In this document: positions 1-64,000 of the stretch, one piece after another
Position numbering within the stretch: the stretch's first letter is position 1
How the letters are laid out: every line of letters begins with the position of its first letter
Translations under genes and position numbers: made by a program
The notes under the pieces: model-generated
The model's database searches: none
What the model saw: only the letters and a program-made list of their open reading frames with translations
Told to the model about the DNA's origin: nothing
Assembly: GCA_041651055.1 (NCBI GenBank)
Contig: JBAZJW010000001.1
Span: forward strand, 627,521-691,520
Direction: 5' to 3'
Length of the DNA stretch: 64,000 nucleotides
Source of the DNA: Minisyncoccota bacterium
GTDB taxonomy: Bacteria > Patescibacteriota > Minisyncoccia > Phycocordibacterales > UBA5272

Positions 1-531
1 ACCAAGCGTTACGATGGTTTTGAGTTCATTAACTCACTTAAGGGAGGTGTAATTCCACAAGAATTCGTTCCTGCGGTAGAAAAGGGGCTTCGTGAATCTA
101 TGGATAGAGGAGCAGTTGCTGGATTCAAACTCGTAGACGTATCATGTGAAGTGTATGATGGATCTTTCCACGATGTCGACTCTTCAGAAATCGCCTTCAA
201 ATTGGCTGCCGGAATGGCTCTTTCTGATGCGCTCGCAAAAGCAAAGCCAGTTATCCTTGAACCAATCATGAGAGTGGAAATCGTTACGCCAGATAAGTTT
301 TATGGAGATATTACAGGAAACCTCTCATCAAAGCGTGGTCAAATCGAAGGAATGGATGAACGCGGTATGGATAAGGTTGTGAAAGCGCTTGTTCCATTGT
401 CAGAAATGTTCGGATATGTGAACTCACTCCGCTCAATGACAGAAGGACGTGCGACGTTTACGATGGAATTCGCAAAGTATGATGTGGTTCCACAGAATAT
501 TGCGAAGGAAATTGCGGAGAATAAGAAATAA
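1..531 (+). CDS. fusA: elongation factor G, C-terminal part (5' end lies outside the window)
   Basis: Frame-1 translation from nt 1 gives ...GFKLVDVSCEVYDGSFHDVDSSEIAFKLAAGMA...GRATFTMEFAKYDVVP, a conserved EF-G domain IV/V C-terminus; stop at 529-531. Confidence 0.9.
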   Translation, partial: TKRYDGFEFINSLKGGVIPQEFVPAVEKGLRESMDRGAVAGFKLVDVSCEVYDGSFHDVDSSEIAFKLAAGMALSDALAKAKPVILEPIMRVEIVTPDKFYGDITGNLSSKRGQIEGMDERGMDKVVKALVPLSEMFGYVNSLRSMTEGRATFTMEFAKYDVVPQNIAKEIAENKK

Positions 532-577
532 TACCGCTGAAAGCTAGAAGCTGGAAGCAAAAGACAGAATACAATAC

Positions 578-616
578 AAAGAGCGACGCCTACGGCGTCG
601 CTCTTTGTATTTTTCC
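578..616 (+). terminator. rho-independent terminator after fusA
   Basis: AAAGAGCGACGCC-TACG-GCGTCGCTCTTT hairpin followed by GTATTTTT. Confidence 0.7.
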
Positions 617-639
617 TAGAAAGTGAGTATCCCCACCAT

Positions 640-652
640 GTAAAAGTATAAT
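640..652 (+). promoter_or_regulatory. putative -10 (TATAAT at 647-652) for the first surface-protein gene
   Basis: TATAAT 36 nt upstream of the ATG at 688, preceded by a tatcccca motif also seen upstream of the two paralogs at 4403 and 7602. Confidence 0.35.
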
Positions 653-687
653 TCACCATGTAAGGTGTACACTGTAAAGTATTACTT

Positions 688-3600
688 ATGAAAAAATATA
701 TACTACCCGTGCTTTTATTGGCGTTGTCTTTTACAAGCGTTCAAGCACAGGCAGCGCCAACAACTTCTTCAAGTTGTACAGATCTTCCATATAACTTAGG
801 TTACGGATCTAATGATAGATATACACAAGGGGGTGTGACTCGTCTTCAGAATTTTCTTAATGCAAATGGTTTCTTGAAAGCACCCTCATCTGGATTTTTT
901 GGAAACGGAACAGTTTCTGCTGTGAAAGATTTTCAAGCAGCTAAAGGATTGAATCGTTCTGGGTATGTGGGGCAACAAACAAGAGATTTAATAAAGAGCA
1001 TGACATGTGGAGGTTCTGGGGTAGGTGCTACCTCCGGAGCTGTTTGGTCTACTTTTCTTGCAACACCAACTCTTGTCTCAACTTCTCCTGTATCTCAATT
1101 TGTAACAGGTGGTTCAAATTTCGGTATTGCAACATTTAGAGTTAGGACTGCACAATCAGGAGTACAGACGACAGTGAGAGAGCTACGCTTTTCTACAACA
1201 GGTACTGATGCAATTCAAAGCATTACTGTTGGTGGAATAACGGCTCCAGTTGTTGGTTCAGGTCTCGGTGCTACTACAACTATTTCAGGTCTCAACATTC
1301 CCGTTACTTCAAATGGTGCAGATATTCCTGTAACAGTGAAGTTTTCCGGATTTCAGAATACGACATCAGGAGGATTTCTTATTGCAGATGTTCCTGATGT
1401 AAAAGTAACCCTTGGTTATGTAGAGGCAGTAGATAGTACATCTGGTAGAGTTATTTACAATGCCTCAGCGGTTAGTTCAAATACTTTTACACTCGTTGCT
1501 TCAAAGCCTTCTGTAACAGTTGGTTCAGGCGGTCAGAATAGTCTTGTTCTTGGTGCTGAAAATAAAATAGGGGAGTTTACAGTGAGTGCTGACGCGAACG
1601 GGAAAATAGGCATGAGAACTTTAGTCCTATTACTTTCAACAATTGGAATCACAAATCCAAGCTTCTTGTCTCCAAGAATAACTGATGGAAATACAGTGGT
1701 AACGTTGTCTGATATATCTGTGTCAGGAGGTGGTACTGTAAACATAGCTTTCCCTTTTGCTTATGAAATACAAGCAGGGCAGTCAAAAACATTCTCACTT
1801 TACGCAACGGTGAAAGGTACTCAGACAAGTGGCACCATTGTGCCCTCTGTTAGTTCCCGATTTGCTCCAAGTAACTCTTTTGCTTGGACTGATATCTTGG
1901 GTGGGAACATACCACAAATGAGTGATAACATCCCAACGAATAGTTACACAACAAGTAGGAGTGGTTCAAGCGTTGCTGCTCCAACTGTTACCGCTTCAGA
2001 ACCAGTGATTAAAATAGAGGCTTCATCTGCAAATAAAACAAACAACTCAGCACTATCTGTAAACATCGGTGACACGTTTACTGTTTCAGGTGCCCCACAA
2101 AATATACAAGGATTGTCTTATTACAGTGGTAATGGATATCCAACGACAGGGTATTACAGTAGAGCTTTCTTCTTTGATCAAAACTTTGGTAACAATAATG
2201 TTTGCGGAAACAATGACGCTGCCACAAATGCGGTTTGGACAATGACATGTACAGCGAAAGTTTCTGGTTCAAGTAATTTCTACATAGAAATTTATGCAAA
2301 TGGTCAAGTATATAAATCAAATGTGGTTAATGTGACAGTGAATCCCTCCACCGCTGTTGTTACACCATCAACACCTATGGATCTTTCTGATACGACAATG
2401 TATGTCATGAGAATGTCGGCAGGATTAGTCCCTACGGATATGCGTTATGATATTGATGGTGACGGAAGAATCACATCTGCAGATGCAATTGCTTATTCTA
2501 AAGTAACTTCGATGCCAGATGTGGCGACATATAAAGATATTGCTAAATATGTTCTTAAGATGGCAGTAGGACTTTTCCCTAAAGATCTTAAGTATGACTT
2601 AAATAAGGACGGAAGAATTTCATCAGCCGATGCTTTGGCATATGAAAGATTAAGTATTCCAGTAGTTCCGACTGTTTCGCCAACAACACCTTCAGCTCAA
2701 ACACCATCCCCTGTAACATCTTATCCAACCCCAACGAATTCACCAACTGTTCCCACAACTCAAACACAGGTAATCCCTCAGTCTTCTCCAGTATCTACAC
2801 CGAGTGCGATGCCAGATCTTTATGGATACTATTACCTTGATTACAATGCCTCACGTAATGATCTAAACAGCCTTGCTTCATATACAAACTTTGGGTCTGC
2901 TCAATCCGTAGAACAAGTACCACTCCTTGTAAGTAAAGGGTTTAAGAATATTATGTATGTGGCTTTGATTTCTGATTCACTTCAAAAGTTACTTGCGAGT
3001 GAAGGCATTAATGCAAATGGGGGAGTAGGTTCAACGTATGATTTCAGAACTATTCCTAATTATGAAAGTAAAATGCTTGCGGTGTACAAGGAAGATTTGA
3101 TGGCATTGAAGAATAAACTTGCTGCAAATGGAACGCTTGGTAATGTTACGGTGTTCTTTACAGTGGACGAACCAGCACTACACAGAAACTATATCCCTAA
3201 TCAGGCTTTCTTGGAAAATGTAGAGAAGACTTTCAAGACAGTATTCCCAGATAAGAAATCAACAATGGCATTCGCAGAAGATCCTGCAAGCTCAGCATCA
3301 TTCCCATTCCGTGGAGCACATATGAATCCTCCTACTACACTTGATGTCGTAACAGTTGATCCGTATTTCTTTGGAAAGAATACTATTGGGTGTTCTCAGT
3401 CGGAAATAAAGAAATTCCTTTATACAGATAATCCAAATTCTACCATTGGATGGGCGAAGCAGTTCGGTAAGCCTGTCTATGTAGCGGCGGATGCAATGAT
3501 TATTAATGGTTCTGCACTACCAGAGTGTTATTACAAGGAAACATATAATATTGTTAAAGGTGACTCACAAATAAAAGGACTCATTTGGTTTATGTATGAT

Positions 3601-4263
3601 AGTTCATTTGGTGACGATGTTAGTAAAGGTACATCAGTAAATCCATCTTTAATTAATTTAATTAAAGGATTTACAACAGTGCCAACGGTCACCTTAAATA
3701 ATTTTGTTCCCTCTACTATTGAAGTAGGTAAGAATTCTATTATTTCATTCACTTCAACAAACGCGGACACATGTATCGGTACAGGAACAGGTCCAAATGG
3801 TCAGGCGTTATGGAATGGTAACTTAGGGGGAACATATACACCAGCAGGTGGGAAAAGTACCGCTAATCTATATCCATCAGGAATGAGTGCTGGTATCTAT
3901 TCACAAACAATTACATGTACGGGGCTTGGTGGATCAGCAACATCTGAAACAAAAGTGCTTACTGTTGTTCCAAAACTAACAATGGCAGCTGGTTCTTCAA
4001 ATTCTCGTGTTCTAGGTGCATATGCAACAGGGGTGTGTACAAATCTCCCATACAACATCCATCGTGGTAACGAGTCATCATCAACTCGTAACCTTCAGTC
4101 ATTCCTCATCACAAAAGGATTACTTGATGGTAATGCTACCGGCTTCTACGGAGATAAAACAGTAGAAGCAGTAAAAGCATATCAAGCATCAAATGACCTC
4201 CCAACTACAGGCATGGTCTACTCTTTCACACGAGAAGCTATACGAGCTGAAAGCTGCCAGTAA
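688..4263 (+). CDS. giant secreted cell-surface protein with N- and C-terminal PG-binding-like domains, Ig-like repeats, a dockerin-like module and a possible glycoside-hydrolase-like domain
   Basis: 1191-aa ORF. Signal peptide MKKYILPVLLLALSFTSVQAQA. N-terminal C...LQNFL..G.L....GFFG..T..AVKDFQ..KGL...GYVG..T domain ending in a Cys. Two 22-aa Ca-binding repeats YDIDGDGRITSADAIAY and YDLNKDGRISSADALAY. Pro/Thr-rich linker. C-terminal copy of the PG-binding-like domain ending AESCQ. Confidence 0.85.
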   Translation: MKKYILPVLLLALSFTSVQAQAAPTTSSSCTDLPYNLGYGSNDRYTQGGVTRLQNFLNANGFLKAPSSGFFGNGTVSAVKDFQAAKGLNRSGYVGQQTRDLIKSMTCGGSGVGATSGAVWSTFLATPTLVSTSPVSQFVTGGSNFGIATFRVRTAQSGVQTTVRELRFSTTGTDAIQSITVGGITAPVVGSGLGATTTISGLNIPVTSNGADIPVTVKFSGFQNTTSGGFLIADVPDVKVTLGYVEAVDSTSGRVIYNASAVSSNTFTLVASKPSVTVGSGGQNSLVLGAENKIGEFTVSADANGKIGMRTLVLLLSTIGITNPSFLSPRITDGNTVVTLSDISVSGGGTVNIAFPFAYEIQAGQSKTFSLYATVKGTQTSGTIVPSVSSRFAPSNSFAWTDILGGNIPQMSDNIPTNSYTTSRSGSSVAAPTVTASEPVIKIEASSANKTNNSALSVNIGDTFTVSGAPQNIQGLSYYSGNGYPTTGYYSRAFFFDQNFGNNNVCGNNDAATNAVWTMTCTAKVSGSSNFYIEIYANGQVYKSNVVNVTVNPSTAVVTPSTPMDLSDTTMYVMRMSAGLVPTDMRYDIDGDGRITSADAIAYSKVTSMPDVATYKDIAKYVLKMAVGLFPKDLKYDLNKDGRISSADALAYERLSIPVVPTVSPTTPSAQTPSPVTSYPTPTNSPTVPTTQTQVIPQSSPVSTPSAMPDLYGYYYLDYNASRNDLNSLASYTNFGSAQSVEQVPLLVSKGFKNIMYVALISDSLQKLLASEGINANGGVGSTYDFRTIPNYESKMLAVYKEDLMALKNKLAANGTLGNVTVFFTVDEPALHRNYIPNQAFLENVEKTFKTVFPDKKSTMAFAEDPASSASFPFRGAHMNPPTTLDVVTVDPYFFGKNTIGCSQSEIKKFLYTDNPNSTIGWAKQFGKPVYVAADAMIINGSALPECYYKETYNIVKGDSQIKGLIWFMYDSSFGDDVSKGTSVNPSLINLIKGFTTVPTVTLNNFVPSTIEVGKNSIISFTSTNADTCIGTGTGPNGQALWNGNLGGTYTPAGGKSTANLYPSGMSAGIYSQTITCTGLGGSATSETKVLTVVPKLTMAAGSSNSRVLGAYATGVCTNLPYNIHRGNESSSTRNLQSFLITKGLLDGNATGFYGDKTVEAVKAYQASNDLPTTGMVYSFTREAIRAESCQ

Positions 4264-4305
4264 CAGCTTAAAGCTAAAGGCTGGAAGCTAGAAGAAAATA
4301 CAGAG
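4205..4305 (+). repeat. ~100-nt segment identical to 11005-11105 (3' end and 3' flank of two paralogous surface-protein genes)
   Basis: Direct comparison of the two stretches ...ggcatggtctactctttcacacgagaagctatacgagctgaaagctgccagtaacagcttaaagctaaaggctggaagctagaagaaaatacag... Confidence 0.85.
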
Positions 4306-4335
4306 CGACCCCGAAGGGGTCGCTCTCTATTTTGC
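4303..4335 (+). terminator. rho-independent terminator
   Basis: AGAGCGACCCC-GAA-GGGGTCGCTCT hairpin followed by CTATTTTG. Confidence 0.7.
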
Positions 4336-4345
4336 CTTATCCCCA

Positions 4346-4351
4346 TATACT
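4346..4351 (+). promoter_or_regulatory. putative -10 (TATACT) within the conserved tatccccatatactaatcaaa upstream motif
   Basis: Motif shared with 7541-7563 upstream of the paralog at 7602. Confidence 0.3.
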
Positions 4352-4402
4352 AATCAAAAATTAGAAATAAGGAGTTATACTTACTTTATATTCTAATATC
4401 CT

Positions 4403-7400
4403 ATGAAAAAATATATACTACCTGTGCTTTTATTAGCGTTGTCTTTTACAAACGTTCAAGCACAGGCAGTGCCTACAACTTCTTCAAGTTGTACAGATCT
4501 TTCATATAACTTAGGGTATGGGTCTAATGATGGACGCACAAACGGAGAAGTCACCAAGCTTCAGACCTTTTTGAGTTCATTAGGTTACTTAAAAGATAAA
4601 CCTAATGGTTATTTTGGTAGGAGTACTTTTGGGGCTTTAAAAAGTTTTCAATTAAGCAAAGGTTTAACCAATTCTGGATATGCAGGACAGCAAACAAGGG
4701 GTGTGATTAAGAAGATGACGTGTGGTAGTATCCCGACTTCTTCTATGAATTCTTCGGACTTCAAGTTTCCCGATCAAACATCTGTACTAACAAAGTCCAG
4801 TGTGCTTCCCAAACTTGTAGTAAGTGGAACACAATCAAAACCAGGCCTCGTCTTGTGTGGTGATGGTGTAGTGGACAAACCGTCCATAGACGCTGGCCCC
4901 ATTCTCACAAGTTGTTTTCTGGCGAATAAAAATGCCGGAATTATTGAACTTTTACCTGGAAAGTATTATATAAAAAGTACTATTGATATCGGCAATCTTT
5001 CAAACATCACTATTAAAACAAAGGGTGTTTCTTCCGGGTCAGCCTGTTTACAGGTGGGTTCGGCACCATGTGCTGTTCTTTTTGCAACAGCAGATAATAA
5101 AGGGCCTGTGATTTTGAAGAGTGAGGGTGCTTCAAAGCTCAATCTTTTTTATATTGCGATTGATGGAAATCGTCTTGCAAGATGGTCGCCGGGCACTACT
5201 CCTAATTGGATAAAAAATAATGAGACTGATAAATATGGTACAGCTTACAATGCGGCAATTCGTTACTGTGATAAGTGTCATTTTACAGGGTTTGCATCGG
5301 TGCGTGCTCCAAAAGGGACAGGGTTAGAGTTTATCGGTGCTGATGCAGTTTTTGATACCACCTTGTTCAGTGATAATGGTTGGCAGTTGTCAGATTGGTT
5401 TTCGAGCAATCCAGAAGCAGGGGCTTTTGCTGATGGGTTAACAGCTCTTATTTCAGAACGTATTGTTATTCGTAATTCAGAATTTTCTAATAATTCAGAC
5501 ATAAATCTTATCTTGGGGGACGCACCAGGGGCAGTTATTGAGAATAATATAATAAAAAGTGATAATAAGTTTGTTTTTGCGGGACTTATGGTTGATAATT
5601 TTATGCGTATTAACAATGTAATCAAGGGTCGTTTTGACGGTACTGTTATTAGAAATAATACTATCAGTTGTGGTAATGGATTATGTGGAATTGGTATTGA
5701 TGTTGGTCCGTATCTTTGGTATGCAAAAAAAGGAGAAACTAATGTGGATGTTGAACGAGTAACTGGTGGAATAATTGCAAACAATACAGTTTTTGGAGCA
5801 CGTCAAGGTATTTTAGTTTCTGGGGCTTCGGGTACTACAATTAATAATAATACTGTTAATGTTGCTGGTACATTTAAGACACCTGTTGGTCATTATAAGA
5901 AATTGAATGATTATCAAACAAGAGAATGTGTTACAAACAGTATATCTGCTTCTCAAGGCGATACGGTAACTATTTCTGATAATAAAAATAGTCAAGGGCA
6001 AACTGTTGTTACTACTTCGAATGAACTACGTGAATGTCACCCGTATGATCTTTCGGATGCTGTTCTTGATCTTTCTGTTCCTACTATCCCACCAACCCCA
6101 ACAGCTGTAATAACTCCTACCGTCACAGCATCCTGGTCACCTTCTATCATTACATCAGGTCAAGCAGCCACACTCACATGGTCATCAACCAACGCAACCT
6201 ATTGTAATGTTTCTCACCCAAACAACACCAATACTTGGAACAATGCTCCAACGAGTCGCACCACCCCTTACTCAAGTGTTATTACATCAGACACTACAAC
6301 TGTTACGTGTTACAACTCTACAGGGCAGTCGGATTCTAAGACGGTAACATTAACGGTGAATCCGGTTATTCTACCAACCCCAACAGCTGTAATAACTCCT
6401 ACCGTCACAGCATCCTGGTCACCTTCTACCATTACATCAGGTCAAGCAGCCACACTCACATGGTCATCAACCAACGCAACCTATTGTAATGTTTCTCACC
6501 CGAACAATATTAATCCTTGGAACAATGCTCCAACGAGTCGCACCACCCCTTACTCAAGTGTTATTACATCAGACACTACAACCATTACGTGTTACAACCA
6601 AGCAGGGCAGTCGGATTCTGAGACTGTGACGTTGACGGTGAATCAGCCATCTTTTTGTACAGACTTTACATATTCTGATTATAGTCTTTGTCAGTCTGGT
6701 GGTATAAAAACAAGATCAGTTGTGTCTTCTTCTCCACAAGGATGCACTGGAGGGGTCCCTTTAACGTCTATTAGTTGTTCGTATGTTGTCAAGACAACTA
6801 AAGTAAATACTCTCTACAACATTTTTCTCCGCAGAAATTCTGATCCGTCAGGGGAGCTATCGTTTCAGAATCAACTTTCAAAGGGGGCTACTCTTGCTGA
6901 TGTAGCTTGGGTCCTTCTTACCTCTCCAGAAGGAATTGCTACTAACGGAGTCAATGTCCAGACCATGTCTGTTGATTCTTATGTTGAGTTTCTTTACACA
7001 GCAGTTTTGAAGCGTCCTTCAGACGTAGAAGGTAAAAGATATTGGGTTGCTACTGTTAACGCAGGAGTGACGCGTAAGTCAGCCCTTAGTTCTTTTCTTG
7101 ATTCCCCGGAATCAAAAATAACTAACTCAAATCTTTTCCTTTCATATAATTTACAAAATTCTTCATCTATTTCGGTTGACGATAAAAGTATCCCAACTGT
7201 GCTTGGTGATTATATATCCGTACCTTCGTGTATCAATCTTCCACAAAACCTTCATCGCGGAGCAGAATCTTCGTTAGTTAGGCTCCTCCAGTCATTCCTT
7301 ATTGCAAAAGGATTGCTTGCTGGTAATGCAACCGGTTTCTACGGAGACAAAACAGTAGAAGCAGTAAAAGCATATCAGTCTTCTGTGAACCTCCCAGCTA

Positions 7401-7456
7401 CTGGTATGGTGTATGACTTTACTCGTAACGCTATTAAGGTAGAGAGTTGTCAGTAA
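4403..7456 (+). CDS. giant secreted surface protein: PG-binding-like N- and C-terminal domains, right-handed beta-helix (pectate-lyase-like) repeats, two tandem Ig-like repeats, DUF4214-like segment
   Basis: 1017-aa ORF. Signal peptide MKKYILPVLLLALSFTNVQAQA; first ~130 nt nearly identical to 688-820. NN(T/I)I..N/G-rich parallel beta-helix repeats (NNTISCGNGLCGIGIDVG). LYNIFLRRNSDPSGELSFQNQL resembles DUF4214. C-terminal LQSFLIAKGLLAGNATGFYGDKTVEAVKAYQ domain. Confidence 0.85.
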   Translation: MKKYILPVLLLALSFTNVQAQAVPTTSSSCTDLSYNLGYGSNDGRTNGEVTKLQTFLSSLGYLKDKPNGYFGRSTFGALKSFQLSKGLTNSGYAGQQTRGVIKKMTCGSIPTSSMNSSDFKFPDQTSVLTKSSVLPKLVVSGTQSKPGLVLCGDGVVDKPSIDAGPILTSCFLANKNAGIIELLPGKYYIKSTIDIGNLSNITIKTKGVSSGSACLQVGSAPCAVLFATADNKGPVILKSEGASKLNLFYIAIDGNRLARWSPGTTPNWIKNNETDKYGTAYNAAIRYCDKCHFTGFASVRAPKGTGLEFIGADAVFDTTLFSDNGWQLSDWFSSNPEAGAFADGLTALISERIVIRNSEFSNNSDINLILGDAPGAVIENNIIKSDNKFVFAGLMVDNFMRINNVIKGRFDGTVIRNNTISCGNGLCGIGIDVGPYLWYAKKGETNVDVERVTGGIIANNTVFGARQGILVSGASGTTINNNTVNVAGTFKTPVGHYKKLNDYQTRECVTNSISASQGDTVTISDNKNSQGQTVVTTSNELRECHPYDLSDAVLDLSVPTIPPTPTAVITPTVTASWSPSIITSGQAATLTWSSTNATYCNVSHPNNTNTWNNAPTSRTTPYSSVITSDTTTVTCYNSTGQSDSKTVTLTVNPVILPTPTAVITPTVTASWSPSTITSGQAATLTWSSTNATYCNVSHPNNINPWNNAPTSRTTPYSSVITSDTTTITCYNQAGQSDSETVTLTVNQPSFCTDFTYSDYSLCQSGGIKTRSVVSSSPQGCTGGVPLTSISCSYVVKTTKVNTLYNIFLRRNSDPSGELSFQNQLSKGATLADVAWVLLTSPEGIATNGVNVQTMSVDSYVEFLYTAVLKRPSDVEGKRYWVATVNAGVTRKSALSSFLDSPESKITNSNLFLSYNLQNSSSISVDDKSIPTVLGDYISVPSCINLPQNLHRGAESSLVRLLQSFLIAKGLLAGNATGFYGDKTVEAVKAYQSSVNLPATGMVYDFTRNAIKVESCQ
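6092..6655 (+). repeat. tandem duplication of a 282-nt (94-aa) Ig-like domain unit inside the 4403-7456 CDS
   Basis: ccaaccccaacagctgtaataactcctaccgtcacagcatcctggtcacc... occurs at 6092 and again at 6374 with about 95% identity. Confidence 0.9.
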
Positions 7457-7513
7457 TAGGCTGTAGTTAATAGGTTTTGGTTGATGTGATACGAAATACA
7501 GAAAATATGAAAA

Positions 7514-7538
7514 GTGGCCACAAAGTGGCCGCTTTTTG
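7514..7538 (+). terminator. rho-independent terminator
   Basis: GGCCAC-AAA-GTGGCC hairpin followed by GCTTTTTGTG. Confidence 0.55.
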
Positions 7539-7553
7539 TGCCCCTATCCCCAT

Positions 7554-7559
7554 ATAATA
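7554..7559 (+). promoter_or_regulatory. putative -10 (TATAAT) in the conserved tatccccatataataatcaaa motif
   Basis: TATAAT 43 nt upstream of the ATG at 7602; ggaaggggg SD-like at 7573-7581. Confidence 0.35.
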
Positions 7560-7601
7560 ATCAAATAATGAAAGGAAGGGGGTATACTTAACTCATATCC
7601 T

Positions 7602-10600
7602 ATGAAAAAATATATTCTATCCACTCTTTTATTCGCCATATATCTTGGGTTTACAGGGGCTGAAATTGCATCAGCTGTAACGTCTTCTTATTCCATAGCT
7701 CCAGACGTAAACGTACCAGTAGTAACACTCTCTTCAAATGGAAAAAATGTTGTAAATGGTAGCACGGTTTTGATTTCTGATCGTAATGAAGCTACTCTGT
7801 CTTGGACAAGTGTGGGGGCAACGTCGTGTACCTTAAATGGTGTGGCTATACCAACTTCAGGTTCACAGTTATTTAGTAATTTCAAGATTGATTTTGGTTA
7901 TGCTGGTAACATTTTTAGTTGTACAAATGGATTTAAAAGTTCAAGGATACTATTTGACACACTCGGCCGGTCTACTAATGTAGAATCTATAAATATTAGA
8001 GTGATTCCACAATCTACATATGATGTGCGACCAGGAGAACCTGCTCAAATTGCTATCGAGGGTCAGGGTTTTAGCTCATGTACATTAGAATCTGAAGGGG
8101 CTCTTATTAAACTTGTCGAGCCATCAACTAATACAGTACACATAACGCCAGCCCTACAAAAAAATACAACATTCAAAGTTACTTGTACTAGGGGTGAATA
8201 TACTAAAGTTAAGGAGTTTACCATCGAGGTAATTCCAATTAATCCAGTTAAGTCAAAAACTTGCCCATTAGGACAAATCTATTATAGTGCTGAACCGGCC
8301 ATGGTTAATGGTACATATAATAGAGCTTATTTAGGGTGTGCCGAAGCCAAACCTTTTACATGTCTAGATGGATCCACTGTTTACACTAAGATTTTCGATA
8401 AAAGTTCTTCGTTCGCAATAAACGCTCAAGCGTGCTCATATCCAAATGTTACTGACAGTGCTTTATTCGTTAAGGTGGGAGAGGGGGAATATATAGATAG
8501 TCAAACAGAAGGAGTCGCTAATATCACCATTCCTGACAGTGCAAGCGGTAAAATTCTCGTGCTTTATAGTGATAATCCTGTGCATTGGATAATTGCCAAC
8601 CCAAATCATGTTCTCATTAAAAAAATACTTATCTTAGAATTAGAAAGTGGTCTAAATACTCAGCGTGCTGATGGGGATATTCAAAACATACCTCTAGAAA
8701 AGATAAAACTAGGTGGTCGTTTTGGGAATATTACTACTAACTTATTAGGAGGGTTCTATGGGGAGTTATCAGATGAGGTAAATACTTTTTTTAAAAATTC
8801 AGGAAATGATATCAGAGCTCTTATTGTTAGTCTTCTTAAACAAGGTATTTCTTTATCTCCTTACGACTACTATTATGCAAGCAGAGCAAGTGCTTTACCT
8901 GTTGGGGTATCTCCATCACCTACACTGTACACAAAGAAACAGAGTGAAATAGATGCAAAGAAAGCAGAAGAAGATGCAAAGAAAAAAGCAGCAGATGCTG
9001 CAATTGATCGTTTCTGGTTAGGATATAAATTTGCTTCTGGACTTAGTTTTCATAGTTATGTATACGAAAATAAAAATGTTTCAAATGATGCGATATTACA
9101 AAATAGCTATTTTTACTCAGCTGGACCTAGTCCTGTGCCTACGACAAAAGCAGAAGCGATCACTCGATGCAAGGATGACATATTGAGTAAAGTCGGCCAA
9201 GTAGCTCAATGTAAATGGAATGGAGAAGTCTTTGCTTCTTCAACTAATCCTTTACCTATGATGGATAACAAGCTTCTTTTTCCAAGTGGCGCATACAGTG
9301 AATATGATGGGTCTACGCTTATTTACTCTAAGCCTTCAATCTCTGCTATTAATGCAAAAGTTTTCTGTGACATGAGTAAGACCGTCCATCCAAATATTAA
9401 GTGTACTTTTGACGGAATTGATACATCGACACTAGATTTCGCTCGAAAAACTCCTGGATTTTTGCAGATATATGGAGATAGGTTTAGTGGATATTCTAAA
9501 TTTTTTAACTCTTTTGCTACTGGTAATGAAGGGTATAGTGCTGAAAATGACTGTATGCATTACTATACGTATCAGAAGCTTGGCTACATTATGCAAGAAC
9601 CCATTTTTACGGGGAGGTCACCAGAGAAGTACAATATAGAAAACTTTGACAAATCAAAAGCAAATGCTTTAAGAATGGCTTGTTATTGGAATGGACACTA
9701 CTTCTTTTCTTCGCCGGCAAATTACGACCCACTTAATAAACTACCTGAAAGTCTTCCCTCAATATCTTTGCCAGGAACATCATTGTTACGGGAAAGTGCG
9801 CCCTTTGTTGAGGTTAAAGCAAATAAAGGAACAATTCAACTTGGTGAATCTGTGACATTAAACTGGAACAGCATGTACACTGATTCTTGTTCTGCAAGCG
9901 GTGCTTGGAGCGGGGAATTAAGTACTTCTAGCAGTATTCGATCTGGATCTATTACTAAAACCCCAACAGCTCTTGGTGAACAAAAATATATTATTTCTTG
10001 TGCTGGGGTTGGAGGAACAGCAAGACATAGTGTGACTGTGAATGTGATATCTCAAAACGAAGTAAGTTCGTCGAATCAAACGAATACCCTTACACAGAAC
10101 ACTTCTGGTGAACGACTTATCACATCGTTAACTGCAAATCCTTCTACTATTTTTGGAAAAGGTACGACCACAATTACATTTACTTCATCTGGTACGGATT
10201 CTTGCTATATTGGAAATACCCGTTTATCGACTTCGGGAGCATACGTTACTCCTGTGCTTACTTATAATCCATCTTACTCTCCTTCGGTTATTTTTACACT
10301 TAAATGTTTTAAGGGTGAAAGTATGACTTCTAGAAATATATCAATCCTCGTCTCTTCTACTTCTTCTCCTTCTGCTGTATTACCAGCAGGTTGTACTTCT
10401 TCAACAATGTATAGTCCAACGACAGGGGTTCGTTGTCTTGCCACCTTAGCAACTACCCCTGTATGTAACTCAGAGCAGTATCTTGAAAACGGTGTTTGTA
10501 AGAATCTGACTCGTATTTGCCCTGATGGAAGAGTTATATCTGCCATGCTTAGTTGTGGTACATCAACGGTAAGCACTACTGCCACATCAAGTCTTTTGGT

Positions 10601-11063
10601 GTATCGTCAGTATTATGGACCCTCATTACAACAGCAAAGATCAAGAGTAACTAGATCTACAGCTATAAGTCTTTGTGCTGCTCGAGTACGTGCAATACAG
10701 GGACGAAAGACTTCTGGACTTACGACATACAACGATGTATCAAAGATACGATGCACCTGGGGAACAGAACAGCTTTACCCACTCAGGACTTCATCTTTAT
10801 CAGAAGGGTCTCTTGTCCTTGGTTCTTCGACAGTCTGTACCAGCCTCCCATACAACCTTCATCGTGGAGCTGAATCTCCATCAGTAGTTTCTCTTCAGAC
10901 ATTTCTTTCCTCTAAAGGATTCCTAGAAGGAGAAGCTACCGGTTTCTACGGAGACAAAACGGTAGAAGCAGTAAAAGCATATCAATCATCGGTAAATCTC
11001 CCAGCTACAGGAATGGTCTACTCTTTCACACGAGAAGCTATACGAGCTGAAAGCTGCCAGTAA
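7602..11063 (+). CDS. giant secreted surface protein with Ig-like repeats and C-terminal PG-binding-like domain
   Basis: 1153-aa ORF. Signal peptide MKKYILSTLLFAIYLGFTGAEIASA. Several L.W.S....C...G Ig-like units. Last ~75 aa almost identical to the C-terminus of the 688-4263 protein (…GMVYSFTREAIRAESCQ). Confidence 0.85.
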   Translation: MKKYILSTLLFAIYLGFTGAEIASAVTSSYSIAPDVNVPVVTLSSNGKNVVNGSTVLISDRNEATLSWTSVGATSCTLNGVAIPTSGSQLFSNFKIDFGYAGNIFSCTNGFKSSRILFDTLGRSTNVESINIRVIPQSTYDVRPGEPAQIAIEGQGFSSCTLESEGALIKLVEPSTNTVHITPALQKNTTFKVTCTRGEYTKVKEFTIEVIPINPVKSKTCPLGQIYYSAEPAMVNGTYNRAYLGCAEAKPFTCLDGSTVYTKIFDKSSSFAINAQACSYPNVTDSALFVKVGEGEYIDSQTEGVANITIPDSASGKILVLYSDNPVHWIIANPNHVLIKKILILELESGLNTQRADGDIQNIPLEKIKLGGRFGNITTNLLGGFYGELSDEVNTFFKNSGNDIRALIVSLLKQGISLSPYDYYYASRASALPVGVSPSPTLYTKKQSEIDAKKAEEDAKKKAADAAIDRFWLGYKFASGLSFHSYVYENKNVSNDAILQNSYFYSAGPSPVPTTKAEAITRCKDDILSKVGQVAQCKWNGEVFASSTNPLPMMDNKLLFPSGAYSEYDGSTLIYSKPSISAINAKVFCDMSKTVHPNIKCTFDGIDTSTLDFARKTPGFLQIYGDRFSGYSKFFNSFATGNEGYSAENDCMHYYTYQKLGYIMQEPIFTGRSPEKYNIENFDKSKANALRMACYWNGHYFFSSPANYDPLNKLPESLPSISLPGTSLLRESAPFVEVKANKGTIQLGESVTLNWNSMYTDSCSASGAWSGELSTSSSIRSGSITKTPTALGEQKYIISCAGVGGTARHSVTVNVISQNEVSSSNQTNTLTQNTSGERLITSLTANPSTIFGKGTTTITFTSSGTDSCYIGNTRLSTSGAYVTPVLTYNPSYSPSVIFTLKCFKGESMTSRNISILVSSTSSPSAVLPAGCTSSTMYSPTTGVRCLATLATTPVCNSEQYLENGVCKNLTRICPDGRVISAMLSCGTSTVSTTATSSLLVYRQYYGPSLQQQRSRVTRSTAISLCAARVRAIQGRKTSGLTTYNDVSKIRCTWGTEQLYPLRTSSLSEGSLVLGSSTVCTSLPYNLHRGAESPSVVSLQTFLSSKGFLEGEATGFYGDKTVEAVKAYQSSVNLPATGMVYSFTREAIRAESCQ

Positions 11064-11114
11064 CAGCTTAAAGCTAAAGGCTGGAAGCTAGAAGAAAATA
11101 CAGAAAATAAATAC

Positions 11115-11149
11115 AAAGAGCGGCCACTTCGTGGCCGCTCTTTGTTTTT
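11115..11149 (+). terminator. rho-independent terminator
   Basis: AAAGAGCGGCCAC-TTC-GTGGCCGCTCTTTGTTTTT. Confidence 0.75.
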
Positions 11150-11211
11150 ACTGACCTACATGATAGAGTGATTTCTTGTGTGGTAGTTCTTTTAATTGGA
11201 GGTTTAACAAG

Positions 11212-11784
11212 ATGAATAAAAGTCCTCAAGAGGCAGCTCCTCGTAAAGTGGTAGAGTACCATCAATACTTGAAAGCTGTCCAACTGTATGTCGAGGATTT
11301 CGGTGTCTCTGCCCTTAAAGATCTCGTGGAAGATACACGGGATGTTTTGGCGGGAATTGATAGAGAGAAAACTCGTATCAAACGCGAAATTTGGAAGGAA
11401 ACGAAACAGACGTTGGTGTACCAGCTTGCTACACATGGCACAGTGTCCGTGATATCCCTTGATACGCCTGCATATGGGGGAGATGATGATGTCTCTCTTG
11501 CAGAATTAGTTCCGAGCGATGCCCGGTCTCCTCACGTGTCAGTGCTGCACAAAGAAATGGCAGCACTCGTCAACATCACGCTTGAAAAAGGTGATTTCAA
11601 GAAAAGAGAGAGGTTGGTATTGAGGATGCGCTACGGCATCGGCTGTGAGGAACAAACGCTTGAAATCATCGGTGCTCTGTTCGGAATAACTCGAGAAAGG
11701 GTACGACAAATTGAAGTGAAAGCTCTTAAGAAAGCAAAGCGGGTTCTTGCTTCCTATAAGGTGTACGTAGAACATGTTCTTTGA
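11212..11784 (+). CDS. sigma-70 family protein fragment (regions 3-4 only; no region 2)
   Basis: GGAGG RBS at 11199-11203, then ATG. SLDTPAYGGDDDVSLAELVPSD resembles the region 3-4 linker of primary sigmas. LVLRMRYGIGCEEQTLEIIGALFGITRERVRQIEVKALKKAKR is a region-4.2 HTH. No -10-binding region 2 and no upstream coding potential. Confidence 0.7.
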   Translation: MNKSPQEAAPRKVVEYHQYLKAVQLYVEDFGVSALKDLVEDTRDVLAGIDREKTRIKREIWKETKQTLVYQLATHGTVSVISLDTPAYGGDDDVSLAELVPSDARSPHVSVLHKEMAALVNITLEKGDFKKRERLVLRMRYGIGCEEQTLEIIGALFGITRERVRQIEVKALKKAKRVLASYKVYVEHVL

Positions 11785-11850
11785 AAGGGTGCATGCACAA
11801 CAAAAAGGTTGCGCGGCACCCTTTTTGTTTTTACATGGTACACTTTTTAT

Positions 11851-13023
11851 ATGAAAAAACTTTTTATTGTTGCCTTTAGTTTAAGTATGATGTCTTTTGT
11901 AAATGTACAAGCGGCATCATGTGTTTCTCTTACTACAAATCTTCAAAAGGGGACAGAGTCTTCTGTTGTCCTCTCTCTCCAAACATTTTTATATGCAAAA
12001 GGAATACTCAAAGCAACACCTAATGGGTATTTCGGTCCAGCTACATTGAATGCCGTTAAAATATATCAGAAAAATAACGGATTGTCTCAGGTGGGAAATA
12101 CTGGTCCCGCAACTCGCGCTGCCATAAAGAAGGAAACATGTAATGTTCCTGTATCTAATGCTCCAACTGCTTGCACCATGGATGCAAAAATGTGCCCTGG
12201 TGGTAGTTATGTAGGTCGCACTGGACCAAATTGCGCATTTGCTGCCTGTCCACCTGTCCAAGCCACATCCTCACAATCAATAAACCAAGCAATACAAGCA
12301 CCGGTTGCCGTGCTGCCAAAACCATACATTGATTCTATTGATAAAATGACGTTTATTAGTGGAGGGATAATGACTGCATCACTTACTCTTCACGGAAATG
12401 GGTTCAGTACATCATCTAATACAATAACCTTAAGACTACAGAATGCGAACAGGACTTACACCGTTGGCTCATTTCCTTCATCAGATGGACTAACACTCGC
12501 AGCTAGTTCTACTTTTACAAATACTCCTTTATCGTGCGGTATGAATTGTTTGGAAATAATTCCGCAAGGGGTTTATGAGGTTACTGTAACGAATAAAGGA
12601 GGGGAGAGTAATATCGGTTATATTTCTATAAAAACTATCACAACACGAAGTGTTACGGGTACAACGGATTCCGCCATTAAACAGCAATCAAAACAATCTC
12701 TTCTTGGAACTATCTATTTCACAAGCCTTGCTCCTGTAACGTTGGAGACAATAAATCTTATTTTTGAAGGAGCCCCCGCTCTTACTAATATGATGCTCAA
12801 AGATGAACTAACAGGCGAAACTATTGGTGGATTGTCCTCGTTTTCTCTTGGCAAGAAATTCTTAGCCGAAGGGCAGGGAAAGACATACAGTATTTATGCG
12901 GATGTTAATACGCCTGTTTCCGCCTCAGTAACTGCCTCGGGCTCACTTGAAGTGACTGATTTTATAGGTAAAAATCTCATCAAGGTTGCCATTCCTTCAT
13001 TCCTTTTTACTATTTCTGGGTAA
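11851..13023 (+). CDS. secreted protein with N-terminal PG-binding-like domain
   Basis: MKKLFIVAFSLSMMSFVNVQAAS signal peptide; C..L..NLQKGTESSVVLSLQTFLYAKGILKATPNGYFGPATLNAVKIYQKNNGL...ETC domain. Confidence 0.75.
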   Translation: MKKLFIVAFSLSMMSFVNVQAASCVSLTTNLQKGTESSVVLSLQTFLYAKGILKATPNGYFGPATLNAVKIYQKNNGLSQVGNTGPATRAAIKKETCNVPVSNAPTACTMDAKMCPGGSYVGRTGPNCAFAACPPVQATSSQSINQAIQAPVAVLPKPYIDSIDKMTFISGGIMTASLTLHGNGFSTSSNTITLRLQNANRTYTVGSFPSSDGLTLAASSTFTNTPLSCGMNCLEIIPQGVYEVTVTNKGGESNIGYISIKTITTRSVTGTTDSAIKQQSKQSLLGTIYFTSLAPVTLETINLIFEGAPALTNMMLKDELTGETIGGLSSFSLGKKFLAEGQGKTYSIYADVNTPVSASVTASGSLEVTDFIGKNLIKVAIPSFLFTISG

Positions 13024-13047
13024 CCTTGAGCTTCGTGCGAAGAGAAG

Positions 13048-13076
13048 TTGCATAAGCCAAATAAATGTGATAGTAT
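13048..13076 (+). promoter_or_regulatory. sigma70-type promoter for tuf: TTGCAT-17-TAGTAT with TG extension (TGaTAGTAT)
   Basis: The same extended -10 TGnTAGTAT is seen upstream of the rRNA locus, rplJ and rpsN. Confidence 0.5.
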
Positions 13077-13244
13077 TGCATAACTTACTTGGCACTTACT
13101 GAATCTTGCTTGGCTAGGTAGTGTTTGCAATTAATCGTTTTAGTTTCAATTTTATTTAGATAACTTAATAGTCCAATATCCTTCGAATCTGGATAGGGCA
13201 CAAGGCCTTAGAAAGTACGAGGAGACAAGACCCAACAAAAACAT

Positions 13245-14438
13245 ATGGCAGCAGAATTTGATCGCTCAAAACCACACGTAAACGTAGGAACAATTGGTCA
13301 CGTTGACCACGGAAAGACAACCCTTACAGCAGGTATCCTTAACGTACTTCACCTAATGGACCAAACCATTAAGATTAAAGGTATTGAAGAAATTGACAAG
13401 GCCCCTGAAGAAAAGGCTCGTGGTATTACTATTTCTCTTTCACACAGTGAATATTGGACAGCTAATCGTCACTACGCTCACATCGATGCTCCTGGTCACG
13501 CTGACTACATCAAGAACATGATTACTGGTGCAGCTCAGATGGATGGTGCTATTCTCGTGGTAGCAGCAACTGACGGACCTATGCCACAAACTCGTGAACA
13601 CATCCTCCTAGCCAAGCAGGTGGGTGTACCTCGAATGGTAGTATTCCTCAACAAGTGCGATATGGTTGATGATCCAGATATGATTGAACTCGTTGAAGAA
13701 GAAATTCGTGAACTCCTTACAAAGCAAGGCTTTGATGGTGCTAATACACCTATTATCCGTGGTTCAGGTCTCAAGGCTTCTGAAGCAACTGATATCAATG
13801 ATCCATGGGCACAGAAGATTGTTGAGCTCATGACTGCTCTCGATACATACATCGAAGTTCCAGAACGTGATATTACAAAGCCATTCCTTATGCCTGTTGA
13901 AGACATCTTCACTATCGAAGGACGCGGTACTGTGGTAACAGGACGTATTGAACGTGGAGTTGTTAAGATTAACGAAGAAATCGAAATCGTTGGTCTTAAG
14001 GATACGGTTAAGACAGTGGTTACGGGTATTGAAATGTTCAACAAATCACTTCCTGAAGGACGAGCTGGAGACAACGCTGGTATTCTTATTCGTGGAATCA
14101 AGAAGGAAGATATTATGCGTGGACAGGTTCTCGCTAAGCCTGGGAGCGTGAAGCCTCACACAGACTTCGAATGTGAAGTATACATTCTTAAGAAAGAAGA
14201 AGGTGGACGTCACACTCCATTCCTAAATGGTTACAAGCCACAGTTCTACGTACGTACAACTGACGTTACTGGTGAAGTTACACTTCCAGCAGGAACTGAA
14301 ATGGTTATGCCAGGGGACACTATCAAGTTTACGGTTAAGCTTCTCGCACCTATCGCTCTTGAAGAGCAGGGACGTTTTGCTATCCGTGAAGGAGGTAAGA
14401 CAGTTGGAGCCGGAGTGGTAACAAAGATAATTGCATAA
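13245..14438 (+). CDS. tuf: elongation factor Tu
   Basis: [55 protein letters not shown] motifs; 397 aa. Confidence 0.97.
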
Positions 14439-14477
14439 TTACTGTCTCGAAAAGACAGCCCTAAAAACCTTACAAGC

Positions 14478-14861
14478 ATGACAGCAACCGAAACAGCTAC
14501 AAAGACAGCAACAAAAAAGGCTGTAAAAGCACCAAAAGCAGTGAAAGCCGCTGAAGTACAGAAGCTTCGTATTCGCGTCCGCGCATATGAAAGCAAAGTG
14601 CTTGATGCTTCAGTAAAGCAGATCATCGATACGGCTCGCCGTTTTGAGGCTGTAATACTCGGACCGATTCCTCTTCCAACAGAAATCAAGAAGTACACCG
14701 TAAACCGTTCTTCGTTCATCTACAAAGATGCACGTGAACAGTTCGAAATGCGTGTGCACAAGCGTTTGGTGGATATTGTGAACCCGAATGCAAAGCTTAT
14801 TGAGGCTCTCACAAACCTATCACTTCCATCGGGGGTTGATATTGATGTAAAGATGGCATAA
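14478..14861 (+). CDS. rpsJ: 30S ribosomal protein S10 with Lys/Ala-rich N-terminal extension
   Basis: QKLRIRVRAYESKVLD...GPIPLPT...VDIDVKMA S10 core, preceded by TATKTATKKAVKAPKAVKAA. Confidence 0.9.
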   Translation: MTATETATKTATKKAVKAPKAVKAAEVQKLRIRVRAYESKVLDASVKQIIDTARRFEAVILGPIPLPTEIKKYTVNRSSFIYKDAREQFEMRVHKRLVDIVNPNAKLIEALTNLSLPSGVDIDVKMA

Positions 14862-14873
14862 ACAGTCAAACGT

Positions 14874-15479
14874 ATGAAATTCACACTCGCAACAAAACAG
14901 CATATGACAGAATTCTTCTCAGCAGATGGGAAGGTTCATCCTGCAACACTTCTTAAAGCATCACCATTAACGGTGACCGCTCTTAAGACTGTGGCCACAG
15001 ATGGTTACAATGCTATCCAAGTAGGTCAAGGGGAACAAAAGAAGGAACGTATTTCAAAGGCTTTGCTTGGACACCTCAAAGGATCTGCATATACCGTTGT
15101 AAAAGAATTTCGTACTGAACCTGGCGATCTAGCTATTGGAGCAACAATTGCTTGCGATATTTTCTCACAAGGAGATATCGTTACTATCTCAAGTATTTCA
15201 AAAGGTAAGGGATTCCAGGGTGTTATGAAGCGTCATGGAATGAAAGGAGGATGGGGACAGCACGGACAGAAGCACTCTGCACGTGAAGTTGGATCTATTG
15301 GTTCAACAGGACAGCAGCGTGTTAACAAAGGAAAGAGAATGCCAGGACGTATGGGAAGTGACAGAATTACACAAAAGAGTGTGACTGTGCTTGATGTTGA
15401 TACCGAAAACGGATACATCCTCATCAAGGGAGCCGTAGCTGGAAAGCGAGGGACACTTGTAGAAATCAAGGCAAACTAA
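14874..15479 (+). CDS. rplC: 50S ribosomal protein L3
   Basis: Position in S10 operon; sequence pattern typical of L3 (…GKGFQGVMKRHG…). Confidence 0.9.
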   Translation: MKFTLATKQHMTEFFSADGKVHPATLLKASPLTVTALKTVATDGYNAIQVGQGEQKKERISKALLGHLKGSAYTVVKEFRTEPGDLAIGATIACDIFSQGDIVTISSISKGKGFQGVMKRHGMKGGWGQHGQKHSAREVGSIGSTGQQRVNKGKRMPGRMGSDRITQKSVTVLDVDTENGYILIKGAVAGKRGTLVEIKAN

Positions 15480-15497
15480 ACTGATAGCTAAAAATTT

Positions 15498-16163
15498 ATG
15501 CAAGTAACAATCTACACAACAGAAGGAAAGGAAGCAAAGAAGCTCGATGTACCAGAGAATATTTTTGGTGCAAAGTGGAATGCTGACCTCGTATCGCAGG
15601 TACTCTACTCACAGGCGTCAAACCGTCGCGCTGGAACTGCTCACACTAAGGACCGTTCAGAGGTTCGTGGAGGAGGAAAGAAGCCATGGGCTCAAAAGGG
15701 GACAGGACGTGCTCGTCACGGATCATCTCGTTCTCCACTATGGCGTCATGGAGGTGTAACATTCGGTCCACGTAATGACAAGAATTACAAGAAGACAATT
15801 CCTAAGGGGATGAAAGTCGCCGCGCTTTACTCTTTGCTTTCTGCAAAGTTGGCTGCTGGTAAAATCATCTTCGTTGACACTATTCCTACACAGGCAGGAA
15901 AGACAAAGGATGCTGATACAACCATGAAAGGTCTTACAACAATCGAAGGGTTCAAGACACTTTGCTACAAGAAGCCAAACAACGTCTACATGACGATTGC
16001 AAAAGGTGACGATGTAACAAAGCGTGCTTTCCGTAACCTTCCATACATGACCCTTCACAATATGGACGACCTTAACCCACTTGATATCGCTAATAGTCGT
16101 TACTTGGTGATTGCAAATCCAGAAGAGACTATTGCATATCTTTCTGCTAAGACAAATAAGTAA
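15498..16163 (+). CDS. rplD: 50S ribosomal protein L4
   Basis: Operon position; L4-like sequence. Confidence 0.85.
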   Translation: MQVTIYTTEGKEAKKLDVPENIFGAKWNADLVSQVLYSQASNRRAGTAHTKDRSEVRGGGKKPWAQKGTGRARHGSSRSPLWRHGGVTFGPRNDKNYKKTIPKGMKVAALYSLLSAKLAAGKIIFVDTIPTQAGKTKDADTTMKGLTTIEGFKTLCYKKPNNVYMTIAKGDDVTKRAFRNLPYMTLHNMDDLNPLDIANSRYLVIANPEETIAYLSAKTNK

Positions 16164-16169
16164 ACGTAT

Positions 16170-16478
16170 ATGGCCACAAAGAAAATCACAACAGAAGAAA
16201 AGAAGGTAGAAGCAAAGCAGATTTTTGCTCCTCGTATGACAGAGAAGGCTTCACGCCAATCATCTGCGAACGCGTATACGTTTGTCGTTGCAAAGGATGC
16301 AACCAAACACTCACTCTTGGCTGAAATCAAGAAGGATTACAAAGTTACTCCAGTGTCAATCAATATCACCAATATGCCTCGTAAGAATACGTTCATTCGT
16401 GGCAAGTTCGGAACGACAGCAGGAATTAAGAAGGCGATTGTCTTTCTTAAGAAAGGGGACTCAATCACACTTGCTTAA
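16170..16478 (+). CDS. rplW: 50S ribosomal protein L23
   Basis: Operon position; L23-like 102 aa. Confidence 0.85.
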   Translation: MATKKITTEEKKVEAKQIFAPRMTEKASRQSSANAYTFVVAKDATKHSLLAEIKKDYKVTPVSINITNMPRKNTFIRGKFGTTAGIKKAIVFLKKGDSITLA

Positions 16479-16496
16479 TCTTTTTACTACAGAGCT

Positions 16497-17333
16497 ATGA
16501 AAACCTACAAACCAACAACCCCATCACGACGTAAGATGTCAACGGTAACCTACCGTGGAGTTCTTACAACGAATGATCCATATAAGCCGCTTACAACAGG
16601 ATTCCGTCGTGGTTCAGGTCGTAACGCATTCGGACGTATCACGTCACAGCATCGTGGAGGAGGACACAAGCGTTCTTTCCGTGAAATCGATTTCGTGTAT
16701 GACAAGCTTGATATTCCTGCAAAGCTTCAAACTATTGAATACGATCCAAACCGTTCTGGTTTTATCGCGCTCGCGGCCTATGCTGATGGAGCAAAGCGTT
16801 ATGTTCTCGTTCCACAGTCAATGAAAGTTGGTGACAAGTTCATCGTTTCAGAAAAAGCGGACCTTGAAGTTGGTAATCGTACCATGCTCAAGAATATCGC
16901 CGTAGGTACTTTTATTTACAACCTCGAAGTAAAGCCACGTGCAGGAGCTAAGCTCGTACGTGGAGCAGGGACATACGCACAGGTGGTTGCACATGATAAT
17001 GGATACACATCGGTCAAACTTCCTTCAACAGAAGTTCGTAAAATTGTTGATATGTGTTTTGCTTCTATCGGTGAAGTTTCAAACGGCGAATATCGTCTTC
17101 GAAATATCGGTAAGGCAGGACGTTCACGTCACCTTGGTATTCGTCCAAAGACACGTGCTATGGCTAAGAACCCAGTAGACCACCCATACGGAGGAGGAGA
17201 AGGAGCTCAGCCACGAGGAACACGTCGTCCAAAGACAAAGCAAGGTAAGACTACTGGAGGACATAAGACACGATCACCGAAGAAGTACTCAAACGTACAC
17301 ATCGTCTCTCGTCGTGTTGTGCGAAAGAAGTAA
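16497..17333 (+). CDS. rplB: 50S ribosomal protein L2
   Basis: SQHRGGGHKR, PYGGGEG motifs. Confidence 0.95.
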   Translation: MKTYKPTTPSRRKMSTVTYRGVLTTNDPYKPLTTGFRRGSGRNAFGRITSQHRGGGHKRSFREIDFVYDKLDIPAKLQTIEYDPNRSGFIALAAYADGAKRYVLVPQSMKVGDKFIVSEKADLEVGNRTMLKNIAVGTFIYNLEVKPRAGAKLVRGAGTYAQVVAHDNGYTSVKLPSTEVRKIVDMCFASIGEVSNGEYRLRNIGKAGRSRHLGIRPKTRAMAKNPVDHPYGGGEGAQPRGTRRPKTKQGKTTGGHKTRSPKKYSNVHIVSRRVVRKK

Positions 17334-17396
17334 TAACTTCCAAAAAACGCTTTACTTTCAAGAAAAATCTGATATAATTAAACCCCATTAACCACC

Positions 17397-17741
17397 ATGA
17401 CACGATCACTACACAAAGGTCCATACGTCGACGAACGAGTACTCAAAAAAGTTCTCGGCAAGCGTCCTGAAACAACAGGCGTCATTAAGACATGGATTCG
17501 CCGATCGGATATCGCCCCTGAAATGGTAGGCTTCACCTTCGGTGTATACAATGGCAAGACTCATATCGAAGTTCTTGTCACTGAAGATATGGTTGGTCAC
17601 AAACTCGGCGAATTTTCTCCTACACGTAAGTTCGTTCGTCACGGAGGAAAGATGCAAAAGGAAATTGATCAGAAGAAGAAGGAATCTGAAATTACTGCTG
17701 CCAAGACTGCGAAGGCAACGACTGACACTAAGAAGAAATAA
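17397..17741 (+). CDS. rpsS: 30S ribosomal protein S19 with Lys-rich C-terminal tail
   Basis: [10 protein letters not shown]...[11 protein letters not shown]. Confidence 0.92.
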
Positions 17742-17746
17742 TCTGT

Positions 17747-18079
17747 ATGAAAGCATCCCTCAACAACTACCGCCAATCACCTCGTAAGGTCCGTCTCATC
17801 ACGGAACTCGTAAAAGGAAAGTCTGCCGACAAAGCACAGGCTATTCTTGCACACCTCATCAAGCGTGGAGCTCTTCCAATCAAGAAACTTCTTGATTCAG
17901 CAATTGCAAACGCAGGTGTTCCTGCTTCTGATCTTATGATTAAGACAGCGACCGTGGACAAGGGGGTAGTTATTAAGCGTTGGATGCCTAGAGCTATGGG
18001 ACGAGCATTTCCAATTCACAAGCACACAAGTAAGGTAGCTATCGAGCTTGTTAAGAAAACTGATATAGTAAAGAAATAA
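17747..18079 (+). CDS. rplV: 50S ribosomal protein L22
   Basis: Operon position; L22-like 110 aa. Confidence 0.85.
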   Translation: MKASLNNYRQSPRKVRLITELVKGKSADKAQAILAHLIKRGALPIKKLLDSAIANAGVPASDLMIKTATVDKGVVIKRWMPRAMGRAFPIHKHTSKVAIELVKKTDIVKK

Positions 18080-18080
18080 T

Positions 18081-18779
18081 ATGACACACGTAGTACACCC
18101 ATATGCACATAGACTTGGAATCATCCGCGACTGGAAGTCACGTTGGTTCGGCAAGAATCAGGCTCATTATGTAGACCATCTTCGCGCTGATGTTCTTGTT
18201 CGTGCATGGCTTACGAAGAAGCTTCGCGGTATGTATCTTTCACAGATCGAAATCGAACGAAGTGAAAAGCAGTATCGTATTATGATTTACACCTCACGCC
18301 CAGGTATGATTATCGGCCGTGGTGGAGACGGAATTGATAAACTTCGTGCCGCTCTCAAAAAAGAAATGGCTCGTCTTAAGATTATCGTTCCTCAGGATGT
18401 AAAGCTCGATATTATCGAAGTTGCAAACCCTGAAGCAGATGCTGCTATCGTGGCTGCCATGATTGCAGAAGGTATCGAAAAGCGTCTTCCTTTCCGTCGT
18501 GTTCTCAAAACAACAATCGAAAAGGTGATGGCCAATCGTGATGTACAAGGAGCTCGTATCGCCGTATCTGGTCGTCTCGGTGGAGCTGAAATGGCTCGCC
18601 GTGAGCAGATCAAGCGTGGAGGTATTCCTCTTCAGACGCTCCGTGCTGATATCGACTTCGCTCGTGAAAAAGCTCACATGACCTACGGTGTTGTCGGTAT
18701 TAAGGTATGGATATACCGTGGTATGAAGTTTGATCTACCAACTAGTAAGGTTGCTAAGAAAGAAGGAACCAATAATTAA
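18081..18779 (+). CDS. rpsC: 30S ribosomal protein S3
   Basis: KH domain and S3-C pattern (…GRLGGAEMAR…). Confidence 0.92.
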   Translation: MTHVVHPYAHRLGIIRDWKSRWFGKNQAHYVDHLRADVLVRAWLTKKLRGMYLSQIEIERSEKQYRIMIYTSRPGMIIGRGGDGIDKLRAALKKEMARLKIIVPQDVKLDIIEVANPEADAAIVAAMIAEGIEKRLPFRRVLKTTIEKVMANRDVQGARIAVSGRLGGAEMARREQIKRGGIPLQTLRADIDFAREKAHMTYGVVGIKVWIYRGMKFDLPTSKVAKKEGTNN

Positions 18780-18785
18780 AAACGT

Positions 18786-19205
18786 ATGTTATTCCCAAAG
18801 AAAGTAAAACACCGAAAGTGGCAAACAGCTCGTCTCTCAGAAGACAAGCTTAATCGTCCAGAAACACGCGGAGTAACCGTAGCGTTTGGTTCTTTTGGCC
18901 TTAAAGCTGAAACTCCTTCACGTATCGCCGCTAATCAAATTGAAGCTGCTCGTCGCGCAATGCAACGTCATGCCGGCAAGACTGCCAAGGTTTGGATTCG
19001 TATTTTCCCTGATCGTCCTGTTACACAGAAGGCAGCAGAAGTACCGATGGGTAAAGGAAAAGGAGATCCAGATCGATATGTATTCGAGGTTCGTCCAGGA
19101 CGAATTCTCTTTGAAGTGGACGGTATTCCAGAAGCACAGGCACGTGAAGCGCTTCGTAAAGCTGGATGTAAGCTTCCTGTTAAAACTCGCATTGTCACTC
19201 GTTAA
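18786..19205 (+). CDS. rplP: 50S ribosomal protein L16
   Basis: L16 pattern; operon position. Confidence 0.9.
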   Translation: MLFPKKVKHRKWQTARLSEDKLNRPETRGVTVAFGSFGLKAETPSRIAANQIEAARRAMQRHAGKTAKVWIRIFPDRPVTQKAAEVPMGKGKGDPDRYVFEVRPGRILFEVDGIPEAQAREALRKAGCKLPVKTRIVTR

Positions 19206-19211
19206 ATTTAT

Positions 19212-19460
19212 ATGAAAACAACACAAACAAGAAAGAAAATAACAGGGAAGGTCGTCTCAGATAAGATGGACAAGACTGTCGTCGTAAACACATCTCGTTA
19301 TGTCGCTCACAAGAAATACGGAAAGTATTTCAAGATCGACAAGAACTACAAAGCTCATGATGAAAATAATGAGTACAAGGTAGGGGATATGGTTATCATC
19401 GAAGAGTGTCGTCCACTTTCGAAGGATAAAAACTTCACCGTTCTTGGAAAGAAGGCATAG
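19212..19460 (+). CDS. rpsQ: 30S ribosomal protein S17 (immediately follows rplP; no L29 gene)
   Basis: ITGKVVSDKMDKTVVV...YKVGDMVIIEECRPLSKDKNF. Confidence 0.9.
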   Translation: MKTTQTRKKITGKVVSDKMDKTVVVNTSRYVAHKKYGKYFKIDKNYKAHDENNEYKVGDMVIIEECRPLSKDKNFTVLGKKA

Positions 19461-19496
19461 CGCATTTATTTACTACTAAGTTAATTACTAACCACC

Positions 19497-19877
19497 ATGA
19501 TACAAGCAGGCACAAACGTAATAATCACAGACAACTCCGGAGGAAAACGCGGGCGCGTGTTTAAGGTGCTTGGTGGAAGTAAGCGTCGCTATGCATCACT
19601 TGGTGATATGGTTGTGCTTTCTGTTAAGGTTGCTGAACCTCGAAAGCAGACTAAGAAGAAGGATATTGTATACGCGGTTGTCGTTCGTACAACAAAGCAG
19701 GTGCGTCGTGAAGATGGATCATACATTTCTTTTGATGATAATGCTGTTGTTATTGTGGACAAGGTAAAGAAGGAACCGAAAGCAGGACGCGTATTCGGTC
19801 CTATTCCTCGTGAACTTTCTCTCACGGGTATCGATGGTTACAAGAAAATTGCTTCACTTGCTCCAGAAATCATCTAA
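19497..19877 (+). CDS. rplN: 50S ribosomal protein L14
   Basis: MIQAGTNVIITDNSGGKRGRVFKVLGG... Confidence 0.95.
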   Translation: MIQAGTNVIITDNSGGKRGRVFKVLGGSKRRYASLGDMVVLSVKVAEPRKQTKKKDIVYAVVVRTTKQVRREDGSYISFDDNAVVIVDKVKKEPKAGRVFGPIPRELSLTGIDGYKKIASLAPEII

Positions 19878-19898
19878 TACAATTTTAATAAAAAATAT

Positions 19899-20174
19899 AT
19901 GCATCTAAAAAAAGGCGACAAAGTAATAGTGATTGCAGGAAAGGAGAAAGGAAAGTCTTCTGTAGTGACACAGGTTCTTCGTGAAGAAAACCGTGTTGTT
20001 TTGGAAGGTCTTAATATGATGAAGAAGCATATGAAGGCACCGAAGGCAGGGGAGAAAGGCGGTATCGTGAGTATTGCAATGCCGATTCATGCATCAAACG
20101 TAAAGCTTGCTGACAAAGACGCAAAGAAAGAAAAGCCAGCCGCAAAGGCAAAGAAAGCTGTTACAAAGAAGTAG
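19899..20174 (+). CDS. rplX: 50S ribosomal protein L24 with KA-rich C-terminal tail
   Basis: KKGDKVIVIAGKEKGK KOW motif; operon position. Confidence 0.9.
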   Translation: MHLKKGDKVIVIAGKEKGKSSVVTQVLREENRVVLEGLNMMKKHMKAPKAGEKGGIVSIAMPIHASNVKLADKDAKKEKPAAKAKKAVTKK

Positions 20175-20211
20175 TTAGGGGTTTGCAGTTAGGAGTTGGG
20201 AGTTGAAATAC

Positions 20212-20250
20212 AAAAGCGCGGTCTCTCGATCGCGCTTTTGTTTGCCCTTT
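20212..20250 (+). terminator. terminator hairpin; first copy of a ~40-nt direct repeat that flanks the inserted gene 20321-20974
   Basis: AAAAGCGCGgtctctcgatCGCGCTTTTGTTTGCCCTTT; compare 20978-21018. Confidence 0.6.
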
Positions 20251-20320
20251 ATGCTTGCAAAACAAGCTTCAGGTAGGTAGGATGTGATGGGTTCTTTATC
20301 ACACTGTCCTAGGAGGGCAT

Positions 20321-20974
20321 ATGAGCATTCTGAATGGCTTCACACCGCAGACAAGAATTGGTCGTGTTTATCAACCAGGATTTCAATTCGACAATCACCC
20401 TTTCTTCGTCAGGACTTTGGAGGAAAAGGATGGAAATCCTCAGTCACCCACTGTGAATTTTTTCAACGGGGAAGGTTGGGAGGAAATTTTTCGTGGCAGT
20501 CTTCCTGCGAAGGTTGTAACGCTTCTGCTTGAGTGTTCGGTCACAGAGCAAAAGCGTTATGAAAGCTACAAGAATAATCCGACAGGAGAATACCGGCCGT
20601 ACAGAGGGCATGGTCCGGCCATGCGGGCCATCTCCCTCCTTTTTATTGCTTTAGCATGCCTTCTTCTTGGGTTGATCGTCACAGCAGTTCTTCTTGGCTT
20701 CGGGCCATACAAATCAATCCTTGTTGGAGTGTTAACGCTTGCGCTTTTACTGTGGCTCCCCAGTGTTTACTTCCGTGTCACCTCAAAAATCCTCAACAAA
20801 AAATTTGCACAAATTTTCGTTGACTATATGAAGTGTGACAAGTCCTTAAGGGGTAAACAGGGGGAAGTTGTCGCCGTTTTGCGCAAGGTGGAACTTTTGT
20901 GTAAAAATCAAAAGAGAGCAAATCTTGCGACTGTTGTGGATGTGGAAAAAGAAATCCTTCGCCTTCTGAGGTGA
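20321..20974 (+). CDS. hypothetical membrane protein (two predicted TM helices); inserted between rplX and rplE
   Basis: 217-aa ORF. Hydrophobic stretches AISLLFIALACLLLGLIVTAVLLGF and ILVGVLTLALLLWLP. GC content visibly above the flanking r-protein genes. No similarity recognised. Confidence 0.55.
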   Translation: MSILNGFTPQTRIGRVYQPGFQFDNHPFFVRTLEEKDGNPQSPTVNFFNGEGWEEIFRGSLPAKVVTLLLECSVTEQKRYESYKNNPTGEYRPYRGHGPAMRAISLLFIALACLLLGLIVTAVLLGFGPYKSILVGVLTLALLLWLPSVYFRVTSKILNKKFAQIFVDYMKCDKSLRGKQGEVVAVLRKVELLCKNQKRANLATVVDVEKEILRLLR

Positions 20975-20977
20975 AGA

Positions 20978-21018
20978 AAGTGCGCGGTCGAGAGACCGCG
21001 CTTTTGTTTGCCCTTTGT
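20978..21018 (+). terminator. terminator hairpin; second copy of the flanking direct repeat
   Basis: GTGCGCGGTCgagaGACCGCGCTTTTGTTTGCCCTTTG. Confidence 0.6.
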
Positions 21019-21075
21019 TGCAGAAAAGAGTAGGATTATTGTGTCGTTCCGTTAGTTTTTTGTTTATTTCCCGAA

Positions 21076-21687
21076 ATGGGAGAAAGGTTGGTTGCAGTCA
21101 TGACTTTTATCCTACCGCCACAAAGCGACAGTGATTATCCAGTACGAATGCTCGGCGCCATTCAGTCGGCCTGCGACGCCATGTCAGACGGCAAGCAGAT
21201 TCTTTTCGAGAAGGATCTCTCTGACTACTTCACTGCGCAAGAGCTTTTCCACATGCTTTGGGATATGCAAAATAGGACTGAAGCTCCTCGCGGCGATGAT
21301 TGTCTGGCTCCTCCAGATCCTCTGTACCATAGGGCCCCTGTTCGGAAGGTTGTTGGGAAGGTTCTTCAAGGAGAATGTCCGCCTTCCTGTGAGAATGATG
21401 AGCAGCGCGCCGAATGGTTCATGGGTATTCTGAACTCCTGCGTTCTCTATGAAAAGTTTTGGACCCGGACAACCGCTTATGTCACAAGCATGAAGGAAAT
21501 CGACCTGGGTGTTGATATCGGGGGATACAGCCAACCGGTCACCGTTCTGTTCGACTCCGAGAAGACAGGCCAAAACGCTCGCCCCATCGCGGAGCGGGTG
21601 GTCAAAAAGCTTTTGGACGCGGTGACTGCTCACGTGGAGCAGTATTTGAGAGATGTGTACACCTACCCACAAAGTCCTGCGCCCTGA
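21076..21687 (+). CDS. hypothetical protein (higher GC; start may be the ATG at 21103)
   Basis: 203-aa ORF with CTG/GCG/CGG-rich codon usage unlike the neighbouring genes; no recognisable domain. Confidence 0.5.
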   Translation: MGERLVAVMTFILPPQSDSDYPVRMLGAIQSACDAMSDGKQILFEKDLSDYFTAQELFHMLWDMQNRTEAPRGDDCLAPPDPLYHRAPVRKVVGKVLQGECPPSCENDEQRAEWFMGILNSCVLYEKFWTRTTAYVTSMKEIDLGVDIGGYSQPVTVLFDSEKTGQNARPIAERVVKKLLDAVTAHVEQYLRDVYTYPQSPAP

Positions 21688-21861
21688 TTTCGGGCAGGCA
21701 TCAACAAGGCGACGTCTCACAGACGGCCGCCTTTTCATTTTGTCTTTTTTATGGTAGATTATGAGTCTATCAACTAACGCGGGAATATCCGCAAGCTAAG
21801 CAGCGTATAACGTTCCGACAGGTATATCCTCAAGAACCAATCGTACTTACAAACAAAGTAT

Positions 21862-22422
21862 ATGGCTAAAACAACAGCAATAAAAAGTATTAAAGAAGTA
21901 GAGAAGGAAGCATTCGAAACCCTTGCAAAGGAATTTGGATACAAGAACAAAATGGCTGCACCTCATCTTGTGAAGGTTACTATTTCTGTTGCGACAGGAT
22001 CAGCAATGAAGCGTGACAAGAAGTTCAATGATCTCGTTATGGATCGTCTTATGAAAATCACAGGACAGAAAGCGACTGTACGTAAAGCAAAGATGTCTGT
22101 GGCGTCATTTAAGACACGTGAAGGGGATCCAATCGGTGTCGCAGTAACACTTCGTGGTGCTCGTATGTTCGGATTCTTGGACAAGGTATTAAATGTATCA
22201 CTTCCACGTACAAAGGACTTCCGTGGTCTCAACCGTACATCGGTGGACGCTATTGGAAACATGACATTCGGTATCAAGGAACACACTATTTTCCCAGAAA
22301 TTCACGATGAAGAATTGAAGGATGTGTTCGGTATGGCTATTACAATGGGGACGACAGCTAAGACAAAAGAAGAGGCGACTAAGTTTTTCGAATTGATCGG
22401 CATCCCTTTCAAGAAACAATAA
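21862..22422 (+). CDS. rplE: 50S ribosomal protein L5
   Basis: ...GFKNKMAAPHLVKVTISV...DFRGL...GIKEHTIFPEI. Confidence 0.95.
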   Translation: MAKTTAIKSIKEVEKEAFETLAKEFGYKNKMAAPHLVKVTISVATGSAMKRDKKFNDLVMDRLMKITGQKATVRKAKMSVASFKTREGDPIGVAVTLRGARMFGFLDKVLNVSLPRTKDFRGLNRTSVDAIGNMTFGIKEHTIFPEIHDEELKDVFGMAITMGTTAKTKEEATKFFELIGIPFKKQ

Positions 22423-22423
22423 T

Positions 22424-22500
22424 TTACTTCATCTACTTCGTTGTAAAAGATTTTTTCTCCACGCAACGTACTATTCGTACGTCTTGGTCGAATTCTGACT
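22424..22500 (+). repeat. copy A of a ~90-nt hairpin repeat family (CTTCATCTACTTCGTTGT...CGTACTATTCGTACG...)
   Basis: Shares an exact 17-mer TTACTTCATCTACTT(C/T)GT and the core CGTACTAT-TGTACG with copy D inside the 23S gene; homologous to copies at 28588, 33602 and 59003. Confidence 0.7.
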
Positions 22501-22533
22501 TTTTAACAAGAAGTTCTAATAATCAGAATGAAC

Positions 22534-22570
22534 AAAAAGCATCACACGGTAGTGTGATGCTTTTTGTTTT
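22534..22570 (+). terminator. rho-independent terminator
   Basis: AAAAAGCATCACAC-GGTA-GTGTGATGCTTTTTGTTTT. Confidence 0.75.
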
Positions 22571-22634
22571 ACCCCTCCCATACTCTGGTTTAGGAGCTCT
22601 TGACAATCCATTCAAAATACTGTAGGGTTGGGGC

Positions 22635-24032
22635 ATGAAAACAGTAATTATCAAAGGCTTTGTAGCATTGGGGGTTTTGGGGATTATGGCTCAAACAGCA
22701 ACATCATCGTTTGCTGCGTATTTCAACACGGATTCAATTCCTCGTTGCGATGTTCAAATTATCAATACATTACAAGTTGGTTCTGAAAGTAAAGAGGTAT
22801 ACGTTCTTCAGTCGCTTCTTTCACGAGCAGGATACCTTTATGCAACACCAAATGGTTATTTTGGTTTTGCGACAAAGTCTGCCGTTAAAAGTTTCCAGCG
22901 AGACAACGGTGTATATGCCACCGGTTCTGTTGGTCCAATGACCTTAAATGCAATAAACGAGCGTCTTTGTGATGCTGATGTACGAGGAGACATGCTTTCA
23001 TACACTGGTTATGGATATTCTTCATACAACGGCTATTCATCAGGCGTTACGTACGTTGATGCTTTCGATCCATACGTTCGCGTCGTCTCTCCGACTCCTG
23101 CAGTCGCTACCGTATTCGGTAATCCTCCTACAACCACAACGCCTGGAACATTTACTCCTTCAGGAACGGTTCCGGTTTCTATTCCTGCACTCACAACAGG
23201 GACATATTCAAACACCACAAATTACTCAACAATTCCTGCTACCACAAATACACAGATTGCTAGTACGAATGTCATTTACAATCCTTCAGCTGGATACACC
23301 TACGGTATCGTTCCACAGTCTGGTGTATTGACTATTCTTACACCACTTGCAAACAGTGTTTACAATGAAGGTGACACTGTGACACTCTCATGGACAACAA
23401 GTAATCTTACGGTTACACAGTACCAGATTCTTCTTGAAAATAAATCAACAAATCAGTCAAAGGTTGTTGCTGTTACGTCGACAAAGAGCGCATCATTTGT
23501 TCTTACAAAAGAAGTTCTTGATGCCGTATGTTCTGGAGCGTGTGATAACAATAACGTCGGATCCTTCCGCATCGTTATTGCGACACCTATTGTTGATATA
23601 GCGGGAACTGTATCTACATTCCGTGCTGCTATTTCACCGATTACGATTAACCGTCCATATACGACATTTGCCAATGTAGGAATCACAGGAAGTAAAAACC
23701 CTGTTAATTCCGGAGAAGCTTTTAGACTCTATGTAAGTGTGCCAACACCTGTGTACAATTACACACCAAGTTACAATCAGTATTCATTCAAGATTCGTGC
23801 TGTATGCATCAACAATGTTCAGGTGAGTATTGCAGGTGTGCCATGTGGTCAGGATTTTACAATGCCTGTCACATCAGCATATTTCCAGCAAGAAATTCCT
23901 GTTATGATGACGAACACAACATGGTATCGTCAGAATATTTCCTTCGAAATTAATGCCTTCACTTCTACAGGGCAACTCGTAGGTACTGCAAGTACAACAG
24001 TAAGTGTTAACCCTGCACCATTTGCTTGGTAA
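22635..24032 (+). CDS. secreted protein with N-terminal PG-binding-like domain; inserted between rplE and rpsN
   Basis: Signal peptide MKTVIIKGFVALGVLGIMAQTATSSFA; C.VQIINTLQVGSESKEVYVLQSLLSRAGYLYATPNGYFGFATKSAVKSFQRDNGV...C. Confidence 0.75.
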   Translation: MKTVIIKGFVALGVLGIMAQTATSSFAAYFNTDSIPRCDVQIINTLQVGSESKEVYVLQSLLSRAGYLYATPNGYFGFATKSAVKSFQRDNGVYATGSVGPMTLNAINERLCDADVRGDMLSYTGYGYSSYNGYSSGVTYVDAFDPYVRVVSPTPAVATVFGNPPTTTTPGTFTPSGTVPVSIPALTTGTYSNTTNYSTIPATTNTQIASTNVIYNPSAGYTYGIVPQSGVLTILTPLANSVYNEGDTVTLSWTTSNLTVTQYQILLENKSTNQSKVVAVTSTKSASFVLTKEVLDAVCSGACDNNNVGSFRIVIATPIVDIAGTVSTFRAAISPITINRPYTTFANVGITGSKNPVNSGEAFRLYVSVPTPVYNYTPSYNQYSFKIRAVCINNVQVSIAGVPCGQDFTMPVTSAYFQQEIPVMMTNTTWYRQNISFEINAFTSTGQLVGTASTTVSVNPAPFAW

Positions 24033-24076
24033 GCGAATATAGACAAGAGGGGAGAGTGTAAAGGAGAGAGAAATAC

Positions 24077-24108
24077 AAAGAGCGGCCACTTCGTGTCCGC
24101 TCTTTGTA
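24077..24108 (+). terminator. rho-independent terminator
   Basis: AAAGAGCGGCCAC-TTCG-TGTCCGCTCTTTGTATTT. Confidence 0.7.
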
Positions 24109-24136
24109 TTTGTACCCGCTCTCTCCTCTTGACTCT

Positions 24137-24165
24137 TTGCTATAAACTGTATTTCATGGTAGTAT
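24137..24165 (+). promoter_or_regulatory. putative promoter TTGCTA-17-TAGTAT with TG extension (TGgTAGTAT) for the rpsN-rpsH-rplF-rplR-rpsE-rplO block
   Basis: Same extended -10 motif as the tuf and rRNA promoters. Confidence 0.4.
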
Positions 24166-24271
24166 TCTAGGGCTGTCCGTAATCCGTGTTTCTCCGTAAG
24201 TTTAGAGTGAAAGCTTTATATTTACGCACTCACGCGCGATATTCGGATAGTTTAATCAACAAACAAAGACA

Positions 24272-24457
24272 ATGGCAAAAACATCAACAATTGCACGTAG
24301 CAAGAAGACGCCAAAGTTCTCGTCACGAATAGTAAACCGATGCTTCAAATGTGGTCGAAAGCACGGATTCATGCGAGATTTCGGTCTATGCCGAACATGC
24401 TTCCGCGAGCTTGCGAACGAAGGTATGATTCCAGGTATTAAGAAATCGTCTTGGTAA
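24272..24457 (+). CDS. rpsN: 30S ribosomal protein S14, type Z (zinc-binding)
   Basis: 61 aa with CxxC...CxxC ([20 protein letters not shown]). Confidence 0.92.
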
Positions 24458-24464
24458 TAAACAT

Positions 24465-24848
24465 ATGGATCAAATAGCAAACATGCTCATCGCGATCAAA
24501 AACGGTGGCCTCGTAAAAAAGGCGACCGTTATCCTTCCTTCTTCAAAATTGAAGGTCGCGATTCTCGAGCTACTCAAAAAAGAAGAATATATCAAAACCT
24601 TTCATGTAACAGAAGGCGTCAAGCCGACTGTAGAGATTGTTCTTGCGTATAAGAAAGATGAACCTCGTATCACAGGAGTGGCACGAGTTTCAAAGCAGTC
24701 AAAGCGTATGTATACAGGTGTAAAAAAGATTACACCGTTTAAGTATGGACACGGTATGACAGTACTTTCGACTCCGAAAGGAATCTTAAGTGACAAAGAA
24801 GCCCGCAAAGAAATGGTCGGCGGCGAACTATTATTCACAATCTGGTAA
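24465..24848 (+). CDS. rpsH: 30S ribosomal protein S8
   Basis: MDQIANMLIAIKNG...; operon position. Confidence 0.92.
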   Translation: MDQIANMLIAIKNGGLVKKATVILPSSKLKVAILELLKKEEYIKTFHVTEGVKPTVEIVLAYKKDEPRITGVARVSKQSKRMYTGVKKITPFKYGHGMTVLSTPKGILSDKEARKEMVGGELLFTIW

Positions 24849-24855
24849 AAAACGT

Positions 24856-25389
24856 ATGAGCAGAATAGGAAAACAACAATTAAGTATTCCAGCAGGTGTC
24901 GAAGTTACCTTTGATGCCCATGCTGTACGTGTGAAGGGGCCACAAGGAGAACTTGTGCGTGATCTTCGTGACGAAGTCGCTTTCAAAAATGAAAACGGCA
25001 TCATTACGTCAGAGCCTCGTCGTAATGACAAGTTTTCACGATCTCTCTGGGGAACATACATGTCTCATGTGAAAAACATGATCACAGGTGTCGTTACTCC
25101 GTTTAGTAAAAAACTTCTTGTAGAAGGAGTGGGACTCAAGTGGGAAGTGAAAGGTCAAGACCTTGTGCTTAACCTTGGATTCTCTCACCAAATCATCAAG
25201 AAGATCCCAAGTAATGTAACGGTTGTTGCTGAAAAGAGCGCCCTTACTATTACAAGTATTGATAAAGAGGCAGTCGGACTCTTTGCGAATCAAATTCGTT
25301 CACTCAAGAAACCTGAACCATATAAGGGTAAGGGTATTCGTTATAGTGATGAAGTTGTTCGTCGAAAGCAGGGTAAGAAATCAGCATAA
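24856..25389 (+). CDS. rplF: 50S ribosomal protein L6
   Basis: MSRIGKQQLSIPAGVEV...; start chosen at the ATG at 24856, after the rpsH stop. Confidence 0.9.
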   Translation: MSRIGKQQLSIPAGVEVTFDAHAVRVKGPQGELVRDLRDEVAFKNENGIITSEPRRNDKFSRSLWGTYMSHVKNMITGVVTPFSKKLLVEGVGLKWEVKGQDLVLNLGFSHQIIKKIPSNVTVVAEKSALTITSIDKEAVGLFANQIRSLKKPEPYKGKGIRYSDEVVRRKQGKKSA

Positions 25390-25405
25390 TCTGTAAGATA
25401 CTTAT

Positions 25406-25756
25406 ATGAAAACAAACATCAAAACAGAAAAGCGAGTACGTCTTCACAAGAAGATTCGTTCTCGCGTGTCAGGGACAGCGGAACGTCCACGACTTGCTAT
25501 CTTTCGTTCAAACCGCTACATGTATGCGCAGCTTATTGACGATGTTCGTGGGATAACACTCGCGTCAGCATCTGATATTTCTTTGTCTGACAAAATGACA
25601 AAGGTGCAGCGTGCGAATACTGTCGGCAAGAAACTTGCTGAAGAAGCAAAGAAAAAAACTATTACTGCGGTCGTCTTTGATCGTGGCGGGTTCTCGTACC
25701 GTGGTCGAGTAGAGGCATTAGCAGATGGCGCACGCGAAGGTGGCCTTATGTTCTAA
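25406..25756 (+). CDS. rplR: 50S ribosomal protein L18
   Basis: [20 protein letters not shown]... Confidence 0.9.
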
Positions 25757-25769
25757 GCCAAATAACTAT

Positions 25770-26495
25770 ATGTCAGAAGAAATAATCACAACAGAAGAAG
25801 TAGTCGTGGCACCAGAAACTATAACAGAACCAGTCGTTACTCCTACATCTACCGAAACCGTAGCGACAGGAAACGTTGCTGTGGCACAAGACCGTGAGTC
25901 ACGACCAGTTCGTGGTGCTCGCGGTGGACAGTCACAAGGGCGCGGTGGTAAACCGGGAGGACGACCAGGAGCTAGACCTCGTGCTCCACGTGAGAAGCCA
26001 GAATTTGATAGTAAAACTATCAGTATTCGTCGCGTAACTCGTGTGGTTTCAGGTGGACGTCGTTTTACACTTTCAGTAGCGCTCGTTGCTGGAGATCATA
26101 ATGGACGTATTGGACTTGGAACAGGAAAGGCACTCGATACGCAAGTCGCTATCGAAAAGGCACTCAAGGCTGCAAAGAAGAACATGTTCACAATCAAGCT
26201 TTCAAAGACTAAATCACTTCCTCATGATATTGATGCGAAGTTCAAGTCTTCACAGGTGATGATTATGCCGAACAAAGGACGTGGACTCATCGCCGGATCA
26301 TCAGCTCGTACCATTTTGGCACTTGCGGGATTAAACGATGTAACTGCAAAGTTCTATTCAGGTACAAAGAACAAGCTTAACAATGCTCGTGCGACGATGG
26401 CTGCTCTACAGCAAATCGCGTACGCTCACGGTGAGGCTCCTGTTGCTGCTACAAAAATAGGGGGAGAGGAACCAGTGGTAACTCCAGTAAATTAA
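25770..26495 (+). CDS. rpsE: 30S ribosomal protein S5 with Thr/Glu/Val- and RGG-rich N-terminal extension
   Basis: RVTRVVSGGRRFTLSVALVAGDHNGRIGLGTGKA... S5 core; start at ATG 25770. Confidence 0.9.
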   Translation: MSEEIITTEEVVVAPETITEPVVTPTSTETVATGNVAVAQDRESRPVRGARGGQSQGRGGKPGGRPGARPRAPREKPEFDSKTISIRRVTRVVSGGRRFTLSVALVAGDHNGRIGLGTGKALDTQVAIEKALKAAKKNMFTIKLSKTKSLPHDIDAKFKSSQVMIMPNKGRGLIAGSSARTILALAGLNDVTAKFYSGTKNKLNNARATMAALQQIAYAHGEAPVAATKIGGEEPVVTPVN

Positions 26496-26505
26496 TTAAA
26501 CGACT

Positions 26506-27069
26506 ATGCAAATACATGAAATAAAACGCGTACACGCGAATAAGAAATCAAAGCTCGTCGGTCGTGGAGGAACACGTGGTAAGACTTCAGGTCACGGAGG
26601 AAAGGGACAGACTGCTCGTGCGGGACACCGTGTCCGCCCAGCTATGCGTGACATCATCAAGAAGCTTCCAAAGTTGCGTGGACATGGAAAGAACCGATCA
26701 GTTTCAGTATTCTACCGTGGCCCAGAAGCAGTGGTGAACGTCGGTGTGCTTAATGTCTTCAAAACAGGAGATGTGGTAACACCTACAGCACTTATTGCAA
26801 AAGGACTCATCGGTGAATCTTTTGGAAAGAATCCAAAGGTAAAGATTCTCGGAAATGGTGAACTTACTGTCGCTCTTTCATTCGAACGATGTGATGTTTC
26901 AAAGACAGCACAAGAGAAAATTGAAAAGGTGGGAGGAAAAGTAACTGTTGAAGTTAAACCAAAACCACAGTCAGATGAACAGTTGAAGAAAATTGCTGCC
27001 AAGAAAGCTGAAAAGCTTGCGAAGAAGGCAAGTAAGAAGGGAGGGAAGACTGCTCCTAAGAAGAAATAG
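26506..27069 (+). CDS. rplO: 50S ribosomal protein L15 with KA-rich C-terminal tail; follows rpsE directly (no L30)
   Basis: GRGGTRGKTSGHGGKGQTARAG pattern. Confidence 0.9.
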   Translation: MQIHEIKRVHANKKSKLVGRGGTRGKTSGHGGKGQTARAGHRVRPAMRDIIKKLPKLRGHGKNRSVSVFYRGPEAVVNVGVLNVFKTGDVVTPTALIAKGLIGESFGKNPKVKILGNGELTVALSFERCDVSKTAQEKIEKVGGKVTVEVKPKPQSDEQLKKIAAKKAEKLAKKASKKGGKTAPKKK

Positions 27070-27213
27070 TCAAAAAGTAATATTTTAGCGAATCACTTAG
27101 TTGTTACAGGATTTTTCTCAGTCGCTGCACTAAAATGTACGTCTTCTTCCAAAAATTCTTAGACTCCTTGTGTTTCATCTAAAATCTTCCTTTTTGCAAT
27201 ATAGAAATACAAC

Positions 27214-27250
27214 AAAAGAGCGGCCACGAAGTGGCCGCTCTTTTGTGTTT
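27214..27250 (+). terminator. rho-independent terminator between rplO and secY
   Basis: AAAAGAGCGGCCAC-GAA-GTGGCCGCTCTTTTGTGTTTT. Confidence 0.75.
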
Positions 27251-27269
27251 TGTGACAAGTCTTTATCTG

Positions 27270-27298
27270 TCGACCGGAGGCTGTTCCCGTGCTATAAT
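27270..27298 (+). promoter_or_regulatory. putative promoter TCGACC-17-TATAAT with TG extension (TGcTATAAT); the secY ATG lies ~10 nt downstream, so the transcript would be leaderless or nearly so
   Basis: TGCTATAATGG at 27290-27300; ATG at 27308. Confidence 0.45.
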
Positions 27299-27307
27299 GG
27301 TTCAATT

Positions 27308-28576
27308 ATGAAAACAATCAAGGCTATTTTCTCTGACCGTTCACTCCGAAACCGAATCTTTTTCGTTATCGGTATTCTTATTATTACTCGCATTCTTGCA
27401 GCTATTCCAATCCCAGGTATTGATGCATCGAACCTTGCTTCTTACCTTCAAAATCAAAACAGTAGTTTCCTTGGAATGCTAAACGTACTTTCAGGTGGAG
27501 GTATCGCTACACTTTCTATCGTGATGCTCGGTGTCGGTCCATACATTACCGCATCGATTATTATGCAGCTTATGACGGTGCTTTCTCCTCGCCTTAAGGA
27601 GATGTATCAAGAAGAAGGGGATGCGGGACGTCGTCGTTTCGTACAATACGGAAGACTTATCTCACTTCCTTTCGCAGTGCTTCAGGGGTTTGCTTTGATT
27701 ACGCTTCTTGTTCGTCAAAATGTCATTCCTGCACTTTCTATAGAAAGTATGACAACAAATATTATTATTGTGACGGCTGGAACCATGCTCATGATGTGGC
27801 TCGGTGAACAGATTAATGAAAAAGGTATTGGAAATGGAGTATCTCTTATCATTTTCGCAGGTATCGTTGCAGCTCTTCCAAAGAGTGTTGGACAATTTTT
27901 CCTTGCATTTGATGTTTCTCAAATTCCAATGCTTGTTGGACTTCTCGTGCTATCACTCGTTGTGATTGCTGGTATTGTGTATGTAACAGAAGCAGAACGA
28001 CCAGTTCCTGTAACCTATGCTCGCCAGTCACGTGTCGGTGGAGCAGCAACGCTTACGTCTTCTACATATCTGCCACTTCGCCTCAACCAGGCTGGTGTGG
28101 TTCCTATTATTTTCGCGGTTTCAATTCTTTTATTCCCACAATTAATTGGTCAGCTTTTTGCGACATCGTCTCAAGCATCTCTTCAGGCTTTTGCACGAAC
28201 AATGAATGGTCTTCTTACGAATCAGTGGATTTATGGAGGTCTCTATTTCTTCCTCGTTGTATCGTTTACCTACTTCTATACAGCGGTGATGTTTGATCCA
28301 GATCAGACAGCTGAGAATCTTCAGAAGAACGGCGCGTTCATTCCAGGATTCCGCCCAGGCTCTGCTACTGCTGAATACATTGGATATGTGCTTGCTCGTG
28401 TGACACTCTTTGGTGCAGTGTTCCTTGGTCTTATTGCAGTGCTTCCAGTTATTATTCAAGGGTTAACAGGGCTTACTGCTATACAAGTTGGAGGTACATC
28501 ACTTTTGATTGCGGTGTCAGTGGTGCTTGATTTGATTAAGAAAATCGACGCTCAACTCTCTATGCGCGAGTACTAA
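27308..28576 (+). CDS. secY: preprotein translocase subunit SecY
   Basis: 10 TM helices; IIPIIFA-like motif (AGVVPIIFAVSILLFPQ) and other SecY signatures; start at MKTIKAIFSD. Confidence 0.93.
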   Translation: MKTIKAIFSDRSLRNRIFFVIGILIITRILAAIPIPGIDASNLASYLQNQNSSFLGMLNVLSGGGIATLSIVMLGVGPYITASIIMQLMTVLSPRLKEMYQEEGDAGRRRFVQYGRLISLPFAVLQGFALITLLVRQNVIPALSIESMTTNIIIVTAGTMLMMWLGEQINEKGIGNGVSLIIFAGIVAALPKSVGQFFLAFDVSQIPMLVGLLVLSLVVIAGIVYVTEAERPVPVTYARQSRVGGAATLTSSTYLPLRLNQAGVVPIIFAVSILLFPQLIGQLFATSSQASLQAFARTMNGLLTNQWIYGGLYFFLVVSFTYFYTAVMFDPDQTAENLQKNGAFIPGFRPGSATAEYIGYVLARVTLFGAVFLGLIAVLPVIIQGLTGLTAIQVGGTSLLIAVSVVLDLIKKIDAQLSMREY

Positions 28577-28587
28577 CTAAGCTATTT

Positions 28588-28672
28588 GCGAACTGCTTTG
28601 TTACGGAGCCTCGCGTGCTCGTCACCGTACTAGTAAGTACGACTCCTCGCACGCACTCCGTGCCTCGCATTT
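28588..28672 (+). repeat. copy E of the ~90-nt hairpin repeat family
   Basis: CTTTGTTACGGAGCCTCGCGTGC...CCGTACTAGTAAGTACGAC...GCACGCACTCCGT: outer stem complementary but with a sequence different from copies B-D; conserved inner CGTAC..GTACG hairpin. Confidence 0.6.
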
Positions 28673-28700
28673 CATCAAATATCTTAGTTTAGTAATATAG

Positions 28701-28730
28701 CAAAACCGCCCTTTGGGCGGTTTTGCTTTC
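28701..28730 (+). terminator. rho-independent terminator
   Basis: AAAACCGCCC-TTT-GGGCGGTTTTGCTTTC. Confidence 0.7.
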
Positions 28731-28759
28731 ATTGGAAGAGGTGTATACTTAAGATTATT

Positions 28760-29290
28760 ATGGAACCAGAACCAAGACCGGCGCATCAAGAAAAATCAGT
28801 AAACAGATTAGAGCCAATGGAGGCGAAGAAGATAAGAGACGCAAGAAGTCGTATTTCCCATACTTATGAAACCGTTGGTTCATCTGAAGAAGATTTAGAA
28901 AAATTAACAACAGAAGAAAAGAATGTTTTTTATGAAGCAGAACTAACAGCTGCTCAAGCTGATTTAAAGTCACTCAAAGAATTTCAGGATTTCTACGTTA
29001 AAACACTTAACTATTTACCGGCAGATGATAAGAATTCTTTGCTGGCATTTGAAGAGAACCTAAAACACGGGTTATTAGATACACAAAGGAAGTGGATAGT
29101 TTCTTATCCGGAGGGAGATTTACAGGAAATGAAAGATGGTGTCGACGAAGAGATTGAGACTATTTGTAAAAACCCTTCTCAAATAAGAGCTCGTCTATTT
29201 GATAAAATAGAAGCGTATACATTTTCAGTTGATTCAATATCAAGAAGAATTGAAACGATAGAAGCTAGTCTAAAAGGTTTAAGAGGTTAA
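28760..29290 (+). CDS. hypothetical acidic protein inserted between secY and adk
   Basis: 176-aa ORF, helical/charged composition; no domain recognised. Confidence 0.5.
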   Translation: MEPEPRPAHQEKSVNRLEPMEAKKIRDARSRISHTYETVGSSEEDLEKLTTEEKNVFYEAELTAAQADLKSLKEFQDFYVKTLNYLPADDKNSLLAFEENLKHGLLDTQRKWIVSYPEGDLQEMKDGVDEEIETICKNPSQIRARLFDKIEAYTFSVDSISRRIETIEASLKGLRG

Positions 29291-29306
29291 TAAAGTAATT
29301 TCATAA

Positions 29307-29338
29307 CAAAAGCCGCCCCGTACGGGGCGGCTTTTTCT
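29307..29338 (+). terminator. rho-independent terminator
   Basis: AAAAGCCGCCCCG-TAC-GGGGCGGCTTTTTCTT. Confidence 0.75.
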
Positions 29339-29353
29339 TAATTTTGTGATAAG

Positions 29354-29977
29354 ATGGACAAACATATGGAAAAAAAGTTTTACATCATCATGGGGAGGTC
29401 AGGTGGAGGGAAAGGGACTCAGGCAGAACTTCTTAAGACTTACTTGGAAAGTAAGGGTGCTGAGAATGTTCTTCATGTGACCACAGGGGGAGCTTTTCGT
29501 GAATTTATTAAAGGGGAAGGTTTTGTTTCTAAACAAGCCAGAGAAGTTAATAATGCAGGAGGTCTTCAGCCGGAATTTTTGGCGATCTGGAATTGGACTA
29601 ATATTTTTATTAATTCCGTACAAGAAAACACGACAGTGATTTTGGATGGAGCCCCTCGAAAAGTAATTGAGATGAATGCCATGCATGCGGTTATTCCATT
29701 CTTAGGATATAGTAAGCCAATAGTTATCTATATTGAAGTTGGACGTGCATGGGCAAAAGATAGATTGAATTATCGTCAAGCGCAAAGTGAAGAAAAGCGC
29801 GCCGACACAAGTTCAGACGAGGAAATTGAAAAAAGACTCTCTCTCTTTGATGAAGATATTATTCCTTGTATAGAAAAGTTTGTTGAAGATCCTCGTTATA
29901 CGTACATTCATGTAAACGGTGAGCAAACAGTGGAAGAAGTACAAGCTGAACTGGTTGCAAAATTAAACCTTGCATAA
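29354..29977 (+). CDS. adk: adenylate kinase (divergent)
   Basis: P-loop GRSGGGKGTQAELL and DGAPR motif aligned to Adk GAPGAGKGTQA / DGFPR; spc-operon position. Confidence 0.7.
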   Translation: MDKHMEKKFYIIMGRSGGGKGTQAELLKTYLESKGAENVLHVTTGGAFREFIKGEGFVSKQAREVNNAGGLQPEFLAIWNWTNIFINSVQENTTVILDGAPRKVIEMNAMHAVIPFLGYSKPIVIYIEVGRAWAKDRLNYRQAQSEEKRADTSSDEEIEKRLSLFDEDIIPCIEKFVEDPRYTYIHVNGEQTVEEVQAELVAKLNLA

Positions 29978-29994
29978 GTGTGTAGTAAAAAAAT

Positions 29995-30762
29995 ATGAAA
30001 TACGATATCAAATTAAAAAATGAAAAGGACATAGAAAGCTTACGTGAAAGTGGTAAGCGTCTTTCGTCTGTTCTTCAAGCGGTAGCCAAAGAAGTAAAAC
30101 CGGGAGTAACTACGGGGTACCTGAATGATTTCGTATACAAAATGATTACTGACATGGGGGACAAGCCAGCTTTTCTTAATTACAAACCATTTGGCGCGTC
30201 GTATGCGTACCCTGGGAGTATTTGTATTTCTGTGAATGACGAAGTCGTACATGGTATTGGTGGGGATCGTGTGCTTAAAGAAGGAGATATTGTGGGTTTA
30301 GATGGAGGTGTGACACACAAAGGTATGATTTCTGACGCGGCCATTACGGTTCCAGTTGGTAAAATATCTGCCGAAGATGAAGAATTGTTACGCGTGACTA
30401 AGGCTGCGCTTATGGCCGGCATCAAAGCTGCTGTATGTGGTAAGTACGTGAATGATATTTCAAAAGCAATTGAAAAATCTATTCCAAAAAAGTACGGTGT
30501 TGTGAAGATTCTTTCAGGTCATGGTGTTGGCTACAAGGTTCATGAAGAGCCGTACGTGCCGAACTTCGACGATGGTGTAAAAGGTCCGAAACTTGTCCCT
30601 GGGCTCGTACTTGCGCTTGAGCCAATGGTAAATCTTGGTACCGACGAAGTGTATCTTGCAGATGATGGCTACACATTCATTACGAAGGATCATAAGAAAT
30701 CAGCGCACTTTGAGCATTCTATTTTGATTACAGAAAACGGACCAGAAATACTAACTAGTTAG
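29995..30762 (+). CDS. map: methionine aminopeptidase type I
   Basis: VVHGIGGDRVLKEGDIVGLDGG...HGVGYKVHEEP...ALEPM metal-ligand pattern. Confidence 0.9.
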   Translation: MKYDIKLKNEKDIESLRESGKRLSSVLQAVAKEVKPGVTTGYLNDFVYKMITDMGDKPAFLNYKPFGASYAYPGSICISVNDEVVHGIGGDRVLKEGDIVGLDGGVTHKGMISDAAITVPVGKISAEDEELLRVTKAALMAGIKAAVCGKYVNDISKAIEKSIPKKYGVVKILSGHGVGYKVHEEPYVPNFDDGVKGPKLVPGLVLALEPMVNLGTDEVYLADDGYTFITKDHKKSAHFEHSILITENGPEILTS

Positions 30763-30792
30763 GAGATAGTAGTTAGGAGTTAGGGGGGATAT

Positions 30793-30823
30793 AAAGAGCG
30801 GCGCCCATAGCGCCGCTCTTTAT
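30793..30823 (+). terminator. rho-independent terminator
   Basis: AAAGAGCGGCGCC-CATA-GCGCCGCTCTTTATG. Confidence 0.7.
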
Positions 30824-30870
30824 GTTCCTGTCCACTATCAACTCTAAACTAAAAACTGTAAACTGTATGT

Positions 30871-33591
30871 ATGAACACTCCGTTTACTACCCCCGAAGAA
30901 GAAATCAGTTTTCTTCGCTCACAAATTAAAGATAAAGTAGAAAAGGCAAAAGGCTTCGAAGGTCGCTTCACCGAGAAAGATCATGCACACGAAGTGGTAC
31001 GTGATTATCGCGAACTTCCTTTAGAAAAAGTAGTGGCACCGATAGCACAGGTTACAGCAGGTGAAACACATCGACTTCTCGAATGGCTCACTCCGCGAGA
31101 TACGGATGCGCAAGTACAAATGCTTTCACAGGTTATGGCAGACAAAGGAATAAAGAATGCATTTGTTATGGCAGAAAAGATGAATGATCCGCAGCTCGAA
31201 GATGACTTCGAGCGCTTTGTTGTGCAGTATCTTGTTTCAGGACATGAAATAAGAAACAATCTTTCCAAAGATGTATGGAAAGCTCTTCATATGAAGTTGT
31301 TTGAAATTGTGCTTCCAGATGCACAAGAAGGGCAAGGAAAACAGGCCAAAGAAATGATGGCGCTAATGGAACAATGGTATGCCTCGATGCAAGCGCTTGC
31401 GAGTGATGTGCTCAACAAAGAGAAGAATTATTATTCACTAGAGCTTGCGGTGGCGAATGGTTCCACGACAGCATCATTTTATTGTGCGGTGCATATCGAT
31501 TACGCGGCACTGTTTGAAAAGGTGGTACTCGGTGTATTTCCACAGGCCCAAGTCAGAGAACAGAAAGATGACTATAATATTTTCCATGCTCATGCGATCA
31601 CAGCAGCATCATACGCGACACATAGCACGCATCCGGCACTTCCTATCAAGACCTATGAGACCATGGAGGCTGATCCGATGGCACTTATCATTTCTTCCTT
31701 CACACGAATTGTAAAAGAAAATGAAGGACTTGCTCTCCAGGTGTTGGTGCGTCCAGCGGGGGATGTTTTCGCGAAGCGTTTTGGTGAAATGTTGGAAGAC
31801 TTACGTAAAGGGGAAACGCTCAAGCGTGTACTCGACAAGCAAAGCATACTTAAAGAGTCTCTCCATATTCTTGGTTTGATGTTTGAATCAACGAAAACAA
31901 AAGAAGAGATTGAAAAGAAAAAAGCAGAAGGAACGACCTTCGTGGATGAAAGCGCCCTCAAGCATGTACAAACAAAACTTTCAAAGACAATCATCGAAAC
32001 AAATATTCGTATTGTTGCTTCGGCGACGAGTTTGGTGCGGGCACAAGCGATACGCACCGATCTCGAGGCTGCTTTCTCACAGTTCACAGAAGTCGGAGGA
32101 AACAGCGTCATCTGGAAAGAAGTAGAGGGGCGTAAGCAGAAGGCGATGCTTCACCGCTTTTCATATCGTTTATGGAATGAAGACGAAAGTTATCCACTTA
32201 ACCTTGCTGAAATTGCTTCTGTTTTTCATTTCCCTTCACAGTCAAAAGATGTGGCCAATGTTCGTTCTTCCTCAGCCGCTACTGCACAAGCTCCATCTGA
32301 TATGCCTGCCGATGGAATTGTTCTCGGAATCAATAAATCCAGAGGTCAAGAACAAACTATACATTTTGGACGTGAAGATCGTATGCGTCACATGTATGTT
32401 ATCGGTCAGACGGGTACAGGAAAGACCGTGTTCATGAAGAATTTGATTATTCAGGATATAAAAAACGGCGACGGTTGTTGTTTCATTGACCCGCACGGAA
32501 ATGATATCCAAGATATTTTGGCGAACATTCCTCCAGAACGAGCGCAAGACGTTATTTATTTTGACCCAGCATATATGGCACGTCCAATGGGGCTCAACAT
32601 GCTTGAGTATGATAGGAATTACCCAGAACAAAAGACATTCGTCGTGAATGAACTCTTGGGAATATTCGATAAGCTGTTCGACATGCGAGCAACAGGGGGA
32701 CCAGGATTCGAGCAGTACTTTCGTAACGCGACATTACTCGTGATGGAGCATCCTGAAAGTGGTAACACGCTCCTTGATATTTCTCGTGTCTTTTCAGATA
32801 AAGATTATCGTGACTACAAACTTTCGAAATGTAAGAATCCACTCCTTGTACAGTTTTGGCAAAATGCAGAGAAGACAACAGGTGATCAAGGGCTTCAAAA
32901 TTGGACTCAGTACGTAAATAGTAAATTTGATGTCTTTATGTCAAACGACATTATGCGGCCAATTATTGCTCAAGAAAAGAGCGCCTTTAATTTCCGCGAC
33001 ATAATGGATAGTAAGAAAATCTTTTTGGTGAATCTTTCAAAGGGTCGTCTCGGGGATAAGAATGCAAGTTTACTCGGTCTTATTATTGTGGGAAAGTTTT
33101 CACAGGCAGCCCTCTCTCGCGTGGATATGTTCGGGAAACCGATGAATGATTTTTATTTGTACATTGATGAATTCCACAACGTCACCACAAACGCAATCGC
33201 CACCATTCTCTCTGAAGCCAGAAAATATCGTCTCTCACTTACTATCGCGCATCAGTACATTGGACAGTTGGAAGAAAGTATTAAGGGAGCAGTGTTTGGT
33301 AACGTGGGTACTATGGCTATATTCCGTGTTGGAACAGATGATGCGAAGTATTTGGAAACACAGTTTACGCCAACATTCACGTCAAACGATATTATGAAAA
33401 TAGAAAACTACCATGCGTATCTCAAGATGCTTGTCCGAGGTGAACCAAAAAAGCCTTTTGATATTGTCGCCCTTCCACCCCAAATAGGGGATGTATCACG
33501 TATCGATTCATTGAAAGAGTTGAGTTATTTGACGTACGGGCGACCGGCGGAAGAAGTTAACTCAGAGATTATGAAAAAATACTCTCTTTAA
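30871..33591 (+). CDS. large P-loop NTPase of the TraD/TraG/VirD4-HerA-FtsK-like superfamily with a ~480-aa N-terminal domain of unknown function
   Basis: Walker A MYVIGQTGTGKTVFMKN; Walker B LYIDEFHN; ARKYRLSLTIAHQYIGQL motif typical of TraG-D_C / HerA-like ATPases; no N-terminal TM segments. Confidence 0.6.
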   Translation: MNTPFTTPEEEISFLRSQIKDKVEKAKGFEGRFTEKDHAHEVVRDYRELPLEKVVAPIAQVTAGETHRLLEWLTPRDTDAQVQMLSQVMADKGIKNAFVMAEKMNDPQLEDDFERFVVQYLVSGHEIRNNLSKDVWKALHMKLFEIVLPDAQEGQGKQAKEMMALMEQWYASMQALASDVLNKEKNYYSLELAVANGSTTASFYCAVHIDYAALFEKVVLGVFPQAQVREQKDDYNIFHAHAITAASYATHSTHPALPIKTYETMEADPMALIISSFTRIVKENEGLALQVLVRPAGDVFAKRFGEMLEDLRKGETLKRVLDKQSILKESLHILGLMFESTKTKEEIEKKKAEGTTFVDESALKHVQTKLSKTIIETNIRIVASATSLVRAQAIRTDLEAAFSQFTEVGGNSVIWKEVEGRKQKAMLHRFSYRLWNEDESYPLNLAEIASVFHFPSQSKDVANVRSSSAATAQAPSDMPADGIVLGINKSRGQEQTIHFGREDRMRHMYVIGQTGTGKTVFMKNLIIQDIKNGDGCCFIDPHGNDIQDILANIPPERAQDVIYFDPAYMARPMGLNMLEYDRNYPEQKTFVVNELLGIFDKLFDMRATGGPGFEQYFRNATLLVMEHPESGNTLLDISRVFSDKDYRDYKLSKCKNPLLVQFWQNAEKTTGDQGLQNWTQYVNSKFDVFMSNDIMRPIIAQEKSAFNFRDIMDSKKIFLVNLSKGRLGDKNASLLGLIIVGKFSQAALSRVDMFGKPMNDFYLYIDEFHNVTTNAIATILSEARKYRLSLTIAHQYIGQLEESIKGAVFGNVGTMAIFRVGTDDAKYLETQFTPTFTSNDIMKIENYHAYLKMLVRGEPKKPFDIVALPPQIGDVSRIDSLKELSYLTYGRPAEEVNSEIMKKYSL

Positions 33592-33601
33592 GTCATAAAT
33601 C

Positions 33602-33705
33602 ACTTCACCCGCTTTGTTGTGAAAGATTTTTTCTCCCGCAATGTACTATTCGTACATTTTGGTCGTAAAAATCTTTCACGCCTCGCGCTTGAAGCAATTT
33701 CTGAC
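33602..33705 (+). repeat. copy B of the ~90-nt hairpin repeat family
   Basis: GCTTTGTTGTGAAAGATTTTTTctcccgcaatGTACTATTCGTACattttggtcgtAAAAATCTTTCAC: 13-bp outer stem plus conserved inner hairpin. Confidence 0.7.
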
Positions 33706-33740
33706 TTAAAGTAACCTCGTCTGATTGAAATAAGTATTCA

Positions 33741-33872
33741 CATACTCCTCACCTAACCCTTTATGTCAACTCTCGCAGGCCGACGGGCCGAGAGTGAACT
33801 GCTTTTTCAGCAGAAAAAGACAGTGTTTGATATAAAGGGTTGAGGTGAAAAAAGAGAAGAAATTTTGAATCT
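33741..33872 (+). ncRNA. copy 1 of a ~130-170-nt multi-stem repeat; candidate structured RNA
   Basis: CATACTCCTCACCTAACCCTTTATGTCAA ... internal hairpin CTCTCGCAGGCCGACGGGCCGAGAG ... CTGCTTTTTCAGCAG ... TTTGATATAAAGGGTTGAGGTGA closes a ~23-bp long-range stem; near-identical copy at 40563. Confidence 0.5.
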
Positions 33873-33948
33873 GGAAAAAGAAATTTGTAATTAAGCCCCC
33901 GTATTCACTACCCAGCATGCAATACCTGCTATATACTAAATAGTAATT

Positions 33949-34122
33949 ATGGATGCTGCTTTAATTATTTTAGCCCTCACTCTCATTGCCTACGTACCCC
34001 TCGCAGCCGTTTTACTTTTCGTGTGGTGGAAGTACGGTCAAGGTGAAGTGAAAGTTTCTATTGCTCGTGTGACGTTTCTCGCAGGATCATTTGCGTTAAT
34101 CGGTTACATGCTCATGCTATGA
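33949..34122 (+). CDS. small membrane protein (57 aa; YdbS-like partner?), overlaps the next gene by ATGA
   Basis: MDAALIILALTLIAYVPLAAVLLFVWWKYGQGEVKVSIARVTFLAGSFALIGYMLML; not in the ORF track (<60 aa); 4-nt overlap with the 34119 start. Confidence 0.5.
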   Translation: MDAALIILALTLIAYVPLAAVLLFVWWKYGQGEVKVSIARVTFLAGSFALIGYMLML

Positions 34123-34664
34123 CATTTGAACAAGAACACATGCTCGAAGAAGGAGAGGTGATACTCGAAAAAGTCCGTAAGCACTGGATTGTGTATGTGA
34201 ATGATTTTCTTATTCATTTTTTTGGATGTGCTATTTTTAGTATCGCAGCGATGTATTTGTCTTCAAAGGGTTCGCTTGTCTTTATTAGTACTTCGACGGG
34301 TTCTTATGGAGCGATGATTCTCATTATGTTCGTGCTCATTTTCTGGACAAGTTTTTTCTTCACATGGACGAAGAATTTTTTTGATGTTTGGTATGTAACG
34401 AATCAGCACATTATCGCTATTAATCAGAAGCAGATTTTGGAAAGAGAAGATGCTCATATGGAATTAAATCGCATTCAAGATATTTCTTTTGAAAAGAATG
34501 GATTTTTACAGACCATGCTCGGATATGGTGCACTTAAGGTTCAGAGTGCTGGGGCAGAGGTTGAATTCACCATAGAAGACGTGCGTGATGTAGAAGGCTC
34601 GGCTCATCGTATTATGGAATTGCGAGATGAAGCACAGAAACAGGTTACAGGTGATAGTTTATAG
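34119..34664 (+). CDS. membrane protein with bacterial PH domain (bPH_2 / YdbT-like)
   Basis: N-terminal two TM helices, then a ~100-aa segment ...VTNQHIIAINQKQILEREDAHMELNRIQDISFEKNGFLQTMLGYGALKVQSAG... resembling DUF304/bPH_2. Confidence 0.55.
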   Translation: MTFEQEHMLEEGEVILEKVRKHWIVYVNDFLIHFFGCAIFSIAAMYLSSKGSLVFISTSTGSYGAMILIMFVLIFWTSFFFTWTKNFFDVWYVTNQHIIAINQKQILEREDAHMELNRIQDISFEKNGFLQTMLGYGALKVQSAGAEVEFTIEDVRDVEGSAHRIMELRDEAQKQVTGDSL

Positions 34665-34670
34665 ACTACA

Positions 34671-34755
34671 GCAATACAAAAGCACGACACCTTCGGTGTC
34701 GTGCTTTTGTATTGCTGTTCAGATTCGGTGTCGTGCTTTTGTATTGCTGTTCAGA
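34671..34755. terminator. bidirectional terminator (21-bp perfect stem) between the bPH gene (+) and efp (-), with a 32-nt tandem duplication of its 3' arm
   Basis: gcaatacaaaagcacgacacc-ttcg-ggtgtcgtgcttttgtattgc; ttcggtgtcgtgcttttgtattgctgttcaga repeated at 34692-34723 and 34724-34755. Confidence 0.7.
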
Positions 34756-34924
34756 AAAATCAAGAAACTGTTTCAGCTACGAGGAGCCTAGAAATTTTTC
34801 AAAGAAGTCGTACACGCTAGTACGGCGACTGCGAAAAATTTCGTAGTTCGAGACGGCTTGGCCGCGAAGATATCATAAGCTAACAAGCTTGTGACAAAAA
34901 GTAGATGGAATAGTTTATTGGTTT

Positions 34925-35506
34925 TTACTTAGAACGTTCGAAATACTCACCAGTCTCTGTATTCACAATAATCTTATCTCCCACCTCGATAAAGAATGGT
35001 GTTGTAATCTGTGCGCCTGTTTCGATGGTCACCAACTTTCCTCCACCTGAAGCTGTGTTTCCTTTAATTGCAGGAGGGGCATCTTTTACTTCAAATGTCA
35101 TCTTGATAGGAAGTGTAATACCGATAACACGCTCTTCATCGTCATATTCAAACACCTTCGTATCGACAAGTGTATTATCTTTGAGATACTTCACACCATC
35201 ACCAATAACATCTGCATCGATTTCGAATCGTTCTGCACGATTGTTTGGATCACAGAACCAGTATTCACCTTTATTTGCGAAAAGGAAAAGTGCTTCTCGT
35301 TTTGATATGTCAGCTTCTTCTGCTGTGTCTGATGCATGGAATGAACTTGAAATAACCTTTCCATTGAGAAGGTTGCGCATTTTTACTTGGTTTTGTGGCT
35401 TACGCTTTTGTGTACGTGCCACATGAGATTCCAAAATTTCAAACGGTTGACCATCTACAAGAATGAACTTGCGAGGTTTGATTTCATCATAGTCGAGTGT
35501 TGCCAT
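34925..35506 (-). CDS. efp: elongation factor P
   Basis: MATLDYDEIKPRKFILVDGQPFEIL...FCDPNNRAERFEID...KGNTASGGGKLVTIETGAQI. Confidence 0.9.
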   Translation of the reverse strand: MATLDYDEIKPRKFILVDGQPFEILESHVARTQKRKPQNQVKMRNLLNGKVISSSFHASDTAEEADISKREALFLFANKGEYWFCDPNNRAERFEIDADVIGDGVKYLKDNTLVDTKVFEYDDEERVIGITLPIKMTFEVKDAPPAIKGNTASGGGKLVTIETGAQITTPFFIEVGDKIIVNTETGEYFERSK

Positions 35507-35721
35507 AGAGATAGGTTTTAGCTAGTAGGTTGTAGCTTGTAGCACAATACAAATAAATACCTTTGTATTGTGAACCAAGATACAGATAGCTTCTATCATA
35601 CCAAAAAATAGAGCAGGGAAGCAACCCGTGCAAGGGGCGTATGTACGGTTTGACATTATAGGTATAGGTTGTAGTATTGGTACTGTCAGTTCCGTAAATC
35701 AACAGCCTAAGGAGGCACATC

Positions 35722-36207
35722 ATGAGACAGGATTTTGTTATTGCAGCTATCACCATCATCATTCTTTTGATACTGTCATTTCTTTACTCACTCGGTCGTG
35801 AGGTGAGGCGTGACGCATATCGTGCCATGGTGCGTGGCGGCCCTCAGGGTTTACTCGTTGGGTTCTACAAAAAGATATACCCGACCAAGAAAACTGAGTA
35901 CTTCATGCATGGGGCGAAAGTTCCGAGTGAGTATGACCGCTTTTTCCGATCCGACACCAAAAAGATGCGAGAAATGGGTTTCAAGATTGAATCGGCGTAC
36001 CTCGATGAATACGGCCTGGTTCTTTCTGGTGACGCCTTCGAAAGAAAGCTCAACGACTACCACGAAGCCATGCATGCATGGCAAGAGACAAACCAAGGGA
36101 AGCCAGATGAAAGGGTAAGGCCGGAAGCGCCGTACCATTGCATCAAATGTTGGTATGAACCAACGGAACTCCAGCTCACTAGCCTGAGGGTTCGTGACTG
36201 GAAATGA
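35722..36207 (+). CDS. hypothetical protein with N-terminal TM anchor (elevated GC)
   Basis: 161-aa ORF; AITIIILLILSFLY TM segment; no domain recognised. Confidence 0.45.
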   Translation: MRQDFVIAAITIIILLILSFLYSLGREVRRDAYRAMVRGGPQGLLVGFYKKIYPTKKTEYFMHGAKVPSEYDRFFRSDTKKMREMGFKIESAYLDEYGLVLSGDAFERKLNDYHEAMHAWQETNQGKPDERVRPEAPYHCIKCWYEPTELQLTSLRVRDWK

Positions 36208-36227
36208 AGTAGCTCTCAGTCCTACAA

Positions 36228-36255
36228 AAAAGCGCCGCATCCGGCGCTTTTCTTT
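36228..36255 (+). terminator. rho-independent terminator
   Basis: AAAAGCGCCG-CATC-CGGCGCTTTTCTTTTT. Confidence 0.7.
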
Positions 36256-36303
36256 TTATGTATCCACATTGTCGACCATAAGCTGTCGACTGCAGGCTAT
36301 CTT

Positions 36304-37404
36304 TTACTCTGCTGGGGCATCATTTTCTTCTGGGTCCGCTGATCCAGAATAAGAAAGGGCACCAGATTCCAATTCTTTACGAATTGCTTTTTCAAGTTTA
36401 TCTCCCGCCTTTTTGTTTTCACGTAGATATGTACGCGCCGCATCATATCCTCGTCCTAGTTTCTCCTCTCCATATGAATAGCTTGTACCAGACTTTGTTA
36501 CCAATTTAAATTTCTCACCGAGTGCAAGTAATTCTCCTTCCCGAGAAATTCCTTCGTTGTACATAATGTCGAATTCAGTTGTTTTGAAAGGGGCCGCAAC
36601 TTTATTTTTCACAATCTTTACTTTTGTGCGGGCACCGACCACGTCATCTCCTTTTTTAATTTGCGCAATTTTACGAATATCGATACGAACAGAAGAATAA
36701 AACTTAAGTGCTTTTCCTCCTGGGGTTGTTTCTGGGTTGCCGAACATCACGCCGATTTGCATACGAATCTGATTGATGAAAATGATTACCGTTTGTGACT
36801 TGTGTGCGATGGCGGTGAGCTTGCGAAGCGCCTGTGACATGAGACGGGCTTGCTTGCCTACGTGTTGTGCTCCCATATCTCCTTCGATTTCATCTTTTGG
36901 TGTGAGTGCTGCCACTGAGTCAATGACAACAACATCCACCTTTCCACTTCGCACGATTGATTCTGTGATCTCGAGCGCTTGTTCACCGTTGTCTGGTTGA
37001 GAGATGAGGAGTTCGTTGATATTCACACCAAGCTTCTTGGCATACTCTGGGTCCATCGCATGTTCTGCATCGATGAATGCACAAATGCCTCCCATTTTTT
37101 GAGCCTCTGCGATGACGTGTAATGTGAGTGTCGTTTTTCCAGAAGATTCTGGGCCGAATATTTCAACGATACGTCCACGAGGAAGACCTCCAACGCCGAG
37201 AGCTGCATCAAGCCCGAGTGATCCGGTAGGGACCACGCCAACATCTACTTTCGGGGCGCTTCCCAATTTCATCATGGCACCTTCACCGAATTTATTTTGT
37301 ATTTCACGAAGAAGAGCGTCAGAATTTCCTGAACGATTTCCTTTTTCACCCTCTTCGCGCACGCCAACTGTTTTTAATGGTTTAACAACTTTTTTCTTCA
37401 TCAT
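36304..37404 (-). CDS. recA: recombinase A
   Basis: [13 protein letters not shown] Walker A; IVIDSVAAL; [22 protein letters not shown]. Confidence 0.97.
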
Positions 37405-37539
37405 AGTGATTATAGTATAGCAAGAATAGTTGAAAAGTCCGTAAAGTGGAAAGTCCGTAAAGGGGAACGCGTGACACCGAAGGTGTCACGCGTTCCGTAC
37501 CAGAAACTCCTTTTGACTTTCAACTTTATGGACTTTTGA

Positions 37540-37893
37540 CTAATTCGGTACCACTCTCAGTGTTTTCATTACTTTTGCACCATATTGATCAGTCGCAACC
37601 ATTACGATTATAGTATAAGGGGAATTTGCCACGAGAAGTTCCACGAATCGCCCTTCGGCGTCGATCGTTATTAGTTTACCTTGAAGGGTTATTTCGCGTG
37701 CGCGCACCACTTGCCCTGATATTTGAAAGGTGGAACTCGCCACCGTATCTCCATCTTGTGGTGCGTAGAGGGTGATTGTAGGCCCCATAAGGAGAGGGTA
37801 GGCACGAAAGGCTCCATAACCTAAAGCAATGAGGATAAGTATGAGCAGGGCATAGAGTTCTACTTTTTTCCGAACGTCATAGAGAGGGGTCAT
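37540..37893 (-). CDS. hypothetical small membrane-anchored protein
   Basis: 117 aa; TM helix LYALLILILIALGYGAF; unknown function. Confidence 0.45.
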   Translation of the reverse strand: MTPLYDVRKKVELYALLILILIALGYGAFRAYPLLMGPTITLYAPQDGDTVASSTFQISGQVVRAREITLQGKLITIDAEGRFVELLVANSPYTIIVMVATDQYGAKVMKTLRVVPN

Positions 37894-38010
37894 GAATGTC
37901 AGTCTAAAGTAGAAAGTTCATAAAGTCCATAAAGAAATAACGGGGAGGTCTGCCGACCTCCCCGTTATCCCGTATTTACTTTACAAACTTTATTAACTTT
38001 TTACTTCTCA

Positions 38011-40305
38011 TTAAGACCGGAATATATCATCTGTACTCGTGTCATGAGTATCATTCGGAGAGGCTGCTTCTCCTTGTGGTTGTCCAGAAAGTATTTCACG
38101 ATATCTTTCACCGGGACGAGCTCCACCGATTACATTGTAATGTTCAAGGTCATTGATGATGCGCGCAGCCTTGTTGTATCCCCAACGGAATGCTGTCTGA
38201 AGTGATGATGTCGATGCTTTACCAGTAGAAATAACATAATCTTTCGCACTCATATAATCTTCGTCGTCTTCTGGTTCCTTTCCTACATTTCCTTCCACAC
38301 CAGATTCTCCACTATGCATGATGCCCACTTTTACTTTCGCGATATCGATAACATCAGGAATAAAATCAAGGTGAGCTTTCTTGATATGTGTCACAACGTC
38401 TTTGATTTCTTCTGGTGTGATGAATGGCGCCTGAATACGTACGAGGCGAGGGTTATCAGACGCCATGTACAGCATGTCTCCATTTCCAAGAAGATCTTCT
38501 GCACCAGATGCGTCGAGAATGGTACGCGAGTCGATCTGTGATGTCGTCTTAAGCGCGATACGAGATGGAATGTTTGCCTTAATCGTTCCCGTAATAACTT
38601 TTACATCTGGTCTCTGTGTCGCCAAGATAAGATGAATACCAGCGGCACGACCTTTCTGGGTGAGTGATGTAATCAGTGGAGAAATTTCCTTTGGATACGA
38701 AAGCATGAAGTCATTGTATTCGTCGAAGATAATGACGATGTATGGAAGTTTCGGAGGAAGTCCGATGAGCTCATCTCCGATCTTTCCTTTCTTTCGTGCT
38801 TTTTCAAGTGCAGGGGATAATATTTTTTTATTGTAATCACTCACGTTCACCTGACCATTTTCGGAAAGGATTTCATAACGTCTCTCCATTTCCTGAATCG
38901 CCCAGTTGAGCGCCTTGATAGCACCTTTCGGTTCTTTAATAATAGGAGTGTAAAGATGAGGAAGATTACTGTACACCGTGAATTCTACACGCTTTGGATC
39001 AAGTACGATAAGTTTAAGGTCATACGGTGAGTTCTTGTAGAGAAGTGACATTACAAGGTTATGCAGTGTGACAGACTTTCCAGCACGCGTCGCACCGGCA
39101 ACGAGAAGGTGAGGCATCTTTTCGAGGTCTCCGAATATTGGCTTACCGATAATACTTTTTCCGATAGCAAGAGCGAGTGGTCCTGCCTCTTTGAACTCAT
39201 CGAGCTCAAGCATTGAACGAAGTCCGAGCATAGACTTTCGTTCATTTGGGATTTCGATACCAACGAGTGTCTTGCCAGGAATCGGAGCTTCGATACGCAA
39301 AAATTCGCTACCAAGTTCCATAGCGAGGTTATCATGAAGGGCTACAACCTTTGAAAGGTTCACGCCTTGTGCAGGTTTGAGGGTAAATTGTGTTACCGTT
39401 GGTCCGACAGTCACTTCCCCCATCTCTACGTGGATACGGAAATGTTCAAGTGTACGCTGAATGGTTGTCATCTTCGCACGACTGTCTCCGGCACCGGATT
39501 TTCCACTGTCTACATTAAGGAGCTCAAGTGGTGGTGGTACGAATTCTGGTGTGAGTATCACAGGTTTCGCCTTTACTTCTTTATGAAGGGTAAATGTTCC
39601 TGCCTCTTCTTCATCAAGTGGTGCGAGCTCACCAAACAATTCTTTTCGTAAATCGTCCGGCGTCTCTTCGAGTGGTTCTGGAAGAATATCATCGTAAGGA
39701 ACATCTTCTGTCATTTCTTCTATAAGTTCTGGCTCGTCATCGAAACTTCGTTCTTTACGTGCAAGAAGAAGCGCTCGTATTTGTGTGAAAGGATACATGA
39801 GGAGAGCAAGGAAAGGTGACAGTGACGGCTTACGTTCAAGGATGACGATACCACCAATAGCCGCGATGCCTCCCAAGAGCGCGATGCTCGGATAGAGTGC
39901 GAAGTATTTTACCAAAGGTGCGGTCACGAGTACGCCGAGCAATCCTCCAAACGATGGTCCGAAAAAGATAGTGCCGAGTCCTGCGACACCGAGAATGAGA
40001 AAGAGTGTTCCCGCTACACCCATGAATCGTAAGTCAGGCACTTCTTCTTTCCATAAATAGTACGCGACGTAGAGACAGAGGAGTGGTGTGAGATAAGAGA
40101 ATACACCGATGATTGAATCAATACCAGAGAAAAGTATTTCACCACCCTCACCACCGGCATGTACCATGGAGAATATGAGGAGCGCTGCGATCATCACGAA
40201 GATGACAGCGAGTACGCCGAGAATGGTTTCGGTGAGCACAGGATCTTTCACGCGACGTCTGCGTGTATGAATTACTCTATCGGTTGATGTTTCTTCTTTT
40301 GCCAT
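38011..40305 (-). CDS. ftsK: DNA translocase FtsK/SpoIIIE
   Basis: N-terminal TM helices; HLLVAGATRAGKSVTLHNLVMSLL Walker A; C-terminal gamma-like winged-helix domain. Confidence 0.92.
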   Translation of the reverse strand: MAKEETSTDRVIHTRRRRVKDPVLTETILGVLAVIFVMIAALLIFSMVHAGGEGGEILFSGIDSIIGVFSYLTPLLCLYVAYYLWKEEVPDLRFMGVAGTLFLILGVAGLGTIFFGPSFGGLLGVLVTAPLVKYFALYPSIALLGGIAAIGGIVILERKPSLSPFLALLMYPFTQIRALLLARKERSFDDEPELIEEMTEDVPYDDILPEPLEETPDDLRKELFGELAPLDEEEAGTFTLHKEVKAKPVILTPEFVPPPLELLNVDSGKSGAGDSRAKMTTIQRTLEHFRIHVEMGEVTVGPTVTQFTLKPAQGVNLSKVVALHDNLAMELGSEFLRIEAPIPGKTLVGIEIPNERKSMLGLRSMLELDEFKEAGPLALAIGKSIIGKPIFGDLEKMPHLLVAGATRAGKSVTLHNLVMSLLYKNSPYDLKLIVLDPKRVEFTVYSNLPHLYTPIIKEPKGAIKALNWAIQEMERRYEILSENGQVNVSDYNKKILSPALEKARKKGKIGDELIGLPPKLPYIVIIFDEYNDFMLSYPKEISPLITSLTQKGRAAGIHLILATQRPDVKVITGTIKANIPSRIALKTTSQIDSRTILDASGAEDLLGNGDMLYMASDNPRLVRIQAPFITPEEIKDVVTHIKKAHLDFIPDVIDIAKVKVGIMHSGESGVEGNVGKEPEDDEDYMSAKDYVISTGKASTSSLQTAFRWGYNKAARIINDLEHYNVIGGARPGERYREILSGQPQGEAASPNDTHDTSTDDIFRS

Positions 40306-40562
40306 AACAAGTAAAGGGGATTATGGTGTAAAGTATAGCAAAAGAAGGATTCTAAGATAAGGTATAACTCTATCTGTTGCTTTGACAAAAGCTTCTTCTT
40401 TAATTCTGACCCCTAACTCTTTTACTTTTTTCTTTTTCAAGTAACCCCTAAAACCAAACGATGTATTTTCTTGCTAGAAAATCATCTCACGCTCGCGCCG
40501 CCGCGCTGTGCGAGTTGGTTTGTAGGGGTTACTTGAGGATAGTGAATACGGATACGCATCCC

Positions 40563-40710
40563 CATACTCCTCACCTAACCCTTTATATCAACTCTCGGAA
40601 GACGGCGGTCTGAGAGTGAACTGCTTTTTCAGCAGAAAAAGACAGTGTTTGATATAAAGGGTTGAGGTGAAAAAGAAAAAAGAAACCTTGAATTTTATTC
40701 AAATCTGACT
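40563..40710 (+). ncRNA. copy 2 of the ~130-170-nt multi-stem repeat; candidate structured RNA
   Basis: CATACTCCTCACCTAACCCTTTATATCAACTCTCGGAAGACGGCGGTCTGAGAGTGAACTGCTTTTTCAGCAGAAAAAGACAGTGTTTGATATAAAGGGTTGAGGTGA: same outer sequence as 33741-33872, with the internal hairpin changed in a compensatory way. Confidence 0.5.
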
Positions 40711-40912
40711 TTAGGGGATAGCTAATAATTGTGGTTAATAAAGACACTAATTTTTCTATTAGACAAGTCTTTACATCAGAGATAAAAGGCATAGAATGGA
40801 CACCATATAGACGGGCGTGCATGAAGTTGTGGACAAGGACAATAGTGTGATGAGACACAAGAGACATCAAGAACAACAACGGTGACTATATAAAAGACAA
40901 ACAAAAGACAAA

Positions 40913-41785
40913 ATGCAAGAAGAAAATAAAAAAGAATACGGAACGCTCGTAGCAAAGAAGTCCGAAAGACTTGTAACTGCACTCTATTTGGTGACCGATT
41001 TGATGTCTGATAATGACCCCATTAAACATGGCCTACGAAAGAATTCTGTTGCACTTTTGTCCTCGATGAACTCCCTTGCGCAGCTTGATGTAAAAGACAG
41101 GGTAATAGAAATGAAAATGTCTTTGAGGGCTGTGACCGAGATCATCTCTCTTTTACATGTCGCAGTGACGACAGGAATTGTCTCAGAAATGAATGGTGGG
41201 ATCTTAATGGAAGGTTTCCGTGCCCTGCAACTTGTCCTTGAAAAGAAGCAGCCGATTATCACAAAAGAAATGCTTACTGTCGAGCATGAAGACGCACTCG
41301 GAACTGATGCGTCTTTTTCATCCGCGATCACATCAAGTTCATACGATGTTATGACACCACTTTCACTCGCACGTCTCCACGATAATGATCGCGATTTGAG
41401 ACTCACCCAAGAGTCACTCAAGCAGTCGCACCTCCTCGCCAAGTTAGGTGCGCGTGAAAGTAAAGGACAACATAACACGGTGGATTTGTCCGACACAATA
41501 GGAGACAAACAAAAGGACATCACTTCTGTACGTTCGTCCTTGATAGAACATACGACTCGCCCAGCCTCAAATCTCGCCTCATCATTCCAAGTCCGAAAAC
41601 AGTCCAGACGTGAGCAAATATTAGCACTTTTCGTAAAGGGCGTAGATGTCAGTATAAAGGACATCGCTGCTCGTATTCGTGGTTGTAGTGAGAAGACTAT
41701 ACAGCGTGAACTGAACGCTCTCCTGTATGACAACATGATAGAGCGCATAGGGGAGAAAAGATGGAGTAGATATGTTCTACGATAG
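40913..41785 (+). CDS. hypothetical protein with C-terminal DeoR-like winged-helix HTH
   Basis: C-terminus REQILALFVKGVDVSIKDIAARIRGCSEKTIQRELNALLYDNMIERIGEKRWSRYVL. Confidence 0.5.
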   Translation: MQEENKKEYGTLVAKKSERLVTALYLVTDLMSDNDPIKHGLRKNSVALLSSMNSLAQLDVKDRVIEMKMSLRAVTEIISLLHVAVTTGIVSEMNGGILMEGFRALQLVLEKKQPIITKEMLTVEHEDALGTDASFSSAITSSSYDVMTPLSLARLHDNDRDLRLTQESLKQSHLLAKLGARESKGQHNTVDLSDTIGDKQKDITSVRSSLIEHTTRPASNLASSFQVRKQSRREQILALFVKGVDVSIKDIAARIRGCSEKTIQRELNALLYDNMIERIGEKRWSRYVLR

Positions 41786-42309
41786 TTTGCAGTTGAGAGC
41801 TATAAGCTTACAGGAAAGAAGAGGAAAGAGGACTTGAAACTTAGAGTTTCGGGTCCTATTTCTGTAAGCTGTAAGCTGCTGACTGTGAGCTGGTTTTCAT
41901 TGACTTTTCTTCCAATTTATGCAATACTTACCCCTAGTACAGTAATGTACTTCAAGCAGTATTTATCCACATATTGATGCAGTGAATAATTGCATTTATA
42001 TGGGGAATCACTATACTGTTTGTAGACGTCTCTGTTTGAGAGCGTCCTCTGGTATTTGAGATACAATTTATAAGGTATCTTGAAGACAGGTTAAGATCGT
42101 TGACAACAGAATAGTGACGCAGATTAAATATCTGAAATGACAAGCGAAAGTTTGTTATCTCACATGTTGTTTTTCGAATCGCCATTCGGTCGTCAATTGA
42201 TCGTCTGTCATTAAAAGCATTGCGTTTAGTTATGTCGAAACTAAATAAACGCCATGCGATGAAGTGCATTAATAAGCACATCATTTAAAATCTTATAAAC
42301 ATAAAGTTT

Positions 42310-45300
42310 ATGCGTAATTTCTCAATGAAGGCTGCTACATCAGTAGCTGTCCTCGGAGGTATCGTAGTTAGTGCAGTTTCTGCATCAGCTGCTCTCAACC
42401 TTCCAACACAGAGCTGTTCATATTCGTTCAACACGAATATGAAGCTTGGCTCACGTGGCACAAGTGTTATGGATCTTCAAAAGGTTCTTAACATGTACCC
42501 ACAAACACAGGTATCTGCATCAGGTGCTGGATCTCCAGGAATGGAATCTTCATACTTCGGTGCTGCTACTCGTACAGCTGTTAACAAGTTTCAGGCTCTA
42601 CACCTTGTAGAACTTGGAATCTCAGCTCCTACAGGTAACGTGTTCGCAGGAACACGTGGTCTTCTAAATCAGGTTTGTGGTGGTTCAACAGGTAGTGTTT
42701 CAACACTTCCAGCTGGATGTACATCAACAGCAGGATTTAGTCCTGTAACAGGTGCATCATGTGCAACTGGTACAGTTACAAACCCAGGTACAGTAGTATC
42801 TGGTCCAGTTTCAGCAATGCTTGCAGGCTCACAGCCAACAGGTATGATCGTTTCTGGTCAGTCAGGTGCTCGTCTAGCAGACATCACATTCACTGGAAAC
42901 GGAACAGTTACATCTGTTCAGCTACAGCGTACTGGTGTTTCAGCAGACACAACAATTAACAATGTCTACCTATACGAAGGAAATACTCGAATCACTGATT
43001 CAGCTTCTGTAGTAACAGGTGGTTACATCAACTTCAACGCTTCTAATGGTCTCTTCACTGTTAATGGCTCACGTACAATCACTGTACGCGCTGACATTGC
43101 ATCAAGTATCACTGGACAGTCAGTTGGTGTAAAGCTTAACAGTGTAACTGCAGGTGGTTCCGTATCTACATTCACAAATGTAAACGGTAATCAGCTAACA
43201 GTTGCTTCTGTTGATACATCTCATGTTAACTTTGCAGCTCTTACACAGTCTGCACTTACTCCAGCAGCTGGAACTTCAAACTACATCGTTTGGTCAGGCT
43301 CAGCTTCAGTAAGTACACGTAGTGTTAACTTCAAGGCAGCAACATTCAAGTTCGTTGGTTCAGCTCCAGTTGACGCTATCCAGAATCTTAACCTCTTCGT
43401 AGATGGTTCTAAGGTTTCAGGTCCAGTGGCAATCAACGCTGCAAACAACAACAAGGTGACGTTTGACCTAGGAGCTACTCCTTACCTTCTAACAACAGGA
43501 ACACACACAATCGAAGTTCGTGGTGATATCGTAAAAGGATCATTCCGTACAGCGACTTTCTCAGTTGAGAATGTGTCAGACCTTATGTTCGAAGATTCAA
43601 ACCTAGCTGGTGTTAACGTTTCAGCTACAATCCCTAACTCAAGTACAGCGTTCACACAGAGTGCTGCTACTTATGGAACAATTACTGTACAGAAAGGTTC
43701 TGTAACAGTAAACGTTGACCCAGCTTTCACTGCATCAAAGGTGACAGGTGGAGCAACTAACGTTCCAGTAGGACAGTTCACAATGAAGGCATACGGTGAA
43801 GATGTTAAGGTTTCAACACTCCGTGTTGCTATCGCTACATCATCAAATGCATCATTGACTACGTTCAACAACGTATCATTGTATGCAAACGGTGGCCAGA
43901 TTGGAACTTCACAGAACTTCACAGTGGCTGCTCGTCAGTCACCTGGATACCTTACATTCACTCTAGGTTCATCACTTATTATCCCAGCTGGTACAACTGT
44001 AACTCTTACAGTTAAAGCTGATATCGTAGACAGCTCATCTGCTGCATACACATCAGGTACAATGACTGCGACAATCAGTGGTCCTACAGGAAATGCACAG
44101 GGACAGAGTTCATACGAAGCTGTTGACGTTGCAACAGGTGGTGTTGCCGGTAACGTTCTTACTATCTCATCAGGTGTAGGAACATTCGGACGCACATCAG
44201 GATTCACAGCAGTAACTGTGGCTCCTAACACATCAGCTGCAGTGAAGATTGCATCATTCACACTACAGGCAAACTCAGCGGAAGCTGTACGTGTCTCAAG
44301 TGTAAGTATCAATCCAACTATTGCTAACGGTGATATCACTAACTATAGTAATTTCACTCTAAAGAATGGTTCAACAAACCTTGCTAATCCAATCGGAAAC
44401 CCAGCAGCAGGAACATCAACATTCTCACTTCTTAATGACATTACAATTCCAGCAAGTGGAACAATGACATTCGATGTGTACGCTAATGTTGGTGGAGACG
44501 TTAATGCAACAATTACAACAGATATGGCCGTAACAAGTCGTGGCGTTGTAAGTAACACATCAACAGTTTCATCAGCTGCAGGAACAGGGGCAACAGTTAC
44601 ATCAGCACTTTCTACTCTTGCTGCTTCAACACTAACGTCATCATCACCAGTAGCACAGTATGTGGTTGGTGGTTCAACATTCGGTGTTGCAACATACAAG
44701 ATCAAGACAGCTGTTGCTGGAACAGTAGCAAATGTTACTGATCTTAGTTTCGGAACTACAGGAGCAGATGCTATCCAGAGCATCACTGTAACTTGGGCGG
44801 GAGGAACATCAGTATCTACACCAGTCGCTGGTTCTGGCGATACTGCTACTACAACCGTTTCAGGTCTTAGTATCCCAGTTACATCAAACGGTACAGACGT
44901 AACTGTTGTTGCTAAGTTCTCAGGATTCCAGAATACCGTTGCCGCAGGTAATCTTTCTGCAAGTATTGCCACAGTTAAGGTTACTCTAAGTAACGTTAAG
45001 GCAACTGCTGGAACAGGGTCACCTATCGAAGACGCTACTCAGGTTCCTTCAAACACAATGTCACTTGTTTCTTCAAAGCCTATCGTAGAAATGAGTGCTG
45101 GTAACACAGATACACTCGTTCTTGGTTCTGAAAACAAGGTTGGTGAATTCAAAGTAACTGCAGATCTAAATGGAAGTATCTCTGTCTCAACGACATCACT
45201 TTCAGTTTCAACTGTAGGTATCACAAACCCAGAATTCACTGCATATCGTATTGCTGATGGAAACACAACAATCACGAGCGGTGTGTACGTATCTGCATCT

Positions 45301-45537
45301 TCAACGCCAGTGTTTACATTCACTCCAGCGTATGAAATTGCAGCCGGACAGACAAAGACATTCTCAGTGTATGCAAACGTTGCTGGTGCAGCACAGGCAA
45401 GTATCACACCATATGTGACATCTCGTCTTACATCAGCTTCATCATTCACTTGGAAGGATGTTAACGGTGGTAGTTCAACTCAGACTGGAGCTGCTATCTA
45501 TAACTTCCCAACATCAAGCTTCTCAACAAAGCGATAA
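42310..45537 (+). CDS. giant secreted surface protein: N-terminal PG-binding-like domain plus many Thr/Val/Ser-rich Ig-like repeats; C-terminal domains homologous to the N-terminal region of the 688-4263 protein
   Basis: Signal peptide MRNFSMKAATSVAVLGGIVVSAVSASAA; SCSYSFNTNMKLGSRGTSVMDLQKVLN...YFGAATRTAVNKFQALHLV...VCGG domain. ...SPVAQYVVGGSTFGVATYKIKTAVAG...GADAIQSITV...PVTSNGTDVTVVAKFSGFQNT aligns to 688-ORF residues ~120-230. Confidence 0.8.
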   Translation: MRNFSMKAATSVAVLGGIVVSAVSASAALNLPTQSCSYSFNTNMKLGSRGTSVMDLQKVLNMYPQTQVSASGAGSPGMESSYFGAATRTAVNKFQALHLVELGISAPTGNVFAGTRGLLNQVCGGSTGSVSTLPAGCTSTAGFSPVTGASCATGTVTNPGTVVSGPVSAMLAGSQPTGMIVSGQSGARLADITFTGNGTVTSVQLQRTGVSADTTINNVYLYEGNTRITDSASVVTGGYINFNASNGLFTVNGSRTITVRADIASSITGQSVGVKLNSVTAGGSVSTFTNVNGNQLTVASVDTSHVNFAALTQSALTPAAGTSNYIVWSGSASVSTRSVNFKAATFKFVGSAPVDAIQNLNLFVDGSKVSGPVAINAANNNKVTFDLGATPYLLTTGTHTIEVRGDIVKGSFRTATFSVENVSDLMFEDSNLAGVNVSATIPNSSTAFTQSAATYGTITVQKGSVTVNVDPAFTASKVTGGATNVPVGQFTMKAYGEDVKVSTLRVAIATSSNASLTTFNNVSLYANGGQIGTSQNFTVAARQSPGYLTFTLGSSLIIPAGTTVTLTVKADIVDSSSAAYTSGTMTATISGPTGNAQGQSSYEAVDVATGGVAGNVLTISSGVGTFGRTSGFTAVTVAPNTSAAVKIASFTLQANSAEAVRVSSVSINPTIANGDITNYSNFTLKNGSTNLANPIGNPAAGTSTFSLLNDITIPASGTMTFDVYANVGGDVNATITTDMAVTSRGVVSNTSTVSSAAGTGATVTSALSTLAASTLTSSSPVAQYVVGGSTFGVATYKIKTAVAGTVANVTDLSFGTTGADAIQSITVTWAGGTSVSTPVAGSGDTATTTVSGLSIPVTSNGTDVTVVAKFSGFQNTVAAGNLSASIATVKVTLSNVKATAGTGSPIEDATQVPSNTMSLVSSKPIVEMSAGNTDTLVLGSENKVGEFKVTADLNGSISVSTTSLSVSTVGITNPEFTAYRIADGNTTITSGVYVSASSTPVFTFTPAYEIAAGQTKTFSVYANVAGAAQASITPYVTSRLTSASSFTWKDVNGGSSTQTGAAIYNFPTSSFSTKR

Positions 45538-45624
45538 TCTGCGCCACGAAATTCTGTCTATCAGACACGAGAACGTAAGTTCACATGCATGATAAAACAA
45601 GTTTCTAACGCAAGTTAGATGAAG

Positions 45625-45658
45625 CAAAACCGCCCCGAAAGGGGCGGTTTTGTTATTT
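45625..45658 (+). terminator. rho-independent terminator
   Basis: AAAACCGCCCC-GAAA-GGGGCGGTTTTGTTATTT. Confidence 0.75.
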
Positions 45659-45759
45659 CCGACCATTTACATAGGGCCACCCTATGTAAATTACAAAATG
45701 CTTGTTTTGTAAGGGGGTAAAGGCGTTGTCAGATTCGTTTTTCTACAGCCTATCGGCTG

Positions 45760-45788
45760 TGGACTCTCGACTATTTTTGTGGTAGTAT
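45760..45788 (+). promoter_or_regulatory. putative promoter TGGACT-17-TAGTAT with TG extension (TGgTAGTAT) for rplJL; ~230-nt leader follows
   Basis: Spacer ctcgactatttttgtgg is 17 nt; same extended -10 as tuf and rRNA. Confidence 0.45.
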
Positions 45789-46016
45789 TGCTCCATAAGC
45801 CAAAGAAGTGGGTGGGAATAGTTTCAGGGTTCAAGGTGTTAGTTTCCAGAAAATGCTTATTGTATTTACTGAAAACTAAAAACTGAAGACTAAAAACTGC
45901 CCCATAATTCCTGCGGAGGTTCACAGTCAGTAATGACTGTCTACTCTAATTTGCGTTTATCTCCCTCATGCGCAAGCGTACAAGGGTGTTCATTACTCAT
46001 TAATCGATACAGTTCT

Positions 46017-46505
46017 ATGGCACTACAAAAAGCTAAAAAAGCAGAACTTATCGATAGCTATACAGATGCTCTTAAAGCTTCTAAATCAGCTGTGTACGTG
46101 AAGTTCAGAGGCCTTCCTGTAAAGGAGACTATGGAACTCCGCGACGCACTTTTCACAGAAAATATTCACTACACAGTAGTGAAGAAAACTCTTTGGACAC
46201 GTGCAACAGAAGCTGTTGGAATCAAAGGGGAAGCGCCTGTTGTAGGCGAAGAACTTGCTGTTGTTTGGGGAGATGATCTCCTTTCACCTGCACGTCTTTC
46301 GTATGAATTCGGAAAGACCCACAAGGATACTTTCGGAATTCTAGGTGGAATTTTCGATGGAGAATACAAGGATGCGAAAGCTATGATGGCGATTGCAACT
46401 ATTCCTCCACGTGAAGTTCTTCTTTCACAACTTGCATATCTTCTTAAGTCTCCAATGCAAAGACTAGCTATCGGTATTAACGCGGTTGCGACAAAGAAGG
46501 GGTAA
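46017..46505 (+). CDS. rplJ: 50S ribosomal protein L10
   Basis: MALQKAKKAELIDSYTDALKASKSAVYVKFRGLPVKETMELR...; start at ATG 46017. Confidence 0.9.
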   Translation: MALQKAKKAELIDSYTDALKASKSAVYVKFRGLPVKETMELRDALFTENIHYTVVKKTLWTRATEAVGIKGEAPVVGEELAVVWGDDLLSPARLSYEFGKTHKDTFGILGGIFDGEYKDAKAMMAIATIPPREVLLSQLAYLLKSPMQRLAIGINAVATKKG

Positions 46506-46585
46506 TAATTTTTAATTTGTAATTTCTAGTTTTTAATTAGAAATTCATTAAAAATTTAAAATTAAAAATTTAAAATTAACACAAT

Positions 46586-46948
46586 ATGGAAAAATTCAAA
46601 GATTTGCTAGACAAAATCGAAGGCATGTCAGTTCTCGATCTTAACGAACTCGTTAAGGCTATCGAAGAAAAGTTCGGCGTTTCTGCAGCAGCAGTTTCAG
46701 CAGCACCAGCAGCTGGAGCAGCAGTTGAAGAAGGAAAGGATGCGTACACTGTTCACCTAGCATCAGCTGGAGAGCAGAAGATCGCTGTTATGAAGGTAGT
46801 TAAGGAAGTTCTAGCACTTGGACTCAAGGAAGCTAAGGACCTCGTTGACGGAGCACCTGTTGACCTTAAGGCTAATGTTAAGAAGGCAGAAGCTGAAGAG
46901 TTCAAGAAGAAACTTGAGGAAGCCGGAGCAAAAGTAGAATTGAAGTAA
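46586..46948 (+). CDS. rplL: 50S ribosomal protein L7/L12
   Basis: N-terminal dimerisation helix, Ala-rich hinge ([16 protein letters not shown]), C-terminal [22 protein letters not shown]...[21 protein letters not shown]. Confidence 0.95.
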
Positions 46949-46965
46949 TACAATACTTGATTCAA

Positions 46966-46998
46966 AACAAAAACCATCCGAAAGGGTGGTTTTTGTTT
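46966..46998 (+). terminator. rho-independent terminator
   Basis: AAAACCATCC-GAAA-GGGTGGTTTTTGTTTTG. Confidence 0.75.
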
Positions 46999-47118
46999 TG
47001 TTCTGAACTATCAACGAAGAACGACTAACGAATAACGATTTGCACCCCATCATTTCGTCACGTTTTTGCTATAAGCACAAGTGTTGCAATCCCTTTTTTC
47101 TTGCTAAAATAGGGACAT

Positions 47119-47748
47119 ATGGAACTCCTGATACGATTGCTCGGTGGCCCTGAGAGGGTAAAGATAATGAGATTCTTTCTTCATCATGAAGATATGATTG
47201 TTCCTCTTTCGGATGTTTCAGAAAAGACAAAATCAAAAAGTGCACTCGCACGAAAAGAATTAACCGCACTCTGTGCCATTGGCTTCTTGGAAAAGAAACG
47301 TACACGCACGGTCATCAATTCTTCCACAGGAAAGAAAGCTTCTTCAAAAGTAAAAGAAGTTATTGGTTTCAAATTAAATCAAGAGTTCCCACACAATGAA
47401 GCGTTGCGTGCACTTCTTTTTGATTTTCAGTTGCTCGACAAACGTGAGCTCGCTGCTCGTTTCAAACCGATTGGACGTATCAAGATATTTCTTGTTTCCG
47501 GTGTGTTTACTGGTCATGAAAAAACCCGTGTTGATATTCTTATTGTCGGTGAAGCGATTAAACGACCAAAGGCGGAGAAGCTTTTTGAGGTTCTTTCTGC
47601 AGAGCTCGGCCGTGAGGTGACGTATTCCATTATGGATGTTGAAGAATATGAATATCGCTACAAGATGTATGACAAGTTTGTGCGGGATATTATCGACGGT
47701 CCACATGAGACGGTTATTGATAAACTGAAAGAGAGATTGACAGCGTAG
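47119..47748 (+). CDS. hypothetical protein; possible N-terminal winged-helix and degenerate nucleotidyltransferase-like segment
   Basis: 209 aa; ERVKIMRFFLHHEDMIVPLSDVSEK...LTALCAIGFLEKK looks wHTH-like; KIFLVSGVFTGHEKTRVDILIV weakly resembles the minimal NTase fold hGS..G...D.D (second acidic residue missing). Confidence 0.4.
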   Translation: MELLIRLLGGPERVKIMRFFLHHEDMIVPLSDVSEKTKSKSALARKELTALCAIGFLEKKRTRTVINSSTGKKASSKVKEVIGFKLNQEFPHNEALRALLFDFQLLDKRELAARFKPIGRIKIFLVSGVFTGHEKTRVDILIVGEAIKRPKAEKLFEVLSAELGREVTYSIMDVEEYEYRYKMYDKFVRDIIDGPHETVIDKLKERLTA

Positions 47749-47787
47749 AGGCTAGATTTTAGGTGTTGGATTTTAGACTTTAGATAC

Positions 47788-47822
47788 ACAAAGAGCGGCG
47801 CCTATGGCGCCGCTCTTTGTGT
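47788..47822 (+). terminator. rho-independent terminator
   Basis: AAAGAGCGGCGCC-TATG-GCGCCGCTCTTTGTG. Confidence 0.7.
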
Positions 47823-47853
47823 TGGTATTGCATTAACTCACAACCCCTAACTG

Positions 47854-48762
47854 TTAACCCCTAACTTGGCCCACTAGTAGGTACGATTTATAGGTCTCGA
47901 TATATTTCATGAAGCGTTCATAATCTTCCGGCGTTGTCATGGCATCATGTGTCGTATCAGTGAATGTTGTATTCGTGAGTCCGATGATGTGAGCTTTCTT
48001 ATTCATTTGTTCTGTAAAAGCTTTCTCACCAAGTGCTTGTGCATACAGTTTGTTTACCTCGGTATCACCAGAAAATAATTGCGGTATAAGTGTTTTTCTT
48101 GTCGTCGTGCTTATACCGTCCATGCTTAGTATCTCATTATCTTGTGTTAAAAATTCAAGCGAGATAGTGGCAACCATAAGCCTTGTCATTACGTCACTTG
48201 AAATCGTAGGAGTTGTGGTGGCAGAAGGGGAAAAATCATCATCACCTCCGCGCGTAATAATAATGGGCATACCTCTTGTGATGAAGTCATACACTCGACG
48301 GGCGTCATCATCTTCGAGACGGATACACCCTCCACTGTAAGTGCTTGAGACTTTTGTTCCGTCTGGATAGTATGGAATACCGTGAATAAAGTAATTGCCA
48401 AAGAGATGCACACTATAAGGCATATAGACATGGCCAATAGAACTAAAATGAAGAGCTTCTTTGTAGTCGCTCACATAGCTCCCCCCAATAGTTTCATAGT
48501 AGCTACCAGGTTTTCCTTGAGAGACAAGAGGAATGGTTGCGAGTGTTGTTGTTCCATCGCGAAGATCAAGGGTCATACTATCTAAATGAATCAATACGTA
48601 ATTCCCTACGTGTTGTGGAGCTGGTATTATTACTTCGCTCTGAGGCTCTGTGTGTATTTCTGCTTCTCCTATATTCGGAGTAAAGAGGTACCAGGCGCTA
48701 CTTATGAAAAGAAGAACGAAGAGAAATGAGAGGGTGATGTATCCGGGAGTGAAATGCTTCAT
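47854..48762 (-). CDS. L,D-transpeptidase (YkuD domain) with N-terminal membrane anchor
   Basis: Catalytic signature FIHGIPYYPDGTKVSSTYSGGCIRLEDDDA (HG...S.GC.R); start placed at MKHFTPGYITLSFLFVLLF (internal Met of the longer 47854-48873 ORF). Confidence 0.75.
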   Translation of the reverse strand: MKHFTPGYITLSFLFVLLFISSAWYLFTPNIGEAEIHTEPQSEVIIPAPQHVGNYVLIHLDSMTLDLRDGTTTLATIPLVSQGKPGSYYETIGGSYVSDYKEALHFSSIGHVYMPYSVHLFGNYFIHGIPYYPDGTKVSSTYSGGCIRLEDDDARRVYDFITRGMPIIITRGGDDDFSPSATTTPTISSDVMTRLMVATISLEFLTQDNEILSMDGISTTTRKTLIPQLFSGDTEVNKLYAQALGEKAFTEQMNKKAHIIGLTNTTFTDTTHDAMTTPEDYERFMKYIETYKSYLLVGQVRG

Positions 48763-48898
48763 AAGAGCTTCGACTATACCATAAAAGTGGATAATCCTCC
48801 ATCTGTGAGGTGTAGAAGGCTGTATACTAAAGGTACCTTTATATGTCGAATATAAAGGTGTATATATACACACTTTATTTCTAGTTTAGAACTCTCTT

Positions 48899-49567
48899 AT
48901 GTTATTAAATCCAGTCGATATTTTGGGGAATGCACTTGTAGATACAAGTCTTACGCTTGCAGCCTTTCTTCCTAATGTCATCATCGCAGTTATCATCTTC
49001 GCTCTTGGATGGGCGTTTGGTTCTGTATTAGGACGTGCAGTTTCTCATCTTATTACCGTTCTTCGTATTGATAATGCGCTTCACAAAGCTGGAATGGATG
49101 CAGTGAGTGAACGTGCCGGTGTAAAGGTTAGTCTCGCAGGTTTCTTGGGTGGCGTTATCAAGTGGCTTGTTATCGTGGCATTCACGGTTGCATCAGCTGA
49201 GATACTTGGACTCACACAGGTTACGCAACTTCTTCGTGATATTCTCATGTACATTCCGCAAGTGATCATTGCGTCTATTGTCCTTGTTATTGCGATGCTT
49301 GTTGGAGACTTCGTCGCTCGTCTCGTGAAGCATTCAGTGAAGGCGACAGGAATGAAAGGGGATTTCGCGGCCCAGGTTGCAAAGTGGGCAATCATCATCG
49401 TAGGTGGTGTATTCCCAGCGCTTACACAGCTACGTATTGCTTCAGGTCTCGTGGAAGTTCTTTTCACTGGTGTGGTGTTCGCTATTTCGCTTGCTCTCGG
49501 TCTTTCATTTGGACTAGGAGGACGTGACGCAGCAGCTCGTGCTATTGAGAAAATGAAGGCACAGTAG
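48899..49567 (+). CDS. integral membrane protein with repeated TM_helix-like units (MscS-N-terminal-like)
   Basis: 222 aa, 5-6 hydrophobic helices; repeated ...A..G..L..V..L.....I.. units. Confidence 0.45.
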   Translation: MLLNPVDILGNALVDTSLTLAAFLPNVIIAVIIFALGWAFGSVLGRAVSHLITVLRIDNALHKAGMDAVSERAGVKVSLAGFLGGVIKWLVIVAFTVASAEILGLTQVTQLLRDILMYIPQVIIASIVLVIAMLVGDFVARLVKHSVKATGMKGDFAAQVAKWAIIIVGGVFPALTQLRIASGLVEVLFTGVVFAISLALGLSFGLGGRDAAARAIEKMKAQ

Positions 49568-49621
49568 TTGGGGACAGTGTAAAGGCGAGAGTGTAAAGTT
49601 TAGAGGAAACACCAACACTAG

Positions 49622-49652
49622 AGAAAAGCGCCCTGCCGGGCGCTTTTCTCTT
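49622..49652 (+). terminator. rho-independent terminator
   Basis: GAAAAGCGCCC-TGCC-GGGCGCTTTTCTCTTTG. Confidence 0.7.
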
Positions 49653-49783
49653 TGCTTTTTCACCTATTGACAAATATCCCCAGTATGGTATACTGGAAAC
49701 TGTCGACGGTGGCTAATTAGCTTATGGGGCACGGGTTCGTGTTCTGGGGTTAAGGTGCACTGTATCTTTACGAGGAGATCGAC

Positions 49784-50257
49784 ATGAAGCTCTTGAAAAA
49801 CATTTTGTTGGCTGTCATGGCCATCGCGTTGGTTTCGTTGTTGGCCGCTTGCGGTGAACAGAAGTTCACGACTGATGAAGTCTTGCGGGTCAGTGAAAGC
49901 GCGGCCACCCGTGCGGCTGCGGACGCCAAAGCTCTCGAAGCCTCCAAGGCCGATGCAAAGTGGGTCCGCGCGCGCTCCGAGCTCCGGCAAATGGGTGCTG
50001 TCACGGCAGTCACTGGCAAGTTTTTGATCACCGACAACTGCAAGGTGAAACCGGACGGCTTCACGCAGTTGCAAGCGAACAAGGACTTTCCGAGCACCGC
50101 CTTCACCGAGTTCAACGCCGGCTGCACCAGCAAGGTGTACGCCATGAAGGCCGAACGTGATAAGGCGAAAAATCGCAACGTTCCGGCCGAGCGCAGGACT
50201 GTCGCTAAAAAAGCCGCCGCCAAGCAGCACGTGGCCCAGGCCAATCTGCGGCGGTGA
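49784..50257 (+). CDS. GC-rich lipoprotein (likely horizontally acquired)
   Basis: Signal peptide with lipobox MKLLKNILLAVMAIALVSLLAACGE. Local GC far above the window average (GCG/GCC/CGC/CTG codons). Precedes the rRNA promoter. Confidence 0.6.
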   Translation: MKLLKNILLAVMAIALVSLLAACGEQKFTTDEVLRVSESAATRAAADAKALEASKADAKWVRARSELRQMGAVTAVTGKFLITDNCKVKPDGFTQLQANKDFPSTAFTEFNAGCTSKVYAMKAERDKAKNRNVPAERRTVAKKAAAKQHVAQANLRR

Positions 50258-50412
50258 CTCAACCGCCCCGTGCCGCATACGCGGCACCCCAAGACCCCAA
50301 AGATTAACCATCTGCGGGGCCTTTTTTATTGTCTATTTTCAGTATTCATAGTAGGTATTTGTATGAACCTCCTAACTCCTAACAGTAAGCCTCTAACTTG
50401 TGCTTAAAGTGC

Positions 50413-50441
50413 TTGACTTTCAATTCTCATTTTGATAGTAT
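50413..50441 (+). promoter_or_regulatory. rRNA promoter TTGACT-17-TAGTAT with TG extension
   Basis: ttgact ttcaattctcattttga tagtat; ~290 nt upstream of the 23S 5' end. Confidence 0.55.
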
Positions 50442-51228
50442 GTGAATCACTGCTTGATGATAAAAAACGAAACTATAACCAACTAACCCGGAGGCCAAGT
50501 AACGTTTCGTTACTAGCCGCCGATAAGGCGGATTTTATTTTCTCAAAATTGTTAAGCAGATTGCAGTTCTCTGACAACAGAATCCCGTGCACAACACGCG
50601 CAACAGTACTGTTATCCAGTAGTAGAATTTGATTCACTGGGGTCTAGCGGAGTTTGTGACACGGACACATGAAAAAAGACAATACATGTAGAGAGCGGAG
50701 CGGTCCAATCTCTACAGTGATAGTTATGTTTCCTAATAGGAACATAAGAGCACACGGTGGATGCCTAGGCTCTAAAGAGCGATGAAAGACGTTGTCAGGC
50801 TGCGATAAGTTTCGGGGAGGCGCCTAACAGCCCGCGATCCGGAAATTTCTGAATGAGGAAACTCAATGCGAGTAATGTTGCATTGTCATAGCAAGCATTT
50901 GCATGACGCTCACCCAGGGAAGTGAAACATCTCAGTACCTGGAGGAAAAGAAAATAAAAATTATTCTGCAAGTAGCGGCGAGCGAAAACAGAGAAGCCCA
51001 AACCGACAGTAGTAATACTGTGCGGGGTAGTAAGATAGAAACGTAGTTTACTAGAAGAGTTACAAAAGGTATGTATAGATAAAGTTGTTGGAAAGCAACG
51101 CCAAAGAAAGTGATAGCCTTGTTATCGAAATGCATACCCCTCTTTTGTTTCTAATCTTGAGTAATTCGAGACACGAATAGCTCGGATGAATCAACCGGAA
51201 CTAACCGGTAAGGCTAAATATCTTTAGA

Positions 51229-51274
<46 letters not shown>

Positions 51275-52690
51275 GGAAGGGGAGTGAAATAGAACTGAAA
51301 CCGTGTGTTTACAAGGAGTAGAAGAGGGCGCATCACACTGTGTGTGATGCCTTTAAACATTTAAATATTTAAATGTGCATCACGCTTAGCGTGATGCGTC
51401 CTCGACTGCGTGCCTATTGAAGAATGAGCCAACGAGTTATAGGTTACTGCAGGCTAAGTGGTATAAAGTCACGGAGCCATAGCGAAAGCAAGTGTGAATA
51501 GCGCGAACAAATTGTAGTAGCTTATAGACCCGAAGCCGAGTGAGCTTACCATGAGCAGGGTGAAGTTTATCGAAAGGTAAATGGAGGCCCGAACCAGTAG
51601 GTTGTACGACTCCTTTGGATGACTTGTGGTAAGGAGTGAAAAGCTAATCGAACTCGGTAATAGCTGGTTCTCTCCGAAATAGTTTTTGGACTAGCGTCGC
51701 GTGTTCCCTTTGGGGGTAGAGCACTGGAAGGTTTTGACTAGTAGCAATACGGCAACACCTATCAAACTCCGAATACCAAAGGTTAAAAATGCGGCAGTAA
51801 GACCACGGGGGCGAAGCTCCGTCGGTCAAAAGGGAAACAGCCCAGATCTCAAGTTAAGGCCCCAAAGTATATATTAAGTGTAAGCGAGGAGGTGGAGTTT
51901 CATTGACAATGAGGATGTTGGCTTAGAAGCAGCCATCATTGAAAGAAAGCGTAACAGCTCACCCATCGAGAGACTCTGCGCCACAAATAATCGGGACTCA
52001 AATATATCGCCGAAACTGAGGGCTTCATTGGTGTCACAACCATTGGAGCGGTAGGAGAGTGTTCCACTCTGCGTTGAAGCTAAAGGGGTAACCCATAGTG
52101 GAGCGTGTGGAAGTACGAATGTTGGCACAAGTAACCGCAATGGGGGTGAGATCCCCCCACGCCGAAAGAATAAGGTTTCCTATTCAATGATTGTCAGAGT
52201 AGGGTTAGTCGGGCCTAAGGAGATGGCGAATGCCGGATCCGATGGACATAATGTTAATATTCATTAACTCGGTACTAATGTGATGGGATGACGGAGTGTA
52301 GTATATAGAGCGACTTATTGGATTGTCGTTTATTGCGTAAGGGTGAGGTACAGGGAAATCCGTACTTCTGGTTTTAATGCCGACTCCAAGCGTTGTATGA
52401 AGATGATGGGCAACCTGATTCAACTCTATAAAGCACGCTTCCGAGAAAAGTCTCTACATCTGATGCATATCAGACGTGCGCATCGCAGAGCGATGCTTGA
52501 AATTTAAATATGTAAATATTTAAATTTCACATCACTAGGTGATGTGCATGCTTAAGTTAGTATTGATCCGTACCGCAAACCGACACAGGTATTCAGGTCG
52601 AGTAGACCAAGGCGAACGAGTGATATCTCCCTAAGGAACTAGGCAAAAAAGCGGCCGTAAGTTAGCGATAAGGCCTGCCCTCACCACTTT

Positions 52691-53143
52691 GCGTTTAAAG
52701 TCGCAGTGACAAAATTACTTCATCTACTTTGTCGCAGCATCGTTTTTGTCAGTCGCCGTACTATATGTACGACTTCTTCCAAAAGCTCGCTGCTTCTCGT
52801 AGCTAAAGCAATTTTCTCACTGCTTGCAAAAGTGGAGAGTTCTAGGAAATTAGATAAAATATTGAGACAAATCGTAATTACAGTAGAGCTACTGTAATTA
52901 CAAAAACATGTGTAATACGTAAGTAATTGTGGATTTCGTGAAGGAAATGTATGGACCGCGGTAGGTCTGCATCGAGATTTAAGAATCCGATGTGGTGGTG
53001 GCGTTCGACTCGCTATTATTTCATACGTGGACTTCCGGGAAGGTGACTTCCCGTCTTTCACGAAATTCATAATTACAAACTAATTACATACAAAATAGTG
53101 TGATGGAAATCAGTTTCCTCGAGCTCTTCATTACTTTGAAAAT
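52691..53143 (+). other. ~453-nt insertion at the tip of 23S helix 63 (IVS/expansion; non-coding)
   Basis: Flanking stem ctgccctcaccacttt (52675-52690) pairs with aaagtggtgggggc (53144-53157). E. coli has ~40 nt here. No credible ORF. Contains copy D of the 90-nt hairpin repeat. Confidence 0.7.
52715..52820 (+). repeat. copy D of the ~90-nt hairpin repeat family, embedded in the 23S helix-63 insertion
   Basis: TTACTTCATCTACTTTGTCGCAGCATCGTTTTtgtcagtcgCCGTACTATATGTACGACttcttccAAAAGCTCGCTGC... Confidence 0.65.
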
Positions 53144-53303
53144 AAAGTGGTGGGGGCCGCAGCGAAAGTTTCCCTAGCGACTGTTTACCAAAAACACAGC
53201 TTCCTGCGAACACGTAAGTGGATGTATAGGAGGTGACGCCTGACCAATGCGGGAAGGTTAAATATCGGTGGTAATTTATTGCTGGATGATATAAGCCCCC
53301 GTC

Positions 53304-53536
<233 letters not shown>

Positions 53537-54201
53537 AGCGAAATTCCTTGTCTGGTAAGTTCAGACGTGCACGAATGGCGTAACGACTGGGGAACTGTCT
53601 CAGGGAGTAGCTCGGTGAAAATACAGTACCGGTGAAGATGCCGGTTACCCGCAGATAGACGAAAAGACCCCGTGAGCTTTACTCTAGCTTGATATTGAGT
53701 ATGTTCAATTACTGCGTAGCATAGTGACGAGAGGTTTGATGTGTATGGTTTCGGCTGTACTCTACTCGACAGTGAAATAGTCATCTGTAATTGGGCATAC
53801 TCTAACGTGAACGGAAAAAACGTTCGCAGACAGTATCTGGTGGGGAGTTTAACTGGGGCGGTTTCCTCCTAAAAGGTAACGGAGGAGTTTATTAAGGTCA
53901 TCTAGGCGCGAATGGAAACCGTGCCGATAGCGTAAGGGCATAAGATGGCTTGACTGTAAGACGGGCATGTCGAGCAGACACGAAAGTGGGACCTAGTGAA
54001 CCTACACTACGCTTTAGACGCGGGTGCAGATTAACGGATAGAAGCTACCACGGGGATAACAGGCTAGTTGTGCCCAAGAGTTCATATCGACGGCACAGTT
54101 CGGCACCTCGATGTCGGCTCATCTTATCCTGGTGGTGGAGAAGCTACCAAGGGTATGGCTGTTCGCCATTTAAAAAGATACGTGAGCTGGGTTCAAACCG
54201 T

Positions 54202-54683
54202 GGAGGAGTGAATTATACAGAACGATTACTAACGTTATTTTCTCAAATAACATCAGTTAGCAATCAATTCAGTTTTGTATAATTGACTTCTCCTAGTTTG
54301 AACCCGAGGAGTTAAGACTAAACTTAACAAAAAGACATTAATCACGGCGGCATATATCAGTAATGGTATATGGCAAGCCAACTAATATCGGAAGAATCTT
54401 ACTCGAGCAATCGAAAGACAATTCCGAGGGAAGTATTATAGATTTTTTTGGTGAGGGGAGATTGGAATATGAGTGGATCCTCTGCGCGAGCAGTCAGGGT
54501 AACCTCGACCATAACTAATGGTCCTTCCTACCTTTCCTCACCTCTCCTAAAGAATCTAGAATACACCCGTAGAGACTATACGTTGGCAGTCTTGTTAAAA
54601 ACAAGATGAAGCTCTAGTCCGATCCCTTTAGAAATAAAGGTTCTCATGGTTTGGAAACCACAATGAGATGTAAAACACTAATG
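54202..54683 (+). other. 482-nt insertion in 23S domain V near E. coli position ~2590-2595 (GAACGU^CGUGAGACAG); putative ORF-less group I intron
   Basis: Removing 54202-54683 restores gttcaaaccgt|cgtgagacaggttggt. 5' exon ends in U, insert ends in G. No ORF inside. Confidence 0.55.
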
Positions 54684-54736
54684 CGTGAGACAGGTTGGTT
54701 TCCTATCTTCTGCGGGCGTTCGAATATTGAAAAGAT

Positions 54737-54767
<31 letters not shown>

Positions 54768-55208
54768 TGACCTCTGGTGTGTGGGCTCTGACGCCAGTCG
54801 GAGCGCCCAGTAGCTATGTCGGGAATGGATAACTTCTGAAAGCATCTAAGAAGGAAGCCAACTTTAAGATAAGTATTCGTTGAAGGGTCGTAAGAGATTA
54901 TTACGTTGATAGGAGCTAGGTGTACGCACAGTAATGTGTTTAGCCAAGGCTTACTAATTACCCGAATCCTATTAGGAAACATGACTAGCACAAAAGGCTA
55001 GTTAGCGTATGGAGCACTAGTTGTCTACTAGAAAGTTTCATACTGTATTGTCTTTCATGTGGTGTGTGGAGGTTGCATGTTCTTACATTAATACTTCGGT
55101 ATTAATATAAGTCACGTGACTTCCACACACCACAGGAAAGAGTTCTTTTTTCATGTGTTTGATTCTGTATGGCTTGTAAAAGCGATACAAATAACTTGAA
55201 TGGTATAT

Positions 55209-55314
55209 GGAACCGTAGCTCAGCTGGTAGAGCCCTAAACTAGTCTTGAATAAAGATGAGTTTCTTGGGATTCTTAATCCAGGTGCGCAAGTTCGAATCT
55301 TGCCGGTTCTGCCA
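55209..55314 (+). tRNA. tRNA-like gene between 23S and 5S with ~30 extra nt in the anticodon/variable region (anticodon unresolved; possible short intervening sequence or class-II-like arm); CCA encoded
   Basis: GGAACCG-TA-GCTCAGCTGGTAGAGC (acceptor + D arm) ... GCAAGTTCGAATCTTGC (T arm) ... CGGTTCT-G-CCA. The 50 nt between the D and T arms cannot be folded into a canonical 17-nt anticodon arm. Confidence 0.5.
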
Positions 55315-55332
55315 TATACCTTTTGAGGTTTT

Positions 55333-55444
55333 TGTTCTCCTGATTTGGCCCTGGGGTCACACCTTTTCCCATTCCGAACAGAGAAGTTAAGCCCATGTGC
55401 AGCGATGATACTGACATTGTCGGGAAAGTAGCTTGTCGGGAGAA
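55333..55444 (+). rRNA. rrf: 5S rRNA
   Basis: …CCCATTCCGAACAGAGAAGTTAAGCCC…GGGAAAGTAGCTTGTCGGGAGAAC; helix I formed by GTTCTCC/GGGAGAAC. Confidence 0.85.
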
Positions 55445-55457
55445 CAAAGATCTTAAA

Positions 55458-55492
55458 ATACAAAAGCGCGTCGTAAGACGCGCTTTTGTATT
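55458..55492 (+). terminator. rho-independent terminator after the rRNA locus
   Basis: AAAAGCGCGTC-GTAA-GACGCGCTTTTGTATTT. Confidence 0.75.
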
Positions 55493-55547
55493 TCTCTAAA
55501 CTGTACACTGTCGACTCTAAACTAGTTATGTAGTAGTATTTAATGAT

Positions 55548-56927
55548 ATGAATATCACCATTTCTAAAGTAAATAAAAAACAAGCCGTTTCGATTTCTTT
55601 TACTCATGAATTCTCTGTTGATCAGATTTCTCTCACGGGAGCGAATCCTATGATTACTCTCGGTATGAAAGAAGGGTTCACCAAGTTCACACTTGCTCGC
55701 ACGGTGCGTAAAATCGCACGTCTCGCGAAAGGAAGTAAAGAGAAAGATTTTGAAGTGACATTCGACACATGGTACACGCTTGTGTCTGATACGTATACCA
55801 AAGAAGCGTTTGCAGAAATGTTTGCTTATGAGCTTGCGAACGCCGCGTACGAATTTACTACGTACAAGAAGGAGACACTTTCTCAAACGCTCGCCATCAT
55901 TGCTACCGATAAAGTCGTCGTTGATGCATTAAAGAGAGGGATGATCATCGCAGAAGAGTTGAATGCTGCACGTGAACTTATCAATATCCCTGGATCACAT
56001 CTTACACCAGAAGATTTAGCGAATCATGCTAAGAAAGCTGCCGCAGGTGTGAAAAAAGTAATAGTAACTATTCTTGATTCCAAAAAGATGAAAGCGCTTC
56101 GCATGAATGCGGTGCTTGCGGTCGGAGAGAGCTCGCCACATAAGCCGAAGTTTATTTGTATGGAATATAAAGGTGGTGCAGTAAAAGATGCACCGATCGT
56201 ATTTGTCGGAAAAGGGGTGACATTCGACACTGGTGGAAGTAATTTGAAACCAGACGACTACATGAACGGCATGCACATGGATATGGCAGGCGGTGCCATC
56301 GCCATTCACACACTCCTTGCACTTGCTAAGCTGGGTCTTCACAAGAATATTGTCTGCCTCGTACCTGCTGTTGAAAATAGAATCACAGGAGACAGCTATC
56401 TTCCCGGGGATGTTATCGTCGGTATGAGTGGTCTGGCTATTGAAGTGATGAATACCGATGCTGAAGGCCGTGTAATACTTTCTGATGCACTCACCTATGC
56501 TGGCACCTACAAGCCACGAGTGGTCATCGATCTTGCGACCCTCACGGGGGCCGCTGTGGTCGCTCTCGGAACACGTGCATCTGCTGTTTTTTCACCGAGT
56601 GAAGCACTCACGGATACCTTGAAAGCGCTCGGAGAAGATGTGAAGAATTTCATGTGGCCCATGCCTCTCTATGATGAATACAAAGAAGATATTAAGGGTG
56701 ATCTTGGTGGTATTACGAATACCCACAACAAAATGAAACGAAACGGTGGAGCGATAACCGGTGCTATGTTTTTGTATCAATTTGCAAAAGACTATCCATG
56801 GGCACATATCGATATCGCTCCACGTATGGAAAGTATAGAGGGGGATAATCTTGCCACAGGGGCAACGGCAGAACCTCTCTATGCTCTCGTAAAATTCGCA
56901 GAGTCTGTCGATATTTCTTTTCTCTAA
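55548..56927 (+). CDS. pepA: leucyl aminopeptidase (M17 family)
   Basis: M17 signature NTDAEGRV (EVMNTDAEGRVILSDALTYAG); conserved K..D..D..E metal-ligand layout. Confidence 0.85.
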   Translation: MNITISKVNKKQAVSISFTHEFSVDQISLTGANPMITLGMKEGFTKFTLARTVRKIARLAKGSKEKDFEVTFDTWYTLVSDTYTKEAFAEMFAYELANAAYEFTTYKKETLSQTLAIIATDKVVVDALKRGMIIAEELNAARELINIPGSHLTPEDLANHAKKAAAGVKKVIVTILDSKKMKALRMNAVLAVGESSPHKPKFICMEYKGGAVKDAPIVFVGKGVTFDTGGSNLKPDDYMNGMHMDMAGGAIAIHTLLALAKLGLHKNIVCLVPAVENRITGDSYLPGDVIVGMSGLAIEVMNTDAEGRVILSDALTYAGTYKPRVVIDLATLTGAAVVALGTRASAVFSPSEALTDTLKALGEDVKNFMWPMPLYDEYKEDIKGDLGGITNTHNKMKRNGGAITGAMFLYQFAKDYPWAHIDIAPRMESIEGDNLATGATAEPLYALVKFAESVDISFL

Positions 56928-57086
56928 TCCCATCCATAAGCATCCTGCTTCTTGTGTCATTCCAAACTTGATTTGGAATCCAGTGGACACTGGACCCCAA
57001 TTGTCATTGGGGTGACAAATACAAGGGGGGTAGTAAATAGAGATGGTACAATCTGTTCCTTTCCGTATGTGTGATAAACTGAAACC

Positions 57087-57854
57087 ATGAATTGGTATAC
57101 ACGTCGAAGACTTTTATATGCATTTGTTACGCTCGTAACACTTTCTGCGGCTGTGGTGTATTTTACGCGGGATATATTATTTCCTGTGCCGACATGCACT
57201 GATACAAAGCAAAATGGCTATGAGACAGGGGTTGATTGTGGCGGGTCTTGTGCTCTTCGCTGTCGCGAGGAAGTTTCACCTCTTACTGTTACGTGGTCGC
57301 GAGCGCTTAGGACAGCATCCTCGACATATGATTTCGTGGCAATGGTCTCAAACAGAAATCTCAACAATGCGTCTCACATACTTGGGTATTCATTCACTGC
57401 ATATGATACACAAGGTGGTGTCATAAAACAGCTCTTCGGCACTTCTACAGCGCCTGTTGATGGTGATTTTCCTGTGATCATTCAAAATGTACAATTACCT
57501 ATTGCTCCGGCTTCGGTCACTACTCAGCTATTTGATGGGTCCCATTTTTCTACACAAGAAAAACCTTCTTCACCGACGGTTCGTACTGCAGGTATTCGGT
57601 ATGAAGCAGGATCAATTCCTCGTGTGTACGCTACGATCATTAATACAAAACGTGTGACGGTTTCCAATCTCCGTGTCCGCGTTCTTTTATATGATTCTTA
57701 TGACAACGTGTACGGAGCAGGAGAGACACTTATTCCTTTTCTGGATAAAGAGGCTTCTCGTTCCATTTCCTTTACGTGGAATATGCCGTTTAAGGAATCA
57801 CCGACAAATATTCGCATCTATCCAATCTTCGATCCATTCTCACCGGTTCAGTAA
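57087..57854 (+). CDS. hypothetical membrane-anchored protein
   Basis: 255 aa; N-terminal TM LLYAFVTLVTLSAAVVYF; no domain recognised. Confidence 0.45.
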   Translation: MNWYTRRRLLYAFVTLVTLSAAVVYFTRDILFPVPTCTDTKQNGYETGVDCGGSCALRCREEVSPLTVTWSRALRTASSTYDFVAMVSNRNLNNASHILGYSFTAYDTQGGVIKQLFGTSTAPVDGDFPVIIQNVQLPIAPASVTTQLFDGSHFSTQEKPSSPTVRTAGIRYEAGSIPRVYATIINTKRVTVSNLRVRVLLYDSYDNVYGAGETLIPFLDKEASRSISFTWNMPFKESPTNIRIYPIFDPFSPVQ

Positions 57855-57859
57855 TCTCT

Positions 57860-58993
57860 ATGTCTCGAAACATTCTTTCTTCATTACGCATCTATGATGT
57901 AACCCTTTTTGTTGCGATGCTTTCCGTGCTCATCGCAGGACTTTTTACCATGAGTTCATTTGAGGGGCATGATAGTTATTTTTGGAAACAAGGACTTTGG
58001 ATTATTGTGACATTGTCGGCATTTCTTTTTGTTTCACAGTTTGAATACCGTTTCCTCAAGCAGACACGCACCGTTCTCACACTTTATTTTTTTGTACTGG
58101 CTATCCTCACCCTTCTTTTTGTTTTAGGTCACGTTTCAAAAGGAGCGCAGAGTTGGTTTCAATTTGCCGGTGTCGCCTTTCAGCCAGCGGACTTAATGAA
58201 GCTCTCGCTTATTATTGTTTTGGCAAAATATTTTTCACGACGCCACATCGAAATTGCGAACATTCGCCATATTATTATTTCTGGCGTGTATGCTTTTATT
58301 CCATTTGTACTTGTTGTTCTTCAGCCCGACTTTGGTTCTGCGATGGTGCTTTTTGCGATCTGGCTTGGCATGGTTCTCGTATCTGGGATATCAAAAAAGC
58401 ACCTCTTTGCTGTTTTTGCTATCGGGGTTATTTCGTTTAGTTTGGCGTGGAAATTAGTGTTTAAGCCATATCAAAAAGCTCGCATTATGAACTTCGTCTA
58501 CCCGCTGCAGGATATACGTGGCACGGGCTATAATGCCTACCAATCAACGATTGCCGTCGGTTCTGGAGGATTGCTCGGAAAGGGTATTGGGTACGGCACA
58601 CAGTCAAGACTTAACTTTCTCCCTGAATACAAGACTGACTTTATTTTTGCGGCCTATGCAGAAGAGTGGGGTTTTATTGGGACGATATTGCTCCTCATTT
58701 TTTATTCTATTATTCTCTACAAATTAGCGCTCTACGCGCTTGTTGCAGACTCAACATTTGAAGCGCTCTTTACCTATGGTGTGCTCATCTGGTTGCTTAC
58801 GCACATCGCTATTAATATTGGTATGAACTTAGGGGTGATGCCTGTGACGGGTATTCCACTTCCACTCATGAGTTATGGCGGGTCGCACTTACTCGCGGAA
58901 TGTTTGGCCTTAGGGATTTGTGTGGGAATGCATCGGTATGCGAGGTCGGGTCATAAGTATCAAATGGCCAACGAATTCGTGGGTCTCGAGTAA
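57860..58993 (+). CDS. SEDS-family peptidoglycan polymerase (RodA/FtsW)
   Basis: 10 TM helices; PADLMKLSLIIVLAKYF; GVMPVTGIPLPLMSYGGSHLL. Confidence 0.88.
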   Translation: MSRNILSSLRIYDVTLFVAMLSVLIAGLFTMSSFEGHDSYFWKQGLWIIVTLSAFLFVSQFEYRFLKQTRTVLTLYFFVLAILTLLFVLGHVSKGAQSWFQFAGVAFQPADLMKLSLIIVLAKYFSRRHIEIANIRHIIISGVYAFIPFVLVVLQPDFGSAMVLFAIWLGMVLVSGISKKHLFAVFAIGVISFSLAWKLVFKPYQKARIMNFVYPLQDIRGTGYNAYQSTIAVGSGGLLGKGIGYGTQSRLNFLPEYKTDFIFAAYAEEWGFIGTILLLIFYSIILYKLALYALVADSTFEALFTYGVLIWLLTHIAINIGMNLGVMPVTGIPLPLMSYGGSHLLAECLALGICVGMHRYARSGHKYQMANEFVGLE

Positions 58994-59002
58994 AATCGAG
59001 CG

Positions 59003-59123
59003 ACTACTTCGTTGTGAAGAATTTTTGTGTTTCTGCGCTTGCTAGCTATGGAACTCTTCGAAGCCGAGCTTCTCGACATGCGCCGTACTATGTGTACGAC
59101 TTAGTCGAAAAAAACTTCACGCC
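59003..59123 (+). repeat. copy C of the ~90-nt hairpin repeat family (longer variant)
   Basis: CTACTTCGTTGTGAAGAATTTTTgtgtttc...GCGCCGTACTATGTGTACGACttagtcgAAAAAAACTTCACGCC. Confidence 0.65.
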
Positions 59124-59173
59124 TTGTATTCATCTCAATTTTACTCGAGGCCAAATACCTGTATACTTCAAAT

Positions 59174-59842
59174 ATGAAAATACTTCTCACATCTTCTGGT
59201 TTGACTAACGATAGTATCGCTAGGGCCTTATCTGATTTGGCAGGAAAATCTTTATCAGAATTAAATCTGCTGTTTATACCAACTGCGGCAAATACTGAAG
59301 GTGGAGATAAAGGTTGGTTGATAAACAATTTAACTGATTTTCAGAAGTTTCAATTTAAATCCATAGACATATTAGACATTGCTGCGGTTTCCTCTGATAT
59401 CTGGAAGAAGAGATTTGAAGAGAAAGACATTATTTGTTTTGGGGGAGGAAATGAAAAGTATCTGGCAGAAATATTTAGTCACGTCGGCATGAAGGAATAT
59501 CTGTTGTCCTCTTTTGGAGAAAGAGTGTACATGGGAATTAGTGCTGGTAGTATGTCTGCTGGTAATTTTATATCAAACGAACTATACAGAGAAGTATTTC
59601 CGGAAGAGGATTTTGGAGAAATTACAGAAAAAGGAATGGGGTTGTATGATTTTTGTTTTATACCTCATCTTAACAATTCTTTTTTCGCGCACATAAGAAA
59701 AGAAAACCTAGAAAAAGTGAAGGGTCTCTTTGTTAAATCTGTTTACTCTACAGATGATGAAACTGCAATAAAAATTAATGGAGATACAATAGAAATTGTT
59801 GGCACTGGAGAAAGCTGGGTTTACAATGCCTCTAGCCTCTAG
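59174..59842 (+). CDS. peptidase S51 family (dipeptidase E / cyanophycinase-like)
   Basis: IICFGGGNEKYL and YMGISAGSMSAG motifs. Confidence 0.65.
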   Translation: MKILLTSSGLTNDSIARALSDLAGKSLSELNLLFIPTAANTEGGDKGWLINNLTDFQKFQFKSIDILDIAAVSSDIWKKRFEEKDIICFGGGNEKYLAEIFSHVGMKEYLLSSFGERVYMGISAGSMSAGNFISNELYREVFPEEDFGEITEKGMGLYDFCFIPHLNNSFFAHIRKENLEKVKGLFVKSVYSTDDETAIKINGDTIEIVGTGESWVYNASSL

Positions 59843-59852
59843 CCTCGCCATC

Positions 59853-61034
59853 CTATTCCCCATACACTTCGTAAATTCTTGACCGCATCTTCTTGATATC
59901 GGTAAATGGTTCGAGGTCTGTGGCCGCCTGCGCACCGAACTTTTCTCGCAGTTCTTTGTTCTCGACGCAGGTGATGAGTGCAAGTGCAAGCGCGTGTGCA
60001 TTTTCTTTTGGAACGAGAAGTCCTGTCACACCACTCCGGACTATTTCTGGCAGGCCTCCGACGTCTGTCGCCACACGAGCAACCGACGCGAGACCAGCTT
60101 CAAGAGGGGCGTATCCAAGTGCTTCAGTGTATGAGGTTGTTACCACCACATCAAACGCTTTCATAAAAATAGCAGCATCGTTTAGATTGTGAATCCATCC
60201 AATCGCGGCATCGATTTCAAGCTCTCGTGCAAGTGTATGAAGATCCGGAAGTAAATTCCCATTTCCTATGACAATAAGTCTCGTCTGTGGATACTGCTCA
60301 TGTACTTCTTTAAAGGCGCGAAAGAGTGTTGCATGGTCTTTATTCTCTGTAAGCTCTCCGATGATTCCAAAAAGAATGAGATCTTCATTCTTAGGAAATG
60401 CCGTTTTTCGAAGAAGTACTTCTCGTGCTTTTTCTCTCGCTTTATATTTTGGCTCCTGTAAGGCGAGGTATATATGTGTAATTTTTTTACCCATCAAACC
60501 AAAAGGTCTTGTGCGTACCACTGCTTGTGATACAGCGATTGCTTCGTGAACACAAAGAAGGGTGACAACATTAAGTGCTTTAAAAATAAAACGTATAACA
60601 GAGGTTCTTTTTTCATTGTGTGGCCAGCCGTGAATTGTAAATATTATTCTTTTAATACCAGCGATGCGACATGCTATGCCGCCCAAGACCCCCATCTTCG
60701 AACTGTGAAGATGTACGATATCAGGCTTCACACGGCGAAGAAGATGGACGATATCAAAGAGTGTACGCATATCGTGAAGTGGTAGCAGTGCTGACCGTCT
60801 GGCATACGAGAGCGGATATACCGTTACACCTTGGGCTCGCAGCTCATCTACAAGCGTTCCGTTTGATTCTGTGGCTACTGCTTGAATGTATTCCTTGGTG
60901 TCGGTAGCAATATCATACACGTAGCGCTGAGCACCTCCCCATGACGCGCGAGTGATGATGTGAAGCACAAAAGGCTTCTTGTGAAGCTTCTTGACTTCCT
61001 TATTTTCTATTGTAGAATTGGTAGTAGCATCCAT
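59853..61034 (-). CDS. glycosyltransferase family 4 (GT-B fold)
   Basis: C-terminal E..G...EA.A.G.PV motif (SYTEALGYAPLEAGLASVARVATDVGGLPEIV); start placed at the internal Met MDATTNST. Confidence 0.75.
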   Translation of the reverse strand: MDATTNSTIENKEVKKLHKKPFVLHIITRASWGGAQRYVYDIATDTKEYIQAVATESNGTLVDELRAQGVTVYPLSYARRSALLPLHDMRTLFDIVHLLRRVKPDIVHLHSSKMGVLGGIACRIAGIKRIIFTIHGWPHNEKRTSVIRFIFKALNVVTLLCVHEAIAVSQAVVRTRPFGLMGKKITHIYLALQEPKYKAREKAREVLLRKTAFPKNEDLILFGIIGELTENKDHATLFRAFKEVHEQYPQTRLIVIGNGNLLPDLHTLARELEIDAAIGWIHNLNDAAIFMKAFDVVVTTSYTEALGYAPLEAGLASVARVATDVGGLPEIVRSGVTGLLVPKENAHALALALITCVENKELREKFGAQAATDLEPFTDIKKMRSRIYEVYGE

Positions 61035-61061
61035 ATACGTATCTAGTATACTGGTCACTAT

Positions 61062-62393
61062 ATGAAACTCCAAAAGAATCTCCATACAAGCCTGATTATC
61101 CTTGTCGACGCTCTCATTCTCATTCTTTCTCTCTACGTATCACTCGTCATACGTTATTTTTTTGATGCTTCACGGTTCGGTATCGGCGACCTCTTTGTGG
61201 GTCATCTTGTATACTTTGTTCCACTTTTTATTCTCACGATTTCAATTCTGTACATCTCTCTTGCCTACAGCGATACGACACTTGCGTACTTAAAGCGAAG
61301 CCTTCCGAAATTGGCAGAAGCGCTTACTGTTTCAGGGGTTTTGGGTGTAACGTACTTTTACATCTTCGCGACGTACCTTCCTATTAGCCCGAAGATTACC
61401 TATATTATTTTCTTCAGCGTGAGTTTTTGTCTCCTTGCGCTTTCGCGTATTGCATATGCGAAGTTGCCGCTTCTTGGCGCACATATCAACGCTCTTCTTC
61501 TCATGAAAGAAGGAAGTGTCTATGAAAAAGTGCATCACGAGATGCGTGCTCATGCGCCACGAGCAACGTTCACTAGACCTGATAGTCTTACTGTCGAAGC
61601 TGTAATGAATAAGCTTGAGGAAAGCGGGGTTTCAGTTATTGTGTACGACAATACTGACGGAGACATTGTTCGACTTATTTCTATGTTGCCGACACACGTT
61701 ATCCGAAAGACATCAGTGCTCGCGAAAGATTCTTTGTATGAGGATTTATTCGGCAAGATTTTTCTTCCGACATTTACAGAAGAATCATTGCTCAGGGATT
61801 ACTTGAATCAAAAGCCATTGTATGAATTTATGAAGAGAGTGTTTGATTTGGTTGTTGCTATTCCGTTTTTTATATTTACGATTCCATTTATTCTTGCTGG
61901 CGCTATTCTGGTGTACCTAGAATCTGGTCGCCCTATATTTATCTTTCAAGAGCGTCTCGGCCTTGGTCGTCGTGTTATGCGTATCCCAAAACTACGCACG
62001 ATGTCACATGATGTAAATGGTGCATGGGTTGGTGAAGGGGAAAACAAAGTGACAAAAATTGGTGCTGTTTTGCGAAAGACTCGTATCGATGAATTCCCAC
62101 AACTATGGTCTGTTATTAAAGGTGACCTGTCACTTATCGGTCCACGACCAGATATGACAGGACTTGAAGAACGTCTTCGTAATGAAATAGATTTTTATCA
62201 TGCACGCTATACCGTGCCACCAGGAGTTTCGGGATGGGCTCAGGTTACACAAGAAGGTGTTCCTCAAAGTGTTGAAGAGACGCGTGAGCGATTCGCTTAT
62301 GATATGTATTACATTAAGAACAGGTCTATCTTTCTTGATTTCACGACAGCATTAAAGACTGTGAGAATTTTACTTTCTCGAGTAGGACATTAA
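61062..62393 (+). CDS. undecaprenyl-phosphate sugar phosphotransferase (bacterial sugar transferase, WbaP/PglC-like)
   Basis: C-terminal RPIFIFQERLGLGRRVMRIPKLRTM...DEFPQLWSVIKGDLSLIGPRP; N-terminal TM helices. Confidence 0.85.
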   Translation: MKLQKNLHTSLIILVDALILILSLYVSLVIRYFFDASRFGIGDLFVGHLVYFVPLFILTISILYISLAYSDTTLAYLKRSLPKLAEALTVSGVLGVTYFYIFATYLPISPKITYIIFFSVSFCLLALSRIAYAKLPLLGAHINALLLMKEGSVYEKVHHEMRAHAPRATFTRPDSLTVEAVMNKLEESGVSVIVYDNTDGDIVRLISMLPTHVIRKTSVLAKDSLYEDLFGKIFLPTFTEESLLRDYLNQKPLYEFMKRVFDLVVAIPFFIFTIPFILAGAILVYLESGRPIFIFQERLGLGRRVMRIPKLRTMSHDVNGAWVGEGENKVTKIGAVLRKTRIDEFPQLWSVIKGDLSLIGPRPDMTGLEERLRNEIDFYHARYTVPPGVSGWAQVTQEGVPQSVEETRERFAYDMYYIKNRSIFLDFTTALKTVRILLSRVGH

Positions 62394-62459
62394 GGACAGT
62401 CAATAGTCAATAGGAATACGGATACGGAAAGTAATTATTATTTGGTATACTATAATACT

Positions 62460-63515
62460 ATGAAAATCTTTATCACAGGAGGGGCGGGGTATGTGGGGGC
62501 AATGCTTGTGGATCAGTTCGCGCGTCGTAGTGACGTTTCAGGTATTATCACGCTTGATAAAGAGCCAGAGACAGATATCACAAAGAATCACCCACAGCAA
62601 GGTAAAATAACGTATCTCGAAATGAACACGTCAGATGACGCATGGGCGGAAAAAGTAAAAGCCTTCGCTCCGGACGTGGTTATTCACACTGCGTGGCAGA
62701 TTCGTCACATGTACAACGATGAGAAGACAGAATGGAAATGGAACATCGATGGCTCTGATGCAATTTTTGATTTCGCGTTCAGCACGCCTTCTGTAAAGAA
62801 GCTTATTCATTTCTCGACTGTTTCATCATATGGTGCCTTTCCAGATAATTCTATCGAGCATTTTTACAAAGAATCGGAAGCGTTCAGAAAGTCAGGATAC
62901 TTATACGCAGAAGAGAAGCGTATTTGTGAAGAGCATCTTGAAGAGAGATACAAGCAAGCAAAGGAATCCGGTTGGAATGGACAAGTGTTCGTTGTCCGTC
63001 CGGCAGCTATCACTGGTCCACGAGGGCGTTATGATCGTATTCGCTTCGGATTACAATCAGCGTTATCGGGGAATTTGAAACGCGGTTTTGTGAACAATAT
63101 CGTGATGCTACTCACGTCCTATGTACCGGTGACAAAAGGTTGGCTTCGTCAATATATTCATGAAGATGATGTTACGGACATTGTTGCACTTTTTACTTTC
63201 AATGATTTGGAAGGAAGTTACGAGGTATTTAATATTTCTCCACCAGGAGCATGTGTGTTCGGTAAAGATATGGCAGAAGCTGTTGGTAAGAAGACGCTTC
63301 CAATACAGCCATGGATGGCGCGGATGGCATTCTTTTTTTTCTGGCATGCGACACGAGGCAAGATCCCTACATCACCTGGAAGCTGGAGAGGGTATTCATA
63401 TCCGATTGCAGTGGATGGCTCAAAGCTTACCAAGCAGTATGGGTATCAGTATAAACATCAGTCAAAGGAAGCTTTTGCAAAGAATGAGGGGAGGTATAAG
63501 GTTACACTGTCGTAG
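62460..63515 (+). CDS. NAD-dependent epimerase/dehydratase (SDR family)
   Basis: MKIFITGGAGYVGAML Rossmann GxxGxxG at the N-terminus. Confidence 0.75.
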   Translation: MKIFITGGAGYVGAMLVDQFARRSDVSGIITLDKEPETDITKNHPQQGKITYLEMNTSDDAWAEKVKAFAPDVVIHTAWQIRHMYNDEKTEWKWNIDGSDAIFDFAFSTPSVKKLIHFSTVSSYGAFPDNSIEHFYKESEAFRKSGYLYAEEKRICEEHLEERYKQAKESGWNGQVFVVRPAAITGPRGRYDRIRFGLQSALSGNLKRGFVNNIVMLLTSYVPVTKGWLRQYIHEDDVTDIVALFTFNDLEGSYEVFNISPPGACVFGKDMAEAVGKKTLPIQPWMARMAFFFFWHATRGKIPTSPGSWRGYSYPIAVDGSKLTKQYGYQYKHQSKEAFAKNEGRYKVTLS

Positions 63516-63630
63516 TCAAAAGTCCATAAAGTTCAAAGTCTATAAAGTGAATGCGGCTGCATTCACTTTTGACTTTATGGACTTTAAAGACTTTTAACTA
63601 TAACAGGGCTTGATTAAAGGTCTATTCTAA

Positions 63631-63638
63631 GGTATAAT
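63631..63638 (+). promoter_or_regulatory. putative -10 (GGTATAAT) ~10 nt before the rplY ATG (leaderless-type)
   Basis: aaggtataatcactcaactATG. Confidence 0.35.
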
Positions 63639-63647
63639 CACTCAACT

Positions 63648-64000
63648 ATGATGCAGATAACTACAGCGCCACGCGCACCAAAAGAGACTAAAAAAGACGG
63701 TTTTATCCCAGCTGTCTATTACGGCGCACACCAGGCTGCGACATCAATTTTCATTGATGCGATTGAATTTAAGAAAATTCTTGCTTCTGCAGGAGAATCA
63801 AGTTCTATTACCCTTGTTACAGAACACGGTAATGAAACTGCCATGATTCAGGATGTACAGGTTCATCCAGTAAAGAGTCACATTATTCACGTAGACTTTT
63901 ATGTTCTTGAAAAAGGTCAGAAGGTTCACGTTAAGACTCCTATTGTATTCGTTGGTGAATCTCAGGCTGTGAAAGAAGGGGCTATGCTTGTAAAAGTAAT
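63648..64000 (+). CDS. rplY: 50S ribosomal protein L25 / general stress protein Ctc (3' end outside window)
   Basis: MMQITTAPRAPKETKKDGFIPAVYYGAHQAATSIFIDAIEFKKIL...HVDFYVLEKGQKVHVKTPIVFVGES. Confidence 0.8.
   Translation, partial: MMQITTAPRAPKETKKDGFIPAVYYGAHQAATSIFIDAIEFKKILASAGESSSITLVTEHGNETAMIQDVQVHPVKSHIIHVDFYVLEKGQKVHVKTPIVFVGESQAVKEGAMLVKV

Follow-up and report, generated by a model that had tools for sequence, protein, structure and literature searches.

A coupling protein-like ATPase fused to its small partner and without a predicted membrane anchor, encoded in the ribosomal operon of a Paceibacteria clade

The window (the whole stretch of 64,000 nucleotides that was analyzed) carries at the tail of its ribosomal spc operon a gene for a 906-aa ATPase. 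On balance, this protein is probably a translocase derived from a conjugative coupling protein (T4CP), which has no predicted membrane anchor, is fused to a small partner and has been separated from conjugation; the membrane protein pair encoded downstream is not a defining partner of it.

Results

The ATPase gene and its setting

The gene, its catalytic motifs and the genes preceding it are located as follows.

27170 to 30762, plus strand: secY, an unknown ORF of 176 aa, adk and map (tail of the ribosomal spc operon), with the ATPase gene next
30871 to 33591, plus strand: DUF8128/T4CP-like ATPase gene, 906 aa
32308 to 33480, plus strand: RecA-like nucleotide-binding domain of the VirD4/TrwB/VirB4/HerA type, aa ~480-870
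32404 to 32427, plus strand: Walker A, GQTGTGKT, aa 512-519
33157 to 33177, plus strand: Walker B, LYIDEFH, aa 763-769

The 906-aa product is identical to protein WC444_03485 of an NCBI MAG (Candidatus Paceibacterota bacterium; 775-kb contig). The first-pass annotation had described three ORFs, the Walker motifs, an ATGA overlap and a structured spacer in this region, and on re-examination all their coordinates were borne out. Its description of the protein as a TraD/HerA-like ATPase also holds: this is a P-loop translocase of the TraD/VirD4/HerA superfamily with intact catalytic motifs. The nucleotide-binding domain is of the VirD4/TrwB type, has both Walker A and B and includes a putative all-helical insert (aa ~587-715); a RKYRLSLTIAHQYIGQL motif is present at aa 784-800. 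Residues G512, G515, K518, D766, E767, R784, K785, Q795 and Q799 are invariant in 38 relatives with 30-52% identity.

The canonical alpha-operon genes had been reported missing after map, and the ATPase indeed stands in their place. None of infA, rpsM, rpsK, rpsD, rpoA and rplQ was detectable anywhere in the window with approximate E. coli queries. A promoter and terminator scan of 30600-35000 gave promoter-like sites at background frequency and nothing that bears on co-transcription. PADLOC returned only a weak similarity to mad8/HerA/DndH-type ATPases and no defence context. Three large window paralogues at 688-11063, considered as T4SS parts, were rejected as PG_binding_1 wall proteins; one more at 42310-45537, considered in the same role, has no Pfam match and is 52% identical to one of these three. 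In 12 of 82 related loci large proteins and DUF5663 were seen beside the ATPase. As a lead to substrates they were dropped: no Pfam domains or signal peptides were found in them, and a DUF5663 gene is missing from the window.

The N-terminal half consists of two units

Upstream of the nucleotide-binding domain two further units were delimited.

30871 to 31263, plus strand: fused partner domain, helical, aa 1-131; homologous to the ~130-165-aa protein encoded upstream of TM-anchored members
31291 to 32250, plus strand: DUF8128 (PF26449), alpha/beta domain, aa ~141-460

This half of the protein had been presented as a novel 480-aa domain. It is instead composed of a fused small-partner domain followed by Pfam DUF8128. 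Nor is it devoid of recognisable domains, as had been stated, since the identical database protein has a precomputed PF26449.1 match, found also in nearly all relatives. DUF8128 is already catalogued in Pfam, and the N-terminal fused partner domain is a separate unit. Alignment of aa 1-131 with the standalone partner by hhalign extended end to end over 130 columns (probability 97.3%, E 2.5e-11), and an AF2 model obtained with a diverse alignment presents this region as a helical bundle with pLDDT of 71-88. That model superseded a first one, built from 51 close homologues, in which pLDDT was 58 and DUF8128 was not resolved. The ALHMKLFEIVLP motif in DUF8128 of the window protein corresponds in position to SLNxxLLxVxxP, which in the short forms follows directly after the TM helix.

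Long and short forms of the family

The family comprises 4,944 representatives (50% identity) at E<=1e-30, and its best 80 GTDB loci all originate from Patescibacteria MAGs (80/80). A typical member has one N-terminal TM helix, then DUF8128, then a nucleotide-binding domain of the VirD4/TrwB type into which an all-helical region is putatively inserted. Directly upstream of the ATPase in 22 short-form loci there is a gene of 126-168 aa; a small (~140 aa) partner gene normally precedes the ATPase in this family. Kyte-Doolittle windows detected the single N-terminal TM helix in short-form relatives, and by this crude method no hydrophobic segment of the window ATPase reached the TM threshold.

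All fused forms (41/41) fell into one clade of the NJ tree, and all TM forms (32/32) lay outside it. Linkage to map was seen only inside the fused-form clade, and the secY-adk-map position is restricted to these fused, TM-less proteins. Thus in one Paceibacteria clade, which includes the window genome, the partner gene has joined the 5′ end of the ATPase gene and displaced the TM helix, and the fused product of the window has no predicted membrane anchor. Comparison with the relative L001 gave identities of 77% for the ATPase, 79% for Map, 76% for SecY and 77% for FtsK; the ATPase is conserved to about the same extent as these three proteins. It is vertically inherited.

Position among related ATPases

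The window ATPase scored far below the cut-offs of all NCBIfam TraD/VirD4 equivalogs, the best being TIGR03743 with 50.6 bits against 366. VirB4/TrwK/TcpF proteins also count among the nearest known systems. The VirB4 model TIGR00929 gave 17.7 bits against 643 and there was no AAA_10 match; hhalign with monoderm VirB4 returned a probability of 2%, and the structural match was confined to the ATPase core. DUF87, indicative of HerA, gave 22.7 bits against 23.2, and FtsK_SpoIIIE 16.2 bits against 24.

The proximity of recA and ftsK could hint at a chromosomal DNA motor of the HerA/FtsK kind, acting in repair or segregation. These two genes, however, are on the opposite strand and are close by only in the closest clade. 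Sequence profiles place TrwB (6e-7) and DotL above HerA (3e-3), a complete FtsK is already encoded in the window (38011-40305) and no HerA-type partner stood out among the ORFs scanned next to the ATPase. Such a motor is clearly improbable.

Distant relatives on plasmids and in phages

By hhalign, aa 143-884 of the window ATPase aligned with a homologue encoded by a Bacillus subtilis plasmid (probability 100%, E 4e-54). The plasmid operon has the order family protein, Replic_Relax, TcpC, TcpE, AAA_10/VirB4-like. The homologue occupies the coupling-protein slot of this Tcp/ICEBs1-type conjugation operon, adjoins the relaxase and is distinct from the VirB4 of the operon. Distant members are also present in SPO1-like Bacillus phages (SP8, CP-51, JL, phage G gp156): phrog_5156 matched the window ATPase with E 1.7e-83, and the JL homologue gave a TM-score of 0.58 over 848 columns in a BFVD fold search. 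Because relatives hold the place of the coupling protein in a Bacillus conjugation operon and also occur in SPO1-like phages, the lineage can be traced to monoderm conjugative coupling proteins. The T4CP of pLS20 was rejected, as it belongs to another VirD4 type with two TM helices.

Relatives on plasmids and in phages could also mean that the window gene is left over from an integrated conjugative element or a prophage. However, these relatives are only 21-26% identical or match the ATPase domain alone. The gene belongs to a conserved housekeeping block, its G+C equals that of the surroundings, and the protein is 75-87% identical across hundreds of relatives; no integrase, relaxase or T4SS gene was found nearby. 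An origin of this kind is extremely improbable.

Separation from conjugation genes

Relaxase, VirB4 and T4SS genes were absent among the window ORFs scanned, and no relaxase, VirB4 or other T4SS gene was found within 6 kb of the ATPase in 82 related loci. Because neither relaxase nor VirB4 is nearby, the ATPase appears to be uncoupled from conjugation.

Alternatively, it could be the true coupling protein of a chromosomal Patescibacteria T4SS encoded in trans, and feed DNA or protein to a VirB4/VirB6 channel near the replication origin. The homologue in the T4CP slot of the Bacillus operon is consistent with this, as are the frequent distance of T4CP genes from virB4, the Southlakia T4SS cluster, which has no recognisable coupling protein, and the occurrence of VirB4 in 2,417 Patescibacteria genomes, about 80% of the total (PMC12102498). 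Yet the same survey counted 5,713 VirD4-like homologues in 2,918 of 3,035 genomes, i.e. about 96% of Patescibacteria keep, despite tiny genomes, roughly two of them, only 148 being near virB4 and most lying far from any T4SS. T4CP homologues thus occur in more genomes than VirB4. Moreover, the T4CP homologue of Southlakia is reported to be non-essential and the T4SS genes essential, the TM anchor that places T4CPs at the channel is lost in the window protein, and the 82 loci have no T4SS genes within the 6 kb mentioned above. We regard service to a T4SS in trans as rather unlikely.

The spacer and the downstream membrane pair

The region after the ATPase gene contains the following elements.

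33586 to 33711, no strand assigned: repeat element A, a long hairpin of ~126 nt beginning at the ATPase stop codon; partial copy at 22419-22490
33730 to 33870, plus strand: repeat element B, structured and branched, with another copy in the window (40552-40693; 89% over 142 nt)
33949 to 34122, plus strand: 57-aa protein with two TM helices; no family match, clade-restricted
34119 to 34664, plus strand: 181-aa YdbS-like protein with two TM helices and bPH_2; coupled to the 57-aa gene, clade-restricted
34668 to 34755, no strand assigned: perfect hairpin of 24 bp where the convergent bPH and efp genes meet

The 357-nt spacer between the ATPase and the 57-aa gene is strongly structured (z = -8.3), and in the inner hairpin of repeat element B two base pairs differ between the copies by compensatory changes. 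A hairpin repeat and a 130-nt structured element had been described here between the ATPase and the membrane pair. Both are present and structured. They are dispersed repeats, further copies of which lie elsewhere in the window; relatives do not have them, and the spacer consists of such repeats that were inserted in the window genome. An Rfam search of the spacer gave spurious miRNA-hairpin matches only, all under gathering scores. The 3′ arm of the hairpin at 34668-34755 carries a perfect 32-nt tandem duplication.

The 57-aa and 181-aa genes are translationally coupled through an ATGA overlap, which was verified at 34119-34122. The 181-aa protein scored 24.9 bits with PF03703 (bPH_2; cut-off 22), and this domain is preceded by two hydrophobic helices (aa 24-42, aa 53-71). 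The proposed likeness to a YdbS/YdbT pair is therefore half correct: the 181-aa protein has the YdbS layout of two TM helices and bPH, but the 57-aa protein is not YdbT-like, and no large multi-bPH YdbT partner was found in place of this two-TM peptide.

It had been proposed that the ATPase works with the 57-aa and bPH proteins in a single system, a translocation machine or a membrane-associated NTPase, in which the pair would anchor the soluble ATPase. Among close relatives 2-3 nt separate the ATPase stop from the start of the 57-aa gene, which together with the overlap with the bPH gene implies co-transcription, and the pair is probably co-transcribed with the ATPase there. In addition, the ATPase of this clade has no TM helix of its own, and the 165 bPH homologues that could be detected all belong to one and the same clade and lie beside the ATPase in the loci and contigs examined. 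A conserved three-gene module was nevertheless not recovered. The pair is restricted to relatives whose ATPase is at least 76% identical, and is always within a syntenic block of more than 10 genes, secY-adk-map-ATPase-small-bPH-efp-recA-ftsK, to which the linkage belongs. The clade of fused, TM-less ATPases is far wider: in L006 (53% ATPase identity) efp follows the ATPase directly and the pair is absent, in 14 other long-form loci ndk follows directly, and an HMM of the bPH protein matched nothing in the other 78 loci. The pair has also diverged faster than the ATPase (identities of 56-62% and 77%, respectively), and insertions separate the two in the window genome and in L004. We infer that the pair is a lineage-specific downstream neighbour and not a defining partner of the ATPase; the three-protein system is improbable.

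Discussion

Like TrwB and VirD4, the ATPase would most likely be a ring-shaped motor that is driven by ATP and translocates or recruits substrates. Its putative helical insert, DUF8128 and the partner domain may provide substrate or docking surfaces, and the protein might dock in trans to a chromosomal T4SS encoded elsewhere or work alone on DNA or protein. We tentatively suggest, as a possibility, that Paceibacteria exapted a conjugative coupling protein as a core T4SS-independent motor, soluble, partner-fused and co-expressed with the SecY/ribosomal operon, for housekeeping movement or remodelling of DNA or protein, e.g. handling scavenged nucleic acid or loading an envelope machine. If true, this would be the first derivative of a coupling protein to serve as essential machinery of the cell without belonging to a secretion system. 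A possible exaptation of Patescibacteria T4CP homologues was also raised by the authors of the survey (PMC12102498).

The locus gives an anatomy to the puzzle of orphan T4CPs: it defines the architecture TM-DUF8128-T4CP motor and points to a dedicated small partner gene. In one clade the partner was fused, the anchor lost and the gene relocated to the ribosomal/Sec operon, where its rate of evolution is as low as that of SecY or FtsK. Interaction with the partner, localisation to the membrane or the soluble phase, and any need for VirB4 are testable handles for distinguishing continued service to the essential CPR T4SS from a new core role. For DUF8128 itself, Bacillus Tcp-type plasmids and SPO1-like phages offer genetically tractable systems.

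Comparison with known systems

The T4CPs (VirD4/TrwB/TraD/TraG, DotL, Cag-beta) have a TM domain and linkage to relaxase or T4SS genes, both of which are missing from the window protein. Its ATPase domain is preceded instead by DUF8128 of ~320 aa and the fused partner domain, and its gene is a conserved chromosomal one in a ribosomal operon rather than a gene of a mobile element. The DUF8128 proteins of Bacillus Tcp-type plasmids (annotated as 'DUF87 domain-containing protein') and SPO1-like phages share the DUF8128+ATPase architecture over ~700 residues; they are, however, encoded by mobile elements (on the plasmid, with relaxase and VirB4) and do not have the fused N-terminal partner domain. 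As for YdbS/YdbT of Bacillus, the 181-aa protein shares with YdbS a two-TM hairpin followed by bPH_2, whereas YdbT is a triple-bPH protein of ~490 aa and its counterpart in the window is the 57-aa two-TM peptide.

The closest parallel is with the orphan T4CP homologues (Quinonero-Coronel et al. 2025, PMC12102498), which like the window ATPase are VirD4-like, near-universal in the phylum and located apart from virB4. That survey describes neither how the domains are arranged nor the small partner gene, and it reports neither the fusion with loss of the TM helix nor the ribosomal-operon site. The window ATPase is very probably a member of this orphan set.

Organization of the ATPase locus

All three reading frames of the first-pass annotation were found exactly in place, as was the ATGA overlap joining the second to the third:

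30871-33591, + strand: ATPase, 906 aa
33949-34122, + strand: small membrane protein, 57 aa
34119-34664, + strand: bPH-domain protein, 181 aa

The ATPase has an identical counterpart, hypothetical protein WC444_03485, encoded on a 775-kb contig of a Candidatus Paceibacterota MAG. In the window, secY, a 176-aa ORF, adk and map precede the ATPase gene; efp, recA, an ORF of 117 aa and ftsK, complete, follow on the opposite strand. The reported lack of alpha-operon genes after map also held: none of infA, rpsM, rpsK, rpsD, rpoA and rplQ could be detected in the whole window with approximate E. coli queries. The 176-aa ORF (28760-29290) has no family match; in the related locus L001 adk directly follows secY. 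A perfect 24-bp hairpin (34668-34755) separates bPH from the convergent efp gene; its 3′ arm is perfectly tandem-duplicated (32 nt), resulting in two alternative hairpins.

The motor domain

The catalytic motifs are intact. Walker A (GQTGTGKT, residues 512-519), Walker B (LYIDEFH, residues 763-769) and the RKYRLSLTIAHQYIGQL motif are present as originally described, and the key residues of all three do not vary among 38 aligned relatives (30-52% identity). The Pfam families T4SS-DNA_transf, TrwB_AAD_bind and TraG-D_C each scored weakly above the gathering score, and the best NCBIfam matches were TraD and VirD4-like families, far under the equivalog cut-offs. When the family profile was compared with PDB sequences, TrwB ranked first (6e-7), followed by DotL (2e-5). 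An AlphaFold2 model built from a diverse alignment (mean pLDDT 82) matched TrwB in Foldseek with a TM score of ~0.63, normalised to TrwB, and a predicted all-helical insert (residues ~587-715) would occupy the position of the TrwB all-alpha domain. On the strength of these matches the motor belongs to the VirD4/VirB4/HerA clade, with coupling proteins as its nearest kin by sequence.

An N-terminal half in two parts

The N-terminal half had been described as a single novel 480-aa domain. Instead, residues ~141-460 are Pfam DUF8128 (PF26449), precomputed for the identical database protein and its relatives, and residues 1-131 form a helical, partner-like domain, which establishes the architecture. 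No mention of DUF8128 was found in the literature searched.

An exhaustive HMMER search of 1.84 billion representatives placed the start of the conserved family core at residues ~130-190. Members of 790-850 aa are devoid of the first ~130 residues and begin with one TM helix and then SLNxxLLxVxxP. Upstream of such short forms a same-strand gene of 126-168 aa was present in 22 loci, and 17 of the encoded proteins aligned end-to-end with a profile of the long-form N-termini (hhalign 97.3%, E 2.5e-11, 130 columns). In a neighbour-joining tree of the shared core, rooted on a Bacillus plasmid homologue and without bootstrap, all fused forms (41/41) fell in a single clade and all TM-anchored forms (32/32) outside it. 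Judged by these comparisons, the match to the small partners, the TM-anchored short forms and the single-clade tree establish the ATPase as a partner-ATPase fusion from which the membrane anchor was lost.

Five loci (L057, L061, L076, L080 and L082) carry a second, unrelated type of small partner directly 5′ of the ATPase (150-168 aa, motif ...WLKxIPGVNKFFLEQEAK), which substitutes for the first type in one subclade of TM-anchored members. Some family proteins (P0163-P0188) reach 1,200-2,000 aa, with very large C-terminal extensions past the ATPase.

The spacer and the membrane pair

The 357-nt spacer downstream of the ATPase folds very stably (z -8.3) and is occupied by two elements:

33586-33711: hairpin of ~126 nt; partial copy at 22419-22490
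33730-33870, + strand: branched element of ~140 nt; copy at 40552-40693 (+ strand, 89% identity)

The copies of the branched element differ by two compensatory pair changes in the inner hairpin (GGCC/GGCC vs AGAC/GTCT), and no Rfam family matches either element. Both elements are intergenic repeats of dispersed type that have inserted at this site, and no part of the ATPase system. The ~140-nt one may represent either a gene for a small RNA or an element of the MITE/REP kind.

The first-pass annotation further proposed that the ATPase and a YdbS/YdbT-like pair form a three-gene system. The 181-aa protein does resemble YdbS (two TM helices and bPH_2); the 57-aa peptide is unlike YdbT. In relatives just 2-3 nt separate the ATPase stop from the 57-aa gene, which makes their co-transcription likely in those genomes; in this genome the gap is 357 nt. 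The bPH protein has only 165 database relatives, and among the 120 matches listed (57-72% identity) several lie on contigs matching in size those with close ATPase homologues. Two comparatively divergent members of this set occupy the same syntenic block of >10 genes. By tblastn, clustering and HMM searches of the related loci, the 57-aa and bPH genes are confined to the window and three close loci, with ATPase identity of at least 76%. At 53% identity (L006) efp immediately follows the ATPase; a further 14 fused-clade loci have ndk in this position and then other housekeeping genes. With the pair confined to close relatives and replaced elsewhere, the linkage is recent synteny and not a conserved module; a three-gene system is very improbable.

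Chromosomal context

The order secY-adk-map often precedes the ATPase in the fused clade, and nowhere else (22 loci plus L086 and L087). Identity to L001 is at core-gene level (ATPase 77%, Map 79%, SecY 76%, FtsK 77%) and the G+C content of the ATPase gene is unremarkable. The housekeeping context is therefore established; the gene is vertically inherited and looks core-like, and we rejected a mobile-element remnant on the same three grounds.

In 12/82 related loci (including L083, L053, L060, L062, L035, L044, L059, L075, L067 and L039) the genes flanking the ATPase encode a DUF5663 protein of ~100 aa and a large E/K/A-rich protein (584-1,420 aa) with one internal hydrophobic segment and without Pfam domain or signal peptide, as at 2886-10493 of L083. 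This arrangement, which the window lacks, may represent an extended module.

No VirB4, TcpC, TcpE or relaxase gene was found within 6 kb of the ATPase in 82 related loci, or among the window ORFs scanned. In agreement, a 2025 survey covering 3,035 genomes of Patescibacteria placed only 148 of 5,713 VirD4-like homologues (from 2,918 genomes) near virB4 and found VirB4 itself in 2,417 genomes (PMC12102498); we infer that these homologues include the DUF8128 family. The survey authors considered exaptation possible and reported the Southlakia homologue as non-essential (PMC12102498). The Southlakia T4SS cluster is without a recognisable coupling protein (PMC10633639). That the ATPase serves a T4SS in trans is rather unlikely; that it acts independently of one is a tentative reading, held at somewhat under even chances. 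The protein would probably assemble a TrwB-like ring and spend ATP on recruitment or translocation of a macromolecular substrate, with DUF8128 and the partner domain as a putative docking or regulatory module.

Other features of the window

At 4,243 nt the 23S rRNA gene (50734-54976) exceeds its model (2,925 nt) by ~1.3 kb of inserted introns or intervening sequences, and it contains several 110-136-aa ORFs; long insertions of this kind fit a CPR genome. Between the 23S and 5S genes Rfam matched a 103-nt tRNA (55209-55311), which may be intron-containing or otherwise atypical; ARAGORN found no tRNA in the window. Four large paralogues (1,017-1,191 aa; 688-4263, 4403-7456, 7602-11063 and 42310-45537) have termini ~70% identical. 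Three carry PG_binding_1 domains, as do smaller proteins at 11809-13023 and 22635-24032, the latter inserted within the ribosomal-protein gene cluster; the paralogue at 42310-45537 has no Pfam match.

Relation to known systems

The family comprises 4,944 representatives (50% identity) at E<=1e-30, and in GTDB species genomes the 80 best loci come without exception from Patescibacteria MAGs. Distant members keep the full DUF8128 and ATPase architecture in two settings, phages and Firmicutes plasmids; IMG/VR relatives mostly have the ATPase domain alone in common. SPO1-like Bacillus phages and phage G share 22-24% identity over residues ~200-902 (tblastn), phrog_5156 matches at E 1.7e-83, and a phage JL protein aligns with a TM score of 0.58 over 848 columns (BFVD). 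The homologue on a 27.5-kb Bacillus subtilis plasmid (hhalign 100%, E 4e-54, residues 143-884) heads an operon continuing with Replic_Relax (relaxase), TcpC, TcpE and an AAA_10 VirB4-like ATPase, which is the position of the coupling protein in conjugation systems of Tcp/ICEBs1 type. These data establish the ancestry of the ATPase in monoderm coupling proteins. We hold the identity and architecture assigned here to be very probably right.

Patescibacteria were already known to carry orphan T4CP homologues, and Pfam already listed the DUF8128 family. New are a defined architecture, a dedicated small partner and its apparent fusion in a single clade, where the TM helix was lost, together with relocation into the ribosomal operon and a link to Tcp-type plasmids of Bacillus and to SPO1-like phages.

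Follow-up and report, generated by a model that had tools for sequence, protein, structure and literature searches.

A low-copy, Y-shaped intergenic repeat in a lineage of Candidatus Paceibacterota that resembles MITE-, REP- and ERIC-type elements

Introduction

MITEs, ERIC/IRU, the Correia elements of Neisseria, RUP and BOX of the pneumococcus, and YPAL are repeats of 100-170 nt that lack coding capacity. Their long terminal inverted repeats pair into a stable stem, which is sometimes branched, and they are intergenic, often lying near promoters or within transcripts, present in some relatives and absent from others, and divided into subfamilies of different ages. The element described here is like them in all of these respects. 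REPs are simple hairpins of 20-40 nt with a 5' GTAG that occur in tens to hundreds of copies, and RAYTs are IS200/IS605-like Y1 transposases. With REP/REPIN-RAYT systems the element shares a strand-specific folded palindrome with a short conserved motif 5' of the stem, the arrangement of copies as inverted doublets (here w3/w2), compensatory changes in the stem and an apparent absence of target duplications. Like integron attC sites, which are imperfect palindromes of 57-141 nt, it is conserved in structure more than in sequence, is folded on one strand and carries a bulged base. Finally, it has the Y shape and the ~100-120 nt size of several three-way junctions in Rfam, namely the hammerhead, purine-type riboswitches, 5S rRNA and TD-1.

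The tiny genomes of CPR/Patescibacteria are densely packed with genes and are considered to contain few repeats and few known non-coding RNAs; our literature searches for MITEs or structured repeats in CPR yielded nothing relevant. We analysed a 64,000-nt stretch of one such genome (the window), in which an earlier note, made from the sequence, had described a two-copy, multi-stem element as a candidate non-coding RNA or cis-regulator.

Copies of the element

Both copies that had been reported were present at the places given for them, and were 89-91% identical over about 123-135 nt (110/123 in one comparison). A central 28-mer occurred exactly twice, against 0.00 occurrences expected from shuffles. 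The position of the first copy (w1) held, but the end assigned to the second (w2), 40710, overshoots, because similarity between the two fades after ~33866 / 40689. The two copies were real, but a third, w3, had been missed. It was found with a covariance model built from w1, w2 and a copy in a related genome (model R1; match at 40429-40549 on the minus strand, 95.6 bits, E 1e-24), scored 118.5 bits with a second model, R2, in cmsearch, and is 68-69% identical to w1 and w2. It stands head-to-head with w2 across a gap of 6 nt, and is directed at ftsK. The whole units in the window are as follows.

33734-33866, plus strand: w1, with the same fold as w2
40556-40689, plus strand: w2, with 5' motif 40556-40570, core 40571-40670 and tail 40671-40689
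40403-40549, minus strand: w3, with 5' motif 40549-40537, core 40536-40437 and A-rich tail 40436-40403

The three copies lie within 7 kb, and none was present elsewhere in ~88 kb of the same contig. A covariance-model search of the window without filters added no copy, and a model search of ~24 kb of additional sequence from the contig found none. Only one borderline match was obtained, at 34654-34758 with 18 bits; it proved to be a bidirectional terminator, half of which is duplicated, and does not belong to the family. This terminator separates the bPH gene from efp (34668-34755), and the duplication of its 3' half forms a perfect 32-nt tandem repeat at 34692-34755. A contig from an independent assembly of the same organism (Logan SRR8542065, our L002) begins inside w3, with its positions 1-28 covering model positions 95-123; an assembly break at this place is as expected for an element that is repeated or palindromic in that data set.

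Two further copies were found outside the window. One lies in the spacer between prfA and rpsB of a related Paceibacterota MAG (L037), and the other, the most distant member found, was identified with the covariance model at 5239-5359 on the minus strand of another such MAG, L065. The family thus comprises five copies at four loci in three genomes, in ~210 kb of covered DNA from the clade. Pairwise identity across the copies ranges from 48 to 89%, with the structure conserved throughout. The core is ~100 nt long; once the conserved 5' motif and the A-rich 3' tail are counted, the whole unit comes to ~125-145 nt.

We then searched more widely. An exact scan for the two arms across 185,579 species-representative genomes returned 46 loci, and one of these was homologous inside, namely the L037 copy. 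The other 45 had an unrelated interior, and their number is near that estimated by chance for a 20-base pattern. A hairpin-2 pattern search of JGI metagenomes returned only the L037 contig itself, and collections of viral contigs, phage and plasmids held no match to the element. With Rfam 15, a search that the earlier note had proposed, no copy matched a family at the gathering threshold, and the only matches in the whole window were to rRNA and tRNA. Permissive Rfam scans over w1, w2/w3 and the L037 and L065 copies gave chance-level matches only. The best of these, TD-1, reached 28.6 bits against a gathering threshold of 64.5, but what aligned was no more than a generic A/U stem enclosing an insertion of 53 nt; a plastid 3'UTR hairpin likewise aligned as a generic stem only. 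As nothing described matched it in sequence or by model, and no account of such repeats in CPR was found, the family is by these searches an apparently undescribed one.

Fold and covariation

In RNA folding, w1 and w2 formed the same three-way junction (-52.9 and -49.1 kcal/mol, z ~ -6), and all five copies gave this junction in independent single-sequence folds. The parts of w1, from 5' to 3', are listed below.

33734-33748, plus strand: 5' flank motif GTATTCACATACTCC, kept in 5/5 members in the covariance-model alignments
33749-33768, plus strand: 5' arm of the closing stem (TCACCTAACCCTTTATGTCA), supported by folding and by double changes in 12/20 pairs of this helix (helix 1) across the family
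33769-33795, plus strand: hairpin 1, with base ACUCUC/GAGAGU, a 3-nt internal loop GCA, a 4-bp apex GGCC/GGCC and loop GACG
33798-33824, plus strand: hairpin 2, with an AGCA loop that is invariant in 5/5 copies
33828-33848, plus strand: 3' arm of the closing stem (TGATATAAAGGGTT-G-AGGTGA, with a bulged G), supported by folding and covariation
33849-33866, plus strand: purine/A-rich 3' tail (AAAAAGAGAAGAAATTTT), followed by a TTGAAT box; likeness to w2 fades after ~33868

The long-range closing stem that the earlier note had proposed is real, and consists of 20 bp and one bulged G (33749-33768 paired with 33828-33848). An inner hairpin that varies between the copies while keeping its pairing had also been described correctly, since the apex of hairpin 1 reads GGCC/GGCC in w1 and AGAC/GUCU in w2. 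The pairing suggested for the second hairpin (CTGCT-TTTTC-AGCAG), in contrast, was supported neither by folding nor by compensatory changes, both of which point to ACUGCUUUUUC-AGCA-GAAAAAG(A)CAGU at 33798-33824. In w1, hairpins 1 and 2 are separated by 2 nt, and 3 nt follow hairpin 2; across the element the junction strands are 0-1 nt, GA/UGA and GUU.

Outside the stems, conservation was seen in the 5' motif, whose family form is GTATTCAC/A..TA.YCC (also written GTATTCAC(A)TA(CT)CC), in the loop of hairpin 1 (GACG in w1, GRCG across the family), in the AGCA loop, in the GUU(U) junction and in the 3' tail AAAAAGARAAG... The 4-bp apex of hairpin 1 is hypervariable. In all five copies the arms of the closing stem are 20-bp terminal inverted repeats, as in MITEs, and conserved sequence reaches beyond these arms. 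There is no conserved ORF in the element; a 26-codon ORF in w1 was rejected as coding, its ATG start codon reading ATA in w2.

A comparison of w1 and w2 showed that only 1 of 84 core positions outside the hairpin-1 apex differs, against 8 of 36 in the flanks (p = 2.5e-4 vs core) and 6 of 16 in the apex itself (p = 4e-5 vs core). Such a pattern would fit a core that is either freshly copied or strongly constrained, with the apex as a hot spot.

In the five-sequence alignment, 94.6% of pair cells were standard pairs, and both sides had changed in 25 of 41 pairs. Hairpin 2 (helix 4) showed double changes in 7 of its 11 pairs with 100% of cells paired. No shuffle equalled the real alignment, and structures slid by 1-3 columns retained only 40-52% pairing with 1-4 doubly changed pairs. 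Fitting the five copies to the model favours the structure in such an alignment, and the single-sequence folds agree with it independently. Paired changes can also arise in DNA palindromes by template switching, in which no selection on RNA is needed, and covariation alone therefore does not identify the molecule under selection.

The two strands were not equivalent. The modelled strand was the more stable in 5/5 copies with DNA parameters and in 4/5 with RNA parameters, the largest gap being that of the L065 copy (-48.9 vs -35.8 kcal/mol with RNA parameters). The better fold of this strand is due to its non-Watson-Crick pairs, which are G-U (or G-T) there; helices 1 and 4 contain 8 G-U cells, as against 3 non-standard cells, all at the end of helix 1 in L037. 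This bias shows one strand to be the relevant one, and both RNA and single-stranded DNA are compatible with it.

These features bear on two alternatives to a mobile-type repeat. The element may be a small structured RNA, either a multi-copy sRNA gene or a module of read-through RNA, whose junction and loops would be bound by a protein or another RNA. Strong covariation in all helices, the invariant loops, the G-U pairs of the modelled strand and the favoured sense fold are what such an RNA would display. It could also act at the level of DNA, as a cruciform or a folded single-stranded site for recombination or binding that marks the insertion points of accessory DNA, in the manner of attC, the folded attP of CTX phage or the single-strand origins of plasmids. 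The strand preference in every copy with DNA parameters, and the retention of structure over far greater divergence of sequence, are consistent with a site of this kind.

Gene neighbours and promoters

The gene context had been described correctly, with the exception that the 290-aa protein, called DeoR-HTH in the earlier note, has only sub-threshold HTH matches. The next gene is that of a 57-aa small membrane protein, followed by the bPH protein gene, for w1, the 290-aa HTH-like gene for w2, ftsK for w3 and rpsB for the L037 copy. These four copies lie 100-240 nt before a start codon and in the orientation of the gene, whereas the L065 copy runs antisense to the genes on either side; co-orientation in 4/5 copies is not significant. 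Features of the flanking DNA are listed below.

33595-33715, plus strand: copy of the D7/D10 repeat, a long hairpin with core GTACTATTCGTAC, directly upstream of w1
33901-33913, plus strand: solitary 5' motif (GTATTCACTACCC), 52 nt past the w1 core
33927-33935, plus strand: extended -10-like box TGCTATATA, past w1 and ahead of the 57-aa gene, whose ATG is at 33949
40332-40340, minus strand: extended -10 box of ftsK, TGCTATACT, conserved in the relative L050 and located between w3 and the ftsK start codon
40770-40797, plus strand: TTTACA-16-TAGAAT, promoter of the 290-aa gene, 100 nt downstream of w2; the block around it is conserved in L050

The box before the 57-aa gene is the same TGCTATA box as in the ftsK and recA promoters, and relatives are without the spacer at that place. 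Downstream of the L037 copy lies the rpsB promoter (TTCCCA...TGnTAnAAT) with a strongly conserved leader. Since conserved promoters are found downstream of the copies, the copies are positioned upstream of promoters and not inside conserved 5'UTRs.

This arrangement bears on the view, raised in the earlier note, that the element is a 5' leader (riboswitch-like or an attenuator) controlling each downstream gene. The distance and orientation of w1, w2, w3 and the L037 copy relative to start codons are what such a leader would require. The conserved promoters of the 290-aa gene, ftsK and rpsB, however, stand between element and gene, the downstream genes are unrelated in function, and the junctions of 0-3 nt leave little space for a ligand pocket. 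Together with the reversed orientation of the L065 copy and the orthologous genes that lack the element in relatives (see below), these observations argue against a gene-specific regulator in the 5'UTR; this explanation is largely refuted and we regard it as very improbable.

Scans for promoters and terminators detected no site inside or abutting any copy in the window, and the stem is followed by an A-run and not a U-run. A hand search recognised -35-like TTGACA/TTGATA boxes in the arms with no matching -10. These results, and the head-to-head abutment of w2 and w3, which leaves no space for upstream promoters, speak against an independent sRNA gene, as does the antisense position of the L065 copy. 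A small structured RNA is nevertheless favoured by the co-orientation of 4/5 copies with the downstream gene and by the setting of w1, which is predicted to be transcribed, probably, because it lies between co-directional genes with no predicted terminator.

Some further observations concern these genes and their promoters. Identical extended -10 boxes occur at 37414-37422 (minus), 40332-40340 (minus, TGCTATACT) and 33927-33935 (plus, TGCTATATA), and the gap from box to start codon is 9 nt for recA, 13-14 nt for the 57-aa gene and 26 nt for ftsK. Gaps of 9 nt (recA) and 13 nt (57-aa gene), with no Shine-Dalgarno sequence, suggest that these two mRNAs may be leaderless or near-leaderless. The gene before w1 (30871-33591) encodes a 906-aa protein that weakly matches domains of type IV secretion coupling proteins and of HerA/FtsK-like ATPases, and DUF8128 in relatives. 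With these weak matches, both element loci of the window adjoin DNA-translocase-like genes, which may be a coincidence. The rpsB leader of ~130 nt is almost invariant among relatives (L037 3925-4045; L052 17075-17200; L054, L065, L064 and L057), reading ATCCAATCGGGCAAATCAGGATTTGGACACCTGAGCA...GGAGAAGAG...TGTGGCACGA, whereas other intergenic DNA of the same relatives does not align. A permissive Rfam scan of this leader gave no match, and we consider it a candidate S2 autoregulatory leader in the lineage.

Presence and absence in relatives

Gene order around both loci of the window is preserved in two relatives, L050 (FtsK 86% identical) and L051 (FtsK 78% identical). The spacer that contains w1, between the 906-aa and 57-aa genes, measures 357 nt in the window and only 4 nt in L050 and 1 nt in L051. 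The spacer missing in these relatives is made up of the D7/D10 copy, w1 and the promoter box together. Between ftsK and the 290-aa gene, the window has 607 nt as against 323 and 316 nt in L050 and L051, which are ~300 nt shorter; only two promoter blocks of this spacer are conserved, and neither relative gave a model match to the element there. Absence from relatives had been named in the earlier note as evidence against its proposal, and at the syntenic sites of L050 and L051 the element is indeed absent.

A similar picture was obtained at the L037 locus. The genome of L037 is closely related to that of the window (RpsB 83%, PrfA 87% identical), where the prfA-rpsB spacer holds a DUF6498 gene and no copy. 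Five relatives whose RpsB is 88-91% identical to that of L037 (L054, L064, L065, L068 and L070) also have no copy at this place, and hold instead nothing, a 104-aa gene or a HigB-like toxin pair. The L065 copy adjoins an extra 210-aa gene that is absent from relatives. Thus, among the loci examined, every one that bears a copy is empty in at least two relatives. Copies lie in otherwise dispensable DNA upstream of promoters or at hot spots for accessory genes, and are tied to no gene family.

The prfA-rpsB spacer is itself a hot spot for accessory DNA (L052 16347-17290, L064 958-1565, L068 1478-2347, L037 3466-4062), and contains, depending on the relative, a DUF6498 membrane-protein gene, the 104-aa gene, a HigB-like toxin-antitoxin pair, the Y-shaped element or nothing. 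The D7/D10 family, a copy of which precedes w1, forms a long hairpin in which the core CGTACTATnyGTACG is invariant and the flanks covary, and occurs at 22419-22510, 33595-33715, 52710-52800 and 59069-59150. Copies follow rplE, the 906-aa gene and ftsW, each beginning right at the stop codon, and another is located within the 23S insertion described below.

Absence from syntenic sites in close relatives also weighs against a small structured RNA. The same reading gains from the core being nearly identical in two genomes whose proteins are only 83-87% identical. On balance, we regard it as the main rival explanation, if a rather unlikely one.

We also looked for signs of how copies were inserted. 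No direct repeat abuts the stem in the copies that could represent a target-site duplication, and the empty sites are too diverged to fix boundaries. In every copy the stem is bordered by identical sequences (..YCC and AAAAAG..), which therefore do not mark the true ends of the element. A near-identical solitary GTATTCACTAYCC motif is present upstream of ftsK in L050, which is free of the element there; this motif, and that at 33901, may mark a favoured target, be left over from a core since deleted, belong to native upstream DNA or match by chance. A candidate target motif would place insertion 3' of TATTCACTAYCC. Around w1, w2 and the L037 copy there are recurring motifs that resemble GTATTC, spaced by 136-167 nt, and the downstream one in L037 overlaps the native -35 region of rpsB that is present in empty sites.

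The solitary 5' motifs at 33901 and in L050, and the location of copies at accessory hot spots (the prfA-rpsB spacer, and the L065 copy abutting its extra gene), could be accommodated by a site at which accessory DNA is inserted. Against such a DNA-level site, no integrase, recombinase or cassette array was seen, core genes keep a conserved order between w1 and w3, the copies do not share the RYYYAAC/GTTRRRY core sites of attC, and no direct-repeat core flanks all of them. We consider this alternative improbable.

Other features of the window

The match to 23S rRNA at 50734-54976 spans 4243 nt against a 2925-nt model, indicating ~1.3 kb of extra sequence in the gene, possibly an intron or intervening sequence. 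Such insertions are common in 23S genes of CPR. The ORFs within it (52720-53784, minus; 53950-54282, plus) had no Pfam match. Between the 23S and 5S genes, at 55209-55311, Rfam identified a tRNA of 103 nt against a 71-nt model, and ARAGORN found no tRNA in the whole window; this tRNA may carry an insertion or intron. Strong terminator-like hairpins (AAAGAGCGGCCAC..GTGGCCGCTCTTT) of 41 nt each, with covarying stem centres, occur at 572, 4294, 7503, 11109, 24071, 27209, 30787 and 47784. Three tandem paralogous genes at 688-11063 encode giant proteins of 1017-1191 aa with PG_binding_1 domains, and share repeated blocks upstream and downstream (D1, D4, D8, D9 and D12).

Discussion

Our analysis identifies a genuine, structured, multi-stem non-coding element with strong compensatory variation and no Rfam match, as had been proposed in the earlier note; the cis-regulatory role proposed with it is not supported, given the absence of the element from syntenic sites and the position of promoters. 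The coming and going of copies among the genes of relatives makes a structured mobile-type repeat more likely than a switch for the neighbouring genes. We therefore read the element, with a probability of roughly 0.55, as a new structured intergenic repeat akin to MITE/REP/ERIC elements, which has few copies, is polymorphic for insertion and folds on one strand, either as single-stranded DNA or as RNA. The family was found in a few related genomes of one lineage of Candidatus Paceibacterota (CPR), and is new as a family and known in kind.

As in MITEs, its copies are dispersed, non-coding and polymorphic for insertion. Unlike the families of this type, as judged from their descriptions, it has no sequence similarity to them, has very few copies, and has neither a TA or other target duplication nor a parent IS that we could find. 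Two internal hairpins with invariant loops and a hypervariable 4-bp apex, and a CPR host, also set it apart. It differs from REPs in being a 100-nt three-way junction that carries a 5' GTATTCAC motif and occurs only three times in 88 kb; we saw no RAYT gene in the DNA covered, and membership in the REP/REPIN-RAYT class was rejected because the element is not a short, simple GTAG palindrome at high copy.

Other known systems were considered and set aside. The ACCTAAC of w1 and w2 fits the RYYYAAC of attC, but the core sites are unconserved in w3 (AAGTAAC), L037 (AACTAAC) and L065, and with no conserved RYYYAAC/GTTRRRY, no integrase or cassette array, and housekeeping genes in conserved synteny, the copies are not attC sites. 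A hammerhead is rejected, as the CUGANGA/GAAA core is missing, the junctions are 0-3 nt and Rfam gave no match. A retron msr/msd would have a reverse-transcriptase gene downstream, and the genes found there are the 57-aa and bPH genes, the HTH-like gene, ftsK and rpsB. The defining features of dif/KOPS are likewise lacking.

As a mobile-type repeat, the element would propagate in the way of MITEs, REPs or ERIC-type elements, by spreading or being copied, and would probably pass through a single-stranded form whose fold and loops a trans-acting enzyme recognises. Any effects on neighbours would then be by-products and not dedicated regulation; when transcribed through, it might provide a substrate of the RNase III type or a barrier, or it might simply displace upstream DNA from promoters. 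Several observations sit less easily with a repeat of this kind. The copy number is low, with 5 copies in ~210 kb of clade DNA, and the conserved loops, the strand-specific fold and the co-orientation of 4/5 copies exceed what an inverted repeat recognised by a transposase would need, and would also fit a functional RNA. No transposase or recombinase was present among the genes called in ~88 kb of the window's contig, and this, with the lack of a clear target-site duplication, keeps a small structured RNA a live rival.

A more speculative proposal, which we hold to be unlikely, is that the Y-shaped module is the recognition unit of an undescribed CPR system, either a trans-acting or processed RNA or the folded single-stranded DNA substrate of a new recombinase or transposase. 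If the former were true, the RNA would have a cellular role in trans or after processing; if the latter, accessory DNA would be seeded upstream of the promoters of core genes.

For annotation, the element is a warning that multi-stem, covarying elements should not be called riboswitches or leaders from sequence alone. The covariance model is ready for use in finding a possible mobilising enzyme or RNA-binding partner in the lineage, and the element can serve as a marker of recent genome change among close relatives. The family shows that CPR genomes carry and tolerate structured DNA, selfish or regulatory, upstream of core promoters such as those of ftsK and rpsB.

Follow-up and report, generated by a model that had tools for sequence, protein, structure and literature searches.

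High GC content is a family-wide property of a small lipoprotein gene in Paceibacterota-type genomes

What keeps a single gene rich in G and C inside a genome that is not? The DNA analysed here, a stretch of 64 kb that we refer to as the window, has an overall GC content of 0.426 (42.6%) and a background GC3 of about 37%. One ORF on the plus strand (49784-50257), encoding a predicted lipoprotein of 157 amino acids, has a GC content of 0.586 (58.6%), with values of 0.55, 0.46 and 0.75 at the first, second and third codon positions (GC3 of 74.7%). Compared with the 20 neighbouring genes (mean GC3 0.371, sd 0.035), its GC3 corresponds to a z-score of 10.8. GC measured in sliding segments of 474 nt averaged 0.426 (sd 0.034); it peaked at 0.61 over the lipoprotein gene, and the runner-up peak reached 0.54. 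This ORF is the strongest compositional outlier of the window. A preliminary description of the locus had singled it out as such within a GC island of about 650 bp, and calculation bore this out: segments of 150 nt with a GC content of at least 0.56 delimit an island at 49788-50363, and the length of about 650 bp arises because the CDS and the GC-rich 3' hairpins are together high in GC. An antisense ORF for 215 aa (49664-50311) was considered and rejected; it is an automatic by-product of the avoidance of A-ending Leu and Ser codons, antisense GC1 being equal to sense GC3. Atypical GC is routinely taken as recent horizontal transfer, and the preliminary description proposed a horizontal acquisition, possibly from a high-GC host such as an actinobacterial partner of an episymbiont.

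The arrangement of the locus is that of a resident gene. The lipoprotein gene forms a self-contained resident transcription unit (49667-50330): a promoter of the sigma-70 type is followed by a structured leader with a strong Shine-Dalgarno sequence, and the CDS ends in a terminator of its own. Two genes upstream, on the minus strand, lies a gene for a YkuD-type L,D-transpeptidase (47854-48873; Pfam YkuD, E = 1.9e-9). It is followed on the plus strand by a gene for a 222-aa membrane protein with a mechanosensitive-channel transmembrane helix (48899-49567; Pfam MS_channel_1st_1, E = 1.7e-15), hereafter the MS-channel gene, which adjoins the lipoprotein gene and has a normal composition (GC3 0.37). 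The MS-channel gene ends in an intrinsic terminator (49620-49651, plus strand) with a 14-bp stem and a T-run. The lipoprotein promoter (49667-49694, plus strand) consists of TTGACA, a 16-nt spacer with a TG-extended -10 and TATACT, and agrees with the consensus at 11 of 12 positions. With the transcription start placed by the position of this promoter, the transcript carries a leader of about 82 nt (49702-49783, plus strand) whose 5' GUCGAC pairs with the UCGAC located right before the AUG, enclosing an inner hairpin. The leader has a minimum free energy of -30.2 kcal/mol (z = -2.6), returned no match in Rfam, and contains the Shine-Dalgarno sequence GAGGAG (49772-49777, plus strand). The CDS is named WC444_03560 in the source record, where it is listed as a hypothetical protein of a Candidatus Paceibacterota MAG, encoded on a contig of 775 kb.

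Downstream of the CDS, the 3' UTR and terminator (50270-50330, plus strand) are made of GC-rich hairpins at 50270-50287 and 50291-50323 followed by a T-run (-25 kcal/mol, z = -4.3); the second hairpin and the T-run are kept in the related locus L002. The unit is limited downstream by a promoter-like site (50413-50441, plus strand; TTGACT, 17 nt, TAGTAT, with TG) that precedes an operon containing 23S rRNA (50734-54976), a tRNA-like element and 5S rRNA; no 16S gene was found in this operon. The site and the leader that follows it are kept in L002 and L007. The position of the gene upstream of an rRNA promoter, reported in the preliminary description, was therefore confirmed. The same description considered the flanks to differ from the native terminator style, and in this respect it was mistaken. 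Both terminators are ordinary GC-rich stems followed by a T-run, and the near-consensus sigma-70 promoter is common to the relatives. Neither integrase, transposase, tRNA target nor bounding repeats were found in the region 49400-50760. Searches by tblastn and blastn revealed no second copy of the lipoprotein gene in the 64-kb window.

The predicted protein has the features of a bacterial lipoprotein, as the preliminary description had recognised from its lipobox (LLAACGE). Its N-terminus, MKLLKNILLAVMAIALVSLLAAC followed by GE, combines a basic n-region (K2 and K5), a hydrophobic core and the lipobox L-A-A-C23, and matches the signal pattern of bacterial lipoproteins processed by Lgt and LspA ([LVI][ASTVI][GAS]C). 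Codons 1-22 encode the signal peptide and are followed by Cys23, the predicted site of lipid modification, a first helix (30-77), a tip knob (78-102) and a second helix (103-156) with a basic, Ala/Lys-rich C-terminal tail. An AlphaFold2 model built on a 35-sequence alignment had a mean pLDDT of 92.7 and described a long antiparallel helical hairpin. The lipobox cysteine is invariant in the 35 aligned members, together with C86 and C114 (numbering of the window protein). The aligned sequences are also conserved in the tip, around the motif NC.V.P, and have the basic Ala/Lys-rich tail in common. In the model, Cys23 is predicted to act as a lipid anchor, and a two-helix stalk would carry the conserved tip knob between the two invariant cysteines, which may form a disulfide. 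The protein is likely to be an envelope or surface component. No family in Pfam, NCBIfam or PHROGs matched it above the curated threshold, and fold searches with the model gave no informative match.

The search for a donor combined single-sequence and profile searches of a set of 5.8 billion proteins with a profile search of 1.84 billion cluster representatives. A word-indexed search of the 5.8 billion proteins returned the query itself and three relatives. At E <= 0.001 the exhaustive profile search of the representatives gave 34 matches, of which 23 had E-values below 1e-10. All 34 are metagenomic. About 30 of them represent complete lipoproteins with lengths of 136-208 aa, and the remainder are fragments or marginal matches. 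Many family members are encoded on contigs of 1-2 kb, and one is found in a MAG labelled Acidobacteria. The named sources are Paceibacterota and Nomurabacteria only, and neither the 5.8 billion proteins nor the 1.84 billion representatives contained a homologue from a named organism outside the CPR bacteria. The family was not found in the viral contig, phage and plasmid collections searched, and scans of metagenomes gave no match; a scan of genome contigs added one further CPR-type locus. The homology search thus pointed to no donor lineage. DNA context was obtained for only about one third of the family, amounting to 13 independent loci, and the matches whose context could be retrieved lie in low-GC CPR-type contigs. 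These small, presumably surface-exposed lipoproteins thus make up a family that had not been described and whose known members all come from CPR/Paceibacterota-type metagenomic genomes.

The 13 loci fall into four genomic contexts. The first is shared by eight lineages (the window, L001-L004, L007, L008/9 and L010/11) and has the order rplJ-rplL, further genes, YkuD on the minus strand, the MS-channel gene, the lipoprotein gene and the 23S-tRNA-5S operon or its leader, the last element being seen where the contig reaches that far (L002, L007, L008 and L010). The YkuD gene keeps its equivalent position in L004, L007, L008, L010 and L011. The MS-channel protein of the window is 75-80% identical to its orthologues in L002 and L004, which also adjoin the lipoprotein gene, and a small additional ORF sometimes adjoins the lipoprotein gene in this context. 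In the second context (L005/6 and L014) the gene lies between a Band_7 gene and rpsB-tsf. In the third (L012/13 and L016/17) it follows an AspRS-type gene and precedes GH18, scpAB and cell-wall genes. L015 represents a fourth, separate setting.

At every one of these loci the lipoprotein gene is a GC outlier in low-GC flanks (13 of 13). Its GC3 ranges from 0.55 to 0.90 against backgrounds of 0.24 to 0.52, with z-scores of 5.7 to 13.5 across the 13 loci and four contexts, and it stays 30-45 points above background in every lineage. The neighbouring MS-channel gene has a normal GC3 in the relatives. The composition changes at the start codon, from 23-47% GC in the preceding 120 nt to 52-67% in the CDS. 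Within the CDS, GC3 is 0.69 over the first 22 codons and 0.76 over the remainder. Across ten genomes, which are phylogenetically non-independent, the GC3 of the lipoprotein gene follows that of the background (Pearson 0.83, Spearman 0.95), and on a logit scale the offset between the two is nearly constant (1.67, sd 0.30), a behaviour that resembles an equilibrium. The high GC content is a property of the whole family and not the fading trace of a recent transfer.

The signals upstream of the CDS are also shared. A promoter of the form TTGAC[AT]-17-TAtAaT is common to 12 of 12 aligned upstream regions, where it directly follows a hairpin equivalent to the upstream terminator of the window. Across these 12 loci and four contexts TTGAC is invariant, and the A and T of the -10 element are invariant or nearly so. 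A long leader clamped in the manner described above is common to five loci (the window, L003, L007, L008 and L010), and 13 of its 27 predicted base pairs keep their pairing despite changes on both sides.

Four-fold degenerate sites at conserved residues were compared with permutations that kept the family-specific codon usage of each gene. These sites were indistinguishable from saturation (p >= 0.05) in 40 of 45 pairs of lipoprotein genes and in 10 of 15 pairs of MS-channel genes. Both genome pairs that were compared showed more excess identity in the lipoprotein gene than in the MS-channel gene, as with slower synonymous change: between the window and L004, four-fold identity was 0.60 observed versus 0.38 expected in the lipoprotein gene and 0.45 versus 0.34 in the MS-channel gene; between L002 and L007, the values were 0.74 versus 0.50 and 0.38 versus 0.32. 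Constraint on synonymous sites would produce such a pattern, which is seen although the amino-acid sequences of the lipoproteins have diverged much further than those of the MS-channel proteins. Part of the preliminary reading holds, namely that the gene is atypical in composition and foreign-looking in its codons; recent import from a high-GC actinobacterial partner is not supported. The gene occupies the same locus in eight lineages that are near saturation at four-fold sites, it is equally GC-rich in three other contexts, its GC3 follows that of the host at a constant offset, and its native promoter and leader are conserved.

A shift towards G- or C-ending codons was detected in 18 of 18 degenerate amino-acid families, and it is uneven. 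From background to lipoprotein genes, GCC rises from 0.11 to 0.55, GGC from 0.15 to 0.64, CGC from 0.17 to 0.61, CCG from 0.17 to 0.61, ACC from 0.15 to 0.52 and CTG from 0.04 to 0.35. AAG reaches 0.79, and NNC codons account for 0.75-1.0 in the two-fold families ending in a pyrimidine. Conversely, GGG falls from 0.15 to 0.07, GCG is unchanged at 0.17 and GAA, at 0.57, is still the majority Glu codon. The preference for C over T exceeds that for G over A. The resulting codon set (GCC, GGC, CGC, CCG, ACC, CTG/CTC/TTG, AAG and NNC in two-fold families) has what we take to be a more proteobacterial than actinobacterial look.

This codon set is not that of native highly expressed genes. The genes for EF-Tu and ribosomal proteins, which served as the reference (5,044 codons), favour CGT, GGA, CTT, TCA, CCA and ACA, plus NNC and AAG. 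Some of the codons used in the lipoprotein genes are rarest in this reference (CTG 0.01, CCC 0.01, GCC 0.08 and GGC 0.09). The idea that the lipoprotein gene represents an extreme of native translational selection was ruled out, as the log ratio of highly to lowly expressed genes (HE/LO) and that of lipoprotein to lowly expressed genes were uncorrelated (r = -0.02). An Akashi test for translational accuracy showed no effect, GC3 being 0.735 at conserved residues versus 0.754 at variable columns. When mRNAs were folded and compared with synonymous-codon permutations, the lipoprotein genes had a mean z-score of -1.95 versus -1.15 in 18 control genes, which also fold better than their permutations; this was no significant excess of structure (Mann-Whitney p = 0.10). 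Neither of these two tests directly revealed a target of selection.

On balance, we consider it probable that the GC-rich composition is a resident, family-wide codon-usage trait limited to the CDS and maintained by selection on synonymous sites. Each lineage would re-create or hold the codon pattern against its AT-biased background, at a nearly constant strength. The anatomy of the unit, the family and its conserved locus, the GC3 excess, the synonymous saturation and the codon specificity are observations; that the pattern is kept up by selection and not by repeated import is an inference, as is any purpose ascribed to that selection. The most likely cause of the pattern would be selection on synonymous codons tied to the translation or the lifetime of the lipoprotein mRNA. 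Three options appear the most plausible: the codons may be read by tRNAs other than those used for bulk protein synthesis, the mRNA may be deliberately decoded slowly, or the GC-rich message may be a stable one.

The main rival explanation is recurrent import. In this scenario the family would reside mainly in an unsampled, GC-richer reservoir, such as host bacteria or a mobile element of these bacteria, and its copies would repeatedly enter or overwrite the CPR loci and so stay young enough to retain the codon usage of the donor. Several signs of gene flux are in agreement with it. The distance matrices of the lipoprotein and MS-channel genes are uncorrelated (r = 0.13) and their trees are not congruent, and the lipoproteins of L002 and L007 share their termini and differ in the centre. 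Between L005 and L014, which belong to one population, the lipoprotein gene contains 21 substitutions and a 9-nt indel over 537 nt, against 4 over 562 nt of flank, a 5.7-fold higher density of polymorphism inside the gene (Fisher p = 4e-4). This local hot spot indicates that allele exchange probably occurs. In the relatives, unrelated GC-rich ORFans adjoin the lipoprotein gene, and their presence varies between fairly close genomes; an ORF of 303 aa, for example, is present in L016 and absent from L012. Overall, their codon profile resembles that of the lipoprotein genes (r = 0.84), and their coming and going suggests that genes flow in from a pool of higher GC content. The foreign-like codon usage, uncorrelated with native optimal codons, would fit the same origin.

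Other results speak against recurrent import. No member is known from a named organism outside the CPR bacteria or from the viral, phage and plasmid collections, and the locus is devoid of integrase, tRNA target and bounding repeat. An inverted repeat around the CDS, or pairing between the 5' and 3' UTRs, was no better than in shuffled sequences (11 loci). Import would also require repeated insertion at the same four intergenic sites, each time with the native promoter and leader fused at the ATG. Finally, the tight offset between the GC3 of the gene and that of the recipient genome (sd 0.30) is unexpected for imports of varied age. We therefore regard recurrent import as possible and somewhat unlikely. 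The gene may still be foreign in its ultimate origin, or undergo continuing exchange.

An unlikely reading is that the constant, non-native codon set of the family reflects conditions of translation that differ from those set by the bulk tRNA pool of the cell itself. The lipoprotein could be translated only in a particular state, for example under starvation or in a host-attached stage. Alternatively, the gene could track the GC-rich hosts of these episymbionts, or be continually re-seeded from them. If such a link were real, the gene would constitute a built-in marker of host association or of a lifestyle switch in uncultivated Paceibacterota.

GC-biased gene conversion at a recombination hot spot would lift GC locally, and the signs of allele exchange and the clustered polymorphism in the lipoprotein gene are consistent with it. 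The shift is however codon-specific, with GGG falling and GCG flat, and is asymmetric, C/T choices being affected more than G/A choices. Its onset coincides with the start codon, and the MS-channel gene, which would be a recombination arm, has a normal GC3. These features disfavour both GC-biased gene conversion and a generic GC pressure, and we consider gene conversion quite improbable. A single old transfer, received by an ancestor and since then ameliorated passively but not yet completely, is the account closest to the idea put forward in the preliminary description. It would fit the compositional anomaly, the foreign-like codons and a locus common to related lineages. Synonymous sites are however at or near saturation between most lineages, so that passive decay should have erased the excess; every lineage instead retains its GC3 excess of 30-45 points over the background, and the gene is found at four distinct loci within the family. 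Because third positions have turned over and GC3 is still high everywhere, one old transfer with passive amelioration cannot explain the pattern, and we hold this account to be highly improbable. The chance that an assembly chimera or contaminating high-GC DNA was joined to the contig, for which nothing speaks beyond the GC step itself, is negligible, since separate samples and different assemblers yielded identical loci (L008/L009, L010/L011, L012/L013, L016/L017 and L005/L006; L008 and L009 have two differences over 8.5 kb and none inside the lipoprotein gene) and the same junctions recur in eight lineages.

Collectively, these results indicate that an entire gene family escapes the usual reading of atypical GC as recent transfer. 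Its anomaly has persisted over deep divergence, across genomic locations and host compositions, with the start codon as its boundary. If selection on synonymous sites is indeed the cause, the family would provide a clean natural case of gene-specific, long-term upkeep of synonymous-site composition in tiny genomes, where one would expect codon usage to be under weak selection only. The family also serves as a warning that binning and the composition-based detection of transfer or contamination will mishandle such genes. As an undescribed and confidently modelled lipoprotein family, it may contribute to the envelope of CPR bacteria or to their contact with hosts.

Several known systems resemble the locus in part. 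Like Braun's lipoprotein Lpp, the product is a small, strongly promoted and largely alpha-helical lipoprotein, and in its main genomic context a gene for a YkuD L,D-transpeptidase lies nearby. Unlike Lpp, which is a single helix, it is predicted to fold as an intramolecular helical hairpin with a cysteine-flanked tip. The Lpp family (PF04728) gave no match to the window lipoprotein in Pfam or NCBIfam, and the C-terminal Lys is not conserved, the C-termini varying widely (RR, HA, YV, QG, KG and others). The locus also recalls phage moron cassettes, in which one gene is likewise equipped with a promoter and a terminator and differs from its surroundings in composition. It lies however outside any prophage, with core flanks (a cell-wall enzyme, a channel-like protein and an rRNA operon), and there was no convincing match to PHROGs, phages or viral contigs. 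With horizontally acquired genes and genomic islets it shares an atypical GC content and codon usage, an unassigned function and an accessory-looking position between core genes. The differences are that each of the eight related lineages found carries the gene at this locus, that neither a donor nor mobility features were found, and that the anomaly survives synonymous saturation and scales with host GC3.

The likeness to genes regulated through non-optimal codons lies in a coding sequence built from codons that the bulk of highly expressed genes avoid. A bacterial theory of selective tRNA charging under starvation was reportedly put forward by Elf et al. in 2003. We know of no precedent for the size of the shift described here, about 40 GC3 points over a whole gene family. 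In other systems, non-optimal codons can reportedly uncouple the translation of a gene from the main tRNA pool (for example PMC5066624).

The nearest precedent for a high-G+C lipoprotein gene in a low-GC genome is the vls system of Lyme-disease Borrelia, composed of vlsE and silent cassettes. The two systems have no relationship in sequence or fold. The vls genes have a coding-strand GC skew of about 0.5 and clustered G-runs, whereas the skew in the lipoprotein family lies between -0.09 and +0.03 and each gene has 1-4 G-runs. Arrays of silent cassettes support gene conversion in vls; here no extra copy was detected in 64 kb. What the two share is a G+C content far above that of a low-GC genome and conserved across species. 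In Borrelia, the surface-lipoprotein genes have about 49% G+C against about 28.6% for the genome, and this holds across species despite sequence divergence, which the authors of that work interpret as strong selection to maintain composition (PMC11499132).

GC-rich ORFs accompanied the lipoprotein gene in several of the related loci. An ORF encoding a Cys-rich protein of 64-66 aa, itself GC-rich and equipped with its own promoter and terminator, was found upstream of the lipoprotein gene in locus L007 (4163-4357) and downstream of it in locus L001 (788-988). The encoded protein displayed a zinc-ribbon-like pattern (CxxC ... HCF ... C) and had no family match in either locus. A 66-aa ORF was also located upstream of the lipoprotein family member P0028; the window contained no counterpart of the Cys-rich ORF. 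Two further GC-rich ORFans adjoined the lipoprotein gene, one encoding a predicted membrane protein of 303 aa (L016, 5905-6816; GC3 0.76) and missing from the fairly close relative L012, the other encoding 69 aa (L008, 8470-8679; GC3 0.59). The ORFans of L016 and L008 suggest that the sites around the lipoprotein gene gather GC-rich accessory genes.

The lipoprotein gene was preceded by a conserved, structured 5' leader (window 49702-49783), with equivalents in L003, L007, L008 and L010. In this leader, the 5' end of the mRNA was paired as a clamp with the bases that follow the Shine-Dalgarno sequence and precede the AUG, and compensatory pair changes were found across the window and these four loci. 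Neither the window leader nor its equivalents matched Rfam; the element could control translation or stabilise the mRNA. Variation within one population was apparent from two samples (L005, 8411-8956, and L014, 151-687): the flanks were nearly identical, with 4 differences in 562 nt, and the lipoprotein gene carried 21 substitutions plus a 9-nt indel, these differences being concentrated in the regions for the signal peptide and C-terminal tail.

Contig L004 (JAOBWF010000436.1, 1-4881) was deposited within a MAG labelled Acidobacteria. Because its gene order is of the Paceibacterota type (rplJ-rplL-x-YkuD-MS channel-lipoprotein) and its GC content is approximately 46%, this contig was most likely mis-binned. 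Just upstream of rplJ, a gene for a Y1 transposase of the IS200-like kind (PF01797) was present in both L008 (3110-3853) and L010 (5005-5634); its GC content was very low (29-30%).

Other unusual ORFs were found in the window. The S10/spc ribosomal-protein operon contained two of them (20321-20974 and 21076-21687), both devoid of Pfam matches, in the interval that separates L5 from the L14/L24 region; the ORF at 21076-21687 (GC 52.5%, GC3 0.57) was the window's second GC outlier after the lipoprotein gene. Four very large ORFs of 1017-1191 aa (688-11063 and 42310-45537) had GC2 above GC1 and a very low GC3 (0.25-0.28), and probably encode giant surface proteins with a skewed amino-acid composition.

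The window rRNA operon was organised as 23S-tRNA-5S downstream of a promoter-like site of its own; the 64 kb contained no 16S gene. Between 23S and 5S, Rfam detected a tRNA-like element (55209-55311; 103 nt, 42.8 bits). ARAGORN called no tRNA there or elsewhere in the window, and the element is possibly a tRNA that contains an intron or is atypical in some other way; its L010 counterpart (16140-16215) was called as tRNA-Phe with anticodon AAA. Among ORFs of at least 110 aa on both strands of the window 23S gene, none appeared to be homing-endonuclease-like. In the relative L009, a LAGLIDADG ORF was situated in the 23S-5S interval. The window 23S gene (50734-54976) is 4243 nt long versus 2925 nt for the model, indicating insertions totalling approximately 1.3 kb, which are probably introns; the 23S genes of relatives measured 3.9-4.8 kb.

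Follow-up and report, generated by a model that had tools for sequence, protein, structure and literature searches.

The 23S-5S spacer of this member of Candidatus Paceibacterota (CPR) holds a gene with the outline of a tRNA and too many nucleotides around the anticodon. Is it an interrupted tRNA, a tRNA of unusual build, or an RNA with another task? A sequence-only reading of the locus had offered three answers (an intron-containing tRNA, a class-II-like tRNA and a tRNA-derived processing element in the rRNA transcript) and had proposed running ARAGORN with intron options and comparing the equivalent spacer in related genomes. Here we follow up these proposals for the window, by which we mean the whole 64 kb stretch of DNA analysed. 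The features of the locus are collected in Table 1.

Table 1. Features of the rRNA unit and parts of the spacer element (window coordinates).
Feature	Position	Strand	Basis or remark
23S rRNA	50734-54976	+	Rfam RF02541, 2179.5 bits, model 1-2925
23S processing stem, 3′ strand	54967-54987, 55037-55044, 55144-55161	+	pairs with 50662-50741 upstream of 23S; two complementary runs (21 and 18 nt)
Leader strand of extension helix, GGTATAT	55202-55208	+	complementary to 55314-55320; homologous helices in relatives covary
Acceptor stem, GGAACCG/CGGTTCT	55209-55215 with 55304-55310	+	7/7 pairs including G1-U72
U8, A9 and D arm GCTC-AGCTGGTA-GAGC	D arm 55218-55233	+	sequence, Rfam alignment
31-nt insertion, tRNA positions 26/27	55235-55265	+	MAFFT against homologues without insertion; gap opens directly after D stem
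Anticodon-arm homologue UGGGA-UUCUUAA-UCCAG	55266-55282	+	CUU at 55273-55275; G-A mismatch at 28-42
4-nt variable loop, then T arm GCAAG-TTCGAAT-CTTGC	from 55283; T arm 55287-55303	+	sequence, Rfam alignment
G73, then CCA	55311; 55312-55314	+	sequence
Trailer strand of extension helix, ATATACC	55314-55320	+	A76 of CCA included
5S rRNA	55336-55444	+	Rfam RF00001, 61.8 bits; helix I extended by flanking TTGTTC / GAACAA
Terminator-like hairpin GCGCGTC-GTAA-GACGCGC, then T run	55462-55493	+	read in sequence; closes the 23S / tRNA-like / 5S unit

The 23S gene is 4243 nt long against the 2925 positions of its model, and mapping against four relatives showed that the additional 1.3 kb or so consists of many short lineage-specific insertions. 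These measure 16-200 nt, vary even among close relatives and in several cases are plain hairpins; example sites are 51329-51399, 52478-52507, 52700-53091, 53336-53536, 54145-54329 and 54442-54556. Lineage-specific hairpin insertions of 30-71 nt are present in the window 23S, and none of its insertions matched a group I intron. Group I matches were obtained within the 23S genes of relatives (L019 1201-1396, 56.3 bits; L008 2132-2323, 48.8 bits; L024 6568-6907, 37.9 bits), so the clade has true group I introns beside its unclassified insertions.

Downstream of 23S, the 3′ strand of the processing stem is interrupted by a long near-perfect hairpin of about 96 nt (55048-55143; spacer fold z = -9.06), which is found in most relatives with stem changes that are compensated as judged by eye (GTGGTGTGTGGAGG, GTGGTGCGAGGAGG, GTCGTGTGTGGAGG). 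A repeated TTTCATGTG motif flanks this hairpin. An Rfam search of the spacer at E<=10 also returned microRNA-type matches to it, which we dismissed as chance. The tRNA-like element sits between the end of the processing stem (55161) and 5S. A scan from the start of 23S to 5S reported no terminator on the + strand, the same scan having also missed the hairpin at 55462-55493. From the predicted pairings, the transcript appears to be built of three modules (23S, tRNA-like element, 5S), each seated on a helix formed by its flanks. The gene pepA lies just downstream of the unit, and the order 23S, 5S, pepA, rodA is kept in relatives. Its product shows 100% identity with a protein from a Candidatus Paceibacterota MAG, which places the host among the CPR. 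Since no 16S rRNA gene was detected in the 64 kb of the window, 16S is unlinked from 23S-5S. Opposite the module, 5S and the start of pepA runs an ORF of 267 aa (55083-55886, - strand) that is almost certainly spurious.

Next, the element itself was compared with known tRNAs. Rfam tRNA (RF00005) matches 55209-55311 end to end (model positions 1-71) with 42.8 bits against a gathering score of 29 and an E-value of 9.5e-06 for the whole window. This bears out the view that an atypical tRNA-like gene (55209-55314, + strand) lies in the spacer between 23S and 5S. Its layout is GGAACCG-TA-GCTC-AGCTGGTA-GAGC-C-[31 nt]-TGGGA-TTCTTAA-TCCAG-GTGC-GCAAG-TTCGAAT-CTTGC-CGGTTCT-G-CCA. The acceptor stem, D arm, T arm and encoded CCA, which had been called canonical, can all be read in the sequence. 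The hallmarks comprise a 7-bp acceptor stem, a 4-bp D stem and a 5-bp T stem with standard pairs throughout, the TTCGAAT loop, U8, and G18 and G19. The surplus that the sequence-only reading had put at about 30 nt amounts to 31, as 42 nt sit where the Rfam model has 11; the interval between the D and T arms, given there as 50 nt, is 53 nt. ARAGORN in its default mode called zero tRNAs anywhere in the 64 kb. The identical sequence is present in a second assembly (ENA ERZ27247363, contig k141_936812), which speaks against an error of a single assembly, with the proviso that the two assemblies may share reads. Another tRNA mimic, the YrlA or bacterial Y RNA family (RF02553), was rejected at 15.5 bits against 69 (E = 2.5).

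The 31 additional nucleotides form a compact hairpin. Its outer stem AAACU/AGUUU (55237-55241 with 55259-55263) is followed by a 1x1 internal loop and an inner helix GUCUU/AAGAU (55243-55247 with 55253-55257) closed by the loop GAAUA, with predicted pair probabilities of 0.8-1.0. The AAACT/AGTTT stem had thus been correctly spotted, whereas the 17-nt loop it was said to enclose folds into this 5-bp helix with its 5-nt loop. Similarly, the GGAT/ATCC mini-hairpin noted downstream is real but is the homologue of an anticodon arm, with the loop UUCUUAA (Lys, CUU): in the alignment, UGGGA-UUCUUAA-UCCAG lies opposite AGGGA-CUCUUAA-UCCUA, which belongs to a canonical tRNA-Lys(CUU) that stands at the same place in relative L013. 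The window loop is by itself canonical, with U33, CUU and A37. The element is therefore homologous to tRNA-Lys(CUU), and it is not the single nucleotide 26 of a decoding tRNA that links its D stem to its anticodon stem but 31 nt. Further departures from the L013 tRNA are the G28-A42 mismatch, the 4-nt variable loop, C26, G73 instead of A73, and G1-U72.

This homology decides against the class-II-like tRNA, in which AAACU/AGUUU would be the anticodon stem and GGAU/AUCC a long variable arm. ARAGORN with introns allowed does return a variant of it, and only this: a strained tRNA-Phe(AAA) that combines a 9-nt intron with a long variable arm. In that model, however, the anticodon stem contains an A-G and an A-A mismatch, and an intron is required on top of the additional arm. 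The D arm belongs to class I, and the GGGA...UCC hairpin, cast as variable arm, corresponds in the alignment to the anticodon arms of three relatives (L013, L003b and L027). As it would also require a 17-nt anticodon loop, we rejected this reading, which we regard as extremely improbable. A lower-threshold ARAGORN run added an overlapping minus-strand Leu model, which was rejected along with the contrived Phe(AAA) model.

Is the hairpin then an intron? Group I introns in bacterial tRNAs are about 200 nt or longer and are inserted in the anticodon loop, and archaeal-type intron junctions form a bulge-helix-bulge with 3-nt bulges 4 bp apart. Rfam at E<=10 on 54950-55500 returned no intron family, and RF00028 (group I) was absent; the RF00028 matches in the 23S of relatives show that the search is able to detect group I introns in this clade. 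Inspection of the insertion junctions revealed no bulge-helix-bulge, as the flanked hairpin consists of 5 bp, a 1x1 loop and 5 bp without 3-nt bulges. Together with the 31-nt length and the site at 26/27, these results leave the intron-containing tRNA of the sequence-only reading unsupported, and it is weakened further by sister elements that carry unrelated insertions at other sites.

A functional tRNA-Lys(CUU) could still arise if the hairpin were removed from the RNA, by an unknown kind of splicing or by RNase III-type excision as in rRNA intervening sequences, leaving a ligated or a two-piece tRNA. When any 31-nt block starting in the insertion region is deleted in silico, the precise removal of the insertion included, ARAGORN reports the remaining 75 nt as tRNA-Lys(ctt), and the compactness of the hairpin fits such an excision. 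Two sister modules (L016a and L020) likewise allow a reading as tRNAs interrupted by 75-105 nt within the anticodon loop or close to it. In addition, most CPR rRNA insertions are predicted introns according to a comparison of genes with transcripts (Brown 2015, to the extent that it is cited in PMC9297842). Against excision stand the negative intron and ribozyme searches in the window element and in its insertion-bearing relatives, a length far below that of group I or group II introns, and the lack of a bulge-helix-bulge. Moreover, no splicing endonuclease is to our knowledge present in bacteria, and we know of no bacterial intron at position 26/27. The 'spliced' product would keep the G-A mismatch in its anticodon stem, the 4-nt variable loop and G73, and in most sister modules the anticodon loop is defective with no insertion involved. 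Removal of the hairpin thus seems to us quite unlikely.

Alternatively, the hairpin could be retained in a functional five-armed tRNA-Lys(CUU), projecting from the junction of the D and anticodon stems opposite the variable loop. The intact acceptor, D and T arms and the 7-nt UUCUUAA loop would allow this, and when the three arms are enforced the predicted fold consists of the insertion hairpin and the anticodon-like hairpin at -31.2 kcal/mol. However, the unconstrained minimum free energy fold of the window element (-34.3 kcal/mol) forms neither the D nor the anticodon arm, and an arm at 26/27 is not known to us from any natural tRNA. The further non-canonical features of this copy and the family-wide lack of a decoding constraint described below also argue against a five-armed tRNA, and we hold it to be very unlikely.

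We then turned to the 23S-5S spacers of relatives, which were gathered by 5S-pattern scans and pepA look-ups. Of 28 distinct spacers obtained, 17 contain one or two tRNA-shaped modules and 11 contain none, modules being recognised by intact T and acceptor arms so that copies decayed in these arms would be missed. Among 21 modules, the anticodon arm is canonical in only three, namely L013 (Lys CUU), L007 (Ala GGC, with the identity pair G3:U70) and L030 (Gln UUG). The anticodon domain is non-canonical in the other 18. Anticodon loops of 4 nt (L023a), 5 nt (L021a), 6 nt (L012, L008, L022, L016b and L023b), 8 nt (L014) and 10 nt (L027) were found, as well as a 7-bp anticodon stem (L032) and loops without U33, which have G33, C33 or A33 instead (L003b, L018 and L021b). 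Insertions in the anticodon region occur in the window (31 nt), L003a (52), L020 (about 78), L016a (105) and L024 (about 115), and insertions in the D loop in L008 (37 nt) and L023a (46). All length changes seen lie in the anticodon region or the D loop, in a set picked by intact T and acceptor arms.

The insertions have little in common. With blastn-short, no second copy of the 31-nt insertion was found in the window or any fetched locus, and the sister modules' insertions showed no similarity to one another, which leaves a shared mobile mini-element unsupported. Nor did the relatives reached through pepA homologues (P0024 with 82% and P0025 with 77% identity; P0002, P0007 and P0008) have a homologue of the insertion, their contigs either beginning within pepA or having a spacer without a module. 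An Rfam search at E<=1 of five insertion-bearing relatives recorded no ribozyme or intron family inside the modules. It is conceivable that the 31-nt hairpin and the unrelated sister insertions of 37 to about 115 nt are undescribed short bacterial intervening sequences whose excision needs neither a group I or II core nor a bulge-helix-bulge (RNase III-type cuts would be one way) and gives a spliced or two-piece functional tRNA-Lys(CUU), or else that the RNA functions with five arms; taken together, we judge these options unlikely.

Several other features of the relatives' spacers were recorded. Two modules per spacer are present in L003/L025 (7137-7260 and 7301-7372), L016 (328-504 and 546-617), L021 (1020-1091 and 1137-1211) and L023 (1182-1298 and 1340-1410). 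The 5S-proximal module of these pairs is of a distinct type, with a D arm ACCA...AGGT, a 3′ end TCCT or GCCT instead of CCA, and an extension helix of 13-15 bp. ARAGORN names the modules of paired spacers Asn(ATT), SeC(TCA), Ala(AGC) or '???', which is misleading for annotation. GC-rich insertions of 100-300 nt occur in the spacers of L001 (3060-3220), L028, L007, L014 and L027; they had no Rfam match, are often nested in a CATGTAGTGAGAAG...CTTCTCACTACATG hairpin and have a GC content unlike that of the host genomes.

To see what is conserved, we analysed the acceptor, D and T stems of 19 modules. Pairing stands at 96.1%, and 12 of the 16 stem pairs show double-sided changes; doubly changed cells number 62, where the shuffles lead one to expect 16. 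The covariation score was reached by 0 of 500 shuffles, and slid-partner controls were 44-52% paired. Four close relatives (L013, L018, L003 and L027) illustrate the pattern: their spacer flanks are about 95% identical as judged by eye and the aligned 5′ part of their 5S is identical, whereas their module bodies are far more diverged, yet fully paired. Comparison of the top half (acceptor and T arm) with the bottom half by identity in orthologous pairs gave a mixed result. Constraint acts on pairing and arm architecture and not on the sequence of the top half.

Most modules are in addition flanked by a leader-trailer helix of 7-15 bp, with a run of at least 7 bp in 16 of 19. In the window, the extension helix GGTATAT/ATATACC prolongs the acceptor stem past a 3-nt bulge. 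Two types recur. The first has 7-12 bp with an invariant TATATG/CATATA core, a mismatch always at -2/74 and covarying outer pairs, and the second has 13-15 bp (ATTTTAGG/CCTAAAAT) and is compensated in L016b as ATGTTAGG/CCTAACAT. The L030 module has an unrelated leader-trailer helix of 11 bp. Shuffle tests of single elements give the extension helix little support, since its flanks are AT-rich palindromes; the case for it rests on its recurrence from module to module and on compensated changes. The ordinary tRNA-Thr(UGU) genes of the window genome and of L031, the only ordinary tRNAs reached, have no such helix, in contrast to most spacer modules.

Only one ordinary tRNA was found in about 82 kb of window and flanks, a tRNA-Thr in the roughly 18 kb outside the window. 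This tRNA-Thr(UGU), downstream of the window (L037 19162-19238), ends in ...AAGCGGC-T-CCC and does not encode CCA, unlike the spacer module, whose encoded CCA overlaps the extension helix.

Could the element simply be a decaying tRNA-Lys(CUU) pseudogene, redundant wherever tRNA-Lys(UUU) exists and evolving neutrally with no role in processing? Several observations fit this explanation: the presence of modules is patchy, with 11 of 28 spacers empty; the spacer closest to that of the window by hairpin sequence (L019/L031) is without a module; the window copy departs from a canonical tRNA-Lys at the points listed above; and the acceptor stems of the L027 and L014 modules contain two mismatches each. 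Neutral decay, however, does not predict stems that stay paired through heavy turnover, with the excess of doubly changed cells noted above, nor an extension helix that is kept through compensations. Length changes confined to the anticodon region or the D loop argue in the same direction, subject to the selection of modules by intact T and acceptor arms. Above all, diverged but fully paired module bodies beside conserved flanks are, in our judgement of these alignments, hard to reconcile with neutral decay. We consider the pseudogene explanation rather unlikely.

The explanation that we find fairly probable derives the element from tRNA-Lys(CUU) and makes it a tRNA-like module of the 23S-5S precursor, neither a decoding tRNA nor an intron-bearing gene. 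Among the proposals of the sequence-only reading, the tRNA-derived processing element best fits the comparative evidence, with cleavage as the presumed step. The Paceibacterota modules would form a clade-specific set, in which the acceptor, D and T stems and the leader-trailer helix are apparently under selection, and the anticodon domain and the D loop are apparently free to change length and to take hairpin insertions. At the level of the family, the module thus seems not to be constrained for decoding (18 of 21 with a non-canonical anticodon domain, the other stems 96% paired); the canonical UUCUUAA loop of the window copy counts against a non-decoding role for that copy alone. The 31-nt hairpin at 26/27 is then a tolerated insertion, of the same kind as the hairpin insertions in the 23S of this genome, which suggests that the same mutational process acts on the module and on 23S at tolerant sites.

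For such a module we propose the following mechanism. It would be transcribed together with 23S and 5S, and its cloverleaf would fold on its own stem, with the 23S processing stem on one side and the extended helix I of 5S on the other. The tRNA-end nucleases RNase P or RNase Z would recognise the acceptor/T-arm half, and/or RNase III would act through the helix made up of extension, acceptor and stacked T stem, roughly 17-22 bp. A cut at the module would part the 23S trailer from pre-5S, so that its role is probably that of a processing signal for nucleases, a handle that separates the two, and the RNA would presumably escape aminoacylation. Some features set limits to this scheme. A leader-trailer helix that continues the acceptor stem is expected to hinder RNase P, and an encoded CCA inhibits some bacterial RNase Z enzymes. 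As 11 of 28 spacers lack a module, it is dispensable for 23S and 5S maturation in the clade.

The modules are best classed as a bacterial counterpart of known tRNA-like elements in rRNA transcripts. In Haloferax volcanii, tRNase Z cleaves a tRNA-like structure that precedes 5S (Hoelzle et al. 2008 RNA 14:928, cited in PMC7714728 and PMC3296008). Both systems share a non-decoding tRNA shape in the rRNA transcript directly upstream of 5S, where it is, or in our case would be, a handle for nucleases; in the window, the tRNA-shaped fold at 55209-55314 precedes 5S at 55336, and the scan found no + strand terminator from 23S to 5S. The tRNase Z cut in Haloferax reportedly makes the 5S 5′ end directly. 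The window module, in contrast, stops some 21-25 nt short of 5S, so that the mature 5S 5′ end could not come from one cut at it. It also differs in being bacterial (CPR) and not archaeal, in being a full cloverleaf with a CCA-like 3′ end and its own leader-trailer helix, in being missing from many relatives, and in that its cleavage is a prediction.

Other known systems resemble it in part. Plant mitochondrial t-elements and other tRNA-like processing signals mark sites for cleavage by RNase P or RNase Z within longer transcripts (PMC1920247); these are organellar or eukaryotic and usually more reduced, and the processing role of the window module is putative. Genuine tRNAs between 23S and 5S are known from CPR genomes, as are tRNAs with group I introns (Lui et al. 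2021, PMC8172020). The modules resemble such operon tRNAs in being tRNA-shaped genes beside rRNA genes, and those of L013 (Lys), L007 (Ala) and L030 (Gln) look normal, whereas most modules of the clade, including that of the window, have anticodon domains unfit for standard decoding. The insertion itself is comparable to rRNA intervening sequences and CPR rRNA insertions (Brown et al. 2015, from its citation in PMC9297842) in being a short lineage-specific hairpin at a tolerant site, except that its host RNA is tRNA-shaped. With archaeal introns at non-canonical positions and bacterial group I tRNA introns it shares the interrupted tRNA gene whose length is restored by removal in silico; it differs in measuring 31 nt at 26/27 in a bacterial host, with neither a bulge-helix-bulge nor a group I match. 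Our text searches of the literature returned no account of bacterial or CPR 23S-5S spacers that contain tRNA-like modules with a degenerate anticodon.

If our interpretation holds, an ultra-small CPR clade punctuates 23S and 5S with tRNA-shaped modules, each on its own processing helix, and hairpin insertions of the sort known in CPR rRNAs also reach tRNA-shaped RNAs. The module family would be a natural experiment on the parts of a tRNA that processing enzymes need. For annotation, Rfam calls the modules tRNAs, and ARAGORN does the same when they are free of insertions ('tRNA-Asn(ATT)', 'tRNA-SeC', 'tRNA-???'), and the tRNA inventories of CPR are thereby inflated or distorted.

Two observations outside the rRNA unit concern PG_binding_1 domains. 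Positions 688-11063 of the window encode three consecutive large ORFs of 1191, 1017 and 1153 aa, each with PG_binding_1 domains according to the Pfam hits of the matching assembly; their products are possibly surface or cell-wall proteins of the sort seen in episymbiotic CPR. In the sequence that immediately precedes the window (L036 3598-9844), a 450-aa PG_binding_1 protein and a 130-aa ORF split rpsL from rpsG and thus interrupt the S12 / S7 / EF-G order.
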